Source of the DNA: Candidatus Moranbacteria bacterium RIFCSPHIGHO2_02_FULL_40_12b
GTDB lineage: Bacteria; Patescibacteriota; Minisyncoccia; Moranbacterales; 2-12-FULL-40-10
Assembly: GCA_001784725.1 (NCBI GenBank)
Contig: MFRX01000034.1
Coordinates: forward strand, 657-44,570
DNA: 43,914 bases
Direction of reading: 5' to 3'
Shown: in pieces, positions 1 to 43,914 of the stretch
Layout: every line of letters starts with the position of its first letter
How positions within the stretch are numbered: position 1 is the stretch's first letter
Notes under the pieces: generated by a model
Seen by the model: the letters and a program-made list of their open reading frames with translations, nothing else
Told to the model about the DNA's origin: nothing
Databases searched by the model: none
Translations under genes and position numbers: made by a program

Positions 1-722
1 AGGGGGAAAGAATCGGCCAAAATTTGCTTGAAATTGAAAAATATTTCAGCGATAAAAATTATGATTACGAAATTCTGGTAATCGTGGACGGTTCACCGGA
101 TAATACCGCCGAGATTGCGAAAAATTATTCCGGACAGGTCAGGAACCTCCGAGTCATTAAAAACCCGGAAAATCGCGGCAAGGGCTATGTCGTGCGGCAG
201 GGACTTTTGGAAGCCAGAGGGAAATACCGCGTGTTTTTGGACGCTGACGGTTCCACTTCAATTAACCACTTGGATAAATTTCTCCCCGAATTTGAAAATG
301 GCTATGATGTGATAATCGGTTCCCGCGACATTGAAGGCGCTTTTATCCAAATCCATCAGCCGAAACACCGCGAAATTATGGGCAATATGGGAAACTGGCT
401 GATTCGGATTACCCTCGGACTTTGGAAATATCCGGACACCCAGTGCGGATTTAAAATGCTGACGGACAAATCCGCGCGAGAAATCGCCAGCCGGATGGTG
501 GTTGACCGCTTTGGATTCGATTTTGAACTGATAATTTTGGCTAAGGAGTTAGGATTCAAAATCAAACAGATGCCAGTCAGGTGGCTTAATGAAGAGGGCT
601 CAACTGTGGGACTCACCGGCCCGAACGGATTTATTCAGGTACTGATTGATTTATTCAAGACGAAGTGGCGGCTGATGACCAATAAATATAATATAACTAA
701 ACAACCTATAACCAACATTTGA
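1..722 (+). CDS. Family-2 glycosyltransferase (dolichyl-phosphate/polyprenol-phosphate sugar transferase-like), 5'-truncated by window edge
   Basis: The frame is open from base 3. GT2 motifs are present: VDGSPDNT, LDADG, the GSR...QCGFK region. The listed TTG at 24 is probably internal. Confidence 0.8.
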   Translation, partial: GERIGQNLLEIEKYFSDKNYDYEILVIVDGSPDNTAEIAKNYSGQVRNLRVIKNPENRGKGYVVRQGLLEARGKYRVFLDADGSTSINHLDKFLPEFENGYDVIIGSRDIEGAFIQIHQPKHREIMGNMGNWLIRITLGLWKYPDTQCGFKMLTDKSAREIASRMVVDRFGFDFELIILAKELGFKIKQMPVRWLNEEGSTVGLTGPNGFIQVLIDLFKTKWRLMTNKYNITKQPITNI

Positions 723-864
723 CATTTGACCATTGACCACTGACATTTAACATTTAACTATTGACCATTGACGTTTGACGAATTTAAAATAAAAAATTCC
801 TCCCTTTAGAAAAGGGAGGTTAAGAGGGATTAGAAAAATATACGGTAACATAATAATATTACTT

Positions 865-922
865 AAGGTTCAACCTTGAGGAGGATCCGCCGGCCGGCGG
901 AGACGGGAAAAGGTTGAACCTT
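865..922. repeat. 58-bp palindromic element, copy A (aaggttcaacctt ... aaggttgaacctt with internal ccgcc-ggcc-ggcgg hairpin)
   Basis: 13-nt terminal inverted repeats at 865-877 and 910-922. It is the near-identical reverse complement of the copy at 1993-2050. Confidence 0.85.
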
Positions 923-980
923 GAAAAAAACTTCGCAATTAGTGGATTAGAATTTATTCGCGGATTAGCATCGTATTTAA

Positions 981-1994
981 ATGGAAACAAAAAATAAAAC
1001 ACATTCCAGCGAACTTCGCCAGGATTTGATTACCGGCGACTGGGTGGTGATCGCCACCGGACGCGCCAAAAGACCGGAGGATTTCGTTAAAAACAGCCGC
1101 ATCATTTCGGAAAACAATGTCTCCGAATGTTTATTCTGCGATCCGGAAAAATCAGGCCAGGAAAAAGATATTCTGATATACAAGGACAAAAACGGCGACT
1201 GGACGCTGCGGGTTTTTCCCAACAAATATCCGGCTTTTATCGGCGGCAAGCCGCAATCCCTGGAAGAAGGGCCATATTTCGCGATGACTGGGGCGGGATT
1301 TCACGAAGTAATCGTGACTAGAGATCATCATAAACAGGCAGCGTTAATGGAGACCATGGAAATCGTGGAGGTTTTTGACGCCTATCAGGAAAGATATCTT
1401 GATTTGATGAATAAAAAGGATGTCAATTATATCAGCATTTTTCACAATCACGGAAAAGAGGCCGGGGCGTCAATCGCCCATCCCCATTCGCAGCTTATGG
1501 CGATTCCGGTTATTTCTCCTTACGTTGAACTGGAACTGGACGGTTCGGAAAAATATCACCGGCAAAACAGGCACTGCGTTTTCTGCGTGATCGCGGAATA
1601 TGAAAGCAAAGTTAAGAAAAGAGTCGTTTTTGAAAACGAAAAATTTATCGCCTATTGCCCTTTTGCCTCGCGCGCCGCGTTTGAGGTCTGGGTAGTCCCC
1701 AAAAAACATTCGCCTTATTTTGAAAGAACCGCCAGTGAGGGAAAAATTTCCCTCGCGGAGGTTTTCGGAAAAGCGTTGCATTCCATTTATAAAGCGCTCG
1801 GCGATCCGGCGTATAATTTCTACATCCACACTTCGCCCTGCGACGGAAAGGACTATCCCCATTTCCATTGGCACCTTGAAATACTTCCTCACACGGCTGT
1901 TTGGGCGGGGTTTGAACTCCAGACGGGCATAGAGATTTCCACCATACCGCCGGAAGCGGCGGCGGAATTTTTGCGTAGCCGACAGAATCTTTAA
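981..1994 (+). CDS. galT: Galactose-1-phosphate uridylyltransferase-type HIT-superfamily nucleotidyltransferase
   Basis: CxxC (CLFCDPE), FPNKYPA, and the active-site motif HPHSQL. The duplicated half-domain has FHWHLEI. Confidence 0.8.
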   Translation: METKNKTHSSELRQDLITGDWVVIATGRAKRPEDFVKNSRIISENNVSECLFCDPEKSGQEKDILIYKDKNGDWTLRVFPNKYPAFIGGKPQSLEEGPYFAMTGAGFHEVIVTRDHHKQAALMETMEIVEVFDAYQERYLDLMNKKDVNYISIFHNHGKEAGASIAHPHSQLMAIPVISPYVELELDGSEKYHRQNRHCVFCVIAEYESKVKKRVVFENEKFIAYCPFASRAAFEVWVVPKKHSPYFERTASEGKISLAEVFGKALHSIYKALGDPAYNFYIHTSPCDGKDYPHFHWHLEILPHTAVWAGFELQTGIEISTIPPEAAAEFLRSRQNL

Positions 1995-2050
1995 GGTTCA
2001 ACCTTTCCCCGTCTCCGCCAGTCGGCGGATTCTCCTCAAGGTTGAACCTT
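1993..2050. repeat. 58-bp palindromic element, copy B (inverted relative to copy A)
   Basis: aaggttcaacctt at 1993-2005 and aaggttgaacctt at 2038-2050. The inner segment is the reverse complement of copy A's inner segment. It overlaps the galT stop codon. Confidence 0.85.
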
Positions 2051-2096
2051 GAATTAAAATCCGTTAATCCGTTAGTTATGTAATTCGCTTTTTATT

Positions 2097-2576
2097 ATGC
2101 ACGATTTTATCATAAATTTATTAAAGGGTTTCCCCAAAGAACTCGCGACATTTTTAATCGCATTGATTCCCGTCACGGAACTGCGGGCATCCATACCTAT
2201 AGCTTATAGGGTCTACGGTCTTTCCGCTTTTTCCGCCTGGCTTTGGTCGGCACTGGGAGTTTTTTTCGCCATGATAGTAATAGTTTTTCTTCTGGATCCC
2301 ATAGCGGCTTTTCTTTCAAAACATTTTTCCATTTTTGAAAAATTTTTCCGCTGGCTGTTTGAACACACGCGCCGAAGAACCAACGGGAAAATGGAAAAAT
2401 ACGGCGAGTGGGCTATTTTCATTTTAGCGGCCACTCCCGTGCCGTTTATCGGAGGGCTCACCGGCGCGCTGGCGGCGTTCGTGTTCGGAATTAATTGGAA
2501 AAAATCGCTGCCTTTGTTGCTATTCGGCACGATGGTTGCGGGAGGAATAGTTTTAGGGATAACAATATATTTGTAA
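2097..2576 (+). CDS. Small integral membrane protein (small multidrug-export-like, COG2426-like)
   Basis: Four predicted TM segments. The conserved PVTELRASIP-type N-terminus is typical of this family. Confidence 0.55.
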   Translation: MHDFIINLLKGFPKELATFLIALIPVTELRASIPIAYRVYGLSAFSAWLWSALGVFFAMIVIVFLLDPIAAFLSKHFSIFEKFFRWLFEHTRRRTNGKMEKYGEWAIFILAATPVPFIGGLTGALAAFVFGINWKKSLPLLLFGTMVAGGIVLGITIYL

Positions 2577-2689
2577 ATTTTGTAATTTTTAATTTTGTAA
2601 TTTTTAAATAATGCTTTAATTTTTAATGTTTAAAAATTTAGAAATTAATATTTATTTATAAAATTAAAAATTCAAAAATTAAAAATTAA

Positions 2690-3451
2690 ATGAAAAAGCT
2701 AGTCATAGGAAATCTAAAAATGAACTTATTAAGTCCGCAAGAACGGGAACGGTATTTAGAATTCCTTTCAAAAGAATTACAGGGTAAAAAACTAAAAAAT
2801 ACGGAAATAGTTGTTTGTCCGCCTTTCGTGCATATTGAGAGTTTCGTAAAATCAGTGGGGAAAAAAGTCAGAATTGGTTCCCAAAATATTTTCTGGGAAG
2901 AAAAAGGAGCGTATACCGGAGAAACTTCGCCTGTTATGCTCAAGAATATAAAGGCGCAATATGCCATTATCGGGCATAGTGAAAGGAGAAGATATTTTGG
3001 AGAGACGAATGAAACAATTAATTTAAAACTTAAATCGGCTCTTAGAGCGGGACTTACGCCTATTTTCTGCGTCGGAGAAACAAAGGAGGAAAAAGGGATG
3101 GATATGACAATGGATGTGATAGTTCGCCAGATTCAGGAAGGATTAAAAGATATTTCCCGCGTTCTTATTGAAAAAATAGTTATTGTTTATGAACCAGTGT
3201 GGGCGGTGGGAAGCGATGTAATTCCAACAAGCAATGAAATAATGGGAGCGAAACTTCTCATCAGGAAAATTCTGACGGAAAAATATGGGGCAAAATATGT
3301 TGAAAAAATAAGAGTCATTTACGGCGGTTCCGTGAACGCGAAATGGGCAAAACAGGTCTGCGTCGATCCGGAAATGGACGGAGTGCTGGTTGGCCGCGAA
3401 TCGCTTGTGCCGCATGAGTTTGTAAAAATAGCAAGTATCATTAACGGATAA
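2690..3451 (+). CDS. tpiA: Triosephosphate isomerase
   Basis: GNLKMN, IIGHSERR, VYEPVWAVGS, YGGSV motifs. Confidence 0.95.
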   Translation: MKKLVIGNLKMNLLSPQERERYLEFLSKELQGKKLKNTEIVVCPPFVHIESFVKSVGKKVRIGSQNIFWEEKGAYTGETSPVMLKNIKAQYAIIGHSERRRYFGETNETINLKLKSALRAGLTPIFCVGETKEEKGMDMTMDVIVRQIQEGLKDISRVLIEKIVIVYEPVWAVGSDVIPTSNEIMGAKLLIRKILTEKYGAKYVEKIRVIYGGSVNAKWAKQVCVDPEMDGVLVGRESLVPHEFVKIASIING

Positions 3452-3573
3452 CTAATATAAATATAATTTCTATCTTTACGAATTACTAATCAAGTACGAA
3501 TATACTAATTACAAATAAAGCAAAATTCGTATATTAGTAAATAAATTAGTAATTAGTAAAGACAAAACATACG

Positions 3574-4434
3574 ATTACATCTGTAAAAGAAATTCTGACC
3601 AAAGCCAAAGAAGGCGGATACGCCGTCGGGGCTTTTAACACTTTTAATCTGGAGACGACGCGGGCGATAATTGAAGGAGCGAAGGAAATGCGCTCGCCGG
3701 TTATCGTCCAAATAACCGAAAAGACGATGGAATACGGCGGAGGGCGGGGAATGTTCCATCTGGTGAAAAACGACGCCGAATTCTATTCTCCCGAAATTCC
3801 GGTCGGAATCCATCTGGATCACGGAAAAAGTTTTGATATAATTCAGCGAGCGGTGGAAATTGGTTATAAGTCGGTAATGTATGACGGTTCCCGGCTAAAG
3901 TACGAAGATAATCTAATGGTGACTAAAAAAGTGGTTGACTTTTGCCATCAAAGAGAAGTTTGCGTTCAGGGTGAACTGGGAAATGTTCCTTATTTGGGCG
4001 AAGCGGAAATGGGGGAAGTTGATTGGGAAAAATATATGACCGACCCGGGACAGGCCGAGGACTTTGTCAAAAAGACAGGAGTGGATATTTTAGCCGTGGC
4101 GATCGGCAACGCTCATGGATTTTTTAAGGAAAGAAAAGAACCGGATTACGATCGCCTTCAAATGATAAATAATACCCTGGGCATTCCGCTGGTTTTGCAC
4201 GGCGCCTCGGACTGGGAAAACGGGCGGGTCATAGAAGTTATTAAAAGAGGCATTGCCTGCTTTAATATTGATACCGCCCTGCGCTTGGCTTTTATTAATA
4301 ACTTAATAAACGCTTTGCAGAAAAGGGAAGGAACTTCCTTTGACGTGAGGGAACTTTTGGGAAACGCCCGCGAAGCCGTCAAAAGGACAGTCAAGGAGAA
4401 AATAAAATTTTTCGGAAGTGATGGAAAAGCATGA
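3574..4434 (+). CDS. fba: Class II fructose-bisphosphate aldolase (start codon uncertain, non-canonical)
   Basis: HLDHG, GELG, AIGNAHG, LVLHGASD motifs. The conserved N-terminus (VKEILTKAKEGGYAVGAFN) lies upstream of the first ATG (3688). The frame opens at 3553 with no ATG/GTG/TTG before 3688, so ATT 3574 is the best guess. Confidence 0.85.
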   Translation: MTSVKEILTKAKEGGYAVGAFNTFNLETTRAIIEGAKEMRSPVIVQITEKTMEYGGGRGMFHLVKNDAEFYSPEIPVGIHLDHGKSFDIIQRAVEIGYKSVMYDGSRLKYEDNLMVTKKVVDFCHQREVCVQGELGNVPYLGEAEMGEVDWEKYMTDPGQAEDFVKKTGVDILAVAIGNAHGFFKERKEPDYDRLQMINNTLGIPLVLHGASDWENGRVIEVIKRGIACFNIDTALRLAFINNLINALQKREGTSFDVRELLGNAREAVKRTVKEKIKFFGSDGKA

Positions 4435-4572
4435 TGCGAATTAGAATGCGAATTAAATTCGAATAATACGAATGTATTCTTATTTATGTATATACACGAG
4501 TACGTATTTTTTAAAGTGTGGTATAATTAATTCGTATTTAAATTCGAGTGTAATTTGAATAAAAATTCGTAT

Positions 4573-4776
4573 ATGTGTTTGACTATTCCCAAAAAAGTCC
4601 TGTCAGTAAAGAAAAATATTGCAGTGGTTAAGAATCCGCTTGGTAAAAAACAGGAGCTGAAGTCAATAATAAAAGTAAGAAAAGGGGATTATGTTTTATC
4701 CCAGCAAAATGTTATAATCCAAAAAATCGGTAAAAGGCAGGCGGAGGAGTTGTTAGGATTATTGAAAGGAAAATAA
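4573..4776 (+). CDS. hypC: [NiFe]-hydrogenase maturation chaperone HypC/HupF family
   Basis: The N-terminus MCLTIP places the essential Cys at residue 2. Size is about 67 aa. The start was moved to ATG 4573 from the listed TTG 4555. Confidence 0.8.
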   Translation: MCLTIPKKVLSVKKNIAVVKNPLGKKQELKSIIKVRKGDYVLSQQNVIIQKIGKRQAEELLGLLKGK

Positions 4777-4793
4777 TTAAAGTTTGTAAGAGA

Positions 4794-4882
4794 TTCCCCC
4801 TTTGTAAAAGGGGGAAGTGAAGGGGGATTTTTAAAAATCCCTCCCTCCGCTTTGCGGAGTACTCCCTTTATAAAAGGGAGAT
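4794..4882. repeat. Composite palindromic repeat (ttccccctttgtaaaaggggga + gaagggggattttta + ...), intergenic copy
   Basis: The first ~40 nt are nearly identical to a sequence inside miaB (35165-35205, opposite strand). A related copy lies at 799-831. Confidence 0.8.
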
Positions 4883-4897
4883 AATAAATTTGTTTAT

Positions 4898-5806
4898 ATG
4901 ATCACAAAATACAAAGGTTATTTTTTGGTACTAGGAACGGCTTTTATTTCCGGCTTTTCTATTTTTATCAATAAGTTTGGTGTTTCAGCAATCAATCCCT
5001 ATATTTTTACATTTCTCAAAAACGCGATAGTGGCATTGCTTTTGTGCGCAATTATCTTTTCGGCTAAAAATTTTTCACTGCTTAAATCAATCAAGAAAAA
5101 ACAATGGGGATTACTGGCGCTTATCGGAATAATCGGCGGCGGAATTCCGTTTTTATTGTTTTTCAAAGGACTATCTCTCACCAGCGCGGCGGGAGCGTCA
5201 TTTGTCCATAAAACAATGTTCATTTGGATTTTTATTTTAGCGGCGCTGTTTCTTAAAGAAAAAATTAAAAAAGAATATATTTTGGCTGGAGCGTTATTAT
5301 TGGCGGGAAATTTACTGCTTCTCAAAATTTCTTCCGTCAGTTTTGATACGGGATCTTTTTTAGTATTTCTGGCAACTCTTTTCTGGGCAGTGGAAAGCGT
5401 GGTTTCAAAGCATATTCTCAAGGAAATTCCGCCGCGCGTTGTGATGTGGGCGAGAATGTTTTTCGGATCGCTTGTCATTTTATTTTTTCTCATTTTTACC
5501 GGACAGGCCGCGCTTCTCGCCAAATTAAACCTTCAGCAGATTAGCTGGGCGATGATTACCGGAGCCGTTTTGCTGGGATATGTAGCGACCTGGTATTCGG
5601 GATTAAAATATATCAAGGTCTCCGAAGCGGCAGTGATTCTCGCGCTGGGATCGCCGATCACCACATTGCTTACGGCTGTATTTTCTAATCCAGTCGGTCT
5701 GAAAGAATATTTTAGTTCAGTATTAATATTTTTGGGAGTCATAGCCATATTCGGAATAAGAAATATTTATAAAACAATAGGAAAATTAAAATTTTCAACA
5801 AGATAA
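4898..5806 (+). CDS. EamA/DMT-family transporter
   Basis: About 10 TM segments arranged as two EamA-like halves. Confidence 0.75.
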   Translation: MITKYKGYFLVLGTAFISGFSIFINKFGVSAINPYIFTFLKNAIVALLLCAIIFSAKNFSLLKSIKKKQWGLLALIGIIGGGIPFLLFFKGLSLTSAAGASFVHKTMFIWIFILAALFLKEKIKKEYILAGALLLAGNLLLLKISSVSFDTGSFLVFLATLFWAVESVVSKHILKEIPPRVVMWARMFFGSLVILFFLIFTGQAALLAKLNLQQISWAMITGAVLLGYVATWYSGLKYIKVSEAAVILALGSPITTLLTAVFSNPVGLKEYFSSVLIFLGVIAIFGIRNIYKTIGKLKFSTR

Positions 5807-5830
5807 TAGTTTTTTAAAAAGGAGAAAATT

Positions 5831-6556
5831 ATGAAAAAAAATGCATCTGGCGCGAAACTGGCCTTGCGATACGGTTATGTCCCTTGCCGCTTGGGATTGT
5901 GCGGTCCGGAAGATAAGGGAGAAAAAAAAATTATTATGAATTATCTTTATGGCAAAGATAAGCTGGAATTCGCGGCCAGAAAAATATTAAAAAAATTCAA
6001 AGGCGCGCATCCCTACTACCAATTAATCGCGAAAGCCAGTAAGATTTCCAATCCGCTTGACCAAAAAGTGGTGGAGGCGTATTGGATTGGCAACGGACTT
6101 TTGGATAAAATCAGGATTTCGGAGTTGAAAAAAATGATGACGGAAAAATTTCTGCCATTGGGAAAAATATCTTTGGCAAAGATAAAAAATCTTCCGCCGC
6201 GATCCGTCGCTCATCACAATTTCCATATACTTTTTATCGGTTCGGTTACCGGACGCTTTGAGGCCAATGAAGCGGGGCAGGATATTTGCCGGGTGAGCTG
6301 GGGGAAAGTGATAAGCATTAAAAAAGACAAGATTGTCGTTGAGAGGCAGCCGCTGAAATTTGGAAAAAAAATTTCACTTGACAAACCGGCTGTAAGGGCG
6401 GTATTCTGGGACAGAAAAATCCTGCCGGAGGTGGAAGAAAATGACGTGGTTTCCATCCACTGGAACCACGCCATTGAAAAATTATCCCCGCGCCAGATCA
6501 CGAATATTAAAAAATATACCGGCGATGTCTTAAAAATCATAAATCAAAGGAGGTAA
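5831..6556 (+). CDS. Conserved hypothetical protein (YGYVPCRLGLCGP N-terminal motif); located in the hyp/hydrogenase neighbourhood
   Basis: Long ORF with a GGAG-type RBS. No catalytic motif was recognised by eye. Confidence 0.5.
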   Translation: MKKNASGAKLALRYGYVPCRLGLCGPEDKGEKKIIMNYLYGKDKLEFAARKILKKFKGAHPYYQLIAKASKISNPLDQKVVEAYWIGNGLLDKIRISELKKMMTEKFLPLGKISLAKIKNLPPRSVAHHNFHILFIGSVTGRFEANEAGQDICRVSWGKVISIKKDKIVVERQPLKFGKKISLDKPAVRAVFWDRKILPEVEENDVVSIHWNHAIEKLSPRQITNIKKYTGDVLKIINQRR

Positions 6557-6558
6557 TT

Positions 6559-6714
6559 ATGGATTCTAGGGTAGTAGCTTGTCCCTCGAAGGGATGCCAG
6601 AGCGTGAAGAAATTCGGCGTATGGAAAGAACTGGAATGGCAGGATAAAGTCAATATGGGGAAGCACGGAGTCGTAGGCGAAAAATGCCCAATGCACAGAG
6701 AAAAAAATAACTAA
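6559..6714 (+). CDS. Small Cys/His-containing protein, 51 aa (MDSRVVACPSKGCQS...EKCPMHREKNN)
   Basis: Not in the ORF track because it is under 60 aa. A strong SD (aaggagg, 6547-6553) lies 5 nt before the ATG. The ORF starts 2 nt after the upstream stop. It has a CxxxxC ... CxxH pattern and is followed by a terminator. Confidence 0.55.
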   Translation: MDSRVVACPSKGCQSVKKFGVWKELEWQDKVNMGKHGVVGEKCPMHREKNN

Positions 6715-6724
6715 ACGCAAAAAA

Positions 6725-6745
6725 GGATGGCACTGCCATCCTTTT
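6725..6745 (+). terminator. Rho-independent terminator
   Basis: Stem ggatggc/gccatcc with loop act, followed by tttt. Confidence 0.7.
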
Positions 6746-6758
6746 AAATTTGGGCGTT

Positions 6759-6833
6759 TGGTGCCCTTGAGAGGAGTCGAACCTCTATCACAAGATCCGG
6801 AATCTTGCGTCCTATCCGTTGAACGACAAGGGC
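6759..6833 (-). tRNA. tRNA-Arg(CCG), CCA encoded
   Basis: A manual cloverleaf fold works: GCCCTTG acceptor, anticodon loop TTCCGGA, T-loop TTCGACT, 75 nt. Confidence 0.9.
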
Positions 6834-6917
6834 TTTCACTGTAACTTTAATAAACATATCACGCCGCAGTCGGGGTTTCAAGTTTTTTTATTTATAAAAA
6901 TGTGATAAAATGGCGTT

Positions 6918-7697
6918 ATGCCTGAAAAACAAAAACCAAAAATCGCCATTGTCTCGCTCACTTCCTGCGAAGGATGCCAGTTCGCCCTTTTGGATTTGGG
7001 AGAAAAGTTTTTAAATTTAATGAATCAAGCGGAGATGGTTGATCTTCGGCTCTTGGAAGACGAGGAAGATAAAGGCGAAATGCTGGATATTGGAATCGTG
7101 GAAGGCAATCCAGTGACGGATGATAATGTAAAGACCCTGTTGAATTTAAGGAAACGCTCTAAATTACTGGCAGTTCTCGGAAACTGCGCGGCTATGGGCG
7201 GAATTCCGGAAATAAAAAATTATCATAACAGAGAAACCGCGCTAAAACACGTTTATAAATATATCCAGGGAATTAACAATCCCGAAATCAGGGAAGTGGA
7301 TAATTTCGTGAAAGTGGATTTTACTTTTCCGGGATGCCCCATAACCGGCGAAGAATTTTTGAAATATTTTCCGGAACTTATCGCCGGAAAAGTTCCCCAA
7401 ATTCCAGACCAGCCGGTTTGCGTGGAATGCCGGAAAAAAGGCAACCGATGTCTGCTGTTGGATAAAAAGCCCTGCTTCGGCCCGATGATTCTCGGCGGTT
7501 GCGACGCGGTCTGTCCCACTTCCCGGATGATGTGCCAGGGTTGCCGGGGACTGCGTCCCAAAGGAAATCTGGATGCCATGCGCCACACGCTCAAAGATAT
7601 GATGACGGACGAGGAGTTTGAAAACACGGCGGAAATTTACGGATTAAAAGATGATATAGAATTTAAATCAAAAATCAAAAATCAAAATGCAAAATGA
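6918..7697 (+). CDS. [NiFe]-hydrogenase small subunit (group-3-type, Oxidored_q6-like)
   Basis: N-terminal IAIVSLTSCEGCQ, GNCAAMGG, and C-terminal Cys clusters (CVECRKKGNRC, CFGP, CDAVCP, CQGC). An extended -10 (TGaTAAAAT, 6903-6911) ends only 7 nt before the ATG. Confidence 0.85.
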   Translation: MPEKQKPKIAIVSLTSCEGCQFALLDLGEKFLNLMNQAEMVDLRLLEDEEDKGEMLDIGIVEGNPVTDDNVKTLLNLRKRSKLLAVLGNCAAMGGIPEIKNYHNRETALKHVYKYIQGINNPEIREVDNFVKVDFTFPGCPITGEEFLKYFPELIAGKVPQIPDQPVCVECRKKGNRCLLLDKKPCFGPMILGGCDAVCPTSRMMCQGCRGLRPKGNLDAMRHTLKDMMTDEEFENTAEIYGLKDDIEFKSKIKNQNAK

Positions 7698-7738
7698 CAG
7701 TGTAAAATTAAAAATTTATATAAAATTTAAAAATATTT

Positions 7739-8716
7739 ATGAAAAAGGTTTTAATCCTCATTTTTATTATAATTGTAGGATTAGGAGTTTATAAATTCAA
7801 AGACGCTATTCCGGACAGAGTGAAAAACCGTTTAGCTGTTGCGGTGAAGGAGAAGAACTGGGAGAATCTTGTGAATGTGGTGATTCCGGGAAAATGCGAT
7901 GAGCCCTTTCAATACTCCATCGGCGGCGTTGATTCCCGATTTAACATAAATCAGGAAGAACTCGCGGCTATCGCGAAAATGGCGGAAAATATCTGGGACA
8001 GCCAAACGGGCAGGAATTTGTTTGAATATAATCCGGACGCGCCGCTGAAAATTAATCTGGTTTTTGACGAAAGGCAGCAGCAGACAATGGCGGCCGAAAC
8101 GCTGGAACAAAAACTGGAGAAGCTGAAGTTGTCGGATGCCGGCTTGAAAAAACAATACGACTTAATTTACGGCGCCTATTCAAAAAAAGTAGACGCTTAT
8201 AATTCTTCGGCAAAGAAATATGAAAGCAAGCTGAATAATTATAATAAAGACGTTATTTACTGGAACCAGCAGGGAGGCGCTCCGCCGGATGAATACGACA
8301 AATTGCAAAAAAGAAAAAAAGACATGGAGGCGATGTTTAAAGACCTTGAAAAAAGAAGAAAGGAAATAAACAATCTCATCGCGGAAATGAATGCTTTGGC
8401 CAATAAGGAAAGCCAGATTGCCGGTGATTACAACTCGGCGGCGGCCACTTACCGCAGCAAGTATGGAGGAAGCCGGGAGTTTGAGAAAGGGATATATAAC
8501 GGCCAGGAAATAAATATCTACCAGTTTGAGGAAAAATCCGACCTGGAACTTACTATCGCCCATGAGCTGGGGCACGCGCTGGGCGCGGGGCATGTGGAAA
8601 ATCCGCAATCGCTCATGTATTATCTGATGGCAGACCAGAATATGGATAAACCGAAACTGACCGTGGAAGATATGAAAGCGTTATCCGAATTGGGATGCGA
8701 ATTATATCCGAATTAA
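7739..8716 (+). CDS. Membrane-anchored coiled-coil protein with C-terminal metzincin-type zinc protease motif
   Basis: N-terminal TM helix, a long K/E-rich helical region, and HELGHALGAGH (HExxHxxGxxH). Confidence 0.65.
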   Translation: MKKVLILIFIIIVGLGVYKFKDAIPDRVKNRLAVAVKEKNWENLVNVVIPGKCDEPFQYSIGGVDSRFNINQEELAAIAKMAENIWDSQTGRNLFEYNPDAPLKINLVFDERQQQTMAAETLEQKLEKLKLSDAGLKKQYDLIYGAYSKKVDAYNSSAKKYESKLNNYNKDVIYWNQQGGAPPDEYDKLQKRKKDMEAMFKDLEKRRKEINNLIAEMNALANKESQIAGDYNSAAATYRSKYGGSREFEKGIYNGQEINIYQFEEKSDLELTIAHELGHALGAGHVENPQSLMYYLMADQNMDKPKLTVEDMKALSELGCELYPN

Positions 8717-8728
8717 ATCCGAATATTT

Positions 8729-9118
8729 ATGGATAAAATTTTGCACAAAGAACTTTCTTATAAAATAAATGGGATATTATTTAAAGTTCATAATAATTTA
8801 GGAAGATTTTGCAAACATGACCAATATTGTGAAGCCGTGGAGTCCATTTTAAAAGAAGAAAAAATAAAATATCAAAGAGAAATTGAAATCCCAATAAAAT
8901 TTAATAACATAAAACTCACAGGCAATATATTAGATTTTTTAATTGAAGATAAATTGGTTTTAGATGTAAAATGTAAAAAAGAAATAACAATTAAAGATTA
9001 TGTTCAAATGAAAAGATATTTAAGAGCAACCGGAAAAAATTTGGGAATTATAGTAAATTTTGCAGAGAAATCGGCAAGGATAAAAAGAATCTTAAATAAA
9101 GATCCGAATAAAAATTAA
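8729..9118 (+). CDS. GxxExxY / PD-(D/E)XK nuclease-like protein (PDDEXK_3-like)
   Basis: The family-typical layout is present: LGxx...E..Y region, D...DVK core (DFLIEDKLVLDVK), Q..RYL, GIIVNF. Confidence 0.6.
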   Translation: MDKILHKELSYKINGILFKVHNNLGRFCKHDQYCEAVESILKEEKIKYQREIEIPIKFNNIKLTGNILDFLIEDKLVLDVKCKKEITIKDYVQMKRYLRATGKNLGIIVNFAEKSARIKRILNKDPNKN

Positions 9119-9145
9119 TTCGCATATAATTCGGATTTAATTTGT

Positions 9146-10408
9146 ATGCAAATTCGTATCAACCATATCGCGAAAATGGAAGGGCACGCCGGGTTTATGG
9201 CAAGCGTTCTTCAGGGCGATGTGAAATCGGCCAAGTTAGAAATCCAGGAGGGTATCCGGCTTATTGAAGGAGTGCTAATCGGACGCCATTATAAAGATAT
9301 GCCAGTAATTGCGCAGAGAATCTGCGGAATCTGCCCCGTAGTGCATAATCTGACATCTATCAAAGCGATTGAAAACGCTTTCAGTATTAAGGTTTCCAAT
9401 GAAACGGTAAATTTGCGAAAACTTTTAGAATGGGGACAAATCATCCACTCTCACGCTTTGCATCTATTTTTTCTGTCGCTGGCTGATTTTTTGGATATTG
9501 AAAATGACTTAATATTAACGAAAGAGTATCCGGAAGAAACCAAAAAAGCCATTAAAATCCGCGAGTTTGGAATGTCTATCGTTAAAATTATCGGTGGGCG
9601 GGTAATTCATCCTTTAACAAATGAAGCAGGCGGTTTTAAAAAAATTCCCAAACAAGAGGAATTGCAGGAGCTGATTATTCAAGGCGAGGAAATTCTGCCG
9701 GTGGCGCTGGAAGTGGGAGAATTTTTCAAAAAAATAAAAATTCCAACATTTTCAAGGATGTCAGAGTATGTCTGTTTGGATAAATCCGCCGAATACGCGA
9801 TTTATGACGGCGATATTTCTTCCAATAAAGGGCTTCATATACCGGTGGAAAAATTCGAGAATAATTTCAAAGAACTTCAGCGCCCGCGGGAAATAGTCAA
9901 GAGAGTTATGGCTGACGGGAAAACCAGCTATATGGTGGGCGCCATCGCGAGAGTCAATAACCAGAGCAAAAAACTGAATTACAACGCGGAAAAATATCTG
10001 GAGTCGCTGGGATTTGCGCTTCCGGACTATAATCCGTTCCATAACATCCTTTATCAGATGACGGAGGTTATCCACTGCGTCGAGGAATCACTCAAAATGC
10101 TTCGGATTTTAGCACGCGGCAATTTAGAAAACGCCTTGACTAAAAATTACGAAATCAAAGAGGGTTCGGGAGTGGCAGCGGTGGAAGCGCCAAGGGGAAC
10201 TTTATATTACCATGTTGATATTGACGGCAAGGGTTATGTTAAAAACGTGAATATTATCACTCCCACGGCGCAGTTTTTGTCGCATCTGGAAGACGATGTC
10301 GCGGCCTATATCCCAAGCATTTTAGACCTATCCGACAAAGAAAAAGAAAAAAAACTGCGGGCTTTCATCCGGGCGTATGACCCGTGCATCAGCTGCGCGG
10401 TACATTGA
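9146..10408 (+). CDS. [NiFe]-hydrogenase large (catalytic) subunit, group-3-type
   Basis: The N-terminal Ni-binding motif is RICGICPVVH. The C-terminal motif DPCISCAVH is the very end of the ORF. Confidence 0.9.
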   Translation: MQIRINHIAKMEGHAGFMASVLQGDVKSAKLEIQEGIRLIEGVLIGRHYKDMPVIAQRICGICPVVHNLTSIKAIENAFSIKVSNETVNLRKLLEWGQIIHSHALHLFFLSLADFLDIENDLILTKEYPEETKKAIKIREFGMSIVKIIGGRVIHPLTNEAGGFKKIPKQEELQELIIQGEEILPVALEVGEFFKKIKIPTFSRMSEYVCLDKSAEYAIYDGDISSNKGLHIPVEKFENNFKELQRPREIVKRVMADGKTSYMVGAIARVNNQSKKLNYNAEKYLESLGFALPDYNPFHNILYQMTEVIHCVEESLKMLRILARGNLENALTKNYEIKEGSGVAAVEAPRGTLYYHVDIDGKGYVKNVNIITPTAQFLSHLEDDVAAYIPSILDLSDKEKEKKLRAFIRAYDPCISCAVH

Positions 10409-10486
10409 TGCGAATCGGGATGCGAATTGTATTCGAATTATAATTCGAATATGTTTGGATAATATTCAGAAGTTGCGCAAAAACAA

Positions 10487-10524
10487 TATACACCATTTTC
10501 AGCTACCGCAAGAAATGGTGTATA
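10487..10524 (+). terminator. 12-bp perfect hairpin (tatacaccattt / aaatggtgtata), possible terminator of the hydrogenase genes
   Basis: Inverted repeat read directly from the sequence, with a 14-nt loop and a T-rich tail. Confidence 0.45.
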
Positions 10525-10643
10525 ATTTTACGGCTTAAGCATCATTGATCCATAAATGGCTTTTTTAAAGTCAAAAGCAATATTATAAATTTTCCTAAAA
10601 ATTTGAAAACAGCTTATTTGAGCCATAAACGGCAACTTTACGC

Positions 10644-10672
10644 TTGACAGAAAATGATTTTGGGTGTATACT
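10644..10672 (+). promoter_or_regulatory. Sigma70-type promoter of DGR target gene
   Basis: TTGACA (10644-10649), 17-nt spacer, TATACT (10667-10672). Confidence 0.6.
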
Positions 10673-10766
10673 GACAAATTGAGTGAGGTACCTTAATAAA
10701 ACGGCAAATCCGGGACTTTGACATAGGGTCAAAGTGAGAGATGAGCCAAATAAAAGGAGGGACAAT

Positions 10767-11444
10767 ATGTCCAGGAAAAGCAAGAAGGAAGTTGAAGCAA
10801 TTGTTTCAGGGATGGGAGTTTTTATGGCTTTTATTTCTAATCTCGTTGAGCTTGTAAAAAAGTTTGGCGGGACGATGGAAAACATCTATCGGCTGGCAAC
10901 TCCCGATGGAAACGAAACACTGGAGGCGATTGCTCGCATTATTGCCGGCGGAGTGAAAAATGTCAAAAATGAGTTTCTCAAACTAATTTCCGGTAACGAG
11001 ACGCTTGTTATTGACAATTGCGATGGATCAGAGGGTCTTGCAAACGCGAGTGATTTATTCGCGTGGATTGATTCCGATTTCAGAAATTACGGCGCCGATC
11101 AAAAAGGTCAGGCGACCGGCGAAACCTCAGTCCGCGTGCATGAAATGACGAGAAATGCGACTTTTTCACAAATGTTCGTCTCATTGAACGCTGATATGGA
11201 AAAAATTTGCCTTACTCCACATCAGATTAAGAAATTTGTAAAAAAATATCGCAACTGGTTACGAATAGATGGTTATGCGACATTCTTTCTATTTAAATTA
11301 AATAACCAGTTCTTCGTTGCCGGCGTGAGCTTCGACTCTGACGGTAAGCTCCGGGTCTATGTCGACAGGTTCGAGCGCGACAATGTCTGGCGTGCCGAGG
11401 ATCGTCGTCGGGTCGTGGTTCCGCAACTGGATGTCGCTCAATAA
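10767..11444 (+). CDS. DGR target (variable) protein, unknown fold; possible N-terminal signal-anchor
   Basis: SD aaggaggg lies 6 nt before ATG 10767, so the listed GTG 10734 is less likely. The last ~40 codons are the VR. A hydrophobic segment AIVSGMGVFMAFISNLV follows the basic N-terminus. Confidence 0.8.
   Translation: MSRKSKKEVEAIVSGMGVFMAFISNLVELVKKFGGTMENIYRLATPDGNETLEAIARIIAGGVKNVKNEFLKLISGNETLVIDNCDGSEGLANASDLFAWIDSDFRNYGADQKGQATGETSVRVHEMTRNATFSQMFVSLNADMEKICLTPHQIKKFVKKYRNWLRIDGYATFFLFKLNNQFFVAGVSFDSDGKLRVYVDRFERDNVWRAEDRRRVVVPQLDVAQ
11310..11428 (+). repeat. DGR variable repeat (VR)
   Basis: 119 nt matching 11741-11859. All 17 mismatches fall at TR adenines. It is in-frame and encodes FFVAGVSFDSDGKLRVYVDRFERDNVWRAEDRRRVVVPQL. 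Confidence 0.9.
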
Positions 11445-11458
11445 TTTTGTTCTTTTTT

Positions 11459-11510
11459 AATCCCTTGGATTCTTTGACGCTTAGGCGCTTTGAATCCAAG
11501 GGATTTTTTT
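11459..11510 (+). terminator. 14-bp hairpin plus T-run downstream of VR (terminator; possibly also the DGR target-recognition hairpin)
   Basis: aatcccttggattc (11459-11472) pairs with gaatccaagggatt (11492-11505), followed by ttttttt. A promoter-like TTGAAT-16-TATAAT (11490-11517) overlaps the 3' arm. Confidence 0.7.
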
Positions 11511-11740
11511 GTATAATACTATCGCAATCTTGGAAAAATTCGCGGCTACGGCTTCGGGTCAAAGTTGCTGAAAAACGTATTTGAGAATTTCGCCGGATAC
11601 GTCTTGCGGAAGTGTGGATACGTTTTTCAAAATAAAAAAACAGCCAGTTGGTGCGATGAGCTGGAGAACTTCAAGGTTCCAAATAAGATGCAATCCCAAG
11701 AGTATTCAAAGGATGGTGGCATAGATGGCTTGTCGCACAT

Positions 11741-11859
11741 TTCTTCGTTGCCAACGTGAACTTCAACTCTGACGGTAAGCTCAAGGTCAATGTCAACAGG
11801 TTCGAGAACGACAATGTCTGGAATGCCGAGAATCGTCATCGGGTCATAGTTCCGAAACT
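11741..11859 (+). repeat. DGR template repeat (TR)
   Basis: This non-coding copy is the adenine-bearing partner: 33 A, of which 17 are substituted in the VR. Weaker, indel-containing homology to the target gene extends upstream (11721-11740 vs 11265-11284). Confidence 0.9.
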
Positions 11860-11874
11860 TGCTGATTCTCTCGC

Positions 11875-12177
11875 TCACTTGCTGGGCGAGAGTTTCTTAT
11901 CCAGTCCTCGTTTCCAACCGCCCAGCATCCGTCCGATTTCTTCCAGTTTTTGCGAAAGATTTATGTATTTTTCATTCGGAACAAGTTTGTTTTCCCATGC
12001 CAGTTGCAGAAAAAATTTCAAAACATCCAGTCGGGATATGGCTTTCCCCAGCAAAATTATTTTATGCTCCGGAGGAAGATAGGAAGCGGTAAAACTTAAT
12101 TCTAAAATTTCTAAAAATAAATTATCAATTCTTCTCCCGATTCCATAGCGCTCGGTTTTGGGGAAATCACGATGCAA
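11875..12177 (-). CDS. avd: Avd-like accessory variability determinant (four-helix-bundle / 23S rRNA IVS protein family); N-terminus uncertain
   Basis: FPKTERYGIG and the C-terminal EEIGRMLGGWKRGL resemble Avd/four-helix-bundle proteins. The TTG start gives 100 aa. The frame stays open 27 more codons upstream without a canonical start. Confidence 0.75.
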   Translation of the reverse strand: MHRDFPKTERYGIGRRIDNLFLEILELSFTASYLPPEHKIILLGKAISRLDVLKFFLQLAWENKLVPNEKYINLSQKLEEIGRMLGGWKRGLDKKLSPSK

Positions 12178-12309
12178 AATCAGCCAGTATTGATACGCTT
12201 CTTTTTCTTTTATGATTACGGCCGGCGAGGTCTTGGGGGGGGGGTCATAATAGTCATAAGTTTAAAATTTCCGCCAAAGGCGGATCCGCCAGTGGCGGAA
12301 AAAATCAAA

Positions 12310-13320
12310 ATGCAAAATAAAAAGGCAAAATTTGGAAAAAAATACGATGAAATTATTTCTTTGGATAATCTTTTGGAAGCCTGGAAAGAATTTTTGCAAG
12401 GGAAGCGGAACAAGAAAGATGTCCAAATTTTCCAAATGCGCTTAATGGACAATATTTTTGCGCTTCACGATGACCTCAATAATTTAACATATAAGCACGG
12501 CGGATATCAAGCGTTCAAAATCAATGACCCCAAGCCAAGAGATATCCATAAGGCCGCAGTGAGGGATCGGCTTTTGCATCACGCCATTTACAGAATCCTT
12601 TATCCTTTTTTTGAAAAAACATTCATTGCTGATTCATATTCTTGCCAACTCAATAAAGGGACGCATAGAGCGATTAATAGATTTAGAAAATTCTCATACA
12701 AGGTCAGTCAAAACAATATAAAAACCTGCTGGATATTGAAATGCGACATCAGGAAATTTTTCGCCAATATCAACCATGAAATTTTGCTTGGAATTTTAGC
12801 TCAATATGTTCCGGACAAAAATATATCACGGTTCCTTGAAGAAGTAGTCGGCAGTTTCAACACTAAAGGAAAGGATGATGTTGGATTACCGCTCGGAAAT
12901 TTAACCAGCCAGCTTTTCGTGAATATTTATATGAATAAATTTGATCAGTTTGTGAAACACGGATTAAAGGCGAAATATTACATTCGCTACGCCGATGATT
13001 TTGTGATTTTTTCGGGAGATAAAGAATGGCTGGAAGATAGAATCGAAACCATGCGAAATTTTTTGCGAAACGAATTAAAACTGGAACTCCATCCGGATAA
13101 AGTTTTCATAAAAACATTGGTTTCAGGATTGGACTTTTCGGGCTGGGTGAATTTTTGTGATCACAGAGTTTTGCGGACGGCGACCAAGAGAAGGATGATG
13201 AAAAGAATATCGGAGAATCCAAGTCCGGAGACATTGAATTCATATTTGGGGATGCTGGGGCATGGGAACGCGGAAAAGTTGAGAGAGGATATTTTTAATA
13301 ATTTTGTTTATAAGTTATAA
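12310..13320 (+). CDS. DGR-type reverse transcriptase
   Basis: LGNLTSQLFVNIY ((I/L/V)GxxxSQ, the DGR RT signature), YADD catalytic box (IRYADDFVIF), size about 336 aa. The start is set to ATG 12310. The listed 12172 start adds a low-complexity extension through the G10 tract. Confidence 0.9.
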   Translation: MQNKKAKFGKKYDEIISLDNLLEAWKEFLQGKRNKKDVQIFQMRLMDNIFALHDDLNNLTYKHGGYQAFKINDPKPRDIHKAAVRDRLLHHAIYRILYPFFEKTFIADSYSCQLNKGTHRAINRFRKFSYKVSQNNIKTCWILKCDIRKFFANINHEILLGILAQYVPDKNISRFLEEVVGSFNTKGKDDVGLPLGNLTSQLFVNIYMNKFDQFVKHGLKAKYYIRYADDFVIFSGDKEWLEDRIETMRNFLRNELKLELHPDKVFIKTLVSGLDFSGWVNFCDHRVLRTATKRRMMKRISENPSPETLNSYLGMLGHGNAEKLREDIFNNFVYKL

Positions 13321-13327
13321 TAATGGC

Positions 13328-13603
13328 GTGCACGACTTCTTATTAGCTAAACAAATAGTAGGTGATGTCCTGAAAGTTTCCAATAAAAAGGGATTAAAAA
13401 ACATCAAGTCCGTTTCCTTGGAAATCGGCAGTGTTTCGCTTACTCATGATAGTTTTAATGAGCACGCGGAAGATATAAATCTGGAAAATTTAAAATTCGG
13501 GATTGAAAGCATTGCGAAAAATACGGTTTTAAAGGACACTAAATTTAATATAAAGAAAACAGAAGGGGACAGTTGGAAAATAACGGGAATTGAGGTAGAA
13601 TAG
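13328..13603 (+). CDS. hypA: HypA-like hydrogenase nickel-insertion protein lacking the zinc-finger domain
   Basis: GTG start gives N-terminal MHD (compare the MHE Ni-binding motif). A..IV, VSLEIGSVS and C-terminal ITGIEVE match the HypA layout, but the protein has no cysteine. Confidence 0.6.
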   Translation: MHDFLLAKQIVGDVLKVSNKKGLKNIKSVSLEIGSVSLTHDSFNEHAEDINLENLKFGIESIAKNTVLKDTKFNIKKTEGDSWKITGIEVE

Positions 13604-13810
13604 AAATAATAATTTTTAATTTTATAATTTTTAATTTTGTAAATAAACTCCGACACCAAATTGCCAAATTAAAATCTCTAAAAATAAGCCGAGTCTCAAG
13701 CTTTTTTAAAAAAGAGGTTTGGTGCGGGGTAAATCTTAATTTTTAATGTTTAAAAATTTGAACATTAGAAATTATTTAAAAATTACAAAATTACAAAATT
13801 TAAAAATTTT

Positions 13811-14803
13811 GTGATCAAAATAGCAATAAATGGTTTTGGAAGAATAGGGAGACCGTCGCTCAAAATCGCGCTGGAAAAAAAAGGCATTGATGTGGTCGCC
13901 ATCAATGATTTAACCGACATTAAAACCGCGGCGCATCTTCTGAAATACGATTCGTCCTATGGAATTTATCCAAAATCAGTGGAGGCGGACGGGGAAAATT
14001 CGGAACTGATTATTGATGGCGTGCGGATAAAATATTTCAAGGAACCAGATCCGGAAAAACTTCCCTGGGGGGATTTGGGCGTGGATATCGTTCTGGAATG
14101 CACGGGTATCTTTGAAACCAAAGAAGACGCGGGAAAGCACTTAAAAGCCGGCGCCAAAAAAGTGATTCTTTCCGCGCCGCCCAAGGATGATATTCCGGTA
14201 TATTTATTGGGAGTTAACGAAAATGACTACCAGGAAGAGGATATTATTTCTAACGGATCCTGCACCACCAATTGCCTGGCGCCTATAATAAAAGCGCTGG
14301 ATGATAATTTTGGCGTGGAAAAGGGATTTATGACCACTACTCATTCTTACACTAACGATCAGCGATTGCAGGACATGCCTCACAAGGATTTAAGAAGAGC
14401 CAGAGCGGCGGCGCAAAATATCATTCCCACCACGACCGGCGCGGCCAAAACCGTCGGAAAAGCCATTAAGCACTTAGAAGGAAAATTGGACGGTATTTCT
14501 CTTCGTGTTCCAACGCCTGTTGTTTCAATAGTTGATTTTATCTGCAATTTGAAAAAAGAAGCGAATGTTGAGGAAATTAATAATGCTTTCAAAAGCGCTT
14601 CAGAAAATGAACTGAAAAATATTTTAACCGTTTCAGATGAACCACTGGTTTCCATGGATTACAAAGGCAATCCGCATTCCGCGATTGTGGACCTTCCGCT
14701 TACGATGGCCAACGGAAATCTGGCGAAAGTCGTCGGCTGGTATGACAATGAGTGGGGATATTCAAATAGATTAGTAGAACTAGCGCAATTTGTAAGCAAA
14801 TAA
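13811..14803 (+). CDS. gap: Glyceraldehyde-3-phosphate dehydrogenase
   Basis: INGFGRIGR, SCTTNCLAP (catalytic Cys), WYDNEWGYS. Confidence 0.95.
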   Translation: MIKIAINGFGRIGRPSLKIALEKKGIDVVAINDLTDIKTAAHLLKYDSSYGIYPKSVEADGENSELIIDGVRIKYFKEPDPEKLPWGDLGVDIVLECTGIFETKEDAGKHLKAGAKKVILSAPPKDDIPVYLLGVNENDYQEEDIISNGSCTTNCLAPIIKALDDNFGVEKGFMTTTHSYTNDQRLQDMPHKDLRRARAAAQNIIPTTTGAAKTVGKAIKHLEGKLDGISLRVPTPVVSIVDFICNLKKEANVEEINNAFKSASENELKNILTVSDEPLVSMDYKGNPHSAIVDLPLTMANGNLAKVVGWYDNEWGYSNRLVELAQFVSK

Positions 14804-14971
14804 AATAAGTGATTTTCGATAGTCGGAAACGAAAGAATTTCAAATTTCCAATTTCAAAATTCAAATCAAATTCCAATAAGTAAATTTTTAAAAATTTTTA
14901 GTACCCAACTTTATTACTGAAGCTATTACTGAATTAATTCAGTAATATAACAAGTAAATAAATTAACCGTG

Positions 14972-15000
14972 TTGACAAAATTCAGCCAATCTGCTATATT
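14972..15000 (+). promoter_or_regulatory. Near-consensus sigma70 promoter
   Basis: TTGACA (14972-14977), 17-nt spacer, TATATT (14995-15000). No protein gene follows for about 850 nt. Confidence 0.65.
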
Positions 15001-15006
15001 ATTTGC

Positions 15007-15710
15007 ACATTAGTTTTTTTAACAATTTTTTCTAAAACCTTCAGGAAAAAGGGGGTGATATATGAAAGATAAAGCCGCGTAATTAGCTATGTGGTATTAG
15101 AAATTTTCGGGACCTCCTCTGTACCGGCAGAGAGTTGGGCGAGACAAAAAAGCCGGAATTATTTCGAAGAAATACATTGGTTTAGAACTGGAGGATTCTT
15201 CTATGATTTACCTAATACGCGATCCTAGAAGAAGGATTGCAAAGGAGTAATTAAATAAGGTCGGATTTCGGAAACAGAGGATAAATCAAAGCGGAATAAA
15301 ATGTCCCAGTTGAATTGGCCATGTAAAAATCTCCTATAAGCACTTAGGTGCATAAAAAATAGAGATCATCGGTCCAATCAGGGGCGGCCCGTAGTGGTCC
15401 CGCGAAGCCGGACGACGGTACCGGCATATAAGTTTCCGTCAAAATTTTTCGATCTTTGACATAATCTCAAGCACTGCGGCGATTATGAGCCAGTACTCAT
15501 AATACCGGCTAATCACCGGGACATCCCCTCGTGCTTGAGAATTAATAACGCATCCGTTTGATGCGAAAATACGCGGACAAAAATGCCAAAATGATTTGCT
15601 ATTACAGCAAAAAGGCAGCGGCAACAATAGCCGCAAAGTCCGCAAAAAACCAAGGCACATGATGCGCGATCAATCTAATGAAGATTGGCGACAGCTCATG
15701 TGCCTTTTTA
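15007..15710 (+). ncRNA. Candidate large structured non-coding RNA, class unknown
   Basis: The region has no credible ORF and contains several helices. A 10-bp outer stem (15465-15474 / 15531-15540) encloses two hairpins (15482-15503, 15505-15519). There is a long-range 7-bp pairing (15108-15114 / 15396-15402). A terminal 11-bp stem (15652-15662 / 15696-15706) is followed by a T-run. Confidence 0.45.
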
Positions 15711-15777
15711 ATTTGCCGCAAAACATAAAAAATGGTACAATTACAATGCAAATTAATAAATTACGAATAATTTTTTC

Positions 15778-15825
15778 AAGGTTCAACCTTTCCCGTTGCT
15801 CTGCTCCTCCTCAAGGTTGAACCTT
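15778..15825. repeat. Palindromic element, copy C (aaggttcaacctt ... aaggttgaacctt)
   Basis: It has the same 13-nt termini as copies A and B, and its inner segment (tttcccgt...cctcctc) is related to copy B. Confidence 0.8.
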
Positions 15826-15858
15826 GCCGCAATATTTTTTTAACTTTTCACTTATTTT

Positions 15859-17430
15859 ATGTACGACATAATTATCAAAAACGGAACTATTATTGACGGC
15901 ACGGGAAAGCCAATGTTCCGGGCGGATGTCGGAATTAAGGAAGATGAAATAAAAGAAATCGGGGAACTGCATAACGAACACGCCCATAAAACAATTGACG
16001 CCTCGGGGCAATACGTGGCGCCTGGTTTTGTGGATGTCAACAACCATTCCGACACCTATTGGAGATTTTTCATCAGCCCCGATTTGCCAAGCTTGATTTA
16101 TCAGGGAATCACGACGATTGTGGGAGGAAATTGCGGCTCATCGCTGGCGCCCCTGGTAAACAAAGACATCATTCAGTCCGTTCAGAAATGGACTGACATA
16201 AGATACGTGAACCTTAACTGGCTCAGAATGGATGAGTTTCTGGAGGAAATGGAAAGGAGAAAAATTTCCGTCAATTTTGCCACTTTGGTCGGCCACAGCA
16301 CGCTCCGGCGGGGAGTTATGGGAGACGCGGTGAGAGGGCTGAACACCGAAGAAGTAAAGAAAGTAAAGCATATGCTTAATGACGCGATAAAGGACGGAGC
16401 GATAGGGTTTTCCACCGGGTTGGTTTATACTCACGCGAAGCTGGCTTCAGAAAAAGAAATTACTGAGCTGATTTCAGTCGTGAAGAAATTTGACGGCGTT
16501 TATGCGACCCATATTCGCGGAGAATCAAGTGAATTAATGAAGGCGGTTGAGGAAGCGATACGAGTCGCCCAAATATCCGGAGTGAAACTGCAAATAACCC
16601 ATCTTAAGGCGATGGGAAAAGAAAGCTGGCATTTAATGGATGAGGCGCTAAATTTAATTGAGACCGCCCGCGCCAGCGGAGTGGATGTTGATTTTGACGT
16701 ATATCCCTACGATTATACCGGTTCGGTTTTATATACGCTTCTTCCCGACTGGGTGGCTGAAGGAGGGAAAAAAGCGATGATTTCCCGGCTAAAAGACCCG
16801 TCAATCCGCTCAAAGGTTATCGCGGAGATGATAACTGACGGTTTTGATTATTCAAAGGTCTTCATTTCTATTTCGCCGCTTGATAAAAATCTCCGCAAGA
16901 AAAAGATCGTTGATATCGCAAAAAATCTGGGAAAAAGCGTGGAAGAAACAGTAATCGACACCCTTGTCGCCAGTGAAGGCAGAGTGATGACAATCCTCGA
17001 TGTTTTGAGCGAGAAAAATGTCGAGAAAGCCATAAAAAATCCTTTTTCAATAATTTCTTCCAATGGAGCGGGATATAACACCGATCATTACAAAACCGGA
17101 GAGCATATTCACGCGAGGAATTTTGGATCATTCCCGAGAGTTCTCGCGAAATATGTAAGAGACCGGAAAATTATTAGCTGGGAAGAAGCAGTACGCAAAA
17201 TGAGCGGCAAGCCGGCGGAAAAGTACGGAATTAAGAAAAGGGGACTGATCAAAAATGGCAACTTTGCCGATGTAATTGTTTTTAATCCGAATGAAATTCA
17301 AGACCTCGCGACCAAAGAAAATCCCTATCAGTATTCAAAAGGGATTAATTGGATGATGGTCAACGGAAAAGTTGTCTTGGAAAACGGCAAATATAACGGA
17401 ATAAGAGCGGGAGAAGTAATAAGAAGATAA
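15859..17430 (+). CDS. N-acyl-D-amino-acid deacylase (D-aminoacylase) family amidohydrolase
   Basis: IKNGTIIDGTG, PGFVDVNNHSD, GGNCGSS, and a C-terminal beta-sandwich (ADVIVFNP). Confidence 0.8.
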   Translation: MYDIIIKNGTIIDGTGKPMFRADVGIKEDEIKEIGELHNEHAHKTIDASGQYVAPGFVDVNNHSDTYWRFFISPDLPSLIYQGITTIVGGNCGSSLAPLVNKDIIQSVQKWTDIRYVNLNWLRMDEFLEEMERRKISVNFATLVGHSTLRRGVMGDAVRGLNTEEVKKVKHMLNDAIKDGAIGFSTGLVYTHAKLASEKEITELISVVKKFDGVYATHIRGESSELMKAVEEAIRVAQISGVKLQITHLKAMGKESWHLMDEALNLIETARASGVDVDFDVYPYDYTGSVLYTLLPDWVAEGGKKAMISRLKDPSIRSKVIAEMITDGFDYSKVFISISPLDKNLRKKKIVDIAKNLGKSVEETVIDTLVASEGRVMTILDVLSEKNVEKAIKNPFSIISSNGAGYNTDHYKTGEHIHARNFGSFPRVLAKYVRDRKIISWEEAVRKMSGKPAEKYGIKKRGLIKNGNFADVIVFNPNEIQDLATKENPYQYSKGINWMMVNGKVVLENGKYNGIRAGEVIRR

Positions 17431-17567
17431 ACCTTTACGAATTACGAATCCAGTACTAATATACGAATAATATTTTTCTTTTAAAAAAAGGACTAAGATG
17501 TTTTTTCTAGTTCTTCTAATTTAAAAAATTCGTAAATTTATAGTTGATTTGTAATTAGTAGGTGTTT

Positions 17568-18977
17568 ATGGATAAATCTTTCTTTGAGGGAAAACGGGTG
17601 ACTGTTTTCGGACTTGGGCTTCATGGGGGAGGAGTGGGAATTGTCAGGTTTCTCGCGAGTTGCGGCGCGAAAGTCATCGTAACGGACATCAAAACCAAAG
17701 AGCAATTGTCCGCTTCAATCGAAAAACTCAAGGATCTGAAAAACATAGAGTATATTCTTGGGCAGCACAGAACCGAGGACTTTACCAAGGTGGATATGAT
17801 TATAAAATCACCGCCAATTCCCTGGAATAATAAGCACATAAAACTTGCCCTGGAACACAAGATTCCGGTGGAAATGGATTCCAGCTTGTTTTTTAAAATG
17901 TGCGAAAATCCGATAATCGGAGTGACAGGCACAAAAGGGAAAACGACCACCGCGTCAATGATTTATGAAATACTGAAAGCGGCGGAAAAAAATCCTGTCA
18001 GAGTCGGAATTGGACAGGCGTCAGTGCTGGACAAACTGGATTTGTTGAAAAAAAATTCGGCAGTCGTCGCGGAACTTTCCAGCTGGCGTTTGTCGGCCTT
18101 GGGAAGGGCGCAAATAAGCCCAAAAATTGCCGTCTTTGTGAATTTTATTCCGGATCATCTGAACTATTACTCTTCAGTAGACAGTTATCTGAAGGATAAG
18201 AAGAACATTTTTCTTTATCAGAATCCAAATGACTGGCTGGTGATAAATGAAGATGACGAAGTTCTGAAAAAAGTGTCCGGCGAAGCAAAATCACAGGTGC
18301 TGAAGTTCTCGGCGAGGCCGGTGAGAAAAGGGATGTCGGTTTTTTTTGATAACGGAGCGATTTATCTTAATAACGGAATTGATTCAAAGAAAGTTATGGA
18401 TGCCAAGGAAATAAAAATTCGCGGCCGGCACAATGTCTATAATATTATGGCGGCAATCGGAGCCGCTTTTGCTTTTGGGGTTGATATTGAAAACATTAGA
18501 AAGGCGCTTGTTGAGTTCAGGGGAATAGCCCACCGCCTGGAATTTGTGCGGGAAAAAAATGGAGTGGTATATTATAACGACACGGCGGCGACTATTCCGG
18601 AATCGGTAATTTCCGCGATTGAGTCATTTACGGAACCGGTAATTCTTATTGCCGGAGGCAACGACAAAAATCTTGATTTTTCCGGGCTGGGAAAAACAAT
18701 TGCTGAAAAAATCAAAGGAATAGTTTTGCTCAAAGGCAACGCCACGGACAAATTAATTGACCAAATTCGCAGAAATCTTTCCGCAAATGACAAAGACAGG
18801 GAATTTAAAGTTGTCGATTCAATGGAAAAAGCGGTGGAAGAAGCGGCGAGAGTCGCGGAACCGGGAAATATCGTTCTTCTTTCTCCGGGCGCGGCCAGTT
18901 TCGGCCTATTTCTCAATGAATTCGACCGCGGGGACAAGTTTAAAGAAGCGGTGAGTAGACTTAAATTAAAACATTAA
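17568..18977 (+). CDS. murD: UDP-N-acetylmuramoyl-L-alanine--D-glutamate ligase
   Basis: GLGLHGGG Rossmann N-terminus, GVTGTKGKTTT P-loop, Mur ligase C-terminal LLSPGAASF..F.NF..RG..F. Confidence 0.9.
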   Translation: MDKSFFEGKRVTVFGLGLHGGGVGIVRFLASCGAKVIVTDIKTKEQLSASIEKLKDLKNIEYILGQHRTEDFTKVDMIIKSPPIPWNNKHIKLALEHKIPVEMDSSLFFKMCENPIIGVTGTKGKTTTASMIYEILKAAEKNPVRVGIGQASVLDKLDLLKKNSAVVAELSSWRLSALGRAQISPKIAVFVNFIPDHLNYYSSVDSYLKDKKNIFLYQNPNDWLVINEDDEVLKKVSGEAKSQVLKFSARPVRKGMSVFFDNGAIYLNNGIDSKKVMDAKEIKIRGRHNVYNIMAAIGAAFAFGVDIENIRKALVEFRGIAHRLEFVREKNGVVYYNDTAATIPESVISAIESFTEPVILIAGGNDKNLDFSGLGKTIAEKIKGIVLLKGNATDKLIDQIRRNLSANDKDREFKVVDSMEKAVEEAARVAEPGNIVLLSPGAASFGLFLNEFDRGDKFKEAVSRLKLKH

Positions 18978-19041
18978 AACATTAAAACATAAAAACAATA
19001 AAACAAATTCTGTTCTTGTGTTTTAATGTTCATTTGCTTTT

Positions 19042-19956
19042 ATGGCATACGATTTAGCCATAGTGGGCGCCGGACCGGCCGGGCTTTCCGCTTCGGTTTA
19101 CGCTTCGCGTTATGGAATAAAAAATATAATTATCGGAGAAATGCCTGGCGGACTGACCACTAAAACCCACGAAATTGGAAACTGGCTGGGAACAGAAAAA
19201 ATAACCGGTTTTGAGTTTGCCCAAAAAGCAGCCAATCACGCCAAAAGTTACAGCGCGGAAATTATTTCAGCCACCGTTGACCAGTTAGAGGAAAAAAATG
19301 GCAATTTTATTTTATTCGCGAGTGACGGGAAAAAAATAGAGGCAAAAACGATTCTTTTGGCAATGGGGACCAGACACCGAAAACTTGGGATTCCGGGCGA
19401 GAAAGAATTTCTGGGCAAAGGCGTTTCTTATTGCGCCACCTGTGATGGATTTTTTTTCCGGGGGAAAATTGTGGCGGTAGCCGGCGGAAACGACAGCGCG
19501 GCGGAAGCGGCGGTTTTTTTGGCAGGCATTGCGGAAAAAGTTTACATAATCTACCGAGGTGAAAAACTGCGCGCCGAAAAATTCTGGACTGAAGCGATTA
19601 AAAATAATTCCAAAATAGAAGTGATTTGTAATACCAGTATCAAGGAGATTGAAGGAGATCAGAGGGTGGAAGGAATTATTTTAGACAATCCGCGTCAAAA
19701 TTCCGAAACCTTAAAAGTTGACGGAATTTTTATTGAAATCGGGCTTGATCCCAACACGGAATTGGTAAGAAATTTGGAAGTTGATTTAGACGAGGAGGGG
19801 TATATAAAAATTTCTCCTGACGGAAAGACTTCGACGCGGGGCGTCTGGGCGGCCGGAGACATTACCGACGGTTCCAATAAATTCAAGCAAATTGTGACGG
19901 CCGCGTCCGAAGGGGCGATTGCCGCACGCGGCATCCAGCAGTATTTGAAGAAATAA
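19042..19956 (+). CDS. trxB: Thioredoxin-disulfide reductase
   Basis: GAGPAG, redox-active CATCDG, GGNDSAAEAA, AAGD. Confidence 0.9.
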   Translation: MAYDLAIVGAGPAGLSASVYASRYGIKNIIIGEMPGGLTTKTHEIGNWLGTEKITGFEFAQKAANHAKSYSAEIISATVDQLEEKNGNFILFASDGKKIEAKTILLAMGTRHRKLGIPGEKEFLGKGVSYCATCDGFFFRGKIVAVAGGNDSAAEAAVFLAGIAEKVYIIYRGEKLRAEKFWTEAIKNNSKIEVICNTSIKEIEGDQRVEGIILDNPRQNSETLKVDGIFIEIGLDPNTELVRNLEVDLDEEGYIKISPDGKTSTRGVWAAGDITDGSNKFKQIVTAASEGAIAARGIQQYLKK

Positions 19957-20050
19957 TTTATTCGCTTGTTGACAATTTTTCACGGTCGGATAAAATTGTT
20001 AACAAGTATTTTTTGTTTTTTATAAAATATGTAAGATTATAAACCAAAAA

Positions 20051-20078
20051 TGGACAAATCATTTTTTTTATGTATAAT
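20051..20078 (+). promoter_or_regulatory. Promoter of tRNA-Ala/tRNA-Ile pair
   Basis: TGGACA (20051-20056), 16-nt spacer, TATAAT (20073-20078), about 29 nt upstream of the tRNA. Confidence 0.55.
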
Positions 20079-20106
20079 GAGACCTAACACTTTTTTATTT
20101 TAAAAA

Positions 20107-20179
20107 GGGCCGGTAGCTCACCTGGTAGAGCGCCTCATTTGCACTGAGGAGGTAGCGGGTTCAAGTCCTGTCCGGTCCA
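20107..20179 (+). tRNA. tRNA-Ala(UGC)
   Basis: Manual cloverleaf fold with the G3:U70 identity pair and anticodon loop TTTGCAC. 73 nt, no encoded CCA. Confidence 0.9.
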
Positions 20180-20182
20180 CAT

Positions 20183-20256
20183 GGGCGTATAGCTCAGTTG
20201 GTTAGAGCGCGTCACTGATAATGACGAGGTCCCAAGTTCGAATCTTGGTACGCCCA
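20183..20256 (+). tRNA. tRNA-Ile(GAU)
   Basis: Manual cloverleaf fold with anticodon loop CTGATAA and T-loop TTCGAAT. 74 nt. Confidence 0.9.
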
Positions 20257-20338
20257 CAATTTGACAAGAATAAAGTTATTCAATAAAGTGAAGTCAATAT
20301 AGTACTTTGCATTTTAAAAATAAAAAAGGAGGTATTAA

Positions 20339-20698
20339 ATGAACGCGGCTACGCTTAGTGAACGGATGAAAAAAGGAGGAGAATTAATATCACAATTATA
20401 TACAAAATGTCCAAAATGCCGTGAGATTAACTATGTTACAGAAGTAGCGAAATTAAACAAATGCCCAGGAGAAAAATGCGGATATGTGTATTCCTATCCA
20501 TTTTCGAAAACACAAAAGCTTAAAGAACTTCTTTGCAGAAAAGGAACCACCTGGGAAGATATTGGAGAATTTGTTTTGAAAACGCTGAACTCCATGAAAA
20601 AAAAGAAACAAAAAGTAGCGTTCTTATGCAAATTTCATAGTCTGATCTTGGAAGATTCTGAATGGAAACAAATGCAAAGGAAAGAAAAAGTATCATAA
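20339..20698 (+). CDS. Hypothetical protein with zinc-ribbon (CPKC ... CPGEKC)
   Basis: Strong SD (aaaggaggt). A terminator hairpin follows at about 20708-20735. Confidence 0.6.
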   Translation: MNAATLSERMKKGGELISQLYTKCPKCREINYVTEVAKLNKCPGEKCGYVYSYPFSKTQKLKELLCRKGTTWEDIGEFVLKTLNSMKKKKQKVAFLCKFHSLILEDSEWKQMQRKEKVS

Positions 20699-20923
20699 TA
20701 AAAAAGCAGGCGTCTGGTTATCATCAGGCGCCTCTTATTATTTGATTTATTATAATTTGACATAAAAAAACACTTGTAGTAATATAAAAGCAAGAAAAGC
20801 CCCGAGGGCTTTTTAAAAAAGGGCAGGTACGAATTTAGATTCGAATTACATCCGAATTATATTCAAATCCAGCAAAAAATAATTTGCATATAATTCGTGT
20901 ATAATTTGGATTATAATTCGCAT

Positions 20924-21112
20924 ATGACAAATAAACTAATCACATTCATCAAAGAATCCAAAGCGGAACTCATGAAAGTGAACTGGCTGACCAAAAAGCA
21001 AACTATAAATTACACATTATTAGTTGTCGGCATCAGCTTGGCAGTCGCTCTTTTTTTGGGCGGATTGGATGTATTTTTTGGAAAGTTATTGGATAAGTTT
21101 ATTCTGAAGTAG
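20924..21112 (+). CDS. secE: Preprotein translocase subunit SecE
   Basis: About 62 aa with a single C-terminal TM. The KAELMKVNW motif matches the E..KV.WP signature. It sits upstream of nusG. Confidence 0.85.
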   Translation: MTNKLITFIKESKAELMKVNWLTKKQTINYTLLVVGISLAVALFLGGLDVFFGKLLDKFILK

Positions 21113-21284
21113 GTTTTTTAAATATTAAGATGGCGGTCCCGCACAAAATTCCAATACTGGTTCAGGCAAAATTCAATTTCGCGCGTGGACGCCTTCGGCT
21201 GAATTTTTTCTAAAATTAAAATTTTGCGAGCGAATTTTTGCGGGATGCTCATTTTCGTTCCCGCTCGCTTCGCTCCGGACGAAA

Positions 21285-21830
21285 ATGGCAAAGCAAACGC
21301 AACATCACGGCCGGGCTTGGTATGTAATCCACACCTATTCCGGTTACGAGGATAATGTGGCGAGAAATCTCAAGCAGAGAATTGAATCAATGGATATGCA
21401 GAATCTTATCTTTGAGGTAATTGTCCCCAAAGAAAAAAAGATAAAAATAAAAGGAGGAAAGAGAACAGTAATTGAAGAAAGAATTTATCCGGGTTATGTG
21501 CTAGTGGATATGATCGTCACAGACGCCTCCTGGTATGTTGTCCGCAACACGCCTAATGTCACCGGTTTTATCGGATTGGGGACCACGCCCACGCCGGTCG
21601 ATCCCAGGGAAATTGAATCAATCAAGAAAAGAATGGGAGTTCAGGAGCCGACTTATAAAATTGACGTCAAAGCAGGCGATGTGGTGAAAATAAATGACGG
21701 TCCGTTTAAGGATTTTGAAGGAAAGGTCCAGGAGACCGACGAAGATCGCGGAAAAGTAAAGGTGTTTGTTTCAATATTTGGAAGGGAAACTCCGGTTGAG
21801 CTGGATTTTCTGCAGGTAAAGAAGATATAG
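21285..21830 (+). CDS. nusG: Transcription termination/antitermination factor NusG
   Basis: WYVIHTYSGYE NGN domain and a C-terminal KOW (GDVVKINDGPFKDFEGKV). Confidence 0.95.
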   Translation: MAKQTQHHGRAWYVIHTYSGYEDNVARNLKQRIESMDMQNLIFEVIVPKEKKIKIKGGKRTVIEERIYPGYVLVDMIVTDASWYVVRNTPNVTGFIGLGTTPTPVDPREIESIKKRMGVQEPTYKIDVKAGDVVKINDGPFKDFEGKVQETDEDRGKVKVFVSIFGRETPVELDFLQVKKI

Positions 21831-21928
21831 ATACGAATTAAAACACGAATTACATCCGAATTAAAATCCGAATATGAATTTAAAACATTCGGATAAAATT
21901 CGGGAATAATTCGGATAAAAATTAGGAT

Positions 21929-22351
21929 ATGGCGAAGAAAATCAAAACTATTGTCAAACTGCAAATACTGGCCGGAAAAGCCAATCCAGCGCCTCCAATA
22001 GGGCCGGCGCTGGGACAGCACGGGCTCAATATCCAGGACTTTTGCGCTCGGTTTAATGCGGCAACGAAAGATAAGGGCGGCGATATAATTCCGGCGGAAA
22101 TTACGATTTTTGAAGATCGGACTTTTACGTTTGTTTTGAAGACCCCTCCGGCGTCAGACCTTCTCCGCAAAGCGGCGGGCATTGAAAAGGGCTCGGGAAA
22201 TCCCCTGAAAGAAAAAGTTGGAAAGGTCTCAAAGGAACAGATCAGAAAAATAGCGGAAACCAAAATTCCTGACCTTAATGCCAATGATGTGGAAGGAGCC
22301 ATGAAGATTATTGAGGGAACAGCGAGAAGCATGGGAATAAAAATTGAGTAA
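21929..22351 (+). CDS. rplK: 50S ribosomal protein L11
   Basis: [23 protein letters not shown]. Confidence 0.95.
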
Positions 22352-22445
22352 TTCTTTACTAATTACGAATTTTGTACGAATATACCAATGCTATTTTGAA
22401 AGATTAGTATATTAGTAATTGATTAGTAATTAGTAAAATTTTGTT

Positions 22446-23120
22446 ATGAAGCAAGGGAAAAAATATCGAGCGGCATCGGAGAAAATAGATAAGAGCAGAG
22501 CATACTCTATTGAAGAAGCCGTGAAATTAATCAAAGAGAGCAAGATCGCCAAATTTGACGAGTCAGTGGAAGCGCATGTGAAACTTCTTATTGACACGAA
22601 AAAGGGGGAAGAGCAGGTGAGAGGAACCGCGGTCTTCCCGCACGGCACGGGAAAAACCAAAAAAGTGGCGGTCATCACTTCAACGAAAGCAAAAGAAGCA
22701 AAAGAAGCCGGAGCGGATTTAATAAAAAGCGAGGACTTGATTGAGGAAATAAAAAAAGGAAAAATAAATTTTGATATACTGGTGGCGACGCCGGAAATGA
22801 TGCCGAAACTGGCGCCGGTGGCGAAAATCTTGGGACCGAAAGGCCTGATGCCCAGTCCTAAGACGGAAACAGTTACCGATAAAATTAAGGAAACGGTGGA
22901 GGCGCTGAAAAAAGGAAAGATAAGCTTCAAAAATGACGATACGGGAAATATCCATCAGGTTTTCGGAAAGATTTCTTTTGAGGAAAATAAATTGAAAGAA
23001 AATTTGGAGGTCTTCATTGACGCAGTGAGAAAAGCCAAACCCGCCGCGGTCAAAGGAAAATTTATTGCTTCAATATCCATTTGTTCCACGATGGGACCGG
23101 GGATTAAGGTTAGTTTGTAG
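22446..23120 (+). CDS. rplA: 50S ribosomal protein L1
   Basis: GKKY...FDESVE...VFPHGTGK...[16 protein letters not shown]. Confidence 0.95.
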
Positions 23121-23363
23121 CTGTTAGCTTATTAGCTTTTTAGATTCGTATCCCATTGTTTTTTAAAGGTTTTCATAAAAGGCGCTTTCAGGCGTCTTTT
23201 TTTTATGTTTTATAACCATTAGTCATTTTCCGCACATGCGGTAAATGACTAATATTTGTCAGGCAGTATTGGTGAGTGTGTAGCCGCGAGAGTTTGACAG
23301 TTATATAAATTTGTTGGTAGGATTTAGCTAGTTCTTAAAATAAAAGGGATAAGGGGGGATGAA

Positions 23364-23855
23364 ATGAGAGATATAGAAATTAAGATAATAAAGAAATTAA
23401 AAGGTCTGCGGCATGTTTGTAATAAAATAAGGCAAACAAGAACGATTATTCTTACTACTGGCGCTTACGACATAATGCATAAGGGACATATTCTTTATTT
23501 AAACAACGCTAAGGAATTAGGAGATATTCTCATAGTGGGAATTAATGACGATTGTTTTACAAGAAAGATAAAAGGTCCCGGGAGGCCGTATAATAATCAA
23601 GAATCACGCGCCTTAGTTGTTGCCTCAATTGTCTTTGTTGATTTTGTTTACATATTCGGCATAAGTGAAGATGTAGAGTTAATCCATGCTGTCAGACCGC
23701 ACATTTTTGTAATGTCCAGTTCTTCCCATAGAAAACCAGAGTCAAGACAACATCAGATTAATGCAGTAATAAAACACGGAGGAAAAATAAAAGTTTTTAA
23801 GCCGTTTTACAGGGTTCATTCCTCGGATATAATTAAAAAAATGAAAAAGAGTTGA
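23364..23855 (+). CDS. Cytidylyltransferase-like nucleotidyltransferase (RfaE-II/TagD-like)
   Basis: TTGAYDIMHKGH (the HxGH motif) followed by VGINDD. Confidence 0.7.
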   Translation: MRDIEIKIIKKLKGLRHVCNKIRQTRTIILTTGAYDIMHKGHILYLNNAKELGDILIVGINDDCFTRKIKGPGRPYNNQESRALVVASIVFVDFVYIFGISEDVELIHAVRPHIFVMSSSSHRKPESRQHQINAVIKHGGKIKVFKPFYRVHSSDIIKKMKKS

Positions 23856-23915
23856 TGTTTTTCAAGGTCATTGGTATAATTACTTTACTAATGACCTTAG
23901 TTTTTATAAAGAAAA

Positions 23916-24377
23916 ATGAACATACTTTATCCAAAACGCGCTGAATATAGGAAAAAAATAACCAAAATAACTAAGTGTGAATTTTGCAACAGAAAAAATA
24001 TCAATCAACAAGAATGTAAAACATTGTCGGGAAAATCTTGGATGGTTTTAGTAAATAAGTATCCTTATATGGACGGAAATTTAATGATTGTCCCAAAACG
24101 CCATTTAAGAGATATAGAAGAATTAAATAAAGACGAAAGAAATGAGTTTTATCAAGTTTTTAAAAGCGCGAAAGTAAAACTTTCTAAAATTTTCAAAACA
24201 GAAGATTTTAATCTTGGTATAAATTTTGGCAAAAAAGCCGGATCATCAATTGAGCATATGCATTGGCAAATAATTCCGAGAAAGGAGAAAATTTTAAATT
24301 CCTCCAATATCTTTGCGGATTTATATGTCATAACAATATCTCCTGAAAAATTAAGGAAATTAATTGACAAAAAATAA
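23916..24377 (+). CDS. HIT-family nucleotide hydrolase/transferase
   Basis: N-terminal CEFC and a histidine-triad variant HMHWQIIP. Confidence 0.75.
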   Translation: MNILYPKRAEYRKKITKITKCEFCNRKNINQQECKTLSGKSWMVLVNKYPYMDGNLMIVPKRHLRDIEELNKDERNEFYQVFKSAKVKLSKIFKTEDFNLGINFGKKAGSSIEHMHWQIIPRKEKILNSSNIFADLYVITISPEKLRKLIDKK

Positions 24378-24378
24378 T

Positions 24379-25632
24379 ATGTCTTATTTTTTAAACCTAA
24401 AAAAACAGGATCCGCGGGTTTATAAATCCGTGCTGGGAGAAATAAAAAGGCAGCAGGAAGGGCTGGAAATGATCGCATCGGAAAATTATGTATCCGCTGC
24501 GGTGCTTGAAGCGCTGGGAACGGTGTTTACCAATAAATATTCCGAGGGCTATCCGGGAAAAAGATATTATGGCGGGCAGGAGTTCACCGATGTCATTGAA
24601 GAACTGGCAATCAAGCGCGCCAAAAAATTATTCGGGGCGGAGCATATTAATGTCCAGCCGCTTTCAGGAGCGCCGGCCAATATGATCGCTTACAGCGCGG
24701 TTTTAAAACCAGGAGATAAAATATTGGGAATGGATTTGTCGCATGGCGGACATCTTACCCACGGACATCCCGTTACTCTTTCGGCGAAAATTTATAATTT
24801 TATCAGATATAAAACCACTCCTGACGGGAAAATTAATTATAAAGAACTGGAAAAAATAGCAATCAAGGAAAAGCCAAAAATGATTTTAGCCGGATTCTCG
24901 GCGTATACGCGGCAATTGGATTACAAAAAATTTTCCGCTATCGCTAAAAAAGTCAGGGCAATTTCTATGATTGATATCGCCCATATTGCCGGACTCATTG
25001 CCGGCAAAGCGATTCCTAATCCAGTTCCGTATTTTGACATAGTAACTACAACGACGCATAAAACACTCCGCGGTCCCCGGGGTGGAATGATTATGTGCAA
25101 AAAGGGATTTGCCAAGGCCATTGATAAAGCGGCTTTCCCTGGATTTCAGGGCGGGCCGCATATGAACAATATTGCTGCATTGTCCGTGGCGCTTGGCGAA
25201 GCGCTGGAGCCGTCTTTTAAAAAATACGCGAAACAGATTATAAAAAACGCGAAAATTTTAGAACAAGAATTAAGAAAATATGGATTTAAAATTATGTTTG
25301 GCGGAACAGACAATCATATGGTGCTACTGAATGTATTCAGCAGCAAAGGCGTAACCGGCAAAGAAGCGGAAGTGGTACTGGATAAAATCGGCATAACCAT
25401 CAATAAGAACATGATTCCGGACGATCCGCGGCATCCGATGGACCCGAGCGGAATCCGCATCGGCGTTCCGGCGGCGACTACCCGCGGAATGAAAGAAAAA
25501 GAGATAAAATTGATTGCCCAATATATAAACGATGCGATTAGTAATCATAAAAACAATAAAACATTAAAACAAGTTAACAAGGAAGTGAAAAAACTCTGCA
25601 AAAAATTTCCGATATACAAAAATTTAAAGTAA
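24379..25632 (+). CDS. glyA: Serine hydroxymethyltransferase
   Basis: LEMIASENY, TNKYSEGYPGKRYYGG, TTTTHKTLRGPRGG (PLP lysine). ATG 24379 lies 1 nt after the HIT gene stop. Confidence 0.95.
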   Translation: MSYFLNLKKQDPRVYKSVLGEIKRQQEGLEMIASENYVSAAVLEALGTVFTNKYSEGYPGKRYYGGQEFTDVIEELAIKRAKKLFGAEHINVQPLSGAPANMIAYSAVLKPGDKILGMDLSHGGHLTHGHPVTLSAKIYNFIRYKTTPDGKINYKELEKIAIKEKPKMILAGFSAYTRQLDYKKFSAIAKKVRAISMIDIAHIAGLIAGKAIPNPVPYFDIVTTTTHKTLRGPRGGMIMCKKGFAKAIDKAAFPGFQGGPHMNNIAALSVALGEALEPSFKKYAKQIIKNAKILEQELRKYGFKIMFGGTDNHMVLLNVFSSKGVTGKEAEVVLDKIGITINKNMIPDDPRHPMDPSGIRIGVPAATTRGMKEKEIKLIAQYINDAISNHKNNKTLKQVNKEVKKLCKKFPIYKNLK

Positions 25633-25696
25633 ATGGTTCTGCGCTTAACACCGATCGACGCTTTGATAATTTGTAGAGCAAATGCATAAGAATTAT

Positions 25697-26251
25697 ATGA
25701 ATAGAAAAATTATAGCGATTCTGGGACTTCCCGGGTCGGGAAAAACGGAAGTTATAAATTATTTGATTAAAAAATTCAACTGGCCAAAAGTTTATTTCGG
25801 CGATGTTACTTTTGATGAATTAAAAAATCGCGGATTAGAAATTAACGAAAAAAATGAGCGGATGGTCAGAGAAGATTTAAGAAATAAATATGGCCGCCTC
25901 TACTACGCGAATAAAGTGGTTGAAAAAATAGAGAATATAAGTGATGCCGAAATTATTTTAGTAGAAAGTTTGTATGATTGGAGCGAATATCTTTTGTTTA
26001 AAGAAAAATTTAGCGATGATTTTTTAACAATAGCTGTTTATGCTTCTCCAAGAGTCAGATACGAAAGATTGGGAATAAGAAAGATAAGACCGCTTACACC
26101 CGAGGAAGCTCAGAGCCGAGACTATGCTCAAATAGAAAATATTTTTCAAGCGGGACCGATTGCAATGGCAGATTATACAGTGGACAATAATGACACGTTT
26201 GAAACTTTGTTTAAGCAAATCGACAATATTATAAGTAAAATTAATGCATAG
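25697..26251 (+). CDS. P-loop nucleoside/nucleotide monophosphate kinase-like protein
   Basis: Walker A GLPGSGKTE, about 185 aa. An alternative start is ATG 25682. Substrate cannot be assigned by eye. Confidence 0.6.
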   Translation: MNRKIIAILGLPGSGKTEVINYLIKKFNWPKVYFGDVTFDELKNRGLEINEKNERMVREDLRNKYGRLYYANKVVEKIENISDAEIILVESLYDWSEYLLFKEKFSDDFLTIAVYASPRVRYERLGIRKIRPLTPEEAQSRDYAQIENIFQAGPIAMADYTVDNNDTFETLFKQIDNIISKINA

Positions 26252-27086
26252 TTTTATGCATCAGTTCGACATCCAATACAAAGAAGCGCTCCGGAAAATA
26301 ATGAACGAGGGGAGCGAAGAATATAACGAGCGGACGGGGCACAGGACGCTGGCGCTTCCGGGCGTCACTTTTGAAATTGACGAGACCTTCCCGCTTCTCA
26401 CGCTCCGGAAAATTCCGGTGCGCATTTTTGTCGCCGAGCAGATCTGGTTCATTATGGGAAGCGATAATCCGGATGATTTCGTGGCCAGGTACACCAAGAT
26501 TTGGGATGACTTCCGCGAAGCCGACGGAAAAATCGCGGCGGCTTACGGGCATCGGATGCGGAAACATTTCGGCCGGGACCAGCTGAAAAATTTAATCGAC
26601 CATTTGGGACGGGAAAGGGGATCTCGCCACGGCGTAATCGTTTTTTGGGATCCGGGAGACGACGGGCTGGGAACCGGAACAAAGAAAAAAAATGTCCCTT
26701 GCCCATATACCTTTACGGCTAACGTAATTGACAATAAATTGCATTTGCATTTAATAATCCGTTCCAATGACATGATGCTGGGGTGCCCGCATGACATGGC
26801 GGGATTCGCGGTTATGCAGGCGATATTGGCAGCCAAAGTCGGAGCCGCAGTGGGAAAAATGACTTATTCAGTTAGTAACGCCCACATTTATGACATTCAT
26901 TATGACTACGCCAGAGAAATAATTGAAAGGGGAAACAACCACGGTCCGATATTTTTTGAAGCGCAGGAAAATTACTTTGACCGGGCGGAAAAAGGCGACG
27001 ACAAATTGTTTGAAGAAATAGTGGAAAAAATAAACAGCCAGTATAATCCGCTTCCACCGATAAAAGGGATGGAAATAGTTTTATGA
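26244..27086 (+). CDS. Thymidylate-synthase-family (ThyA fold) pyrimidine C5-modifying enzyme with Asp at the Asn177 specificity position
   Basis: Manual alignment to E. coli ThyA matches ERTG (R21), EQIWF, AYGHRMR, GSRH, VPCP (C146), IIRSND (R166/S167/D169), LGCPHD (N177 replaced by D), SNAHIY (H207/Y209). The Cys-to-Asp spacing is 31 residues, as in E. coli C146-N177. Confidence 0.8.
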   Translation: MHSFMHQFDIQYKEALRKIMNEGSEEYNERTGHRTLALPGVTFEIDETFPLLTLRKIPVRIFVAEQIWFIMGSDNPDDFVARYTKIWDDFREADGKIAAAYGHRMRKHFGRDQLKNLIDHLGRERGSRHGVIVFWDPGDDGLGTGTKKKNVPCPYTFTANVIDNKLHLHLIIRSNDMMLGCPHDMAGFAVMQAILAAKVGAAVGKMTYSVSNAHIYDIHYDYAREIIERGNNHGPIFFEAQENYFDRAEKGDDKLFEEIVEKINSQYNPLPPIKGMEIVL

Positions 27087-27592
27087 AAATTATAATGATA
27101 ATGGCCGCTACGGCCGACGGAAAAATCGCCAAAAACTCCGGACATTTTCCCGACTGGACTTCCAGGGAGGATAAGAAGTTTTTCGCGCGCGAATCCAAAA
27201 AAGCGGGCGTGGTGATAATGGGTGGGAAAACATTCGACACTTTTCCGGCGCCGCTTAAAGGCCGGCTGAACGCAATTGTGACGATTGATAAGGGTTACAA
27301 AGATATCCCGGGTAAAGTGAAGGTCTACTATAAAAAATCCCCTAAGTATATACTGAAGGACTTGAAAAAAATGGGCTACAAAAAAGCGATATTGGGCGGA
27401 GGAGCGTTTATCAACGGATTATTTTTAAAAAATAAATTGGTTGATGAAATGATAATTATTATCGCCCCGAAATTTTTTGGAAGAGGGCTCTGCTTGACTG
27501 AAGGGTTTGATTTTGATTATAATTTAAAAATAATTGAGACATATAAAATAAATAAGGACTCGGTTTTGCTTCATTATAAAATTTTATACTAA
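27083..27592 (+). CDS. Dihydrofolate-reductase-like protein (RibD C-terminal domain family)
   Basis: MAATADGKIA...DW.S.EDKKFF...VIMGGKTFD. It overlaps the ThyA-family gene by 4 nt (ATGA). Confidence 0.65.
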   Translation: MKIIMIMAATADGKIAKNSGHFPDWTSREDKKFFARESKKAGVVIMGGKTFDTFPAPLKGRLNAIVTIDKGYKDIPGKVKVYYKKSPKYILKDLKKMGYKKAILGGGAFINGLFLKNKLVDEMIIIIAPKFFGRGLCLTEGFDFDYNLKIIETYKINKDSVLLHYKILY

Positions 27593-27593
27593 G

Positions 27594-28253
27594 ATGGCAA
27601 CTTTAACCAAAAAAGAAATTATAAATTTGATAAAAGAGAAGAAAATTGAGTTTGATCCGGAACTTGACCAGTTTCAGGTCCAGCCCAATTCTGTCGATAT
27701 CCGGGTCGGCTGGAATTTTTATATTCCCAAAACCTGGGAATATAACGAAAAAGGGAGAGTGGCACTTAACATAAATTATCTGGACCAGGGCATCAAGAAA
27801 GACAGCTACAAAATAATCCGGCTGGTGGAAGGACAGTATTTTGAAATACTTCCCGGAGAATTCGTGATAATATCAACTCTGGAAAAAATAAAGCTTAATG
27901 AAGGAAAACTGATGGCGGTTCTTTACGCGAGAAGTTCAACGATAAGAAGGGGGCTGGTCGTGGAGAGCGGAACGATTGACGCCCGCTATGAAGGATATCT
28001 TATGCTTCCGGTAATGAACAACACCAAAGACCAGATAATCAAGATTTATCCCGGAGAAAGGATATGCCAGCTTGTTTTTCATGAATTGTCCTCCGGACTT
28101 ACAAAAGAAGAAGCGGACATTCACGGAGTGGCAAAAGCCAAATATCTTTCATCCACCTCCTACGGGCTGGAAGCGCGGAGCGACAGCGAAGAGGAAATTA
28201 ATTTAATCAAAAAAGGAAAAATAAAGGACTTAAAAAATAAATATAAAATTTAG
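27594..28253 (+). CDS. dCTP deaminase/dUTPase-superfamily protein lacking the Dcd catalytic Glu (dUTPase/dCTPase-like)
   Basis: QPNSVDIRVG, ARSSTIRRG, GTIDARYEGYLMLPVMN. Pro occupies the position of E. coli Dcd E138, 10 residues after the ID Asp. The Tyr 3 residues after the ID Asp matches dUTPases. Confidence 0.75.
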   Translation: MATLTKKEIINLIKEKKIEFDPELDQFQVQPNSVDIRVGWNFYIPKTWEYNEKGRVALNINYLDQGIKKDSYKIIRLVEGQYFEILPGEFVIISTLEKIKLNEGKLMAVLYARSSTIRRGLVVESGTIDARYEGYLMLPVMNNTKDQIIKIYPGERICQLVFHELSSGLTKEEADIHGVAKAKYLSSTSYGLEARSDSEEEINLIKKGKIKDLKNKYKI

Positions 28254-28268
28254 GGAGGGCAGTTCTTT

Positions 28269-28796
28269 ATGAATGAAATAAAATATCCATATATTCCTGA
28301 AGGACGCAATATGTTATACGTTCCGGCAAATAATCCTTTTATGATTGAAGCAATTCTCGTTAGAAATACTGAGAGTACTGACAAGAATCATTCGACCGGC
28401 GCGGTTGTGGTCAAAGGGGGAGTGATTATTGGCAGAGCGGCTAATCATGCCGGATTTAAACATCCAAAGTTTATCGCGCTTCACGCCAGGGGCTGGTGTA
28501 TCCGCAGAAAACTTAAAGTAAAATCAGGAACGAAATATTGGCTTTGTCCGGGATGTTCAACTCATGTTGATCATGCGGAAAGCGGCGCTGTTCGTGATGC
28601 TATAAGTAAAGCAGGAACTGAAGCGGTTATTGGCGCGGATTTGTATCTTTATGGACATTGGTGGTGCTGTAAGCCGTGCTGGGACGCTATGATTGAGGCA
28701 GGAATAAGGGATGTCTATCTTCTGGAAAAATCCTGGGAGCTTTTTAATTCAGAGCTTAATCACGAAATAAAGAAGCGGGGAAAGCCGAAAAATTGA
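28269..28796 (+). CDS. Deoxycytidylate (dCMP) deaminase family zinc enzyme
   Basis: HAE (VDHAESGAV) and PCxxC (CKPCWDAM) zinc motifs. The C-terminal GIRDVY is ComEB-like. Confidence 0.8.
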   Translation: MNEIKYPYIPEGRNMLYVPANNPFMIEAILVRNTESTDKNHSTGAVVVKGGVIIGRAANHAGFKHPKFIALHARGWCIRRKLKVKSGTKYWLCPGCSTHVDHAESGAVRDAISKAGTEAVIGADLYLYGHWWCCKPCWDAMIEAGIRDVYLLEKSWELFNSELNHEIKKRGKPKN

Positions 28797-28823
28797 AAGT
28801 AATGTTTGTATTTTGAATGACAT

Positions 28824-28884
28824 AAAATCTATTCTCAAATTCTCCCTCCAAAGGCGGGCAAGTAAGAATTTGAGAATAGATTTT
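28824..28884. repeat. 19-bp perfect inverted repeat with 23-nt loop
   Basis: aaaatctattctcaaattc (28824-28842) pairs with gaatttgagaatagatttt (28866-28884). The loop contains a ccctcc-aaa-ggcggg mini-hairpin. Confidence 0.85.
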
Positions 28885-28906
28885 AAACGATAAGGGAAGG
28901 AAAATT

Positions 28907-29584
28907 ATGGAAAGAGGAAAATTTATTGTAATAGACGGAACAGATGGAAGCGGCAAGGCGACGCAAGCTAAACTGCTAATAAAGAGATTAAAAAAAGAGG
29001 GCTATAGAGTTAAATTGGCTGATTTTCCCCAATATGGAAAAAAATCAGCGGGACTGGTTGAGGAATATCTTAATGGAAAATATGGCGAATCAAAAGAAGT
29101 TGGTCCATATCGTGCTTCTGTTTTTTACGCCTGCGATCGCTATGACGCTAGTTTTGAGATACGGGAAGCTCTAAATGAAGGAAAAATTGTTATTTCCAAC
29201 CGTTACGCAGCATCCAATATGGCGCATCAGGGAGGGAAAATAAAAAATTCCCGTGAGAGAAAAAAATTTCTGAAATGGCTGGATGATTTAGAATTTGGGA
29301 TATTTGCTATTCCCCGCCCAAATCTCAATATCATACTTCATGTGGACGCAGCTGTGGCGCAAAAACTGGTTGATAGTAAAGGATATCGGGATTATGTTGG
29401 AGGAAAAAAGAGAGACATTCACGAAGCGGATATCAAACATCTATGCGATGCTGAAAAAATATATATTGAAATAGCGAAAAATTTTCCTGGATTTTCACTG
29501 ATTGAATGCACTCGAGGCAGGAAAATTATGAGTCGGGAAGAAATAAGCAAGATGGTTTGGAAAAAAGTTAAGAAAATAGTTTAG
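28907..29584 (+). CDS. tmk: Thymidylate kinase
   Basis: FIVIDGTDGSGKATQ P-loop, DRY motif (CDRYDAS), and the lid region. Confidence 0.9.
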   Translation: MERGKFIVIDGTDGSGKATQAKLLIKRLKKEGYRVKLADFPQYGKKSAGLVEEYLNGKYGESKEVGPYRASVFYACDRYDASFEIREALNEGKIVISNRYAASNMAHQGGKIKNSRERKKFLKWLDDLEFGIFAIPRPNLNIILHVDAAVAQKLVDSKGYRDYVGGKKRDIHEADIKHLCDAEKIYIEIAKNFPGFSLIECTRGRKIMSREEISKMVWKKVKKIV

Positions 29585-29657
29585 TTTTTAGCCGAGTTTC
29601 ATTTCAATTTCAACTCGGCTTTATTTTTTGTTTTTTTCGTGATAAAATGGAGAAAAT

Positions 29658-29987
29658 ATGAACTTTGAAGAATACCAGAAAAAATCAAGAAAAACCGCTA
29701 AATATCCCGAGGCGGATAATAATTTTGTCTATCCTACTTTGGGATTAGCCGGCGAATCCGGAGAAGTGGCGGAGAAAATAAAAAAAGTCATTCGGGACAA
29801 AGGCGGAAAAATTGACGATGAAACTAGAGAATTGATTAAGAAAGAATTAGGAGATGTTTTGTGGTATGTGGCGCAGCTGGCAACGGAACTGGGCTTGTCG
29901 CTGGATGATGTCGCCAGCCATAACATTGAAAAACTTTACAGCCGGCTGGAGAGGGATAAATTAAATGGTAGCGGAGACAATAGGTAA
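29658..29987 (+). CDS. MazG-like (all-alpha) nucleoside triphosphate pyrophosphohydrolase
   Basis: LAGESGEVAEKIKK (ExxE) and ELGDVLWYV motifs. About 109 aa. Confidence 0.8.
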   Translation: MNFEEYQKKSRKTAKYPEADNNFVYPTLGLAGESGEVAEKIKKVIRDKGGKIDDETRELIKKELGDVLWYVAQLATELGLSLDDVASHNIEKLYSRLERDKLNGSGDNR

Positions 29988-30106
29988 TAATTTTAAATTT
30001 TTAATTCTAAATTTTAAATCAATTTTAAATTTCCAAATAATAAAAAATTTAAAATTTATTCATTTAGATTTCATTTAAAATTAAAAATTTATAATTCAAA
30101 ATTTCT

Positions 30107-31606
30107 ATGAAGTATATCCCGGTTATTGGTATGGAAGTGCATGTTGAACTCAAGACCGAGTCCAAGATGTTTTGCGCGTCCAAAAATGGGATGGGGGAGG
30201 AGAAAGAACCGAATGTGAATATTTGCCCGGTTTGCACGGGACAGCCGGGAACCTTGCCAGTGCCGAACCGGCAGGCGATAGAATTCGTACAGCTTATGGG
30301 ACTCGCGCTTAATTGTGAGCTAAGTAAAAATTCAAAATTTGATAGAAAAAATTATTTTTATCCCGATCTTCCAAAGGGCTACCAGATATCGCAGTATGAC
30401 CAGCCATTATGTCAAGATGGACATCTTGACATAATTAAAGTAATAAAGCAAGAAAACATGAAAACGAAGCGGATTGGGATTACGCGGATTCATTTGGAGG
30501 AAGATGCGGGGAAGTTATTGCACCCGAAAGGAGCAAATTACTCCTTGGTTGATTTTAACCGCGCGGGAGTGCCGCTGATGGAATTAGTGACGGAGCCGGA
30601 CATTGAATCGGGAGCGGAAGCCAGATTATTTTGCCAGAAGCTTCAGCAGATATGCCGATATTTAAATATTTCGGACGCGGATATGGAAAAAGGGCATATG
30701 AGGTGCGAAGCTAATATATCTATATATAAAGAAGGCGAGGATAAATTAAGCGGCACCAAAGTGGAAGTTAAAAACATCAATTCTTTCAAATTTGTGGAAA
30801 AAGCCATTGATTATGAAATAAAAAGGCAAGAAGAAATTCTAGAAAAAGGAGAAAAGGTGATTCAGGAAACCCGCGGCTTTGACAGCAATAGGAATATTAC
30901 GGTCTCCCAAAGAACCAAAGAAACCTCAGCGGATTACCGCTATTTTCCTGAACCGGACATTCCGCCGCTGAAATTCTCTGATGAATACATTGAAAATCTA
31001 AAAAGAAAGTTGCCGGAACTGCCGGAGGCCAAAGCCCTGCGCTTTGAAAAAGAATTCGCCCTTCCTAAAGCGGACGTGGAGGTTCTGGTTTCCGAAAAAG
31101 ATCTTGCTGATTTCTTTGAACAGACAGCAGCGGAGATTGCCGAAAAAATAGAGGCGAAAGAAATATCTTCCAATCAGGAAAGAGCGGTGAAACTAGCGGC
31201 CAATTACGTCATTAGCGAACTCAAAAAACATCTGGCGGAAACCGGAGAAAGCGTCGTGGACATAAAAATCAATCCTGAAAATTACGCGGAGCTCATCGGC
31301 TTAGTCGCGGACGGAAAAATAAATTCCAGCGCGGCGCAAACCGTGCTGGCTGAAATGTACCGCACCGGCGGCGACCCCTCGCATATTATTGAAGAAAAAA
31401 ATCTCTCACAAATGAGCGATGAAAATGAATTAGAAGTCATCATAGAGAAAGTTATCAAAAACAATCCGAAATCAGTTGCCGATTACAAAAACGGAAAATC
31501 CAACGCTTTGCAGTATCTGGTGGGAAAGGTTATGTCGGAAACGAAAGGGAAAGCTAATCCGAAGATAGTTTTGGAAATGCTGAAGAAAAAATTAAATGAA
31601 ACCTAA
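30107..31606 (+). CDS. gatB: Asp-tRNA(Asn)/Glu-tRNA(Gln) amidotransferase subunit B
   Basis: IGMEVHVEL, CPVCTGQPGTLP, RKNYFYPDLPKGYQISQ, and a C-terminal GatB/YqeY domain. Confidence 0.95.
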   Translation: MKYIPVIGMEVHVELKTESKMFCASKNGMGEEKEPNVNICPVCTGQPGTLPVPNRQAIEFVQLMGLALNCELSKNSKFDRKNYFYPDLPKGYQISQYDQPLCQDGHLDIIKVIKQENMKTKRIGITRIHLEEDAGKLLHPKGANYSLVDFNRAGVPLMELVTEPDIESGAEARLFCQKLQQICRYLNISDADMEKGHMRCEANISIYKEGEDKLSGTKVEVKNINSFKFVEKAIDYEIKRQEEILEKGEKVIQETRGFDSNRNITVSQRTKETSADYRYFPEPDIPPLKFSDEYIENLKRKLPELPEAKALRFEKEFALPKADVEVLVSEKDLADFFEQTAAEIAEKIEAKEISSNQERAVKLAANYVISELKKHLAETGESVVDIKINPENYAELIGLVADGKINSSAAQTVLAEMYRTGGDPSHIIEEKNLSQMSDENELEVIIEKVIKNNPKSVADYKNGKSNALQYLVGKVMSETKGKANPKIVLEMLKKKLNET

Positions 31607-32540
31607 AATGAAAAAACTGGGGAGTGTTATCGAGGCGCAGCAATTTGATAAGGAAACATTGGAGAAAATTTTCTCCACAGCCAATCAAATGGAAAAATCT
31701 CCGCCTTCTGGATTATTAAAAGGGAAGATTATGACTTCTCTTTTTTATGAACCCAGCACCAGAACCCGGCTAAGTTTTGAGTCAGCCATGCAGCGGCTGG
31801 GAGGCGAAGTAATAGGAACCGAAAATGCCAGAGAATTTTCTTCCAAAGCCAAAGGAGAAAGCTTGGAGGATTCCATAAGAGTGGTCAGCAGTTATTGCGA
31901 TATCATAGTGTTGCGTTATTACAAAGAAGGGGGTGCCGAGAGAGCTAAAAAATTTTCAAGCGTTCCCATAATCAACGCGGGCGACGGCATCGGACAGCAT
32001 CCCACCCAGGCATTGCTTGATCTCTACACCATTAAGAAATGCTTCAGTAGAATAAAGAAATTAAAAATAGCCCTGATTGGAGATTTAATGAATGGCCGGA
32101 CCGTAAGGTCGCTATGCTATTTTCTGGCAAAGCATTATCCTGATAATCACATCTACTTTATATCTCCGGAGCAGACGCGGATGAAAGATGACATTAAAAG
32201 TTATTTAGACAAGCATAACTTGAAATGGGAGGAGAGGAAAAATTTTAACTCAATTATTTCGGATATCGATATTTTCTACCAAACGAGAGTGCAGAAAGAA
32301 AGATTTGAGGGTAATATTGAGGTATATAAAGAAATTATGAAGTCCAGTGAAGGCATTTATATAACTCGGGACACGTTGAAAAAAATGAAATCAAAAGCGT
32401 GTATCCTCCATCCATTGCCGCGGGTTTCGGAAATCAAATATGATGTTGACGGCGATAAGCGGGCAAAATATTTCGACCAAGCCAAAAACGGGGTCTATGT
32501 CCGAATGGCGCTTCTTAAAATGATTTTAGCGGGGTATTAA
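31596..32540 (+). CDS. pyrB: Aspartate carbamoyltransferase catalytic subunit
   Basis: STRTRLSFE, HPTQALLD, HPLPR. An alternative start is ATG 31608. Confidence 0.9.
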   Translation: MKPKMKKLGSVIEAQQFDKETLEKIFSTANQMEKSPPSGLLKGKIMTSLFYEPSTRTRLSFESAMQRLGGEVIGTENAREFSSKAKGESLEDSIRVVSSYCDIIVLRYYKEGGAERAKKFSSVPIINAGDGIGQHPTQALLDLYTIKKCFSRIKKLKIALIGDLMNGRTVRSLCYFLAKHYPDNHIYFISPEQTRMKDDIKSYLDKHNLKWEERKNFNSIISDIDIFYQTRVQKERFEGNIEVYKEIMKSSEGIYITRDTLKKMKSKACILHPLPRVSEIKYDVDGDKRAKYFDQAKNGVYVRMALLKMILAGY

Positions 32541-32638
32541 CCCCGTTAGAAGTAAATGCCTCGCAGCCCTGCTGTGATTGAGTTATAATTCAAAATAATT
32601 CTCATGAGGTTTAATGCCCGAGGGATTTTCTAACGGGG

Positions 32639-32666
32639 TTGACATTATTCCGGCAGCGATTATAAT
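32639..32666 (+). promoter_or_regulatory. Consensus sigma70 promoter
   Basis: TTGACA (32639-32644), 16-nt spacer, TATAAT (32661-32666). Confidence 0.65.
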
Positions 32667-32787
32667 TTAGTCAGATGATTAATCAATGTCATCTTGTGAA
32701 TAAGAAGAGAGTTTGCGATTCAGCCGCCGCCCTTTAGAAGCGGTTTTTTTTATGGTTTTTTAACAATTCCAATGAAAGGAGGTAAAT

Positions 32788-32973
32788 ATGTATGAAAGAT
32801 GCAGAATTATTGATACTTGCGCGCTTACAGGACCTCATTGTACAGAGAGCGCGCGTGCGACTTGCTTTAAATCAGAGAGAGTGAAAAAGGCGTTGGCAAA
32901 AATAAGAGACATAAAAAGAAAATTATTTAGCATTATTAAAGTTAAAGTCCAACTGCTTTTCGGGTATGATTAA
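32788..32973 (+). CDS. Orphan small protein, 61 aa, four Cys in the N-terminal half and a basic C-terminus
   Basis: Strong SD aaaggaggt 5 nt before the ATG, its own promoter upstream, and a terminator downstream. Confidence 0.55.
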   Translation: MYERCRIIDTCALTGPHCTESARATCFKSERVKKALAKIRDIKRKLFSIIKVKVQLLFGYD

Positions 32974-32990
32974 AATTTAAAATAAACTAG

Positions 32991-33022
32991 TAAGAGCTGA
33001 AAAATTCAGCTCTTATTTTTTT
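32991..33022 (+). terminator. Rho-independent terminator
   Basis: Stem taagagctgaa / ttcagctctta, 3-nt loop, then ttttttt. Confidence 0.8.
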
Positions 33023-33074
33023 CGACAAATACTGCTATTATACGAATAATAGCAGTATTTTACTTTTTTTGGGA

Positions 33075-34064
33075 TTAGTTTGATTGCAGGAAAATAAATG
33101 CTTTTTTATTGATTTCTTTGTGATTTTTCAGCCAAATAATTCTCCTATTTTTTCTGAACCAAGTTATCTGTCGCTTGGCATAGTCCTTTTCGGCGGAGTA
33201 AATTTTTTCAAACAATTCTTTTTTACCTGCCCTGTTGAATGTCCCGCCTTGGCGGGATCCCGCTTTGCGGAATTTAACAAGGTGAATCTTATTTTGCAAA
33301 TACAAGGGGATCCAAAAATATCCCAGTCCGAAACTTTGGATTTTTTCCCAGCCCAATTTGTATTTTTTACGCAAGTTTTCAACTTCTTGTATCATTCCTT
33401 GGCGAAATCTTTTTTTGAGTCGCCTTTTTATATTATTATGTAATTTTTCTTTTGGAATTTTTATTCCAATCTGCAGAAATTCATAATTCTTAATTCCTAA
33501 TTCATTATTCAACTCTGGTACTTTACCCAAAGTTTTTACGATTTCAATCGCCCTTATCAGCCGCACTTTATTATTTTTATCAATTGTTTTTGCCCTTTCC
33601 GGGTCAAGTTTCTGGAGAATTTTGAATAATTTGTCCGCGCCCAATGCTTCTAGCGCTTTTCTTAATTCTTTATCCGGCCTTACTTCAGGGAATGAAATAT
33701 TATCCACGATCGCCTTTATCCAAAATCCTGTTCCGCCGCAGATAATCGGCAGTTTCCCGCGCCGAAAAATATCCGCGATAATTTTGTCAGCTTCTTTTTT
33801 AAATTTTGAAACATTGTAATCGGTTTTCGGGTTGACTGTGTCGATCATATAGTGTGGGATGCCTTCTGAAATAAATAACCTTTGACCTTTGACCTTTGAC
33901 CATTGACCATTTATTTTTCCTGTTCCTACATTCATATCGCAGTAAATCTGGCGGGAATCGGCGGAAATAATTTCGCCGTTAAATTTTTTGGCAAGCCGAA
34001 TCGCCACCTCCGATTTTCCGGAAGCAGTAGGACCGAGTATTACAATAATTTTATTTCTCTGCAT
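33075..34064 (-). CDS. miaA: tRNA dimethylallyltransferase
   Basis: GPTASGKS P-loop, ISADSRQIY, GGTGFW. It contains an in-frame word-repeat insertion (see findings). Confidence 0.9.
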   Translation of the reverse strand: MQRNKIIVILGPTASGKSEVAIRLAKKFNGEIISADSRQIYCDMNVGTGKINGQWSKVKGQRLFISEGIPHYMIDTVNPKTDYNVSKFKKEADKIIADIFRRGKLPIICGGTGFWIKAIVDNISFPEVRPDKELRKALEALGADKLFKILQKLDPERAKTIDKNNKVRLIRAIEIVKTLGKVPELNNELGIKNYEFLQIGIKIPKEKLHNNIKRRLKKRFRQGMIQEVENLRKKYKLGWEKIQSFGLGYFWIPLYLQNKIHLVKFRKAGSRQGGTFNRAGKKELFEKIYSAEKDYAKRQITWFRKNRRIIWLKNHKEINKKAFIFLQSN

Positions 34065-34086
34065 AATTTTCCCCGCCTCGCGTCGA

Positions 34087-35538
34087 CTAGCGCTTCCGCG
34101 AGTCGAGGCGGGCCTCTAAATTCCATACATTCGCTTTAATTATATTAACTTTTACAAATTTTCCGACTAAATTATTTCTATCGGACAAAAACTTCACGTT
34201 CTTCATCGTCCTTGTTTTGCCGAAATAAATAATATTTTTCAAGGTTGAACCTTTTAGATTCGAAGGTTCAACCTTTAATTTTTCAACTAAAACTTCCAAA
34301 ATTTTACCGACATATTTCTTATTATTTTTGTAAGAAGTTTTTTTGAGAATTTCATTAAGATATTTTTCACGGCGGACTTTTTCCGCTTTGGAAATATTGT
34401 CTTTCATCTGCCACGCGGCGGTGCCGGGGCGGGGAGAGAACTGGCCGAAATAAACCATATCAAATTTTACCTTTTCCATAATTTTCGCCGAATCCAAAAA
34501 TTGTTTTTTTGACTCGCCGGGGAAACCGACGATAATATCGGAAGTGATGGCATACGGAACGCCGGGTTTATATTTTTTATAAGCAGCTTTTATTTTTTTA
34601 ACAATACTCAAATATCGCTTGGCAGTATATTTCCGGTTCATTCTTTTAATAATCTCGTCATTTCCCGCCTGAATGGGCAAATGGAATGACTCGCAGACCT
34701 TCTTGCATTTAGTTACCGTTTCAATCATTTCATCGGTTACATCCTTGGGATGGTTGGAAACAAAACTGATCCAAAAATGCCCGGGGATTGAATTAATTTT
34801 TTGAAGAAGCGCGGAAAAATTTATAGTTTTTCCCTCATCCGCCCTTCGGGCACCTTCTCCCTGTAAAGGAGAAGGGGATTTGTAGGAATTCACATTTTGT
34901 CCCAGCAAAATAATATGCTTAAATCCTTTTTTTGCCAAATTATTTGCTTCTTTTATTATTTCTTCCGCCGGTCTTGAAGTTTCCCGCCCGCGGGCGTAAG
35001 GCACAACGCAATAGGCGCAGAAATTATCGCAACCGGTCATAATGGGCACATAGGCGGAGAAGGTGTTGGTGTATTTAGGAATTAAGTTTAAATAATCATG
35101 CGAGTTCTCTCCCTTTGCAAAAGGGAGAGTTAGAGAGGGATTTTTATCTTCTGAATTTTTGTAAAAATCCCCCTTAAATCCCCCTTTTACAAAGGGGGAA
35201 AATTCAATTAACTTTCTAATTTTTTTTGGAAATTCTTTTATCTCGCAAAACAAATCTACTTTGTCTTTGAGTCGTCTCTGCACGTCTTTCCGATTCGCCA
35301 AGCATCCTGTTACAATAATTTTACGTTTTTCGTTTTGAGTTTTTCGTTTCAGGTTGTATATTTGCCCATACACCCGGTCTTCCGCCATTTGCCGCACCCC
35401 GCAGGTGTTAAACACTACTAAATCCGCCGCGTTTATATCCGAAGCCGGCCTAAAATTATTTTTTTCCAGCACAGCGGCAATTCGTTCGCTGTCCGAATGG
35501 TTCATTTGACAACCGAAGGTTTTAATGTAATATTTCAT
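34087..35538 (-). CDS. miaB: tRNA-i6A37 methylthiotransferase (radical SAM MTTase)
   Basis: TFGCQMN, NTCGVR, radical-SAM CDNFCAYC, and a C-terminal TRAM region. It carries three in-frame repeat-derived insertions. Confidence 0.9.
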   Translation of the reverse strand: MKYYIKTFGCQMNHSDSERIAAVLEKNNFRPASDINAADLVVFNTCGVRQMAEDRVYGQIYNLKRKTQNEKRKIIVTGCLANRKDVQRRLKDKVDLFCEIKEFPKKIRKLIEFSPFVKGGFKGDFYKNSEDKNPSLTLPFAKGENSHDYLNLIPKYTNTFSAYVPIMTGCDNFCAYCVVPYARGRETSRPAEEIIKEANNLAKKGFKHIILLGQNVNSYKSPSPLQGEGARRADEGKTINFSALLQKINSIPGHFWISFVSNHPKDVTDEMIETVTKCKKVCESFHLPIQAGNDEIIKRMNRKYTAKRYLSIVKKIKAAYKKYKPGVPYAITSDIIVGFPGESKKQFLDSAKIMEKVKFDMVYFGQFSPRPGTAAWQMKDNISKAEKVRREKYLNEILKKTSYKNNKKYVGKILEVLVEKLKVEPSNLKGSTLKNIIYFGKTRTMKNVKFLSDRNNLVGKFVKVNIIKANVWNLEARLDSRKR

Positions 35539-35606
35539 TAAAGTTTCTTAACAAAATAAGTATTCATTAGGATACTTAAAAAATAACACAAAATCAAGGA
35601 GCCAGA

Positions 35607-35837
35607 ATGATAAGATTTAAGGAATACATAGAAGGCATAGTAAGAGTTCACGGCGTGAATTCGGTTTTCAAAATATTTCAAGAGAAAAGTGAAGGCATAA
35701 TAGGAAAGGTTTTAAAAGCTGAAAGGGATGTCATAGTCGTGAGAAAATATGGCGGCAAAGATATTGAGCCAATCTCTTGCGATAAGATTGATGCTGTCGC
35801 GTATGTACCTTATGGAGAGGTTATTAAAATTAATTAA
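35607..35837 (+). CDS. Hypothetical protein, 76 aa
   Basis: SD aaggag is present and a hairpin follows at about 35845-35875. No motif was recognised. Confidence 0.45.
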   Translation: MIRFKEYIEGIVRVHGVNSVFKIFQEKSEGIIGKVLKAERDVIVVRKYGGKDIEPISCDKIDAVAYVPYGEVIKIN

Positions 35838-35882
35838 AAATAAAAAAGGAGCCGGCTGAATTGTCCGCTCCTTTTAAAATTT

Positions 35883-36146
35883 CTATTTCTTCTTTTGTAT
35901 CTTTAACCGAGGCGCTTTTTTCTTGATTGACTGCTTTTTGGCCGCGGCTCTTTCCGCCAGTTTCTTGAAGCGGTCAACTCTTCCGGTTGTATCAACCAGC
36001 TTCTTTTTGCCGGTGTAAAAGGGATGGCACTGGGAGCAGATTTCCACCTTTAAGTTTTTTTTCGTCGAGCCGGTGTGAAAAACCGCGCCGCAAGAGCAGG
36101 TAATGACAGCGTCGCTGTAATAAGCGGGATGGATGTCTTTTTTCAT
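35883..36146 (-). CDS. rpmE: 50S ribosomal protein L31
   Basis: MKKDIHP start, CSCG...[10 protein letters not shown] zinc motif. The start was moved to the second Met of the listed ORF. Confidence 0.9.
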
Positions 36147-36240
36147 AAAGTTATACAAATTTTAAATTTCGTAAAAATATGCGAAATTAATAATTCTTTA
36201 TTATTCAACACTTTTGATAATTTAGCACATATAAGTGAAA

Positions 36241-36268
36241 TTGACAAGGGTTTTGGCTATGCTATACT
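36241..36268 (+). promoter_or_regulatory. Promoter of rpsB-tsf
   Basis: TTGACA (36241-36246), 16-nt spacer, TATACT (36263-36268). This leaves a structured 5' UTR of about 120 nt. Confidence 0.55.
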
Positions 36269-36396
36269 AAAACTCGTATCAAACATGCCTTTTCGGAGGC
36301 CTTTCCTCTCCGCCGATAGCGGGGTATGGGCTAAATCGAAAACCGAAAGGCAGGTGTTTCCGCCAAGGCGGAAAAATAATAATTAAGGATAAAAAA

Positions 36397-37164
36397 ATGG
36401 AAGAAAAAAATATCGCGACTAAAGAAAAAGCCGGTTCGGAACCAGCCAAAAAAACTTCCAGCGAAGATTATTTCGCTGATTTTAATTTTGGGGAGCTGGA
36501 AGTGAGTATGGGACAGATGCTTAAAAATGGAGTCCATTTTGGGCATCAGAAGACCAGGAAAAATCCGAAAATGGAACCGTATATATTCACGACGAAAAAT
36601 GGGATCAACATCATTGATCTCGAGAAAACCGTTCGATGCCTCGAGGAAGCCGCCGGGTTCTTAAATAAAATAAAAAAAGAAGGAAAACAGATTCTTTTTG
36701 TCGGGACAAAAAAACAGATAAAGGAAATATTGAAGTCAGCGGCGATTCGCGGCCAAATGCCCTATGTGGCGGAAAGATGGCTGGGGGGAACTTTCACTAA
36801 CTTCAAAATTATCCGGGGGCGCACGAAATATCTTATCGACATGGAAAACGGCTTTGCCAGCGGAGAATTCAAAAAATATACCAAGTTCGAGCGGATGAAA
36901 AAAATGGAAGAAATGAAAAAGCTCGAAAAGAAGCTCGGCGGAATAAAAAATATGGCTGAAATTCCTGCCGCCGTCTTTGTTACCGATACCAACCAGGATA
37001 ATTTGGCTGTTAAAGAGGCGCGCCGGATGCATGTTCCCCTGGTCGCCATTGTGGACACCAATTCTGATCCGTCGGTGATTGACTATCCCATTCCCGGAAA
37101 TGATGACGCTATTTCTTCGGTTCGGCTTTTGACCTCGTATATTTGCAAGGCGATAGTTGAATAA
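36397..37164 (+). CDS. rpsB: 30S ribosomal protein S2
   Basis: GVHFGHQ, ERWLGGTFTN, VDTNSDP. It has an N-terminal extension of about 35 aa. Confidence 0.95.
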   Translation: MEEKNIATKEKAGSEPAKKTSSEDYFADFNFGELEVSMGQMLKNGVHFGHQKTRKNPKMEPYIFTTKNGINIIDLEKTVRCLEEAAGFLNKIKKEGKQILFVGTKKQIKEILKSAAIRGQMPYVAERWLGGTFTNFKIIRGRTKYLIDMENGFASGEFKKYTKFERMKKMEEMKKLEKKLGGIKNMAEIPAAVFVTDTNQDNLAVKEARRMHVPLVAIVDTNSDPSVIDYPIPGNDDAISSVRLLTSYICKAIVE

Positions 37165-37253
37165 TAAATAAGAATTATAATACGAATTAAACACGAATTG
37201 CGATACGAATATTCGCATATTAATTCGGATGTGATTCGGATATAAATTCTCAT

Positions 37254-37835
37254 ATGACATTGGATAAAATAAAAAAACTTAGAGAAAAAACAGGAGCTGG
37301 AGTAGTAGATGCCAAAAAAGCGCTGGAAGAAGCAGATGGCGATGAGGAAAAAGCCATTGAGATAATCAGAAAAAAAGGACAAGCCAAAGCGCTGAAAAAA
37401 TCAGACCGGGAAGCGAAAGAAGGAGTGATCTCATCTTATGTCCATTCTAATTTGAAAATCGGAGCGATGGTAAAGCTTTATTGCGAGACCGATTTTGTCG
37501 CCCGAAACAGCGAATTCCAGCAGTTAGCCAGGGACATTGCCATGCACATCGCGGCGATGGATCCGAAATTCATAAAACCCGGAGACGTTTCTTCGGAAAT
37601 TATAAAAAAAGAAAGAGAAATCTGGACTGAACAGCTGAAAAAAGAAGGGAAGCCGGAAAAAATGCTCCATAAAATTCTGGAGGGTAAGGAAAAAAAATTC
37701 AGGGAAGAGTCGGCATTGCTTACCCAACCATTCGTCAAAAATCCGGAGATAACCGTAGGAGAATTAATTGCCGAGAAAGTGGGAAAGATAGGAGAGAATA
37801 TCCAGGTGGGGGGATTTGTGAGGTATGAATTATAA
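37254..37835 (+). CDS. tsf: Elongation factor Ts (short form)
   Basis: KLREKTGAGVVDAKKAL UBA-like N-terminus and ETDFVARN. Confidence 0.9.
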   Translation: MTLDKIKKLREKTGAGVVDAKKALEEADGDEEKAIEIIRKKGQAKALKKSDREAKEGVISSYVHSNLKIGAMVKLYCETDFVARNSEFQQLARDIAMHIAAMDPKFIKPGDVSSEIIKKEREIWTEQLKKEGKPEKMLHKILEGKEKKFREESALLTQPFVKNPEITVGELIAEKVGKIGENIQVGGFVRYEL

Positions 37836-37972
37836 CTTTTACGAATTACCTGCCTACCGGCAGGCAGGCGAATTTTTACTAATATACGAATTGCAATTTT
37901 CTTAACATTAATTCCCGATTCAAGTTTTTCAAAAATTAGTATATTCGTACGGATTAGTAATTAGTAAACATT

Positions 37973-38746
37973 ATGAAGGTTTTAGTCAGTTTGTATAAAT
38001 GGGAAAATCCGCGCCTTTGTTCAAGTGAAAGCGAACTTTCTAAGGGAGATAAGATTGTCATCGAAGGCGAGTTCGGTCCGGATATCGGCACGGTTTTAAT
38101 ATCCGGCGTGGAAACCGCTGACAATCCGCAGCAAAATGTGTTAAGAAAAGCAACTCAGAGGGACATAGAGGCCTTTAAAAAAAATAACGCGAGGAAAAAT
38201 GAAATTGTCGAGACGGCGAGGAAAAAAGCCAAGACGCTTGGCCTGGAAATGAAGATTATTGACGCGCGTTCAACTCTGGACGGAGGAAATATGATTGTCG
38301 CGTTTACCGCCAACGAAAGGGTTGATTTTCGGGAATTGGTTAAAGCCATTTCAAAATTATTCCACCGATCAGTAAGGATGCAGCAAATTGGCTCCCGGGA
38401 TGAAGCCCGAAAACTAGGCGGATGCGGGATATGCGGAAGAGAACTTTGTTGCGTGAGGTTTTCAGGCAACCTCCCGAGCATTACTACGGAAATGGCGCGG
38501 GTTCAACAAATAGCGCACCGCGGATCGGAGCGGATATCCGGCCTTTGCGGGCGGCTGATGTGCTGCCTTTCCTTTGAATCCGAACAGTACAAGGAGCTTC
38601 TTTCCGGAATGCCGGAGCTCCATAGTTTTGTCAAGGTAAAAGAGGGAAAAGGAGAAGTGATGGAAATAAACGCCATTAAACAAGAAATAAAAATAAAAAC
38701 AGAAGACGACAAAATCCTAATAATTAAAAAAGAGAATTTACTCTGA
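37973..38746 (+). CDS. PSP1-domain protein (YaaT/RicT-like)
   Basis: GDKIVIEGEFG..IGTV and a C-terminal Cys cluster (CGICGRELCC...CGRLMCC). Confidence 0.8.
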   Translation: MKVLVSLYKWENPRLCSSESELSKGDKIVIEGEFGPDIGTVLISGVETADNPQQNVLRKATQRDIEAFKKNNARKNEIVETARKKAKTLGLEMKIIDARSTLDGGNMIVAFTANERVDFRELVKAISKLFHRSVRMQQIGSRDEARKLGGCGICGRELCCVRFSGNLPSITTEMARVQQIAHRGSERISGLCGRLMCCLSFESEQYKELLSGMPELHSFVKVKEGKGEVMEINAIKQEIKIKTEDDKILIIKKENLL

Positions 38747-39441
38747 TGATTTATTTAATAATTCCGCCAATTATAATAATTGTTTGTATGGCTTTATTGC
38801 TCTTTCTTTTTTCGCGGAAGTCGCCGCAACTTTACCGGATGAACGAGCAAAAAAAGGAAGAGGTTTTAATGCAGCCGCCGCCTGACAAAATAAGCAAAAT
38901 AAAGTCCATATTCTCCGAGATTTCCCTGAAGTTTCTTGAACATTGGTCGCAGAGAACGAAAGTCTGGTTTCTGAAACTTCACAATTTAGCCAACAGCGCC
39001 TTCCACAAAATAAGGGAAAAAAGAAAAAATGGGAAAGAAGAAAATAAAATAGCGGAAGAAACCAAAGAGGAAGCGGCGGAAGAAAAAAAAGATGAAGCAC
39101 TGGAAGAAACATTTGTCAGGAAAATTTCGGAACCTGAAAAGGCGGCCGAAGCAGGAATCCCTGAAGAAAAAATAAGCGAACCGATGGTCAGCAAAGAGGC
39201 GGTTCAGCCGGAAACCAGGCCTGATGAAAAAAATGAATACGAGCAAATTCTTATTGACCGGATTGCCGCCAATCCCAAGGATATCGAGGCCTATGAGCGG
39301 CTGGGAGATTATTATATTGAAAGAAAAAATTACGTCGATGCCAAGGAGTGTTTCAGCCAGGTTTTAAAGCTAAACCCCGGCTATCGGAGGGCGAAAATGA
39401 AGATGAGGCGGCTGGAGAAAATGCTGAAAGTGGAAAAATAA
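38746..39441 (+). CDS. Membrane-anchored TPR-repeat protein
   Basis: N-terminal TM helix, an E/K-rich linker, and a C-terminal TPR (AYERLGDYYIERKNYVDAKECFSQVLKLNP). Confidence 0.7.
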   Translation: MIYLIIPPIIIIVCMALLLFLFSRKSPQLYRMNEQKKEEVLMQPPPDKISKIKSIFSEISLKFLEHWSQRTKVWFLKLHNLANSAFHKIREKRKNGKEENKIAEETKEEAAEEKKDEALEETFVRKISEPEKAAEAGIPEEKISEPMVSKEAVQPETRPDEKNEYEQILIDRIAANPKDIEAYERLGDYYIERKNYVDAKECFSQVLKLNPGYRRAKMKMRRLEKMLKVEK

Positions 39442-39544
39442 TTTTTTTCTATGCCAGGGTAGCTCAACGGCAGACCTGCCCGCCATCGCCTAATTTCTAG
39501 ATAGTTCAGTGGCAGAACGCTTCCTCGCCTGCTTTCGCATTAAT

Positions 39545-39617
39545 GCCCGGGTAGCTCAGTCGGCAGAGCAACTCCATGGTAAGGAGTAGGCCACCGGTTC
39601 AAATCCGGTCTCGGGCT
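39545..39617 (+). tRNA. tRNA-Thr(GGU)
   Basis: Manual cloverleaf fold with anticodon loop ATGGTAA and T-arm ACCGG-TTCAAAT-CCGGT. 73 nt. Confidence 0.85.
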
Positions 39618-39706
39618 CAAGCATTAGCCGGAATGTGGCAGACTAGTCAAATGGATAATTTCTAGATACTGTTGCGTTTTTCTTTTGCTCCTTGTATAAT
39701 TAAAAT

Positions 39707-40318
39707 ATGGCTGCGATCAGCAAAAATTTAGTCAAAAAAGTCAGGGAGCTTTATTATGATAAACAATTTAGCGTTAACGATGTTGCAAATAAGCTGGGAG
39801 TTTCAATAGATGCTGTTTTTTACTGCATGAGAAAAAATGGTATAAAAAGAAGAAAGAAACACGAAAGCAATGCGATCAGATATGAAAGGCAGAAACCATC
39901 ATTTAAGTTAAAAAAAATAAACAGTGAAAAATTGAAGATACTAAAAGTTGTAGGAGTGATGCTTTATTGGGCAGAAGGATACAAAGTTGGCAAAAGATGC
40001 ATGGTGGACTTTGCCAACAGCGATAAGGACATGATATTGCTCTTTTTAAAATTTTTAAGAAGAGTCTGCGGAATAGATGAAAAAAAACTGAGAGTGTACT
40101 CCTATTTCTATTCCAATCAGGATATAAGCAAAAACATAAATTATTGGAGTAAATTGACCAGGGTTTCCAAAAAACAATTTTCAAAACCATATATCCGCGA
40201 TGGTTTTAAGGAAGAAAAAAGAGATAAGATGCCCTATGGATTGATTCATATAAGATATAATGATAAAAAATTGCTGAACTTGATATTAAGCTGGATAGGC
40301 GAATATAAAAATTATTAA
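39707..40318 (+). CDS. LAGLIDADG-like homing-endonuclease-related protein with N-terminal HTH
   Basis: MLYWAEGYK resembles a LAGLIDADG-type motif, and a helix-turn-helix-like N-terminus is present. The stop lies 1 nt before tRNA-Tyr. Assignment is by resemblance only. Confidence 0.45.
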   Translation: MAAISKNLVKKVRELYYDKQFSVNDVANKLGVSIDAVFYCMRKNGIKRRKKHESNAIRYERQKPSFKLKKINSEKLKILKVVGVMLYWAEGYKVGKRCMVDFANSDKDMILLFLKFLRRVCGIDEKKLRVYSYFYSNQDISKNINYWSKLTRVSKKQFSKPYIRDGFKEEKRDKMPYGLIHIRYNDKKLLNLILSWIGEYKNY

Positions 40319-40319
40319 T

Positions 40320-40404
40320 GGGTGTGTCGTATAGCGGCAATTACATGGGTCTGTAAAACCCACGCCTCCGGGCTACGCAGGTTCGAGTCCTGCCGCACCC
40401 ACCA
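40320..40404 (+). tRNA. tRNA-Tyr(GUA), long variable arm, CCA encoded
   Basis: Manual cloverleaf fold with acceptor GGGTGTG/CGCACCC and anticodon loop CTGTAAA. 85 nt. Confidence 0.9.
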
Positions 40405-40419
40405 AATTAATTATAAAAA

Positions 40420-40491
40420 GCCGGAGTAGCTCAATGGCAGAGCAACTGTTTTGTAAACAGTGGGCTGGGGGTTCAATTCCTCTCTCCGGCT
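40420..40491 (+). tRNA. tRNA-Thr(UGU)
   Basis: Manual cloverleaf fold with acceptor GCCGGAG/CTCCGGC and anticodon loop TTTGTAA. 72 nt. Confidence 0.85.
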
Positions 40492-40618
40492 CACGAGTAT
40501 ATAAATTCACTAATCAACGCGAATTTTATCTCAAATTGTCGCGAATACGTAAATTAGAGATTATTGGCGAATAAATTAGAGTTAATTTGCGATTTATAAC
40601 ATTATGGCTAGAGAAAAT

Positions 40619-40759
40619 TTGGCAAAACTAAAATGCTCCGAGTGCAAAAACATCACTTATTGGACGACCCGCAATAAGAAAAAAATCAAGGAAAAACTGG
40701 AACTGAAAAAGCACTGCAAATTCTGCCGCAAGCACACGGCGCATAAGGAAACAAAGTAA
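40619..40759 (+). CDS. rpmG: 50S ribosomal protein L33 (TTG start inferred)
   Basis: Not in the ORF track. It translates to (M)[45 protein letters not shown], with CxxC...CxxC and the L33 C-terminal signature. Confidence 0.8.
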
Positions 40760-40846
40760 TTTTTCATTAAAGCATGAAAGCATAAAAACAAATATTGTTC
40801 TTTGTTCTTGTGTTTTTATGTTATGGTGTTTTAATGAATTATTTTT

Positions 40847-40925
40847 GGGAGTGTAGTTAAGTGGTATAACTCCGGTCTCCAACCCCGCCGCTCGCGAGCA
40901 GCGGGGCGATTCCCTCCACCCGCGC
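40847..40925 (+). pseudogene. tRNA-Trp-derived pseudo-tRNA (5' 36 nt identical to tRNA-Trp, core replaced by GC-rich hairpin)
   Basis: 40847-40882 is identical to 40959-40994. 40907-40919 (cgattccctccac) equals 41012-41024. The 17 nt in between are replaced by ccccgccgctcgcgagcagcgggg. The anticodon stem and acceptor stem cannot pair. Confidence 0.7.
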
Positions 40926-40958
40926 AAATTTACAATATTAAAAATAAAAAAATATTTT

Positions 40959-41029
40959 GGGAGTGTAGTTAAGTGGTATAACTCCGGTCTCCAAAACCGG
41001 TGTCGGGGGTCCGATTCCCTCCACTCCTG
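40959..41029 (+). tRNA. tRNA-Trp(CCA)
   Basis: Manual cloverleaf fold with anticodon arm CCGGT-CTCCAAA-ACCGG and T-arm GGGGG-TCCGATT-CCCTC. It has a G1:U72 pair and is 71 nt. Confidence 0.85.
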
Positions 41030-41043
41030 CTAGCTGTAAATTT

Positions 41044-41292
41044 ATGCATTATGTCTATATTTTAAAAAGCGAAAAAGATAATCGACTCTATATCGGCTAC
41101 TCTAGCGATTTGAAAAACAGAATAAAAGATCATAATGAAGGTCTAGTAGGGGCGACAAAACATAGGCGGCCTTTGGAATTAATTTACTACGAGGCATATA
41201 ATGATAAAAAGTTAGCCCGGGAAAGAGAAATACAACTTAAGAAATTCGGTTCTTCGTATCAGGGATTAATAAAAAGATTAAAGTTGAAATAA
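41044..41292 (+). CDS. GIY-YIG nuclease-domain protein (stand-alone, 82 aa)
   Basis: YVYILKS...LYIGYS...R...H...RE motif series. Confidence 0.8.
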   Translation: MHYVYILKSEKDNRLYIGYSSDLKNRIKDHNEGLVGATKHRRPLELIYYEAYNDKKLAREREIQLKKFGSSYQGLIKRLKLK

Positions 41293-41376
41293 TAAATTTG
41301 AGAACTTAGTTAAGAAGGGCTTTTTATATTTGACAATTTCAAAAAAATGTAGTAGCATTGGAAGTTAATAAAGGAG

Positions 41377-41856
41377 GTGAGTACCTTGAAAAGCACAGAG
41401 AAAATATGCAAGGAAATCATATATTCCATTATCCATCCCCTTAGCCCGATTCTATTGGGCAGGAAGCTTTCCGCCGAAGAGGCAAAATTATTAGTCGATA
41501 AACTAAAAAAAGAAGATCTGGAAAACACCGAGACCTATCAGTTTATCGAATTTACCAAAGAGCATACATTGGCTTTCAAGGCCTCTTATCGCTGTCAGCG
41601 CATCGCCTTTTATAAATTTGTCGAAAAATTTCTTGATCAATTGGAAAAAATCGGCGGGTACAGCAAACGGTATGACAAGTTAATAGACGAAATTGTCCAA
41701 GCCGAAAAAAATAGCGGAAACATCACATTTAATTCAGAAGGAGAGAAAATTTTCGAAATGGCGCGGAAAATAAAAGAAGTGATAGAGAAAGATTATGAGG
41801 AAAGAAGAAAGGCAGTCAAAGAAAGAAAGAAAATAAAGGAGGTGGTAAAATCTTGA
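41377..41856 (+). CDS. Hypothetical helical K/E-rich protein, 159 aa
   Basis: SD aaaggaggtga lies before the TTG start, with a TTGACA-17-TAGCAT promoter at 41330. It is the first gene of a 3-gene operon. Confidence 0.55.
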   Translation: MSTLKSTEKICKEIIYSIIHPLSPILLGRKLSAEEAKLLVDKLKKEDLENTETYQFIEFTKEHTLAFKASYRCQRIAFYKFVEKFLDQLEKIGGYSKRYDKLIDEIVQAEKNSGNITFNSEGEKIFEMARKIKEVIEKDYEERRKAVKERKKIKEVVKS

Positions 41857-42194
41857 ATAAAGATATTTCTGAAAAAGAGGCACTGAAAAGAATGTTACTC
41901 CGGATCCTTAGCCGGATCAATAGCGCAATATCGTCGGATAATATTCTCACGATTGACGATGTCTTTGAAGACAAAAATTTCAAAATTTTTCTGGATCTCG
42001 TCTACGACGGTATGGAAAGGAAAAAGAGTATGAGCAATGTAATTATCCGGACAAGAGTCGCATTGCGACCGCTTGAAAAAATGGAAGAAAAAGAAGCGGT
42101 TAAAGTTTTAAATCTAATGATTAACGGCATAGAAAACGTAAACCGCACATTAGCGGAAAGGAGGATTCAGCAGAAACTAAAAAGGAATCAGTAA
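41853..42194 (+). CDS. Hypothetical helical protein, 113 aa
   Basis: SD aaggaggtgg lies before the TTG start. It overlaps the upstream gene by 4 nt. Confidence 0.55.
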   Translation: MNKDISEKEALKRMLLRILSRINSAISSDNILTIDDVFEDKNFKIFLDLVYDGMERKKSMSNVIIRTRVALRPLEKMEEKEAVKVLNLMINGIENVNRTLAERRIQQKLKRNQ

Positions 42195-42326
42195 TAAAAT
42201 TACCGGTTCCTTTTTTAATTGCTAAAATTATCATTTGACAAACTGTCATAAATATGATAACATAGCATATTGTGTAATTTAACAAAAAAGCTTTTTAAAG
42301 CTTTATAAAAAATTCAAAAAGGAGGA

Positions 42327-43412
42327 TTGGGAATGAAAGATTTAAAGCAAAATATTTGGTTTGACGCGAAACTCGGAGTCATTTTGTTGGTATTATTATA
42401 TTTATTGGCGTTTTGCGCCAAAGCGAAAGCCGACGAATTATCCGAGGCCTTCGCGACGGTGGAGGTGCTGTCCGCCGATTGCGCCTCAATGGGCAACGCC
42501 TGCGTTTCAGCGCGGGAATTCTCCAGCGACTTAAATCCGGCGTTAGTGGCAGTTACCACCAGTAAGGATTTTAAGTGGGGAATCAGTCCCGCTTACGCGT
42601 CCGTAAATTTCAAAAACGGGCCGGATATTCAGGGCGGTTCCTTGAGTTTTTCGGTAGCGCTTCCGAAAGGAGTGCTGCAACTGTCATACACCGGAGCCGG
42701 ATCAAATCGGCATACGGATTTTATTGAAGCCGATGGGATATTAATTTCCAGTTCACTGGACTTTGATTCCCTGCAGAACTTTGGAGTCCAGTATGGGATA
42801 GATATTGTTAAAAATCTGATCAAAAAAGGCGACAAACTCTATATAGGAGCCGGGTATACTTATTCCAAGTCCAAAATATTGTCGGATCTGGCGATTATAA
42901 TTCCAATGGAGGAAAGCGATCCGCTGGCAATGGATTTTTATTTGAATTCCAAATCGCGGTCGCATACCTACACGGCTGGAGCTGTTTATGTTCCAATGGA
43001 GAAAATATCACTGGGTATTGCGTATTCCTATACGCGAACCAAAACGACCAATGACACCGACATCCCGGTGGAAATCGATTCCACACCAGATGAGGAAAAA
43101 AATCGGATGAACGATTTGCGGATCGGCGCCAGCTGGAAAATTACGGATAAACTGATGCTGGCCGGCGATTACCGCCACGCGAATGTGAACAGCAATAATT
43201 TTGACCAGTATTACACCGGCGCGGAGTATTGCTTCCACGAAGCACTCTGCGTCTATGGCGGAATTCCCAATTCCGGCTGGTCGGCGGGAGCGGGATTATA
43301 TCTGGAACACGGAGGCATCAATGTTGCCTACCAGTATGACCCCTATAAGCAGGTTCGCGACGATTTCGGCAAAGCCAGGGTAGTCGCGGTGACAGGATAT
43401 TTATCTTTCTAA
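42327..43412 (+). CDS. Secreted beta-barrel-like protein (FadL/PorV-like features)
   Basis: SD aaggagga. The signal peptide ends AKA|DE. A SMGNACVS...DLNPA N-terminal motif is present. The alternating beta-strand pattern, many Y/G/S/T residues and the C-terminal ...VTGYLSF (terminal Phe) fit a barrel. Confidence 0.6.
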   Translation: MGMKDLKQNIWFDAKLGVILLVLLYLLAFCAKAKADELSEAFATVEVLSADCASMGNACVSAREFSSDLNPALVAVTTSKDFKWGISPAYASVNFKNGPDIQGGSLSFSVALPKGVLQLSYTGAGSNRHTDFIEADGILISSSLDFDSLQNFGVQYGIDIVKNLIKKGDKLYIGAGYTYSKSKILSDLAIIIPMEESDPLAMDFYLNSKSRSHTYTAGAVYVPMEKISLGIAYSYTRTKTTNDTDIPVEIDSTPDEEKNRMNDLRIGASWKITDKLMLAGDYRHANVNSNNFDQYYTGAEYCFHEALCVYGGIPNSGWSAGAGLYLEHGGINVAYQYDPYKQVRDDFGKARVVAVTGYLSF

Positions 43413-43421
43413 AGTGCAGTG

Positions 43422-43456
43422 GGCGGACAGTTCAAAATGAATTGTCCGCCGTTTTT
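43422..43456. terminator. Bidirectional Rho-independent terminator
   Basis: ggcggacagttca / tgaattgtccgcc with a 3-nt loop, followed by gttttt. It sits between convergent genes. Confidence 0.75.
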
Positions 43457-43463
43457 ATTTTCT

Positions 43464-43914
43464 TTAAAAAAGCGCGGAGAATGATTTCAGAAGTTCAACG
43501 GTATTTCCTTCTTCCACCACTGCCCATTGGCTGTTTTTTCTGAATACCGCTTTGTCGTATAAAACTGCCAGTTCAGGAAAATTATTTGGAAATTTTTCAG
43601 TGATTTTTGTCTCCACGAATTCCGGAAAATCCCTTTCTATCCTATATCCGGAGATAATTTTGATTTTAACTTTTCCCGATCTTTTTCTGGCTTCCAGCGC
43701 GGACTTGATAATTTCGCCGTTTATCTCCCGAACTTTAGGAATAATAAAGACGATTTCTTTGGCGTGAGTGAGAGGCAGATCTTCCAGCAGGAATCTCTCT
43801 CCCTCTTTTTCGGATAGCATTTTAATTTCGTTTTTTCCCGAAAGGTAATATTTGGATTTGAGCAGGGAAATGATGCGCAGATATTCCCGTTCCCGTTCTT
43901 CAATTTTCCTTTTT
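43464..43914 (-). CDS. Hypothetical protein, 5' end outside the window
   Basis: The frame of the listed ORF 43464-43820 stays open upstream to the window edge (…KIEEREREYLRIISLLKSKYYLSGKNEIKMLSEKE…). No motif was recognised. Confidence 0.5.
   Translation of the reverse strand, partial: KRKIEEREREYLRIISLLKSKYYLSGKNEIKMLSEKEGERFLLEDLPLTHAKEIVFIIPKVREINGEIIKSALEARKRSGKVKIKIISGYRIERDFPEFVETKITEKFPNNFPELAVLYDKAVFRKNSQWAVVEEGNTVELLKSFSALF

Follow-up and report, generated by a model that had tools for sequence, protein, structure and literature searches.

The locus at positions 10644 to 13320 of the analysed stretch of DNA (43,914 nt as a whole, hereafter the window) is a genuine and complete diversity-generating retroelement (DGR), in that every sequence-level defining feature that could be checked is present. 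It belongs to an already known kind of element and is carried on the chromosome of an ultrasmall Moranbacteria (Patescibacteria/CPR) bacterium. DGRs are the source of the largest known protein sequence variation. The overall proposal, which we regard as likely, is a Moranbacteria chromosomal DGR in the order target-TR-(avd)-RT, in which a TR RNA would be copied into cDNA that replaces the VR and so varies a surface domain. The features of the locus are as follows.

10644–10672, plus strand: putative sigma-70-like promoter of the target gene, a consensus match only (TTGACA-17-TATACT; 11/12 matches in a consensus scan)
10767–11444, plus strand: target (variable protein) gene, an ORF of 225 aa with a VR-bearing C-terminal domain
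11310–11428, plus strand: VR, covering target residues 182–221 (of 225 codons)
11403–11458, plus strand: VR end and flank, proposed IMH-like element, with G+C-rich CGTCGTCGGGTC and then GTTCCGCAACTGG (TR counterpart GTTCCGAAACTTG)
11459–11510, plus strand: 14-bp hairpin (11459–11472 with 11492–11505) and then a T7 run, found with compensatory stem changes in 10/10 loci examined
11490–11517, plus strand: putative TR RNA promoter from a consensus scan, TTGAAT-16-TATAAT, with a TGTATAAT/TATATAAT element kept across loci
11524–11740, plus strand: structured non-coding 5′ leader of the TR RNA, predicted from alignment and RNAalifold
11741–11859, plus strand: TR, with 33 adenines, 19 adenine-containing codons and 9 AAY codons
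11866–11901, plus strand: hairpin 3′ of TR (CTCTCGC...GCGAGAG) and then a U-rich run, from a terminator scan, with covariation across loci including L009 and L033
11875–12219, minus strand: avd (accessory variability determinant), from Pfam bAvd, family homology to ~12219 and orthologues
12235–12244, plus strand: G10 homopolymer, read as C10 along avd, which precedes the Avd N-terminus by 15 nt and the RT start by 65 nt
12310–13320, plus strand: DGR RT of 336 aa, with R77, L195-GNLTSQ and YADD

The VR and TR (119 nt each) were compared base by base, and all numbers of the earlier sequence-only reading for this alignment were reproduced. The two copies differ at 17 positions (12 A>G, 4 A>C and 1 A>T), all 17 of them at TR adenines, while none of the 86 non-A positions differ; the probability that all 17 mismatches fall on the 33 A positions is 7e-12 (hypergeometric), and the A-specific pattern that had been taken as the DGR signature is thereby upheld. 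The homology ends abruptly on both sides, with the first non-A mismatch at 11429/11860. A recount of the affected codons also agreed with the earlier figures, as 12 codons are altered (target residues 186/188/190, 196/198/200, 204, 209, 212, 214, 217 and 220), among them 8 of the TR's 9 AAY codons. An adenine-tolerant scan of both strands of the window found no second VR.

The RT aligned over its full length with the Bordetella phage bRT at 29% identity (E 2e-45), and its best match among solved structures was also bRT (PDB 8ub7, identity confirmed) with 132 bits, compared with at most 72 bits for group II-type RTs. The LGNLTSQ and YADD motifs previously read in this ORF were both found in the translation of 12310–13320; the signature is [I/V/L]GxxxSQ and not QGxxxSP, and [I/V/L]GxxxSQ in RT domain 4 defines the DGR RT motif (PMC7826257). 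Equivalents of bRT R74 and I181 are also present. A longer RT ORF that starts at 12172 and reads through the G tract was rejected, because the orthologues begin after the tract.

The neighbouring gene on the minus strand was recognized as avd by Pfam bAvd with 51–55 bits (gathering score 40), while NCBIfam DivGenRetAVD gave 64–69 bits (cut-off 80, not reached) and aligned at profile positions 3–103/104 when the ORF was extended. The Avd-like identity proposed by the sequence-only reading therefore stood, but its extent (11875–12177) did not: this is the ORF with a canonical start (100 aa, TTG start), and the profile homology extends upstream of the TTG to ~12219. The homologous N-terminus has no ATG, GTG or TTG, and the start is likely to be a non-canonical ATC at 12216–12214 (or ATA at 12213–12211). 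ATGs just upstream of the C tract were considered as starts and rejected, as they are not in frame with Avd when read through the C10 tract here, nor in frame in 11/12 loci, and the Avd profile starts only beyond the tract; for these reasons a start at the conserved GTA-ATY/GTG/TTG position appears more likely. With no canonical start in place and the neighbouring ATGs in other frames, the expression of Avd is uncertain.

The gene order target-TR-(avd)-RT matches the published architecture B3 (PMC5758913), and the same arrangement was found in the related loci that have a complete cassette. Thus, the locus is called a DGR because its RT is nearest to bRT and carries the LGNLTSQ motif, its accessory gene matches bAvd, its VR/TR differences are A-only and its layout is architecture B3; the earlier claim of a complete element is borne out, as the RT, Avd, the A-specific VR/TR pair and a hairpin 3′ of the VR were all found. 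That the repeat might instead have arisen by chance or by recombinational duplication of a gene 3′-end beside an unrelated RT (of a group II intron, a retron or a defence system) is effectively refuted. The one observation in its favour is that the top-scoring NCBIfam model for the RT is a group II intron RT/maturase (TIGR04416, 132 bits), but this score is far under the model cut-off of 300, and no DGR RT model is among the matching NCBIfam models; all matches of the RT to NCBIfam retron, Drt and Abi models were likewise far under cut-off. Further, Rfam at gathering thresholds detected no group II intron or retron RNA in the window (tRNAs were the sole matches), an Avd gene is present, and the A-specific pattern recurs in more than 10 independent loci.

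In this DGR, the TR appears to be embedded in a larger RNA of ~375 nt, conserved and covarying across loci, which would have a promoter of its own and end in a hairpin; the predicted transcript runs from about 11524 to about 11900. The predicted leader helices are P1 (11538–46/11551–59), P2 (11570–11628) and P3 (11651–62/11727–38), the last enclosing hairpins at 11666–79 and 11693–11714. In the RNAalifold model of leader, TR and terminal hairpin, which has 90 pairs, 97.4% of the cells were paired versus 41–58% in slid controls, and 20 pairs were changed on both sides versus 2–9 in slid controls; none of 500 shuffles matched the observed values. The leader is also kept in two loci whose TR is different (L009 and L033). 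The post-TR hairpin, which overlaps the avd stop codon of the opposite strand, may terminate the TR RNA or, alternatively, serve as a priming/spacer-like element. RNAalifold also proposed that the leader (11643–11649) pairs over a long range with the TR 3′-end (11856–11862), but this is not claimed, as covariation did not support it (L009 and L033 provide one compensatory change and one broken pair). IMG/VR was scanned with the invariant leader motif and gave no evidence of the lineage in viral contigs; the motif had 19 matches, 0 of which fitted the DGR-RNA HMM, and these were taken as chance matches.

At the 3′-end of the repeats, both an IMH/IMH*-type non-identity and an inverted repeat 3′ of the VR only are present at the level of sequence. 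The fixed VR/TR differences are an A>C and a T>G (GTTCCGCAACTGG in the VR versus GTTCCGAAACTTG in the TR), and the same two were found in most related loci; by analogy with the BPP-1 IMH/IMH*, 11403–11458 is proposed to act as an IMH-like element. The 14-bp hairpin starts 30 nt past the VR end and occurs downstream of the VR only. It could be the target-gene terminator and is also a candidate cruciform for target recognition.

From these elements the following mechanism can be proposed. The dedicated promoter at 11490–11517 would drive the ~375-nt non-coding RNA, which consists of the structured leader, the 119-nt TR, and the hairpin with its U-run. RT and Avd would associate with this RNA and reverse-transcribe the TR, placing random bases opposite template adenines, and the resulting cDNA would then replace the VR at the target gene 3′-end. 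The direction of transfer would be set at the 3′ boundary by the fixed VR/TR difference, together with the hairpin downstream of the VR, and the outcome would be variation at up to 19 codons, corresponding to ~10^18 proteins. For the priming and homing steps, the mechanism is inferred.

The target was modelled by AF2 as an N-terminal hydrophobic helix with two more helices (residues 6–60), followed by a 155-aa alpha/beta domain (residues ~68–222) that contains the VR. With a Kyte-Doolittle mean of 1.85 at residues 12–30 (19-residue window), the N-terminal helix is a probable membrane anchor for the domain, as hydropathy suggests, and the protein would be a ligand-binding surface protein. No Pfam domain was detected in 359 target homologues, and the family of the diversified domain comprises at least 2,726 clusters at 50% identity, likewise lacking a Pfam match. 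In the model of the domain, which is very confident (pLDDT 93.9, pTM 0.90), most of the variable residues map to a single face of the C-terminal beta-hairpin or to the loop after it.

The predicted domain resembled no solved structure in these searches, the lectin fold usually targeted by DGRs included. No structural neighbour was found in the PDB (top Foldseek match E 0.69, TM at most 0.24) and nothing in BFVD, and a profile search against PDB sequences returned only noise. CLec-type Pfam families were not matched even at E of 1 or below in 48 family members, hhalign of the family against Mtd gave a probability of 0.1%, and no likeness to CLec, FGE-sulfatase, DUF1566, Mtd or TvpA was detected by sequence or structure. 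An Ig family or beta-sandwich structure was also absent among the Pfam and structure matches of the target, the model being alpha/beta. Weak POTRA_2 Pfam matches in 6/48 members had no Foldseek backing and were taken as noise. Because a confident model has no structural neighbour in the PDB, the domain, as judged from predicted structure and Foldseek, seems to be neither a C-type lectin nor an Ig fold. Against this reading, the core order strand-helix-helix-strand-strand-strand-strand is loosely lectin-like, and the lectin folds of DGRs are very divergent, which weakens the conclusion. We lean, with modest confidence, towards the view that this DGR lineage diversifies a new scaffold, neither lectin nor Ig, through a beta-hairpin face and loop in a 155-aa alpha/beta domain. 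If true, it would be a second natural scaffold for massive variation, in a family of considerable size, and would reveal which surface feature is varied by ultrasmall episymbiotic bacteria; its small size also makes the domain interesting for binder engineering.

Related loci were collected with a 12-sequence alignment. Strict A-only VR/TR pairs were found in 11 of them (L002, L004, L005, L006, L008, L009, L010, L011, L026, L033 and L039). Two relatives, L026 and L030, are identical over ~3.07 kb except for one 1-nt indel and 17 differences, and all 17 lie in the VR and at TR adenines. Therefore, the lineage is active in nature, this pair demonstrating diversification in a relative. For the copy in the window, the VR/TR differences indicate past activity only. 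Its one near-identical sequence (L037, on a 99.2% identical contig) has an identical VR and 38 substitutions elsewhere, and hence gave no sign of ongoing diversification in this organism. The earlier statement that the element has been active thus holds for the past, on the 17 A-specific differences, but not for the present, since ongoing diversification was seen only in the relative pair.

These data bear on whether the element here is a real DGR that is now silent or decaying, its A-specific differences being a record of former activity; we consider this quite unlikely. It would be consistent with the VR that stayed identical in L037 despite substitutions elsewhere and with an Avd that has no canonical start and only out-of-frame upstream ATGs, and relatives do show decay: in L002 the 5′-ends of avd and the RT gene are both missing, L007, L024 and L028 carry non-A VR/TR mismatches, and L040 and L041 are orphan targets. 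However, all parts are intact in the window, including a full-length RT with the catalytic YADD, and the TR/VR pair shows no drift at non-A positions. In addition, a relative that demonstrably diversifies, L026, shares the C10 arrangement, its Avd frame being closed by a stop codon shortly before the tract; L037 may come from the same population as the window.

The G tract at the avd/RT junction raises a further reading, in which slippage (slipped-strand or transcriptional) switches Avd, or the RT, on and off, so that hypermutation itself would be phase-variable. We regard this as speculative and rather unlikely. Apart from the G10, no run of G or C in the window exceeds 6, and the expected number of runs of at least 10 is 0.016; in 212 kb of related loci, nearly all G/C runs of at least 8 are this same tract at its equivalent position. 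Its length is G9–G11 in most loci (G6–G7 in L024/L028) though the genomes are ~40% G+C, and it is kept across Avd proteins down to 40% identity, always 8–15 nt before the Avd N-terminus. Tract length is the only difference between L007 (G9) and L014 (G10) across 6,151 nt, which may be a sequencing error, as homopolymer length differences are also typical of sequencing and assembly. L024 (C6) has an upstream ATG in frame, while the 96%-identical L028 (C7) does not, and no paper among those searched links DGRs to homopolymer tracts. In contrast, start codons upstream of the tract are absent or at varying distances, and 11/12 loci would be "off"; the tract of L008 is interrupted and non-slippery and is followed by a GTG start; and L026 is active although its Avd frame is closed upstream of the tract. 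The Avd profile starts past the tract, which may instead be a 5′-UTR or promoter element or serve the plus-strand RT transcript. The L037 contig stops 161 nt past the target gene, short of the tract.

If the tract did gate activity, this would be the first hypermutation device itself switched by a contingency repeat. It resembles the contingency loci of Neisseria, Campylobacter and Haemophilus in being a G/C run of 9–11 at a gene 5′-end or divergent promoter region, and in a run length that differs between otherwise identical sequences. Unlike in those loci, the frame logic at the DGR tract is inconsistent across loci and the tract is known here from sequence alone; moreover, contingency loci control a surface antigen, whereas the DGR tract would control a mutator accessory factor.

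The DGRs of CPR bacteria (Roux et al., 2021; Wu et al., 2018) are like the present one in host group, architecture and uncharacterised small target proteins. CPR/Patescibacteria DGRs form "clade 2" of Roux et al. (2021) and the "CPR set" of Wu et al. (2018), with architecture B3, TR-(avd)-RT, and VR classes UVR1-6. The relative L007 is LBQD01000003 (Moranbacteria GW2011_GWE2_35_2-), a groundwater CPR MAG in GenBank, so an existing catalogue may already include this lineage. Neither the conserved leader RNA nor the G tract is described in the papers searched. The same surveys leave the fold of such VRs undetermined or presume new C-Lec variants (PMC5758913, PMC8144416), while the high-confidence model predicted here resembles no solved fold.

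The working rule has been that DGR variable regions lie in C-type lectin folds, which are seen as a scaffold tolerating such variation (Roux et al., 2021, PMC8144416). Like the C-type-lectin variable proteins Mtd, TvpA, AvpA and TaqVP, the target has a C-terminal VR, AAY-coded variable residues interleaved with an invariant scaffold including an invariant Trp, and, in the predicted model, variable residues that form one contiguous surface. It differs from them in having no sequence or structural match to these proteins, and its variable residues would alternate on two antiparallel strands to give a flat sheet face and a loop.

Compared with the prototype, the BPP-1 DGR of a Bordetella phage (mtd-avd-TR-brt), the element shares an RT homologous over the full length with the same [I/V/L]GxxxSQ signature, a homologous Avd, a TR of similar kind (119 nt here, 134 nt in BPP-1), a VR at the target gene 3′-end with A-specific differences, a hairpin after the VR, and RNA segments flanking the TR. 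The differences are that avd here is on the opposite strand, between TR and RT; that the target is not Mtd-like by hhalign and has no detectable C-type lectin fold; and that the TR is directly followed by a hairpin and U-run. The BPP-1 element resides in a phage, while the present one is chromosomal in a CPR bacterium. Finally, the TR is preceded in BPP-1 by the 3′-terminal part of the avd mRNA, whereas here a dedicated non-coding structured leader would take that place, and such a compact TR RNA offers a tractable alternative to the BPP-1 RNA for template recognition by RT-Avd.

The variable region (VR, 11310-11428) and the template region (TR, 11741-11859) were compared base by base within the 10500-13500 part of the window. 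The two 119 nt copies were mismatched at 17 positions, all of which were A in the TR copy (12 A>G, 4 A>C and 1 A>T), while none of the 86 non-A positions was mismatched; given 33 adenines in the TR, the hypergeometric P for this distribution was 7e-12. The similarity stopped abruptly at both ends, and the first base of the VR was a codon boundary of the target ORF 10767-11444, in which 12 codons were changed, including eight of the nine AAY codons of the TR. All numbers that the sequence-only reading had given for this repeat pair were thus reproduced. An adenine-tolerant scan of both strands found no second VR in the window. In most related loci, the VR ended in GTTCCGCAACTGG and the TR in GTTCCGAAACTTG, a difference that looks like the distinction between IMH and IMH*, the recipient and donor elements at the repeat 3′ ends of Bordetella phage BPP-1. 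On this view, the A>C at 11424 may have been fixed as a marker and need not be a product of mutagenesis.

The product of 12310-13320 (plus strand) matched RVT_1 and aligned over its full length with the reverse transcriptase (RT) of BPP-1 (L036; 29% identity, E 2e-45). Among all PDB sequences, its best match was 8ub7, the BPP-1 bRT, at 132 bits, while the next best ones, group II-type RTs, scored at most 72 bits; scores with the NCBIfam models for group II, retron, Drt and Abi fell far short of the cut-offs. The motif L195-GNLTSQ, which had been claimed as specific to diversity-generating retroelements (DGRs), was confirmed to follow the DGR pattern [I/V/L]GxxxSQ; group II and retroviral RTs have QGxxxSP instead (PMC7826257). 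In bRT, R74 and I181 have been shown to promote adenine mutagenesis (PMC7826257), and the alignment with bRT showed that the window RT keeps an equivalent of each. Therefore, with an A-specific VR/TR pair, a DGR-type RT and an Avd (accessory variability determinant), the interpretation as a DGR was correct. Bordetella phages, ANMV-1 and crAss-like phages were among the 177 records that a tblastn search against phage genomes gave.

Further, about 40 related loci were compared with the window, and the same cassette was present in those long enough to reach the TR. Strictly A-only VR/TR mismatches were observed in L002, L004, L005, L006, L008, L009, L010, L011, L026, L033 and L039, and a few non-A mismatches in L007, L024, L028 and L038. 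The A-specific VR/TR differences make past activity of the window element certain, as had been proposed. The strongest evidence of activity came from a relative: in an alignment of 3,185 nt, L026 and L030, from different JGI metagenomes, differed by one indel and 17 mismatches, and all 17 mismatches were located inside the VR and at TR-adenine positions. The sole near-identical sequence of the window, L037, was 99.2% identical, with 38 substitutions in 5.8 kb and an identical VR. These substitutions were not evenly spread but concentrated in a few short stretches of the Oxidored_q6 and Peptidase_M10 genes, which suggests recombination or mixed strain consensus sequences.

Cassette surroundings and substitution patches in the window
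6954-6959, window/L037 substitution patch
7547-7586, window/L037 substitution patch
8518-8638, window/L037 substitution patch
9146-10408; 13304-13603; 13811-14803, hydrogenase, hypA-like and GAPDH neighbourhood of the cassette

In the window and L002, the cassette was flanked by a NiFe-hydrogenase large-subunit gene on one side and, on the other, by a hypA-like gene and then GAPDH; the HypA match scored 24.6 bits, under the gathering score. A PD-(D/E)XK nuclease-family gene (PDDEXK_3, 86 bits) was found at 8729-9118, between the peptidase and hydrogenase large-subunit genes, in the same arrangement in L002 and L037. The cassettes of L038 and L039 were beside other, unrelated genes, and the targets of L040 and L041 were orphans, as no RT, avd or TR was present within 3.5 kb of them. 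Therefore, the cassette is mobile as a unit and is sometimes lost. In L002, from a Moraniibacteriota MAG, Avd homology from residue 15 and RT homology from residue 37 were only 8 nt apart (6460-6480), the G tract described below was absent, and the VR/TR pair was still strictly A-specific (10 differences); a deletion has taken the 5′ ends of both genes, and the copy is probably defunct.

The Avd-like gene proposed at 11875-12177 (minus strand) was supported by a Pfam bAvd match of 51 bits, above the gathering score of 40, and scored 64 bits with NCBIfam DivGenRetAVD, below the cut-off of 80; its coordinates, however, did not hold, as the homology extends upstream to about 12219. The Avd-homologous frame was open to 12261, with no ATG, GTG or TTG upstream of the TTG at 12177. 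When the ORF was extended to 12234, the match to the NCBIfam Avd profile began at profile position 3 of 104 and residue 6 of the extension, which would place the true N-terminus near a conserved GTA-ATC at 12219-12214. The equivalent position was GTG in L008 and L004, and TTG in L024 and L028. ATC is an allowed table-11 start, and the avd start in the window is likely ATC or ATA.

A G10 homopolymer was found 15 nt upstream of the Avd N-terminus; no other G/C run in the 43.9-kb window exceeded 6, and 0.016 runs of at least 10 were expected.

G tracts at the avd/RT junction
Window 12235-12244, G10, G on the plus strand, C10 on the avd strand
L004 6485-6495, G on the TR/RT strand
L006 2666-2675, G on the TR/RT strand
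L007 6457-6465, G on the TR/RT strand
L009 6535-6544, G on the TR/RT strand
L010 4021-4029, G on the TR/RT strand
L014 5457-5466, G on the TR/RT strand
L026 5474-5483, G on the TR/RT strand
L029 3419-3428, G on the TR/RT strand
L038 4963-4971, G on the TR/RT strand
L039 4985-4995, G on the TR/RT strand

The equivalent tract made up nearly all G/C runs of at least 8 across 212 kb of related loci, and every one of these runs had G on the plus (TR/RT) strand. Its length was G9-G11 in most loci and G6-G7 in L024 and L028; it was interrupted in L008 and deleted in L002, while L009 carried G10 despite an Avd only 40% identical. Between L007 and L014, two assemblies of the same Moranbacteria genome, the tract (G9 vs. 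G10) was the sole difference over 6,151 nt. Two minus-strand ATGs at 12257-12246 were out of frame with Avd across the C10 tract, the short ORF from them ending at a TAA inside the conserved GTAATC; in 11 of 12 loci, the ATGs just upstream of the tract were not in frame. In L026, an Avd-frame stop codon stood directly before the tract, yet the VR is diversifying. Selection at the nucleotide level clearly acts on the conserved G9-G11, which was placed between the avd 5′ end and the RT start. Three readings were considered: the tract may switch Avd or RT by phase variation or slippage, it may be a UTR or promoter element, or its length differences may be mere sequencing error. A literature search for DGRs tied to homopolymer tracts found no paper.

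An Rfam search of the window gave tRNAs only. Flanking the repeats, the following elements were found.

Elements flanking the VR and TR
11459-11472 with 11492-11505, hairpin after the VR, 14 bp, then T7, 30 nt beyond the VR
11490-11517, TR promoter-like site, TTGAAT-16-TATAAT
11866-11892, covarying hairpin after the TR, 7 nt beyond the TR, then a U-rich run

The hairpin after the VR was kept with compensatory changes in all 10 loci examined, and its 3′ arm was overlapped by the -35 of the promoter-like site, whose TGTATAAT/TATATAAT element was conserved across loci. The leader, which takes up the following 215 nt as far as the TR, does not code for protein but was better conserved than the flanking proteins. 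In an RNA alignment of 11 loci (A4) from the predicted +1 to just past the TR, RNAalifold gave 90 pairs, with 97.4% of cells paired vs. 41-58% for slid partners, and 20 pairs changed on both sides vs. 2-9 in the slid controls; none of 500 shuffles reached the observed values. In L005, the loop of leader helix P1 was the exact site of a 20 nt self-complementary (hairpin) insertion (5796-5815), and L004 and L005 shared an 8 nt insertion at the tip of helix P2; a real RNA structure would be expected to tolerate insertions confined to loops in this way. L009 and L033, which carry a different TR and VR domain, also had the leader, the P3 stem and the terminal hairpin, and showed further compensatory changes in them, so the leader is independent of TR content; it fits a recognition module for RT and Avd. 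The hairpin after the TR, scored terminator-like in a terminator scan, may form the transcript end, a counterpart of the BPP-1 spacer, or both.

The 225-aa target had 359 homologues, none with a Pfam domain, and all named ones came from Moranbacteria, Parcubacteria or Patescibacteria MAGs. Among 1.84 billion cluster representatives, a profile search gave 2,726 proteins at E≤1e-3 and 889 at E≤1e-30, and no credible Pfam domain was found in 10 sampled family members. The conserved unit is a C-terminal module of about 155 aa, occurring alone (152 aa), after various N-termini, or in two to three tandem copies. In the tandem members P0121 (476 aa), P0122 (560 aa), P0128 and P0130, each copy ended in a VR-like PQL/PKL. 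The family C-terminus was FFVAxVxxxSDGxLxVxVxRFExxxVWxAExRxRxVVPQLA, with hypervariable positions, which coincide with the TR AAY codons, set among invariant scaffold residues; through 19 codons, the TR could give rise to about 10^18 different proteins. In 37 of 48 members, that of the window included, a 19-residue N-terminal stretch averaged at least 1.6 in hydropathy; it is a probable membrane anchor.

AlphaFold2 gave a pLDDT of 86 for the whole target, above 90 for residues 70-222, and a pLDDT of 93.9 with pTM 0.90 for the domain alone. In this model, changed residues 186/188/190 and 196/198/200 alternated on two adjacent antiparallel strands with an SDGK turn between them, and thus should line one hairpin face; the next loop held residues 204, 209, 212 and 214, and residue 217 belonged to the last strand, with 220 just beyond it. 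Foldseek of the model against PDB gave best E values of 0.4-0.7 with query-normalised TM of at most 0.24, and no match against BFVD. Solved DGR variable proteins, which we take to be in the PDB library searched, were absent from the PDB matches; hhalign of the family against Mtd gave 0.1% probability, and C-Lec-type Pfam families matched none of 48 members, even at E≤1. As far as the predicted structure and Foldseek go, the evidence says that the domain is not recognisably a lectin fold. The targets of L009 (5001-5666) and L033 (73-717) shared the N-terminal module of the window (a hydrophobic helix and two helices; 62 and 39% identity), and their leader RNA, Avd and RT were as in the window, while their C-terminal VR domains were quite different and had no Pfam match. 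VR scaffolds appear to be swapped as modules within one DGR lineage.

Annotated VRs were reported to lie systematically in C-Lec folds, and unknown ones were presumed new C-Lec variants (PMC8144416), while the CPR VR classes UVR1-6 were left unassigned (PMC5758913); the target family probably belongs among these. Wu et al. (PMC5758913) described the gene order target-TR-(avd)-RT as architecture B3. Among DGRs, the element falls in the CPR clade with this architecture, which is a known group. It is distinguished by a conserved, hypermutable-looking G tract at the avd/RT junction, a compact TR RNA with a conserved structured leader, and a VR scaffold without detectable relation to the C-type lectin fold.

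Follow-up and report, generated by a model that had tools for sequence, protein, structure and literature searches.

A cluster of eight co-linear genes in a Moranbacteria chromosome on balance probably encodes a route from dCTP through dCMP, 5-methyl-dCMP and dTMP to dTDP that has no dUMP step and would serve as housekeeping across the ultra-small Patescibacteria. It lies in the window, the whole 43,914-nucleotide stretch of contig MFRX01000034.1 that we analysed (Table 1). In the proposed scheme, a Dcd-like pyrophosphatase lacking the deaminase Glu would convert dCTP to dCMP, and perhaps clear dUTP too; a ThyA-family enzyme with Asp at position 177, ThyA(Asp), would methylate dCMP with 5,10-methylene-THF, which GlyA supplies, giving 5-methyl-dCMP and dihydrofolate; an adjacent DHFR-like reductase would regenerate THF; a divergent dCMP-deaminase-like enzyme would turn 5-methyl-dCMP into dTMP, and Tmk would yield dTDP. 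The substitutions in the active site, the absence of the deaminase Glu, folds, phylogenetic placement and gene linkage are read from the sequences, and from these we infer all substrates, products and the order of the steps; judging from the loci, the route may be the organism's only thymidylate source, though a ThyX or an Asn-type ThyA could be encoded elsewhere in the genome. If true, the logic of Xp12 phages serves as housekeeping in Patescibacteria, with methylation and deamination swapped relative to the canonical pathway. Until now this order, methylation before deamination, has been documented in a few bacteriophages only, and our literature search found no published description of such a thymidylate pathway in cells. 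The original prediction held that this bypass, or alternatively pool-level synthesis of modified dCTP in a cell, would be new in either case: the route itself was already known in Xp12-like phages, and what appears new is that cells would use it throughout a phylum.

Gene order, setting and conservation

Table 1 Genes of the cluster and the two genes preceding it, with positions in the window.
Gene or product	Position	Strand	Domain evidence
Cytidylyltransferase-like, upstream of glyA	23364-23855	+	PF01467
HIT family, upstream of glyA	23916-24377	+	PF01230
glyA, serine hydroxymethyltransferase	24379-25632	+	PF00464 513 bits, NF000586 577 bits
P-loop NMP/dNMP-kinase-like (UPF0200/AdkA-like)	25682-26251	+	AAA_18 E 2e-11
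ThyA family, Asp177/Pro147 type, predicted dCMP 5-methyltransferase	26256-27086 (alternative start 26244)	+	PF00303 170 bits
DHFR-like reductase (RibD_C/DHFR_1)	27083-27592	+	PF01872 70.9 bits, PF00186 44.6 bits
DCD/dUTPase-superfamily protein (Dcd-like)	27594-28253	+	PF22769 98.9 bits, TIGR02274 104.7 bits
Divergent zinc deaminase, dCMP-deaminase fold (dCMP_cyt_deam_1)	28269-28796	+	PF00383 E 1.2e-11
tmk, dTMP kinase	28907-29584	+	PF02223 76.4 bits, NF005923 118 bits
Small MazG-like NTP pyrophosphohydrolase	29658-29987	+	PF03819 48.8 bits

All eight open-reading frames were recovered on one strand, with the places and domains first proposed for them, and their coordinates bear out the tiny or overlapping junctions. 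The HIT gene and glyA are 1 nt apart, the kinase and thyA either overlap by 8 nt (start at 26244) or lie 4 nt apart (start at 26256, the start used in public gene calls and in 276-aa homologues; the 276-aa product is present in the public record), thyA and the DHFR-like gene share an ATGA overlap, and spacings of 1 nt, 15 nt, 110 nt and 73 nt follow as far as MazG. Housekeeping genes flank the cluster on both sides (NusG, rplK and rplA upstream; gatB, pyrB, miaA, miaB, rpsB and tsf downstream) and GC content gave no sign of a genomic island at the cluster, so the setting is chromosomal, as had been proposed. The HIT-family and cytidylyltransferase-like genes, whose order is kept in strain-level contigs, possibly share a transcript with the cluster; a terminator-like site (23177-23200) and a promoter-like site (23294-23323) were detected, such sites being no more numerous than in shuffled sequences.

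The core of the cluster is found again in 80 species-level patescibacterial genomes from many, deeply divergent classes, and given this recurrence the arrangement is not a matter of chance. Linkage was counted over all 80 related loci, and close distances over the 58 with good flanks. ThyA(Asp), the DHFR-like reductase and the divergent deaminase each lie within 3 kb in 90–97% of the well-flanked loci, and the Dcd-like gene accompanies them in about 69%. The remaining members vary between lineages: tmk and thyA are at most 10 kb apart in 48/80 loci, the kinase adjoins thyA or directly follows the deaminase in 22/80, glyA is linked in just 12/80 and MazG in just 8/80. The eight-gene module is thus present in the window, whilst the unit conserved across related genomes is one of three to four genes: ThyA(Asp), DHFR-like, deaminase and, often, Dcd-like.

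The ThyA(Asp) enzyme

Alignment with HMMER of RSNDMMLGCPHDMAGF onto RSCDVFLGLPFNIASY places Asp opposite Asn177 of E. coli thymidylate synthase (TS), and this Asp, already noted in the original prediction, is found in the window protein and all 80 species-level homologues (81/81), as is the replacement of His147 by Pro. Cys146, Glu58, Arg166, Ser167, Asp169, His207, Tyr209, Trp80 and Tyr94 are equally invariant (81/81), all other catalytic residues of TS are retained, and so are the deoxyribose determinants Ser167 and Arg126 (81/81), where the CMP-specific MilA carries Ala/Lys (PMC5175136). Positions 177 and 147 are the best discriminators between cytosine-modifying and ordinary TS (PMC8670742), and N177D turns TS into a dCMP methylase according to mutagenesis cited in that paper. 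In a bootstrapped tree ThyA(Asp) falls inside an Asp-type clade with the dCMP methyltransferases of Xp12-like phages, canonical TS lying outside (neighbour-joining bootstrap of 84/100 for the split between Asp and Asn types); it shares indels with the Xp12-like phage enzymes and 32–38% identity, vs. 28% with E. coli ThyA. The TS of phage Mallos shares 64% identity with the Xp12 enzyme. Among the best 150 representative clusters matching ThyA(Asp), 127 are of the Asp type. We therefore predict, from these residues and this placement, that the window protein is a dCMP 5-methyltransferase giving 5-methyl-dCMP and dihydrofolate.

It seems improbable to us that this is an ordinary dTTP operon whose TS works on dUMP in spite of Asp177, with the deaminase supplying that dUMP from dCMP and the Dcd-like protein serving simply as the organism's dUTPase. 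In its favour, the gene set (deaminase, dUTPase-like protein, TS, DHFR, Tmk, GlyA) matches the canonical pathway exactly, the residues for methyl transfer are complete, a Dcd-like protein that lacks the Glu and has a motif III of the dUTPase type might simply be a Dut, all annotation pipelines label ThyA(Asp) a thymidylate synthase, and the window protein passes TIGR03284, if narrowly (110.6 bits, cutoff 108.35). However, selection for dUMP should keep Asn and His, yet Asp177 and Pro147 are invariant across deeply divergent classes, the cited mutagenesis shifts specificity to dCMP, the protein clusters with experimentally verified dCMP methylases, and Asn-type sequences start only at about rank 83 of the best 150 representative clusters. 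Every sequence criterion that we applied points away from a normal dUMP-specific TS, although ThyA(Asp) might keep useful dUMP activity.

Partner enzymes and the proposed route

The DHFR-like gene, whose product matches phrog_316 (DHFR) and is predicted to recycle dihydrofolate, lies no further than 1 kb from thyA in 52 of the 58 well-flanked loci; folA genes from the CPR, which may or may not belong to this family, complement E. coli ΔfolA (PMC11974145). Together with the TS-like C-terminus of ThyA(Asp), this adjacency argues for reductive methylation yielding dihydrofolate and against hydroxymethylation, which would release THF and need no DHFR. That ThyA(Asp) is a hydroxymethylase like T4 gp42, its 5-hydroxymethyl-dCMP then being deaminated or cleaved, e.g. 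by an NDT/DNPH1-like domain, is accordingly very hard to credit: gp42 likewise has Asp at the specificity position, but shares just 23% identity and lies outside the Asp clade. In 28/80 loci the deaminase has an NDT/DNPH1-like domain as its fusion partner or neighbour, for which the proposed thymidylate scheme offers no explanation; the window has no NDT-like gene. MilB is the NDT-like partner of the TS-like MilA. The pairing of TS-like and NDT-like proteins mirrors that of MilA (PMC5175136), and phage 5mC-selective deaminases also accept 5hmdC nucleotides (10.1101/2024.12.05.627091), but the nearest characterised relatives of ThyA(Asp), the Xp12 homologue and five metagenomic relatives, made 5mdCMP experimentally (10.1101/2024.12.05.627091).

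In sequence and structure alike, the Dcd-like protein is best matched by bifunctional dCTP deaminase-dUTPases (M. jannaschii and the M. tuberculosis Dcd:dut) and monofunctional Dcd. At the site of their catalytic Glu, which is Glu129 in M. tuberculosis and Glu138 in E. coli, the family has Pro: Pro139 of the window protein stands opposite Glu129 and its counterpart in 4xjc, Pro occupies the site in 48/50 locus homologues and 118/121 database homologues, and none of these 50 and 121 sequences carries the Glu. The nucleotide-site Arg, Ser, Ser, Arg, Asp and Tyr are conserved. Loss of the Glu points to a pyrophosphatase rather than a deaminase, as had been suggested, and the pyrophosphatase half-reaction alone can remain; hydrolysis of dCTP and/or dUTP, yielding dCMP, is predicted from these residues. 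On a phage-like contig, a deaminase–TS(Asp) fusion (P0257) has a Pro-type homologue with 39% identity as its neighbour; a PRA-PH–TS(Asp) fusion (P0283) was also found.

The deaminase family is invariant in H102-A-E104, C134-x-x-C137 and H72/C77/C93/C96, and the window protein has an extra Cys-rich insertion relative to phage 5mC-selective deaminases. By sequence it had no match in the PDB, but its AlphaFold model (pLDDT 90.9) is nearest in Foldseek to mononucleotide dCMP deaminases, with T4 cd first and the human, cyanophage and PBCV-1 enzymes also among the best; against the phage-module deaminases hhalign gave 93.9% probability, a similarity at superfamily level only. It is predicted to convert 5-methyl-dCMP to dTMP. 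Of the 58 well-flanked loci, 52 have the gene no more than 3 kb from thyA and 56 no more than 10 kb, in co-directional or divergent arrangement; the two loci with full flanks and no deaminase within 10 kb are L018 and L067.

The P-loop kinase could phosphorylate dNMPs. In the PDB it comes closest to Sulfolobus SSO1041 (3lw7, E 3e-11); it matches phrog_139 'dNMP kinase' (E 3e-13) and shares 26% identity (E 1e-9) with the kinase whose gene neighbours that of the TS in Bacillus phage BSP15, whilst BLASTP found no similarity to T4 gp1. MazG, which could serve pool sanitation, matches phrog_229 (E 6.5e-40), and its PDB matches are weak, to YpjD-like proteins; nothing specifically links it to the DCTPP1-like preference for 5-modified dCTP that had been suggested from animal relatives. 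The lineage of the window has a phage-type dNMP-kinase-like gene directly next to thyA and MazG after tmk, an arrangement that also fits 5-methyl-dCTP synthesis.

The kinase and an NDP kinase might make 5-methyl-dCTP, with the Dcd-like protein, MazG or both removing dCTP and genomic C being largely or wholly 5mC as in phage Xp12; the deaminase would then channel some of the methylated nucleotides towards thymidine nucleotides. Xp12 is a direct precedent, its homologous TS(Asp), NTP-PPase and deaminase producing both 5mC-DNA and dT (10.1101/2024.12.05.627091); besides the kinase, the window has two candidate NTP pyrophosphatases, and a dedicated kinase would matter because entry of 5mdCMP into DNA required T4 gp1 in E. 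coli (10.1101/2024.12.05.627091). Full 5mC substitution would also be invisible to short-read assemblies. We nevertheless regard this as unlikely: the kinase and MazG are infrequent beside a near-universal deaminase and DHFR-like reductase, a methylase tightly coupled, and once fused, to a deaminase would see the 5mdCMP needed for DNA destroyed, the tmk linkage fits dTMP, a monophosphate product, and a literature search of incomplete coverage gave no report that patescibacterial DNA is rich in 5mC. The bypass from dCMP through 5-methyl-dCMP to dTMP remains the explanation best supported by Asp177/Pro147, the Xp12-like clade and the linked DHFR-like and deaminase genes.

Comparison with known systems

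The T-even toolkit, originally taken as the model, pairs with the cluster one for one in functional categories (gp42, gp1, gp56, cd, frd, td), but is not its closest analogue. BLASTP found no similarity between gp56 and the Dcd-like protein, the gp42 product is a hydroxymethyl where ThyA(Asp) is predicted to add a methyl, and the T4 genes are scattered, with a separate td for dTMP, whereas those of the cluster are contiguous. Canonical dTMP synthesis (Dcd and Dut or ComEB, then ThyA(Asn177) and FolA; Tmk) has the same folds, cofactor cycle (GlyA, DHFR) and end product and takes equally many steps between dCMP and dTMP, but its ThyA has Asn in place of Asp, the cluster Dcd-like protein cannot deaminate, and the predicted order of deamination and methylation is reversed, so that dUMP would be no intermediate. 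The CMP hydroxymethylases MilA/BcmA, of nucleoside-antibiotic pathways with MilB-type N-glycosidases, are TS homologues with the same cytosine-specifying Asp, and the NDT-superfamily domain of related loci recalls their pairing; however, they lie in biosynthetic gene clusters rather than a housekeeping setting, and the ribose determinants of ThyA(Asp) are of the deoxy type.

Closest is the 5-methylcytosine module carried by Xp12-like phages (Bradleyvirinae, Steinhofvirus, RDJL-like), where TS(Asp), deaminase and DHFR genes stand side by side, an NTP-PPase (PRA-PH/MazG) belongs to the module, and dT arises via methylation, then deamination (bioRxiv 10.1101/2024.12.05.627091). Both have a TS with Asp177/Pro147 and common indels in one bootstrap-supported clade, and an NTP pyrophosphatase as fourth partner. 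In the cluster the place of PRA-PH is taken by a DCD-fold protein without the Glu, the deaminases are related at superfamily level only, and linkage to tmk suggests action on monophosphates. The best-studied phage deaminase, mSCD-B5, acts on triphosphates and not on 5mdCMP (10.1101/2024.12.05.627091), which, like the distant relation of the deaminases, tells against the proposed route. The Xp12 module is phage-borne and serves DNA hypermodification; that of the cluster is chromosomal, between ribosomal-protein genes and gatB, is inherited across classes and likely supplies dTMP.

Cluster layout and its conservation

ORF calling and profile searches recovered eight co-directional ORFs with the expected domains (see table), confirming the eight co-linear genes of the original prediction. 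The short or overlapping junctions it described also stood, save that the kinase and thyA are separated by a 4-nt gap rather than joined by an 8-nt overlap when thyA starts at 26256, the start used in public gene calls and by 276-aa homologues. The flanks are those of an ordinary chromosome, as had been proposed: glycolysis genes, a NiFe hydrogenase, murD, trxB and secE-nusG-rplK-rplA lie upstream, gatB, pyrB, miaA, miaB, rpsB and tsf lie downstream, GC content is even along the window, and the cluster is flanked by rplK/rplA and gatB in many classes. A prophage or island origin was rejected because of these housekeeping flanks, the even GC content and the recurrence of the same neighbourhood across many classes. 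The identical ThyA protein is present in Rifle-aquifer assemblies, including NCBI GCA_001786615.1. An Rfam scan of the window for riboswitches or other RNAs gave only seven tRNAs, and promoter and terminator counts were not above those in shuffled sequence.

Coordinates of the cluster genes and other features, in window positions or on locus L093
Feature	Location	Position	Strand
Second HIT-superfamily gene (GalT-like/DUF4921)	window	981-1994	+
NiFe-hydrogenase large-subunit gene	window	9146-10408	
Reverse-transcriptase ORF	window	12172-13320	+
HypA-like gene	window	13304-13603	
tRNA-Ala(TGC) and tRNA-Ile(GAT)	window	20107-20257	+
RfaE-domain-II-like cytidylyl/adenylyltransferase and HIT-family genes	window	23364-24377	+
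Eight-gene cluster, entries below in order	window	24379-29987	+
Serine hydroxymethyltransferase (glyA)	window		+
P-loop NMP-kinase-like	window	25682-26251	+
ThyA-family, Asp177 (ThyA(Asp))	window	26256-27086	+
DHFR/RibD_C-like reductase (DHFR-like)	window	27083-27592	+
DCD/dUTPase-fold (Dcd-like)	window	27594-28253	+
Deaminase (dCMP_cyt_deam_1)	window	28269-28796	+
dTMP kinase (tmk)	window		+
Small MazG	window	29658-29987	+
Porin-like ORF	window	42327-43412	+
Deaminase–TS(Asp) fusion P0257	L093	8001-9302	
DCD-like neighbour of P0257	L093	9335-9973	-

The window also holds several features outside the cluster. Directly upstream lie RfaE-domain-II-like and HIT-family genes, the latter ending 1 nt from glyA and having as its best NCBIfam match 'ATP adenylyltransferase', far under cutoff; both are nucleotide-handling, are kept in the strain-level contigs L089 and L090, and may be co-transcribed with the cluster. 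The second HIT-superfamily gene, which is Ap4A-phosphorylase-like and found 22 kb from the cluster on its upstream side, brings the window's HIT-type nucleotide transferases to two. The reverse-transcriptase ORF (RVT_1, E 3e-23), probably of group II intron or retron type, sits between the NiFe-hydrogenase large-subunit and HypA-like genes. The tRNA-Ala/tRNA-Ile pair, whose normal site is the bacterial rRNA spacer, has a 2-nt spacing and no adjoining rRNA gene. A further ORF has sub-threshold matches to Gram-negative porin/OMP beta-barrel profiles (Porin_4 E 2e-6, OMP_b-brl E 1.5e-5), which is unexpected as Patescibacteria are usually thought to lack an outer membrane.

Linkage was assessed in 80 loci from many Patescibacteria (CPR) classes, including Moranii-, Portnoy-, Falkow-, Harrison-, Jackson-, Kuenen-, Magasanik-, Doudna-, Uhr-, Pace- and Nomurabacteria, using family profiles and counting the 58 loci with at least 3 kb on each side of thyA. 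The DHFR-like gene lay within 1 kb of thyA in 52 of these and within 3 kb in 56, the deaminase within 3 kb in 52 and within 10 kb in 56, and the Dcd-like gene within 10 kb in 40; the profile scan found no nearby deaminase in two well-flanked loci (L018 and L067). Over all 80 loci, linkage within 10 kb was seen 48 times for tmk, 22 times for the P-loop kinase, 12 times for glyA and 8 times for MazG. Because linkage of these four is patchy and that of the core is high, the eight-gene string is lineage-specific; what has been conserved from of old is the set of ThyA(Asp), the DHFR-like protein and the deaminase, with or without the Dcd-like protein. The deaminase is co-directional and downstream in some classes, in others divergent and directly adjoining thyA, a pattern that favours selection for closeness over an operon frozen in place. 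Clusters of the CPR type also occur in MAGs named Chloroflexota, Ktedonobacterales, Saprospiraceae or 'uncultured Gammaproteobacteria' (L067, a 366-kb contig, L049, L042 and L007/L011/L013/L014/L018, among others); these are either Patescibacteria contigs that were mis-binned or mislabelled, or cases of real transfer beyond the phylum.

The ThyA-family protein

The window ThyA has the thymidylate synthase (TS) fold (PF00303, 170 bits). In a HMMER alignment to E. coli and other solved TS, 'VPCPY…IRSNDMMLGCPHDMAGF' lies opposite 'APCHA…QRSCDVFLGLPFNIASY', with the nucleophile Cys146 kept (E. coli numbering), His147 replaced by Pro and Asn177 by Asp. When the window protein is aligned with homologues from 80 species-level genomes, all 81 sequences carry Asp177, 80 of the 81 carry Pro147, and Cys146, Glu58, Trp80, Tyr94, Arg126, Arg166, Ser167, Asp169, His207 and Tyr209 are invariant. 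In TS, Asn177 hydrogen-bonds O4/N3 of uracil, fixing dUMP specificity, and His147 adjoins the catalytic Cys; in metaviromes these two positions best discriminate cytosine-modifying from ordinary TS homologues, and N177D/N229D mutations convert TS to a dCMP methylase (PMC8670742). The family lacks both Asn177 and His147 of dUMP-specific ThyA (EC 2.1.1.45), and the Asp variant originally described is borne out, with activity on dCMP predicted; that this is an ordinary dUMP enzyme which tolerates Asp seems unlikely. Public records annotate these Asp177 proteins as 'thymidylate synthase'.

Close homologues all came from Patescibacteria/CPR, and in a search of 1.84 billion representative proteins 127 of the 150 best clusters were Asp-type, the first Asn-type sequences appearing at about rank 83 among representative clusters. 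The best phage matches were TS homologues of Xanthomonas phage Mallos, Rhodobacter phage RcRudolph, Pseudomonas phage ZQG1, Ruegeria phage Tedan and Achromobacter phage 83-24 (32-38% identity, vs. 28% for E. coli ThyA and 23% for T4 gp42), which have Asp177/Pro147 and two indel signatures ('HFGRDQL' and 'DGLGxxxxKNVPCP') in common with the CPR proteins. Mallos belongs to the subfamily Bradleyvirinae, which includes Xp12, and its TS shares 64% identity with the Xp12 and PaMx74 enzymes. In a distance-based NJ tree the Asp-type sequences (without gp42) were split from the Asn-type in 84/100 bootstraps, and the window protein grouped with characterised phage dCMP 5-methyltransferases. The Xp12 homologue and five metagenomic relatives make 5mdCMP in vivo (bioRxiv 10.1101/2024.12.05.627091). 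An IMG/VR scan with the window ThyA homologue found no relative. Two representative proteins are fusions, of a PRA-PH (MazG-like) domain with TS(Asp) in P0283 and of an HNH endonuclease with TS(Asp) in P0258.

The residues expected of an Xp12-type dCMP 5-methyltransferase are all present, namely Asp177, a non-His residue at 147, and the deoxyribose-type Ser167 and Arg126. In the CMP-specific MilA, Ala and Lys (Ala176, Lys133') replace Ser167/Arg126' and confer ribose preference (PMC5175136); a MilA/BcmA-like CMP hydroxymethylase was rejected because Ser167 and Arg126 are found in 81/81 ThyA(Asp) proteins. The gp42 hydroxymethylase does carry the Asp (Asp179), is 23% identical and lies outside the clade, and linkage to DHFR argues against an enzyme of its type; we regard a hydroxymethylase as very improbable. 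The C-terminus of ThyA(Asp), 'PIKGMxIVL', aligns as similar to the lid of true TS and, together with the close DHFR-like gene, points indirectly to 5-methyl-dCMP and dihydrofolate as the predicted products. Judged by its sequence, ThyA(Asp) appears to be a methyl-transferring enzyme directed at dCMP.

The partner enzymes

The Dcd-like protein matches the DCD profile (PF22769, 98.9 bits) and exceeds the TIGR02274 cutoff (104.7 vs. 92.8 bits), yet in the HMMER alignment the catalytic Glu of Dcd (E138 in E. coli; Glu129 in M. tuberculosis Dcd:dut, 'ITLEL') lies opposite Pro139 ('LMLPV'). The residue here is Pro in 48/50 locus homologues and 118/121 database homologues, the other three database homologues having Ser and none Glu, so the family lacks the catalytic residue of dCTP deaminases. 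The nucleotide-binding Arg/Ser/Ser/Arg are conserved, and a dUTPase-type motif III (G-x-I-D-x-x-Y-x-G, with the catalytic Asp and deoxyribose-gating Tyr) is present as 'GTIDARYEG', with D129, Y132 and G134 kept in 47, 46 and 49 of the 50 locus homologues and in 115, 115 and 121 of the 121 database homologues. Because Pro replaces the catalytic Glu the protein is predicted to be unable to deaminate, and its most fitting role is that of a deoxypyrimidine triphosphate pyrophosphatase, as first suggested. Feedback inhibition by dTTP is known for a DCD scaffold and would fit an entry step that balances nucleotide pools. A phage-like contig (RNR, VanY and many ORFans) encodes a dCMP-deaminase domain and TS(Asp) in a single 433-aa polypeptide (P0257), and the immediately neighbouring DCD-like gene product is 39% identical to that of the window with Pro at the same column. 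Pro-type DCD-like proteins thus recur beside TS(Asp) and a deaminase, in the place taken by PRA-PH/MazG in Xp12-like phages, from which we infer hydrolysis of dCTP to dCMP; hydrolysis of dUTP is equally possible and compatible with it.

The deaminase carries the H-A-E and P-C-x-x-C zinc/catalytic motifs, with H102, E104, C134 and C137 invariant, and four more invariant residues (H72, C77, C93 and C96) lie in a family-specific insertion, where we suspect a second metal site by likeness to two-zinc dCMP deaminases. As a phmmer search of PDB found no solved relative, the structure was predicted (AlphaFold, pLDDT 90.9); its best Foldseek matches were the dCMP deaminases of T4, human, cyanophage S-TIM5 and PBCV-1 (1vq2, 2w4l, 4p9e and 7fh4, with modest TM-scores of 0.44-0.59), ranking before RibD, guanine deaminase and TadA. 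The protein falls far outside the curated equivalog TIGR02571 ComEB (18.5 bits vs. a cutoff of 219). Homologues are confined to Patescibacteria, and tblastn against 50,697 phage genomes found no match. BLASTP against the deaminases of phage TS(Asp) modules, which served as stand-ins for mSCD-B5 of the phage 5mC-selective mononucleotide deaminases (mSCD), gave nothing significant; hhalign matched the two at 93.9% probability, with the aligned part limited to the catalytic core. Encoding in cis with TS(Asp177), a mark of mSCD (bioRxiv 10.1101/2024.12.05.627091), is seen at ≤3 kb in 52/58 loci.

Domain additions to the deaminase vary between loci. An NDT/DNPH1-like domain (NDT, nucleoside 2-deoxyribosyltransferase; motif PSLGVGxELEIA; weak PF05014 match, E 4.6e-6, slightly below cutoff) occurs in 28/80 loci, fused at the deaminase C-terminus in 16 (L003, L007, L010, L022, L031, L033, L038, L043, L045, L048, L052, L053, L058, L065, L076 and L079) and as a separate adjacent ORF in 12 (L024, L029, L030, L041, L042, L044, L060, L062, L064, L070, L071 and L075); none was found in the window. 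Its role may be that of a dNMP N-glycosidase disposing of dUMP, or of a salvage enzyme, and the pairing of TS-like and NDT-like proteins is reminiscent of MilA/MilB. In L012 (Jacksonbacteria) the 362-aa deaminase ORF also carries a fused HAD_2 phosphatase domain (PF13419, E 1e-22), and homologues in L046, L009, L013 and others have an unassigned C-terminal tail of ~80 aa. Public names for the deaminase range over 'deaminase', 'deoxycytidylate deaminase' and 'TadA', and Glu-less DCD-fold proteins are named 'dCTP deaminase'; taken with the Asp177 records, this naming, seen in the database records behind P0001-P0120 and P0395-P0514, looks systematically misleading.

The DHFR-like protein fits DHFR or pyrimidine reductase alike (PF00186, 44.6 bits, cutoff 25; PF01872 RibD_C, 70.9 bits). 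CPR folA genes complement E. coli ΔfolA, and the authors of that work took these genes to serve hosts (PMC11974145). A place next to ThyA(Asp) would explain them more simply, through the needs of the cell itself. The P-loop kinase resembles archaeal UPF0200/AdkA-like proteins and phage 'dNMP kinase' families (phrog_139, E 3e-13), and is 26% identical to the kinase adjoining the TS of Bacillus phage BSP15. MazG strongly matches the phage MazG family phrog_229, and comparison with PDB found no informative characterised relative. Functional counterparts of the T4 kinase and dCTPase had been proposed; in sequence, BLASTP gave E 0.19 for the P-loop kinase with gp1 and nothing significant for the Dcd-like protein with gp56, or for MazG with gp56 and the phage-module pyrophosphatases.

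A putative route from dCTP to dTMP

We lean towards a route running dCTP → dCMP → 5-methyl-dCMP → dTMP → dTDP. The Dcd-like protein would convert dCTP to dCMP, ThyA(Asp) would methylate this to 5-methyl-dCMP while GlyA and DHFR cycle folate, the deaminase would yield dTMP, and Tmk would phosphorylate it to dTDP. The near-universal coupling of methylase and deaminase, reaching fusion, argues for consecutive action with dTMP as the net product, to which the linkage of tmk and the patchiness of the kinase and MazG also point. Animal dCMP deaminases accept 5-methyl-dCMP, so the chemistry of the third step would be unexceptional. The kinase does abut thyA in the lineage of the window, and Xp12 offers a precedent, both of which favour DNA substituted with 5-methylcytosine (5mC); we nevertheless consider this improbable. 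It is decidedly doubtful that cluster-bearing Patescibacteria, at least those lineages which, like that of the window, have a thyA-coupled dNMP-kinase-like gene, feed 5-methyl-dCTP into replication, with chromosomal cytosine largely or completely 5mC, which if true would be the first cellular case of pool-level base replacement, so far confined to phages.

Textbook thymidylate routes in cells are only ThyA and ThyX, both starting from dUMP. Should the route via 5-methyl-dCMP hold, a very large bacterial radiation would make dTMP from dCMP and never need dUMP, and metabolic reconstructions of Patescibacteria resting on 'thymidylate synthase' and 'dCTP deaminase' annotations would change. It would also give a reason for the retention of DHFR and GlyA in CPR genomes without folate synthesis, hint at a low-uracil strategy in very small genomes that have few repair genes, link cellular metabolism in evolution to the cytosine-modifying toolkits of phages, supply sequencing technology with a large and diverse set of candidate 5mC-acting deaminases and dCMP methylases, and raise the testable question of whether cellular DNA anywhere has wholesale 5mC. 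The literature searched yielded nothing relevant on dCMP methylation, thyX or 5-methylcytosine in Patescibacteria/CPR, no mention there of the Asp177 signature or a Glu-less Dcd, and no report of methylate-then-deaminate logic in a cellular organism.

The enzyme type and this logic are already known from phages. Mallos, RcRudolph, ZQG1, Tedan and 83-24 each encode TS(Asp), a deaminase and then directly a gene in the DHFR position, which is called DHFR in the first three and is listed as hypothetical for the other two. RcRudolph, ZQG1 and 83-24 also have an annotated nucleotide pyrophosphohydrolase adjoining the TS or close to it; Mallos and Tedan have no such annotation. Phage deaminases of this kind favour 5-methylated cytosine nucleotides, and it has been proposed that phages with fully 5mC DNA obtain dT from 5mdC nucleotides via such deaminases (NEB preprint, bioRxiv 10.1101/2024.12.05.627091). 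Compared with Xp12-like phages, the CPR cluster holds the same functional set, but in a cellular, housekeeping setting.

Follow-up and report, generated by a model that had tools for sequence, protein, structure and literature searches.

A conserved operon surrounds a thymidylate synthase-fold gene

The window, by which we mean the whole 43,914-nucleotide stretch of DNA that was analysed, comes from the Patescibacteria/CPR, a lineage of ultra-small bacteria. It carries an operon for which the features are listed in Table 1, including a full-length ORF of 280 amino acids with the thymidylate synthase (TS) fold. This ORF scores 169.7 bits against the Pfam family PF00303 (Thymidylat_synt), for which the cut-off is 24.3. 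Its AF2 model (pLDDT 90.8) superposes over its full length on canonical TS with a TM-score of about 0.78, and the best Foldseek matches of the model are all TS (E about 1e-20, TM 0.75-0.79). The public annotation is likewise thymidylate synthase. Of the NCBIfam models, TIGR03284 is only just passed (110.6 against a cut-off of 108.35), and all remaining thyA equivalog cut-offs are missed widely. The preliminary description of this DNA had given the gene as 26244-27086; the ORF stands, but orthologues begin MTQFD, and its true start is therefore probably Met5 at 26256.

Table 1 Genes of the operon and features of the TS-fold enzyme. Positions are those of the window; linkage is the number of 81 loci in which the gene lies near the TS gene.
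Feature	Positions	Strand	Linkage	Basis
Serine hydroxymethyltransferase (SHMT), regenerates 5,10-methylene-THF	24364..25632	+	17/81	PF00464, 513 bits
P-loop dNMP-kinase-like protein	25682..26251	+	31/81	AAA_18; PHROG 139 dNMP kinase, 50.8 bits; PADLOC dCTPase N-terminal domain
ThyA-fold enzyme, predicted dCMP C5-methyltransferase (5-methyl-dCMP synthase)	26244..27086	+		PF00303, PDB alignment, AF2 model, blastp
WDPGDDGLG insertion/motif	26646..26672	+		Alignment; common to Xp12-type enzymes, not in canonical TS or T4 gp42
N150-V-P-C153-P154, catalytic Cys flanked by Asn (L143 position) and Pro (H147 position)	26691..26705	+		Alignments
Asp184 codon (GAC), at the pyrimidine-specificity position Asn177 of E. 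coli ThyA	26793..26795	+		Alignments; invariant in orthologues
C-terminal tail IKGMEIVL	27060..27083	+		Aligned with E. coli ThyA tail IKAPVAI
Dihydrofolate reductase (DHFR)	27083..27592	+	73/81	PF01872/PF00186
Dcd/dUTPase-fold protein, predicted dNTP pyrophosphatase	27594..28253	+	75/81	PDB alignments to Dcd 4xjc and 2qlp; MAFFT with EcDcd
Divergent zinc (CDA-fold) deaminase, predicted for 5-methyl-dC nucleotides	28269..28796	+	70/81	PF00383, 44.9 bits; substrate inferred only
Thymidylate kinase (Tmk)	28907..29584	+	47/81	PF02223, 76.4 bits
Small MazG-like NTP pyrophosphohydrolase	29658..29987	+	6/81	PF03819; phrog_229, 138.7 bits

The TS-like gene is part of a chromosomal housekeeping operon that is conserved across Patescibacteria. 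The window was compared with 80 GTDB species-representative loci, giving the 81 loci of Table 1. The gene adjoins those for L11/L1 and gatB and occurs in hundreds of Patescibacteria species, with two short motifs matched in at least 360 species representatives. Linkage of the deaminase to TS persists despite shuffled gene order. The MazG-like protein is regarded as an accessory part because of its rarity near TS. No regulatory RNA was found in an Rfam scan, which returned tRNAs only, and no second thyA or thyX was found by Pfam among all larger ORFs of the window, a search that covers 44 kb and not the whole genome.

The gene downstream of TS encodes a DHFR. Its start overlaps the TS stop by the ATGA reported earlier (...gttttATGAaaatt at 27083-27086), and its assignment as DHFR is sound, with Thermotoga maritima DHFR (1cz3) as the best PDB match (E 1.8e-22). 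Genes for folA from CPR complement E. coli lacking its own (PMC11974145). In the Dcd-like protein encoded next, Pro139 (28008-28010) occupies the position of the catalytic Glu of dCTP deaminases; Pro is found in 70 of 79 operon copies and Glu in none. The usual conversion of dCTP to dUTP is therefore not encoded in the operon, and with the catalytic Glu replaced by Pro this protein is unlikely to supply dUTP. Functional Dcd relatives in CPR appear in a paper on Dictyostelium Dcd2, and these have not been established to be the operon's Dcd-like family.

A dCMP deaminase had been described as adjacent to the TS-like gene. The deaminase is linked to it in the operon but not directly adjacent, as the Dcd-like gene lies between DHFR and the deaminase. 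Residues 102-104 of the protein are HAE and residues 134-137 are CKPC; it also has a Cys-rich insertion and a GHWWCCKPCW motif, and each of the 70 orthologues retains H[AGS]E. A PDB search returned weak RibD matches only, and sequence comparison found no significant similarity to the deaminase of phage Xp12. It is thus ruled out as an orthologue of that 5mC-selective enzyme, and selectivity for 5mC cannot be transferred to it by homology. Further downstream, Tmk is matched by NCBIfam dTMP kinase models below their curated cut-offs (for example, TIGR00041 at 78.6 against 83.25).

An invariant aspartate occupies the pyrimidine-specificity position

The catalytic residues had been proposed to match E. 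coli ThyA position for position, and a phmmer alignment against the PDB confirms this. Arg30 is equivalent to R21 (ERTG), Cys153 to C146 (VPCP), Arg173, Ser174 and Asp176 to R166, S167 and D169 (IIRSND), and His214 and Tyr216 to H207 and Y209 (SNAHIY), with Glu65 (E58), Tyr101 (Y94) and Arg128 (R126) also present; R21, R126' and R166 are the arginines that bind phosphate in ThyA. In ThyA numbering, which we use for positions below, C146, E58, Y94, R126, R166, S167, D169 and H207 are invariant in the 81 orthologues, and R21 and Y209 are kept in 77 and 80 of them, respectively.

Asn177 of canonical ThyA reads the O4/N3-H edge of uracil. The query segment LGCPHDMAGFA pairs with LGLPFNIASYA of E. 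coli ThyA, placing Asp184 at this position, 31 residues C-terminal of the catalytic Cys, as the preliminary description had stated. The RSND...D context that it had reported as common to T4 gp42 is also seen in the alignment. Asp occupies position 177 in 120 of the 120 closest protein homologues and in 81 of 81 loci. An Asn-bearing orthologue in the same operon would have refuted the earlier proposal and was looked for from the Dcd-like neighbour, which was used as the query against metagenome contigs in place of TS; Asp177 was present in each of the 45 neighbouring TS genes that were informative. Since the residue is invariant in each of these sets, Asp184 is neither a one-off nor a sequencing error.

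Replacement of Asn by Asp at position 177 switches TS from dUMP to dCMP (cited in PMC8670742 and PMC13326640). The TS homologues of cytosine-modified virome contigs are best told apart from those of unmodified contigs by positions 177 and 147 (PMC8670742). The earlier preference for dCMP over dUMP as the substrate is accordingly supported by comparison, as Asp177 occurs here together with Pro147. Pro154, Asn150, Phe90 and His129 of the query replace His147, Leu143, Trp83 and Arg127 of ThyA, which lie around its pyrimidine-, phosphate- and folate-binding sites. Pro147, Asn143 and Phe83 are invariant across the 81 loci, position 127 is occupied by His (74 loci) or Gln (7 loci), and position 176, which is Phe in ThyA, is His in the bacterial clade. 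The NVPCP motif is also present in the Xp12, Mallos and Tedan phage enzymes and in 22 of 22 IMG/VR relatives, all 22 of which have N143/P147/D177 as read with a motif-anchored regular expression. Across positions 143/147/169/176/177 the query reads N-P-D-H-D and the three phage enzymes N-P-D-Y-D. The WDPGDDGLG motif was chosen automatically as a conserved pattern for further searches.

These residues bear on whether the protein could be an ordinary dUMP-methylating TS, in which Asp177 would be tolerated (protonation being one possibility) or compensated by Pro147, His176 and His127, and in which the deaminase and the Dcd-like protein would supply dUMP. Such a reading agrees with the public annotation, with the narrow pass of TIGR03284, and with canonical TS as the nearest solved folds over the full length. 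It is also consistent with the gene order, because thyA-folA-dcd-deaminase-tmk is the expected surroundings of a normal thyA, and because dUMP could be produced by the Glu-less Dcd-like protein if it is a dUTPase. However, it has to contend with the published effect of the Asn to Asp change and with the persistence of Asp, without any return to Asn, across more than 240 orthologues. In addition, D177/P147/N143/F83 with the insertion is the signature of enzymes reported to make 5mdC, and the other NCBIfam thyA equivalog cut-offs are far from being met. We consider an ordinary dUMP-methylating enzyme unlikely.

The enzyme groups with Xp12-type dCMP methylases

In blastp, the query scores 137-160 bits against the Xp12, Mallos and Tedan enzymes (160, 150, 137), 108 against E. 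coli ThyA, and 56 against T4 gp42. In a neighbour-joining tree, which has no bootstrap and is only indicative, the bacterial clade adjoins the Xp12-like clade in one Asp177 group. Judged by these comparisons, the Xp12 dCMP methylase, and not T4 gp42, is the nearest relative that has been characterised. The Xp12 TS homologue and five of seven Asp177 virome homologues were reported to give 5mdC in E. coli, and the in-cis phage deaminases to be 5mC-selective, yielding dTTP (preprint, bioRxiv 10.1101/2024.12.05.627091).

Published product rules can be read against the same alignment. An acidic residue at position 143 marks hydroxymethylases, admitting water, and D169N marks 5-hydroxy-dCMP synthases (PMC13326640). 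The CMP hydroxymethylase MilA has Lys/Ala where deoxyribose enzymes have Arg126'/Ser167, and T4 dCMP hydroxymethylase has an open folate site, being without about 27 C-terminal TS residues (PMC5175136). The D169 equivalent, Asp176, is kept in 81 of 81 sequences and the D169N mark of the RB69/DLP3 type is absent, as are the Lys/Ala of MilA/BcmA, with Arg128 and Ser174 forming the deoxyribose-type pair. The query retains residues 236-280, ending in the tail listed in Table 1, and the hydrophobic ...I-V-L end of this tail is kept in orthologues. In E. coli ThyA the corresponding tail closes over folate.

Transfer of a methyl rather than a hydroxymethyl group, as the preliminary description had favoured, is supported by the Xp12-type grouping, N143/P147, the insertion, the TS-like tail, and the occurrence of DHFR in 73 of 81 loci. 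A weak point, as we read the alignment, is Asn143. Methylating ThyA has Leu there and hydroxymethylases an acidic residue, and a methyl product is linked with Asn by Xp12 precedent only.

A predicted route to thymidylate through 5-methyl-dCMP

Textbook accounts have cellular dTMP made from dUMP via ThyA or ThyX. Our preferred reading, which we hold with a probability of roughly 0.6, is that the enzyme is a folate-dependent dCMP C5-methyltransferase of the Xp12 kind that fills the housekeeping role of 'thymidylate synthase' in its lineage, the operon leading from dCTP through dCMP and 5-methyl-dCMP to dTMP. The Xp12 phage route would probably be present here as a cellular housekeeping pathway, in which thymidine nucleotides arise through 5-methyl-dCMP and not dUMP. 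The residue pattern, the relation to the Xp12 clade, and the conservation of the operon are observations; all substrates and products are inferred. Support for the function rests on homology and gene context, without biochemical or genetic data for bacterial members, and our literature searches found no description of a thymidylate route by dCMP methylation in Patescibacteria or in any cell.

In the proposed scheme, the Glu-less Dcd-like pyrophosphatase, for which this substrate is inferred only, would hydrolyse dCTP to dCMP, possibly together with the MazG-like protein. Cys153 would then attack C6 of dCMP, Asp184 would hydrogen-bond and protonate the cytosine N3/N4 edge, and the methylene of 5,10-CH2-THF would be transferred and reduced by the cofactor hydride, giving 5-methyl-dCMP and dihydrofolate, a step inferred because homologous enzymes are reported to produce 5mdC. 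Folate would be recycled by the translationally coupled DHFR and SHMT. The zinc deaminase may convert 5-methyl-dCMP to dTMP; alternatively, the dNMP-kinase-like protein may act first and the deaminase then take 5-methyl-dCTP to dTTP, and both versions are inferred from phage precedent. Finally, dTMP would be passed onward by Tmk, whose presence in 47 of 81 loci is compatible with dTMP as an intermediate, and the net result would be thymidylate without a dUMP intermediate. The preliminary description had already suggested that the methylated product could be deaminated to a thymidine nucleotide, and this finds support in the Xp12 precedent (bioRxiv 10.1101/2024.12.05.627091) and in the linkage of the deaminase in 70 of 81 loci.

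Natural fusions of TS(Asp177) exist with a deaminase (P0137) and with PRA-PH, an NTP pyrophosphatase (P0163), and in our interpretation the latter shows the logic of a pyrophosphatase followed by a methylase elsewhere. The MazG-like protein has no sequence-level similarity to the PRA-PH domain of P0163.

Several points may count against the 5-methyl-dCMP route. A second canonical thyA or thyX elsewhere in the genome is not excluded, DHFR could serve merely to reduce salvaged folate, and the Dcd-like protein could be no more than an ordinary dUTPase supplying dUMP. Furthermore, dU nucleotides will still arise from ribonucleotide reduction, and the scheme leaves their fate unexplained.

Other possible fates and forms of the product

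It is also conceivable that 5-methyl-dCMP is chiefly a DNA precursor, with 5mC wholly or largely replacing chromosomal cytosine as in Xp12. Here the dNMP-kinase-like protein would phosphorylate it, the Dcd-like and MazG-like proteins would deplete dCTP, and the deaminase would divert part of the product to dTTP. The operon does have an analogue of every part used for phage base replacement (an NTP pyrophosphatase devoid of deaminase activity, a dCMP methylase, a dNMP-kinase-like protein of PHROG 139, a deaminase, and MazG and TS families of phage type), and the same enzyme class supports complete replacement in Xp12. However, literature searches found no globally 5mC-substituted DNA from Patescibacteria despite many sequenced genomes, and the kinase and the MazG-like protein are present in only 31 and 6 of 81 loci, Tmk being common. 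The sequence itself carries no test of DNA composition. We regard this fate, and the mechanism just given for it, as very unlikely. That many Patescibacteria both make thymidylate via 5-methyl-dC nucleotides and incorporate 5-methyl-dCTP on a large scale, such that chromosomal cytosine is largely or wholly 5-methylcytosine, seems to us very unlikely as well.

A dCMP hydroxymethylase like T4 gp42, making 5-hydroxymethyl-dCMP for DNA modification or, after deamination, 5-hydroxymethyl-dUMP, would account for Asp177 in its RSND...D context and for a polar Asn143 in place of the water-excluding Leu (rule, PMC13326640), but is highly improbable, as residue 143 is not acidic (Asp in T4 gp42), the folate-closing tail that T4 gp42 lacks (PMC5175136) is present, T4 gp42, at 56 bits, is the least similar of the reference enzymes, Xp12 likewise has Asn143 and is reported to make 5mdC, the reaction yields THF and leaves the tight DHFR linkage without a reason, and the cell would lack any de novo dTMP route.

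Should the 5-methyl-dCMP route be correct, a large part of Patescibacteria would have a third arrangement for thymidylate, in which dCMP is methylated first and deaminated after, and dUMP is off the path. Metabolic reconstructions of these reduced genomes, in which the gene now counts as an ordinary thyA, would change, and there would be a bearing on uracil avoidance in the DNA of Patescibacteria. The route would point to a common origin of a DNA-modification module in phages and a housekeeping pathway in bacteria, and the deaminases would form a new divergent family of candidate 5mC-directed enzymes, of interest for methylation sequencing. The route also raises the question of unusual amounts of 5-methylcytosine in Patescibacteria DNA. 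Large-scale incorporation, if true, would make Patescibacteria the first cells in which a base is substituted pre-replicatively; to our knowledge, that state has until now been seen in phages alone, Xp12 among them.

Comparison with known TS-fold enzymes

Xp12-type enzymes are carried by the Xanthomonas phages Xp12 and Mallos, Pseudomonas phage PaMx74, and the Roseobacter RDJL and Ruegeria Tedan phages. The query shares with them Asp177, Pro147, Asn143 and Phe83, the motifs WDPxxDGxG....KNVPCP and AAYGxRxRxxFGRDQL, and a C-terminal YNPxP motif, as well as linkage to a zinc deaminase and DHFR. The expected product, 5-methyl-dCMP deaminated in part to a thymidine nucleotide, would also be the same. 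In contrast, the query is only about 33% identical to the Xp12 enzyme, and the bacterial clade has His176/His127, positions that are Tyr and Arg/Gln, respectively, in the phage clade. The bacterial gene lies in a chromosomal housekeeping context, its deaminase is from another subfamily, and the operon adds the Glu-less Dcd-like protein and Tmk; its likely purpose in bacteria is the supply of dTMP and not genome-wide base replacement.

With E. coli ThyA (EC 2.1.1.45) the query has in common the full-length fold, catalytic residues, C-terminal tail, and coupling to DHFR and SHMT. It differs in N177D, H147P, L143N, W83F and F176H, which are fixed in the clade, in the change of R127 to His or Gln, and in its predicted substrate, dCMP in place of dUMP. 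T4 gp42 has the same ThyA fold, catalytic Cys, Asp at position 177 and RSND motif, but it has Asp143 and Thr147, lacks the C-terminal tail and the WDPxxDG insertion, and makes THF, whereas DHF is predicted for the query. The engineered N177D (E. coli) and N229D (L. casei) enzymes are also comparable, as a single Asn to Asp change makes TS a dCMP methylase (cited in PMC8670742 and PMC13326640). The query carries this replacement naturally and, unlike the laboratory point mutants, has it within a co-adapted set of further active-site changes.

A predicted dCMP methyltransferase within a nucleotide operon

We propose, with a probability of about 0.6, that the thymidylate synthase (TS) homolog encoded in the window is a dCMP C5-methyltransferase, in an operon that would lead from dCTP through dCMP, 5-methyl-dCMP, and dTMP to dTDP. 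No bacterial member has been characterized biochemically, and a second thyA or thyX elsewhere is not excluded. A phmmer search against PDB sequences aligned the query with E. coli ThyA across its whole catalytic core. Its R30, E65, Y101, R128, C153, R173/S174/D176, and H214/Y216 were in register with R21, E58, Y94, R126, C146, R166/S167/D169, and H207/Y209 of ThyA, and Asp184 (GAC, 26793-26795), located in LGCPHD 31 positions after the cysteine, was the counterpart of Asn177. An AlphaFold2 model (pLDDT 90.8) superposed over its full length on canonical TS structures (TM ~0.78). The TS stop codon overlaps the start of the next gene as ATGA, and that gene encodes a true DHFR whose best PDB match was T. 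maritima DHFR (1cz3, E 1.8e-22). The register of catalytic residues, the aspartate, the overlap, and a DHFR-like gene had all been described in a preliminary description and were borne out. Translation probably starts at Met5 (26256), as judged by alignment, because orthologs begin at MTQFD; the query reads MHQFD here, and the annotated ATG at 26244 (region 26244-26258) gives an 8-nt overlap with the upstream kinase gene at its stop codon.

Features of the window with their coordinates and principal matches
Feature	Coordinates	Strand	Remarks
NiFe-hydrogenase-like ORFs	6918-10408	+	
Small subunit	6918-7697	+	
Matrixin-like peptidase ORF	7739-8716		
PD-(D/E)XK nuclease ORF	8729-9118		
Large subunit	9146-10408	+	
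RVT_1 ORF	12172-13320	+	82.9 bits; group II intron or retron type
Amidohydrolase gene	15859-17430	+	
dNMP-kinase-like gene	25682-26251	+	Matches PHROG 139 dNMP-kinase family and N-terminal domain of PADLOC anti-phage 'dCTPase' model
TS ORF	26244-27086	+	280 aa; Pfam PF00303, 169.7 bits
Dcd-like gene	27594-28253	+	Above NCBIfam dCTP-deaminase threshold
Zinc deaminase gene	28269-28796	+	Divergent subfamily
MazG-like gene	29658-29987	+	Phage MazG family match, 138.7 bits
Aspartate/ornithine carbamoyltransferase gene	31596-32540	+	Overlaps gatB end

Asp177 is fixed across the bacterial clade

All 120 of the closest database homologs (62-86% identity to the query) carried Asp at position 177 (E. 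coli ThyA numbering), and those with a source name came from Patescibacteria/CPR MAGs, where they are labeled "thymidylate synthase." Relatives were found in 360 species when one genome per GTDB species was scanned. The best 80 of these, complete chromosomes among them, came from the Moran-, Portnoy-, Falkow-, Harrison-, Jackson-, Kuenen-, Magasanik-, Doudna-, Wildermuth-, Shapiro-, Colwell-, Peri-, Gracili-, Uhr-, and Nomurabacteria groups. Together with the window they gave 81 TS sequences, all of which had D177, P147, N143, F83, and D169 and a hydrophobic C-terminus (mostly ...IVL). As a test without selection on TS, we searched metagenome contigs using the neighboring Dcd-like protein as the query, and Asp was present in 45/45 adjacent TS that covered the position. 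Orthologs with Asn in the same operon, which would have refuted the earlier prediction of a dCMP C5-methylase or hydroxymethylase, were thus not encountered. An ordinary dUMP-specific TS in which Asp is merely tolerated would agree with the annotation and gene context, but it is at odds with this invariant cytosine-type signature and we consider it unlikely.

Gene content and linkage of the operon

Genes for a cytidylyltransferase-like protein, a HIT-family protein, SHMT, a dNMP-kinase-like protein, and TS are followed on the + strand by those for DHFR, the Dcd-like protein, the zinc deaminase, Tmk, and a MazG-like protein, and then by gatB. Outside the operon, the window carries ordinary housekeeping genes of a cell (TIM, FBA, GAPDH, NusG, L1, S2, EF-Ts, MiaA/B, MurD, and 7 tRNAs), and the same operon core lies between the L11/L1 genes and gatB on four other CPR contigs. 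We scored the 81 loci with HMMs derived from the operon proteins; many loci were incomplete, and the counts are lower bounds. Near TS, the Dcd-like gene was found in at least 75 of the 81 loci, DHFR in at least 73, the deaminase in at least 70, Tmk in at least 47, the kinase in at least 31, and SHMT in at least 17. Gene order and orientation differ among lineages, an argument that the linkage is under selection.

TS, deaminase, and DHFR genes are also consecutive in phages Xp12 and Mallos and in most IMG/VR relatives, and within the Asp177 clade TS is fused to a dCMP-deaminase domain (P0137, 433 aa) or to a PRA-PH NTP-pyrophosphatase domain (P0163, 424 aa). Another cluster representative, P0138, joins an HNH endonuclease to TS. 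The whole operon has a phage-like flavor. Some Patescibacteria loci have added a thymidine kinase gene, downstream of Tmk in L009 and L010, and L008 encodes a 414-aa Tmk-TK fusion (14881-16125); in those lineages the predicted de novo route therefore exists alongside thymidine salvage. The operon parts list would also allow 5-methylcytosine to be made mainly for DNA, but no such report was found in the literature, and we regard this as quite improbable.

Similarity to phage enzymes and predicted product

When 1.8 billion cluster representatives were searched with HMMER, nearly all of the best 150 matches had D177, N143, and F83, mostly with P147, and the canonical N177/H147/L143/W83 set appeared only below ~130 bits. 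The best matches among sequenced phages were Ruegeria phage Tedan and Xanthomonas phage Mallos and relatives, the Mallos protein being 64% identical to the TS homolog of Xanthomonas phage Xp12. Scores by blastp were 160 bits for Tedan, 150 for Mallos, 137 for Xp12, 108 for ThyA, and 56 for T4 gp42, the dCMP hydroxymethylase. The query and the three phage enzymes share an insertion with the motif WDPxxDGxG....KNVPCP, the motif AAYGxRxRxxFGRDQL, and a C-terminal YNPxP motif, all of which ThyA and T4 gp42 lack. A neighbor-joining tree, without bootstrap and indicative only, grouped all Asp177 enzymes, with the bacterial clade beside the Xp12-like clade and T4 gp42 on a long basal branch. Two IMG/VR contigs classed as viral, L171 (6001-6837) and L172 (6001-6831), encode bacterial-type TS (54% and 48% identical; N143/P147/F176/D177) adjoining a Dcd-like gene, and are either module-bearing phages of Patescibacteria or misclassified bacterial contigs.

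All cytosine in Xp12 DNA is replaced by 5-methylcytosine, and a dCMP methyltransferase requiring tetrahydrofolate is present in infected cells (PMC8543423). The Xp12 TS homolog and 5/7 Asp177 virome homologs produced 5mdC in E. coli with T4 dNMP kinase (2024 preprint, 10.1101/2024.12.05.627091), and a virome association study identified positions 177 and 147 as best separating cytosine-modified from unmodified contigs (PMC8670742). According to product rules published in 2026, N177D specifies dCMP, a bulky residue at L143 keeps water out and gives the methyl product, Asp or Glu in its place leads to the hydroxymethyl product (T4, MilA), and D169N gives 5-hydroxy-dCMP (PMC13326640). A study of MilA associated Arg126'/Ser167 with deoxyribose and Lys/Ala with ribose, showed that the last 27 residues of TS, which cover the folate site, are missing from T4 hydroxymethylase, and noted that THF as product makes DHFR unnecessary (PMC5175136).

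Under these rules, D184 of the query would specify dCMP, D176 would rule out a hydroxylase, and R128/S174 would select deoxyribose. N150, at position 143, is non-acidic and is the same residue as in Xp12, and the C-terminal tail is present. Together these features point to 5-methyl-dCMP as the predicted product. Position 143 is the weakest link, as Asn matches neither textbook state, and the assignment rests on ~33% identity to the Xp12 enzyme and on residue rules, with a preprint as the key experimental precedent. Formation of a hydroxymethyl product is the least likely reading. The enzyme has kept its tail, has no acidic residue at 143, is linked to DHFR, and is far removed from T4 gp42, all of which contradict it.

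Putative route from dCTP to dTDP

Upstream of the predicted methylation, the Dcd-like protein would convert dCTP to dCMP. Alignments with solved Dcd and Dcd-dUTPase proteins placed its Pro139 (codon 28008-28010) at the catalytic Glu position (E138 in E. coli), where operon-linked copies have Pro (70/79), Ser (3/79), and never Glu; on this evidence dCTP deamination appears unlikely. The dUTPase-type RSS and IDxxY motifs are kept, and we infer a dNTP pyrophosphatase, probably without deaminase activity and mis-named in annotation. A role as an ordinary dUTPase remains possible.

TS would then form 5-methyl-dCMP and DHF from dCMP, with DHFR and SHMT recycling the DHF, the zinc deaminase would convert 5-methyl-dCMP to dTMP, and Tmk would yield dTDP. 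Deamination at the monophosphate level is favored because Tmk is present, and a triphosphate-level route, as in Xp12, is left open by the dNMP-kinase-like gene. The deaminase retains H[AGS]E and CxxC in 70/70 copies, carries a GHWWCCxPCW motif, and has an insertion rich in Cys ahead of HAE. Neither the 5mC-selective deaminase of Xp12 nor any solved dCMP deaminase was significantly similar to it, and thus a preference for methylated substrate is inferred from pathway logic, not homology: if dUMP is not a substrate of TS, the product of a plain dCMP deaminase alongside would lead nowhere, hence a methyl-selective enzyme. The operon deaminase is a candidate for a new family of 5-methyl-dC nucleotide deaminases.

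Other genes in the window

The carbamoyltransferase gene directly downstream of the operon and the amidohydrolase gene further upstream may be pyrimidine-metabolism remnants in a reduced genome. The peptidase and nuclease ORFs are an odd interruption of the hydrogenase pair. The RVT_1 ORF lies between the hydrogenase-like genes and GAPDH, and no group II intron RNA was detected at the Rfam gathering score.

Comparison with known systems

Deaminases encoded in cis to Asp177 TS genes were reported to be 5mC-selective, with a role assigned by the authors in converting 5-methyl-dCTP to dTTP (10.1101/2024.12.05.627091), and the Xp12 deaminase has been described as 5-methyl-dCTP-specific (PMC12088426). 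Papers on CPR metabolism handle the gene as an ordinary thyA (PMC12455944, PMC11974145). We found no description of the pathway in bacteria in the literature; the search was incomplete, and an earlier description elsewhere is not excluded. Phages already provide examples of this enzyme class and of methylation followed by deamination. Their predicted use as the conserved, chromosomally encoded route to thymidylate in a major bacterial radiation, together with a separate deaminase subfamily and a Dcd-like partner without the catalytic Glu, appears not to have been described.
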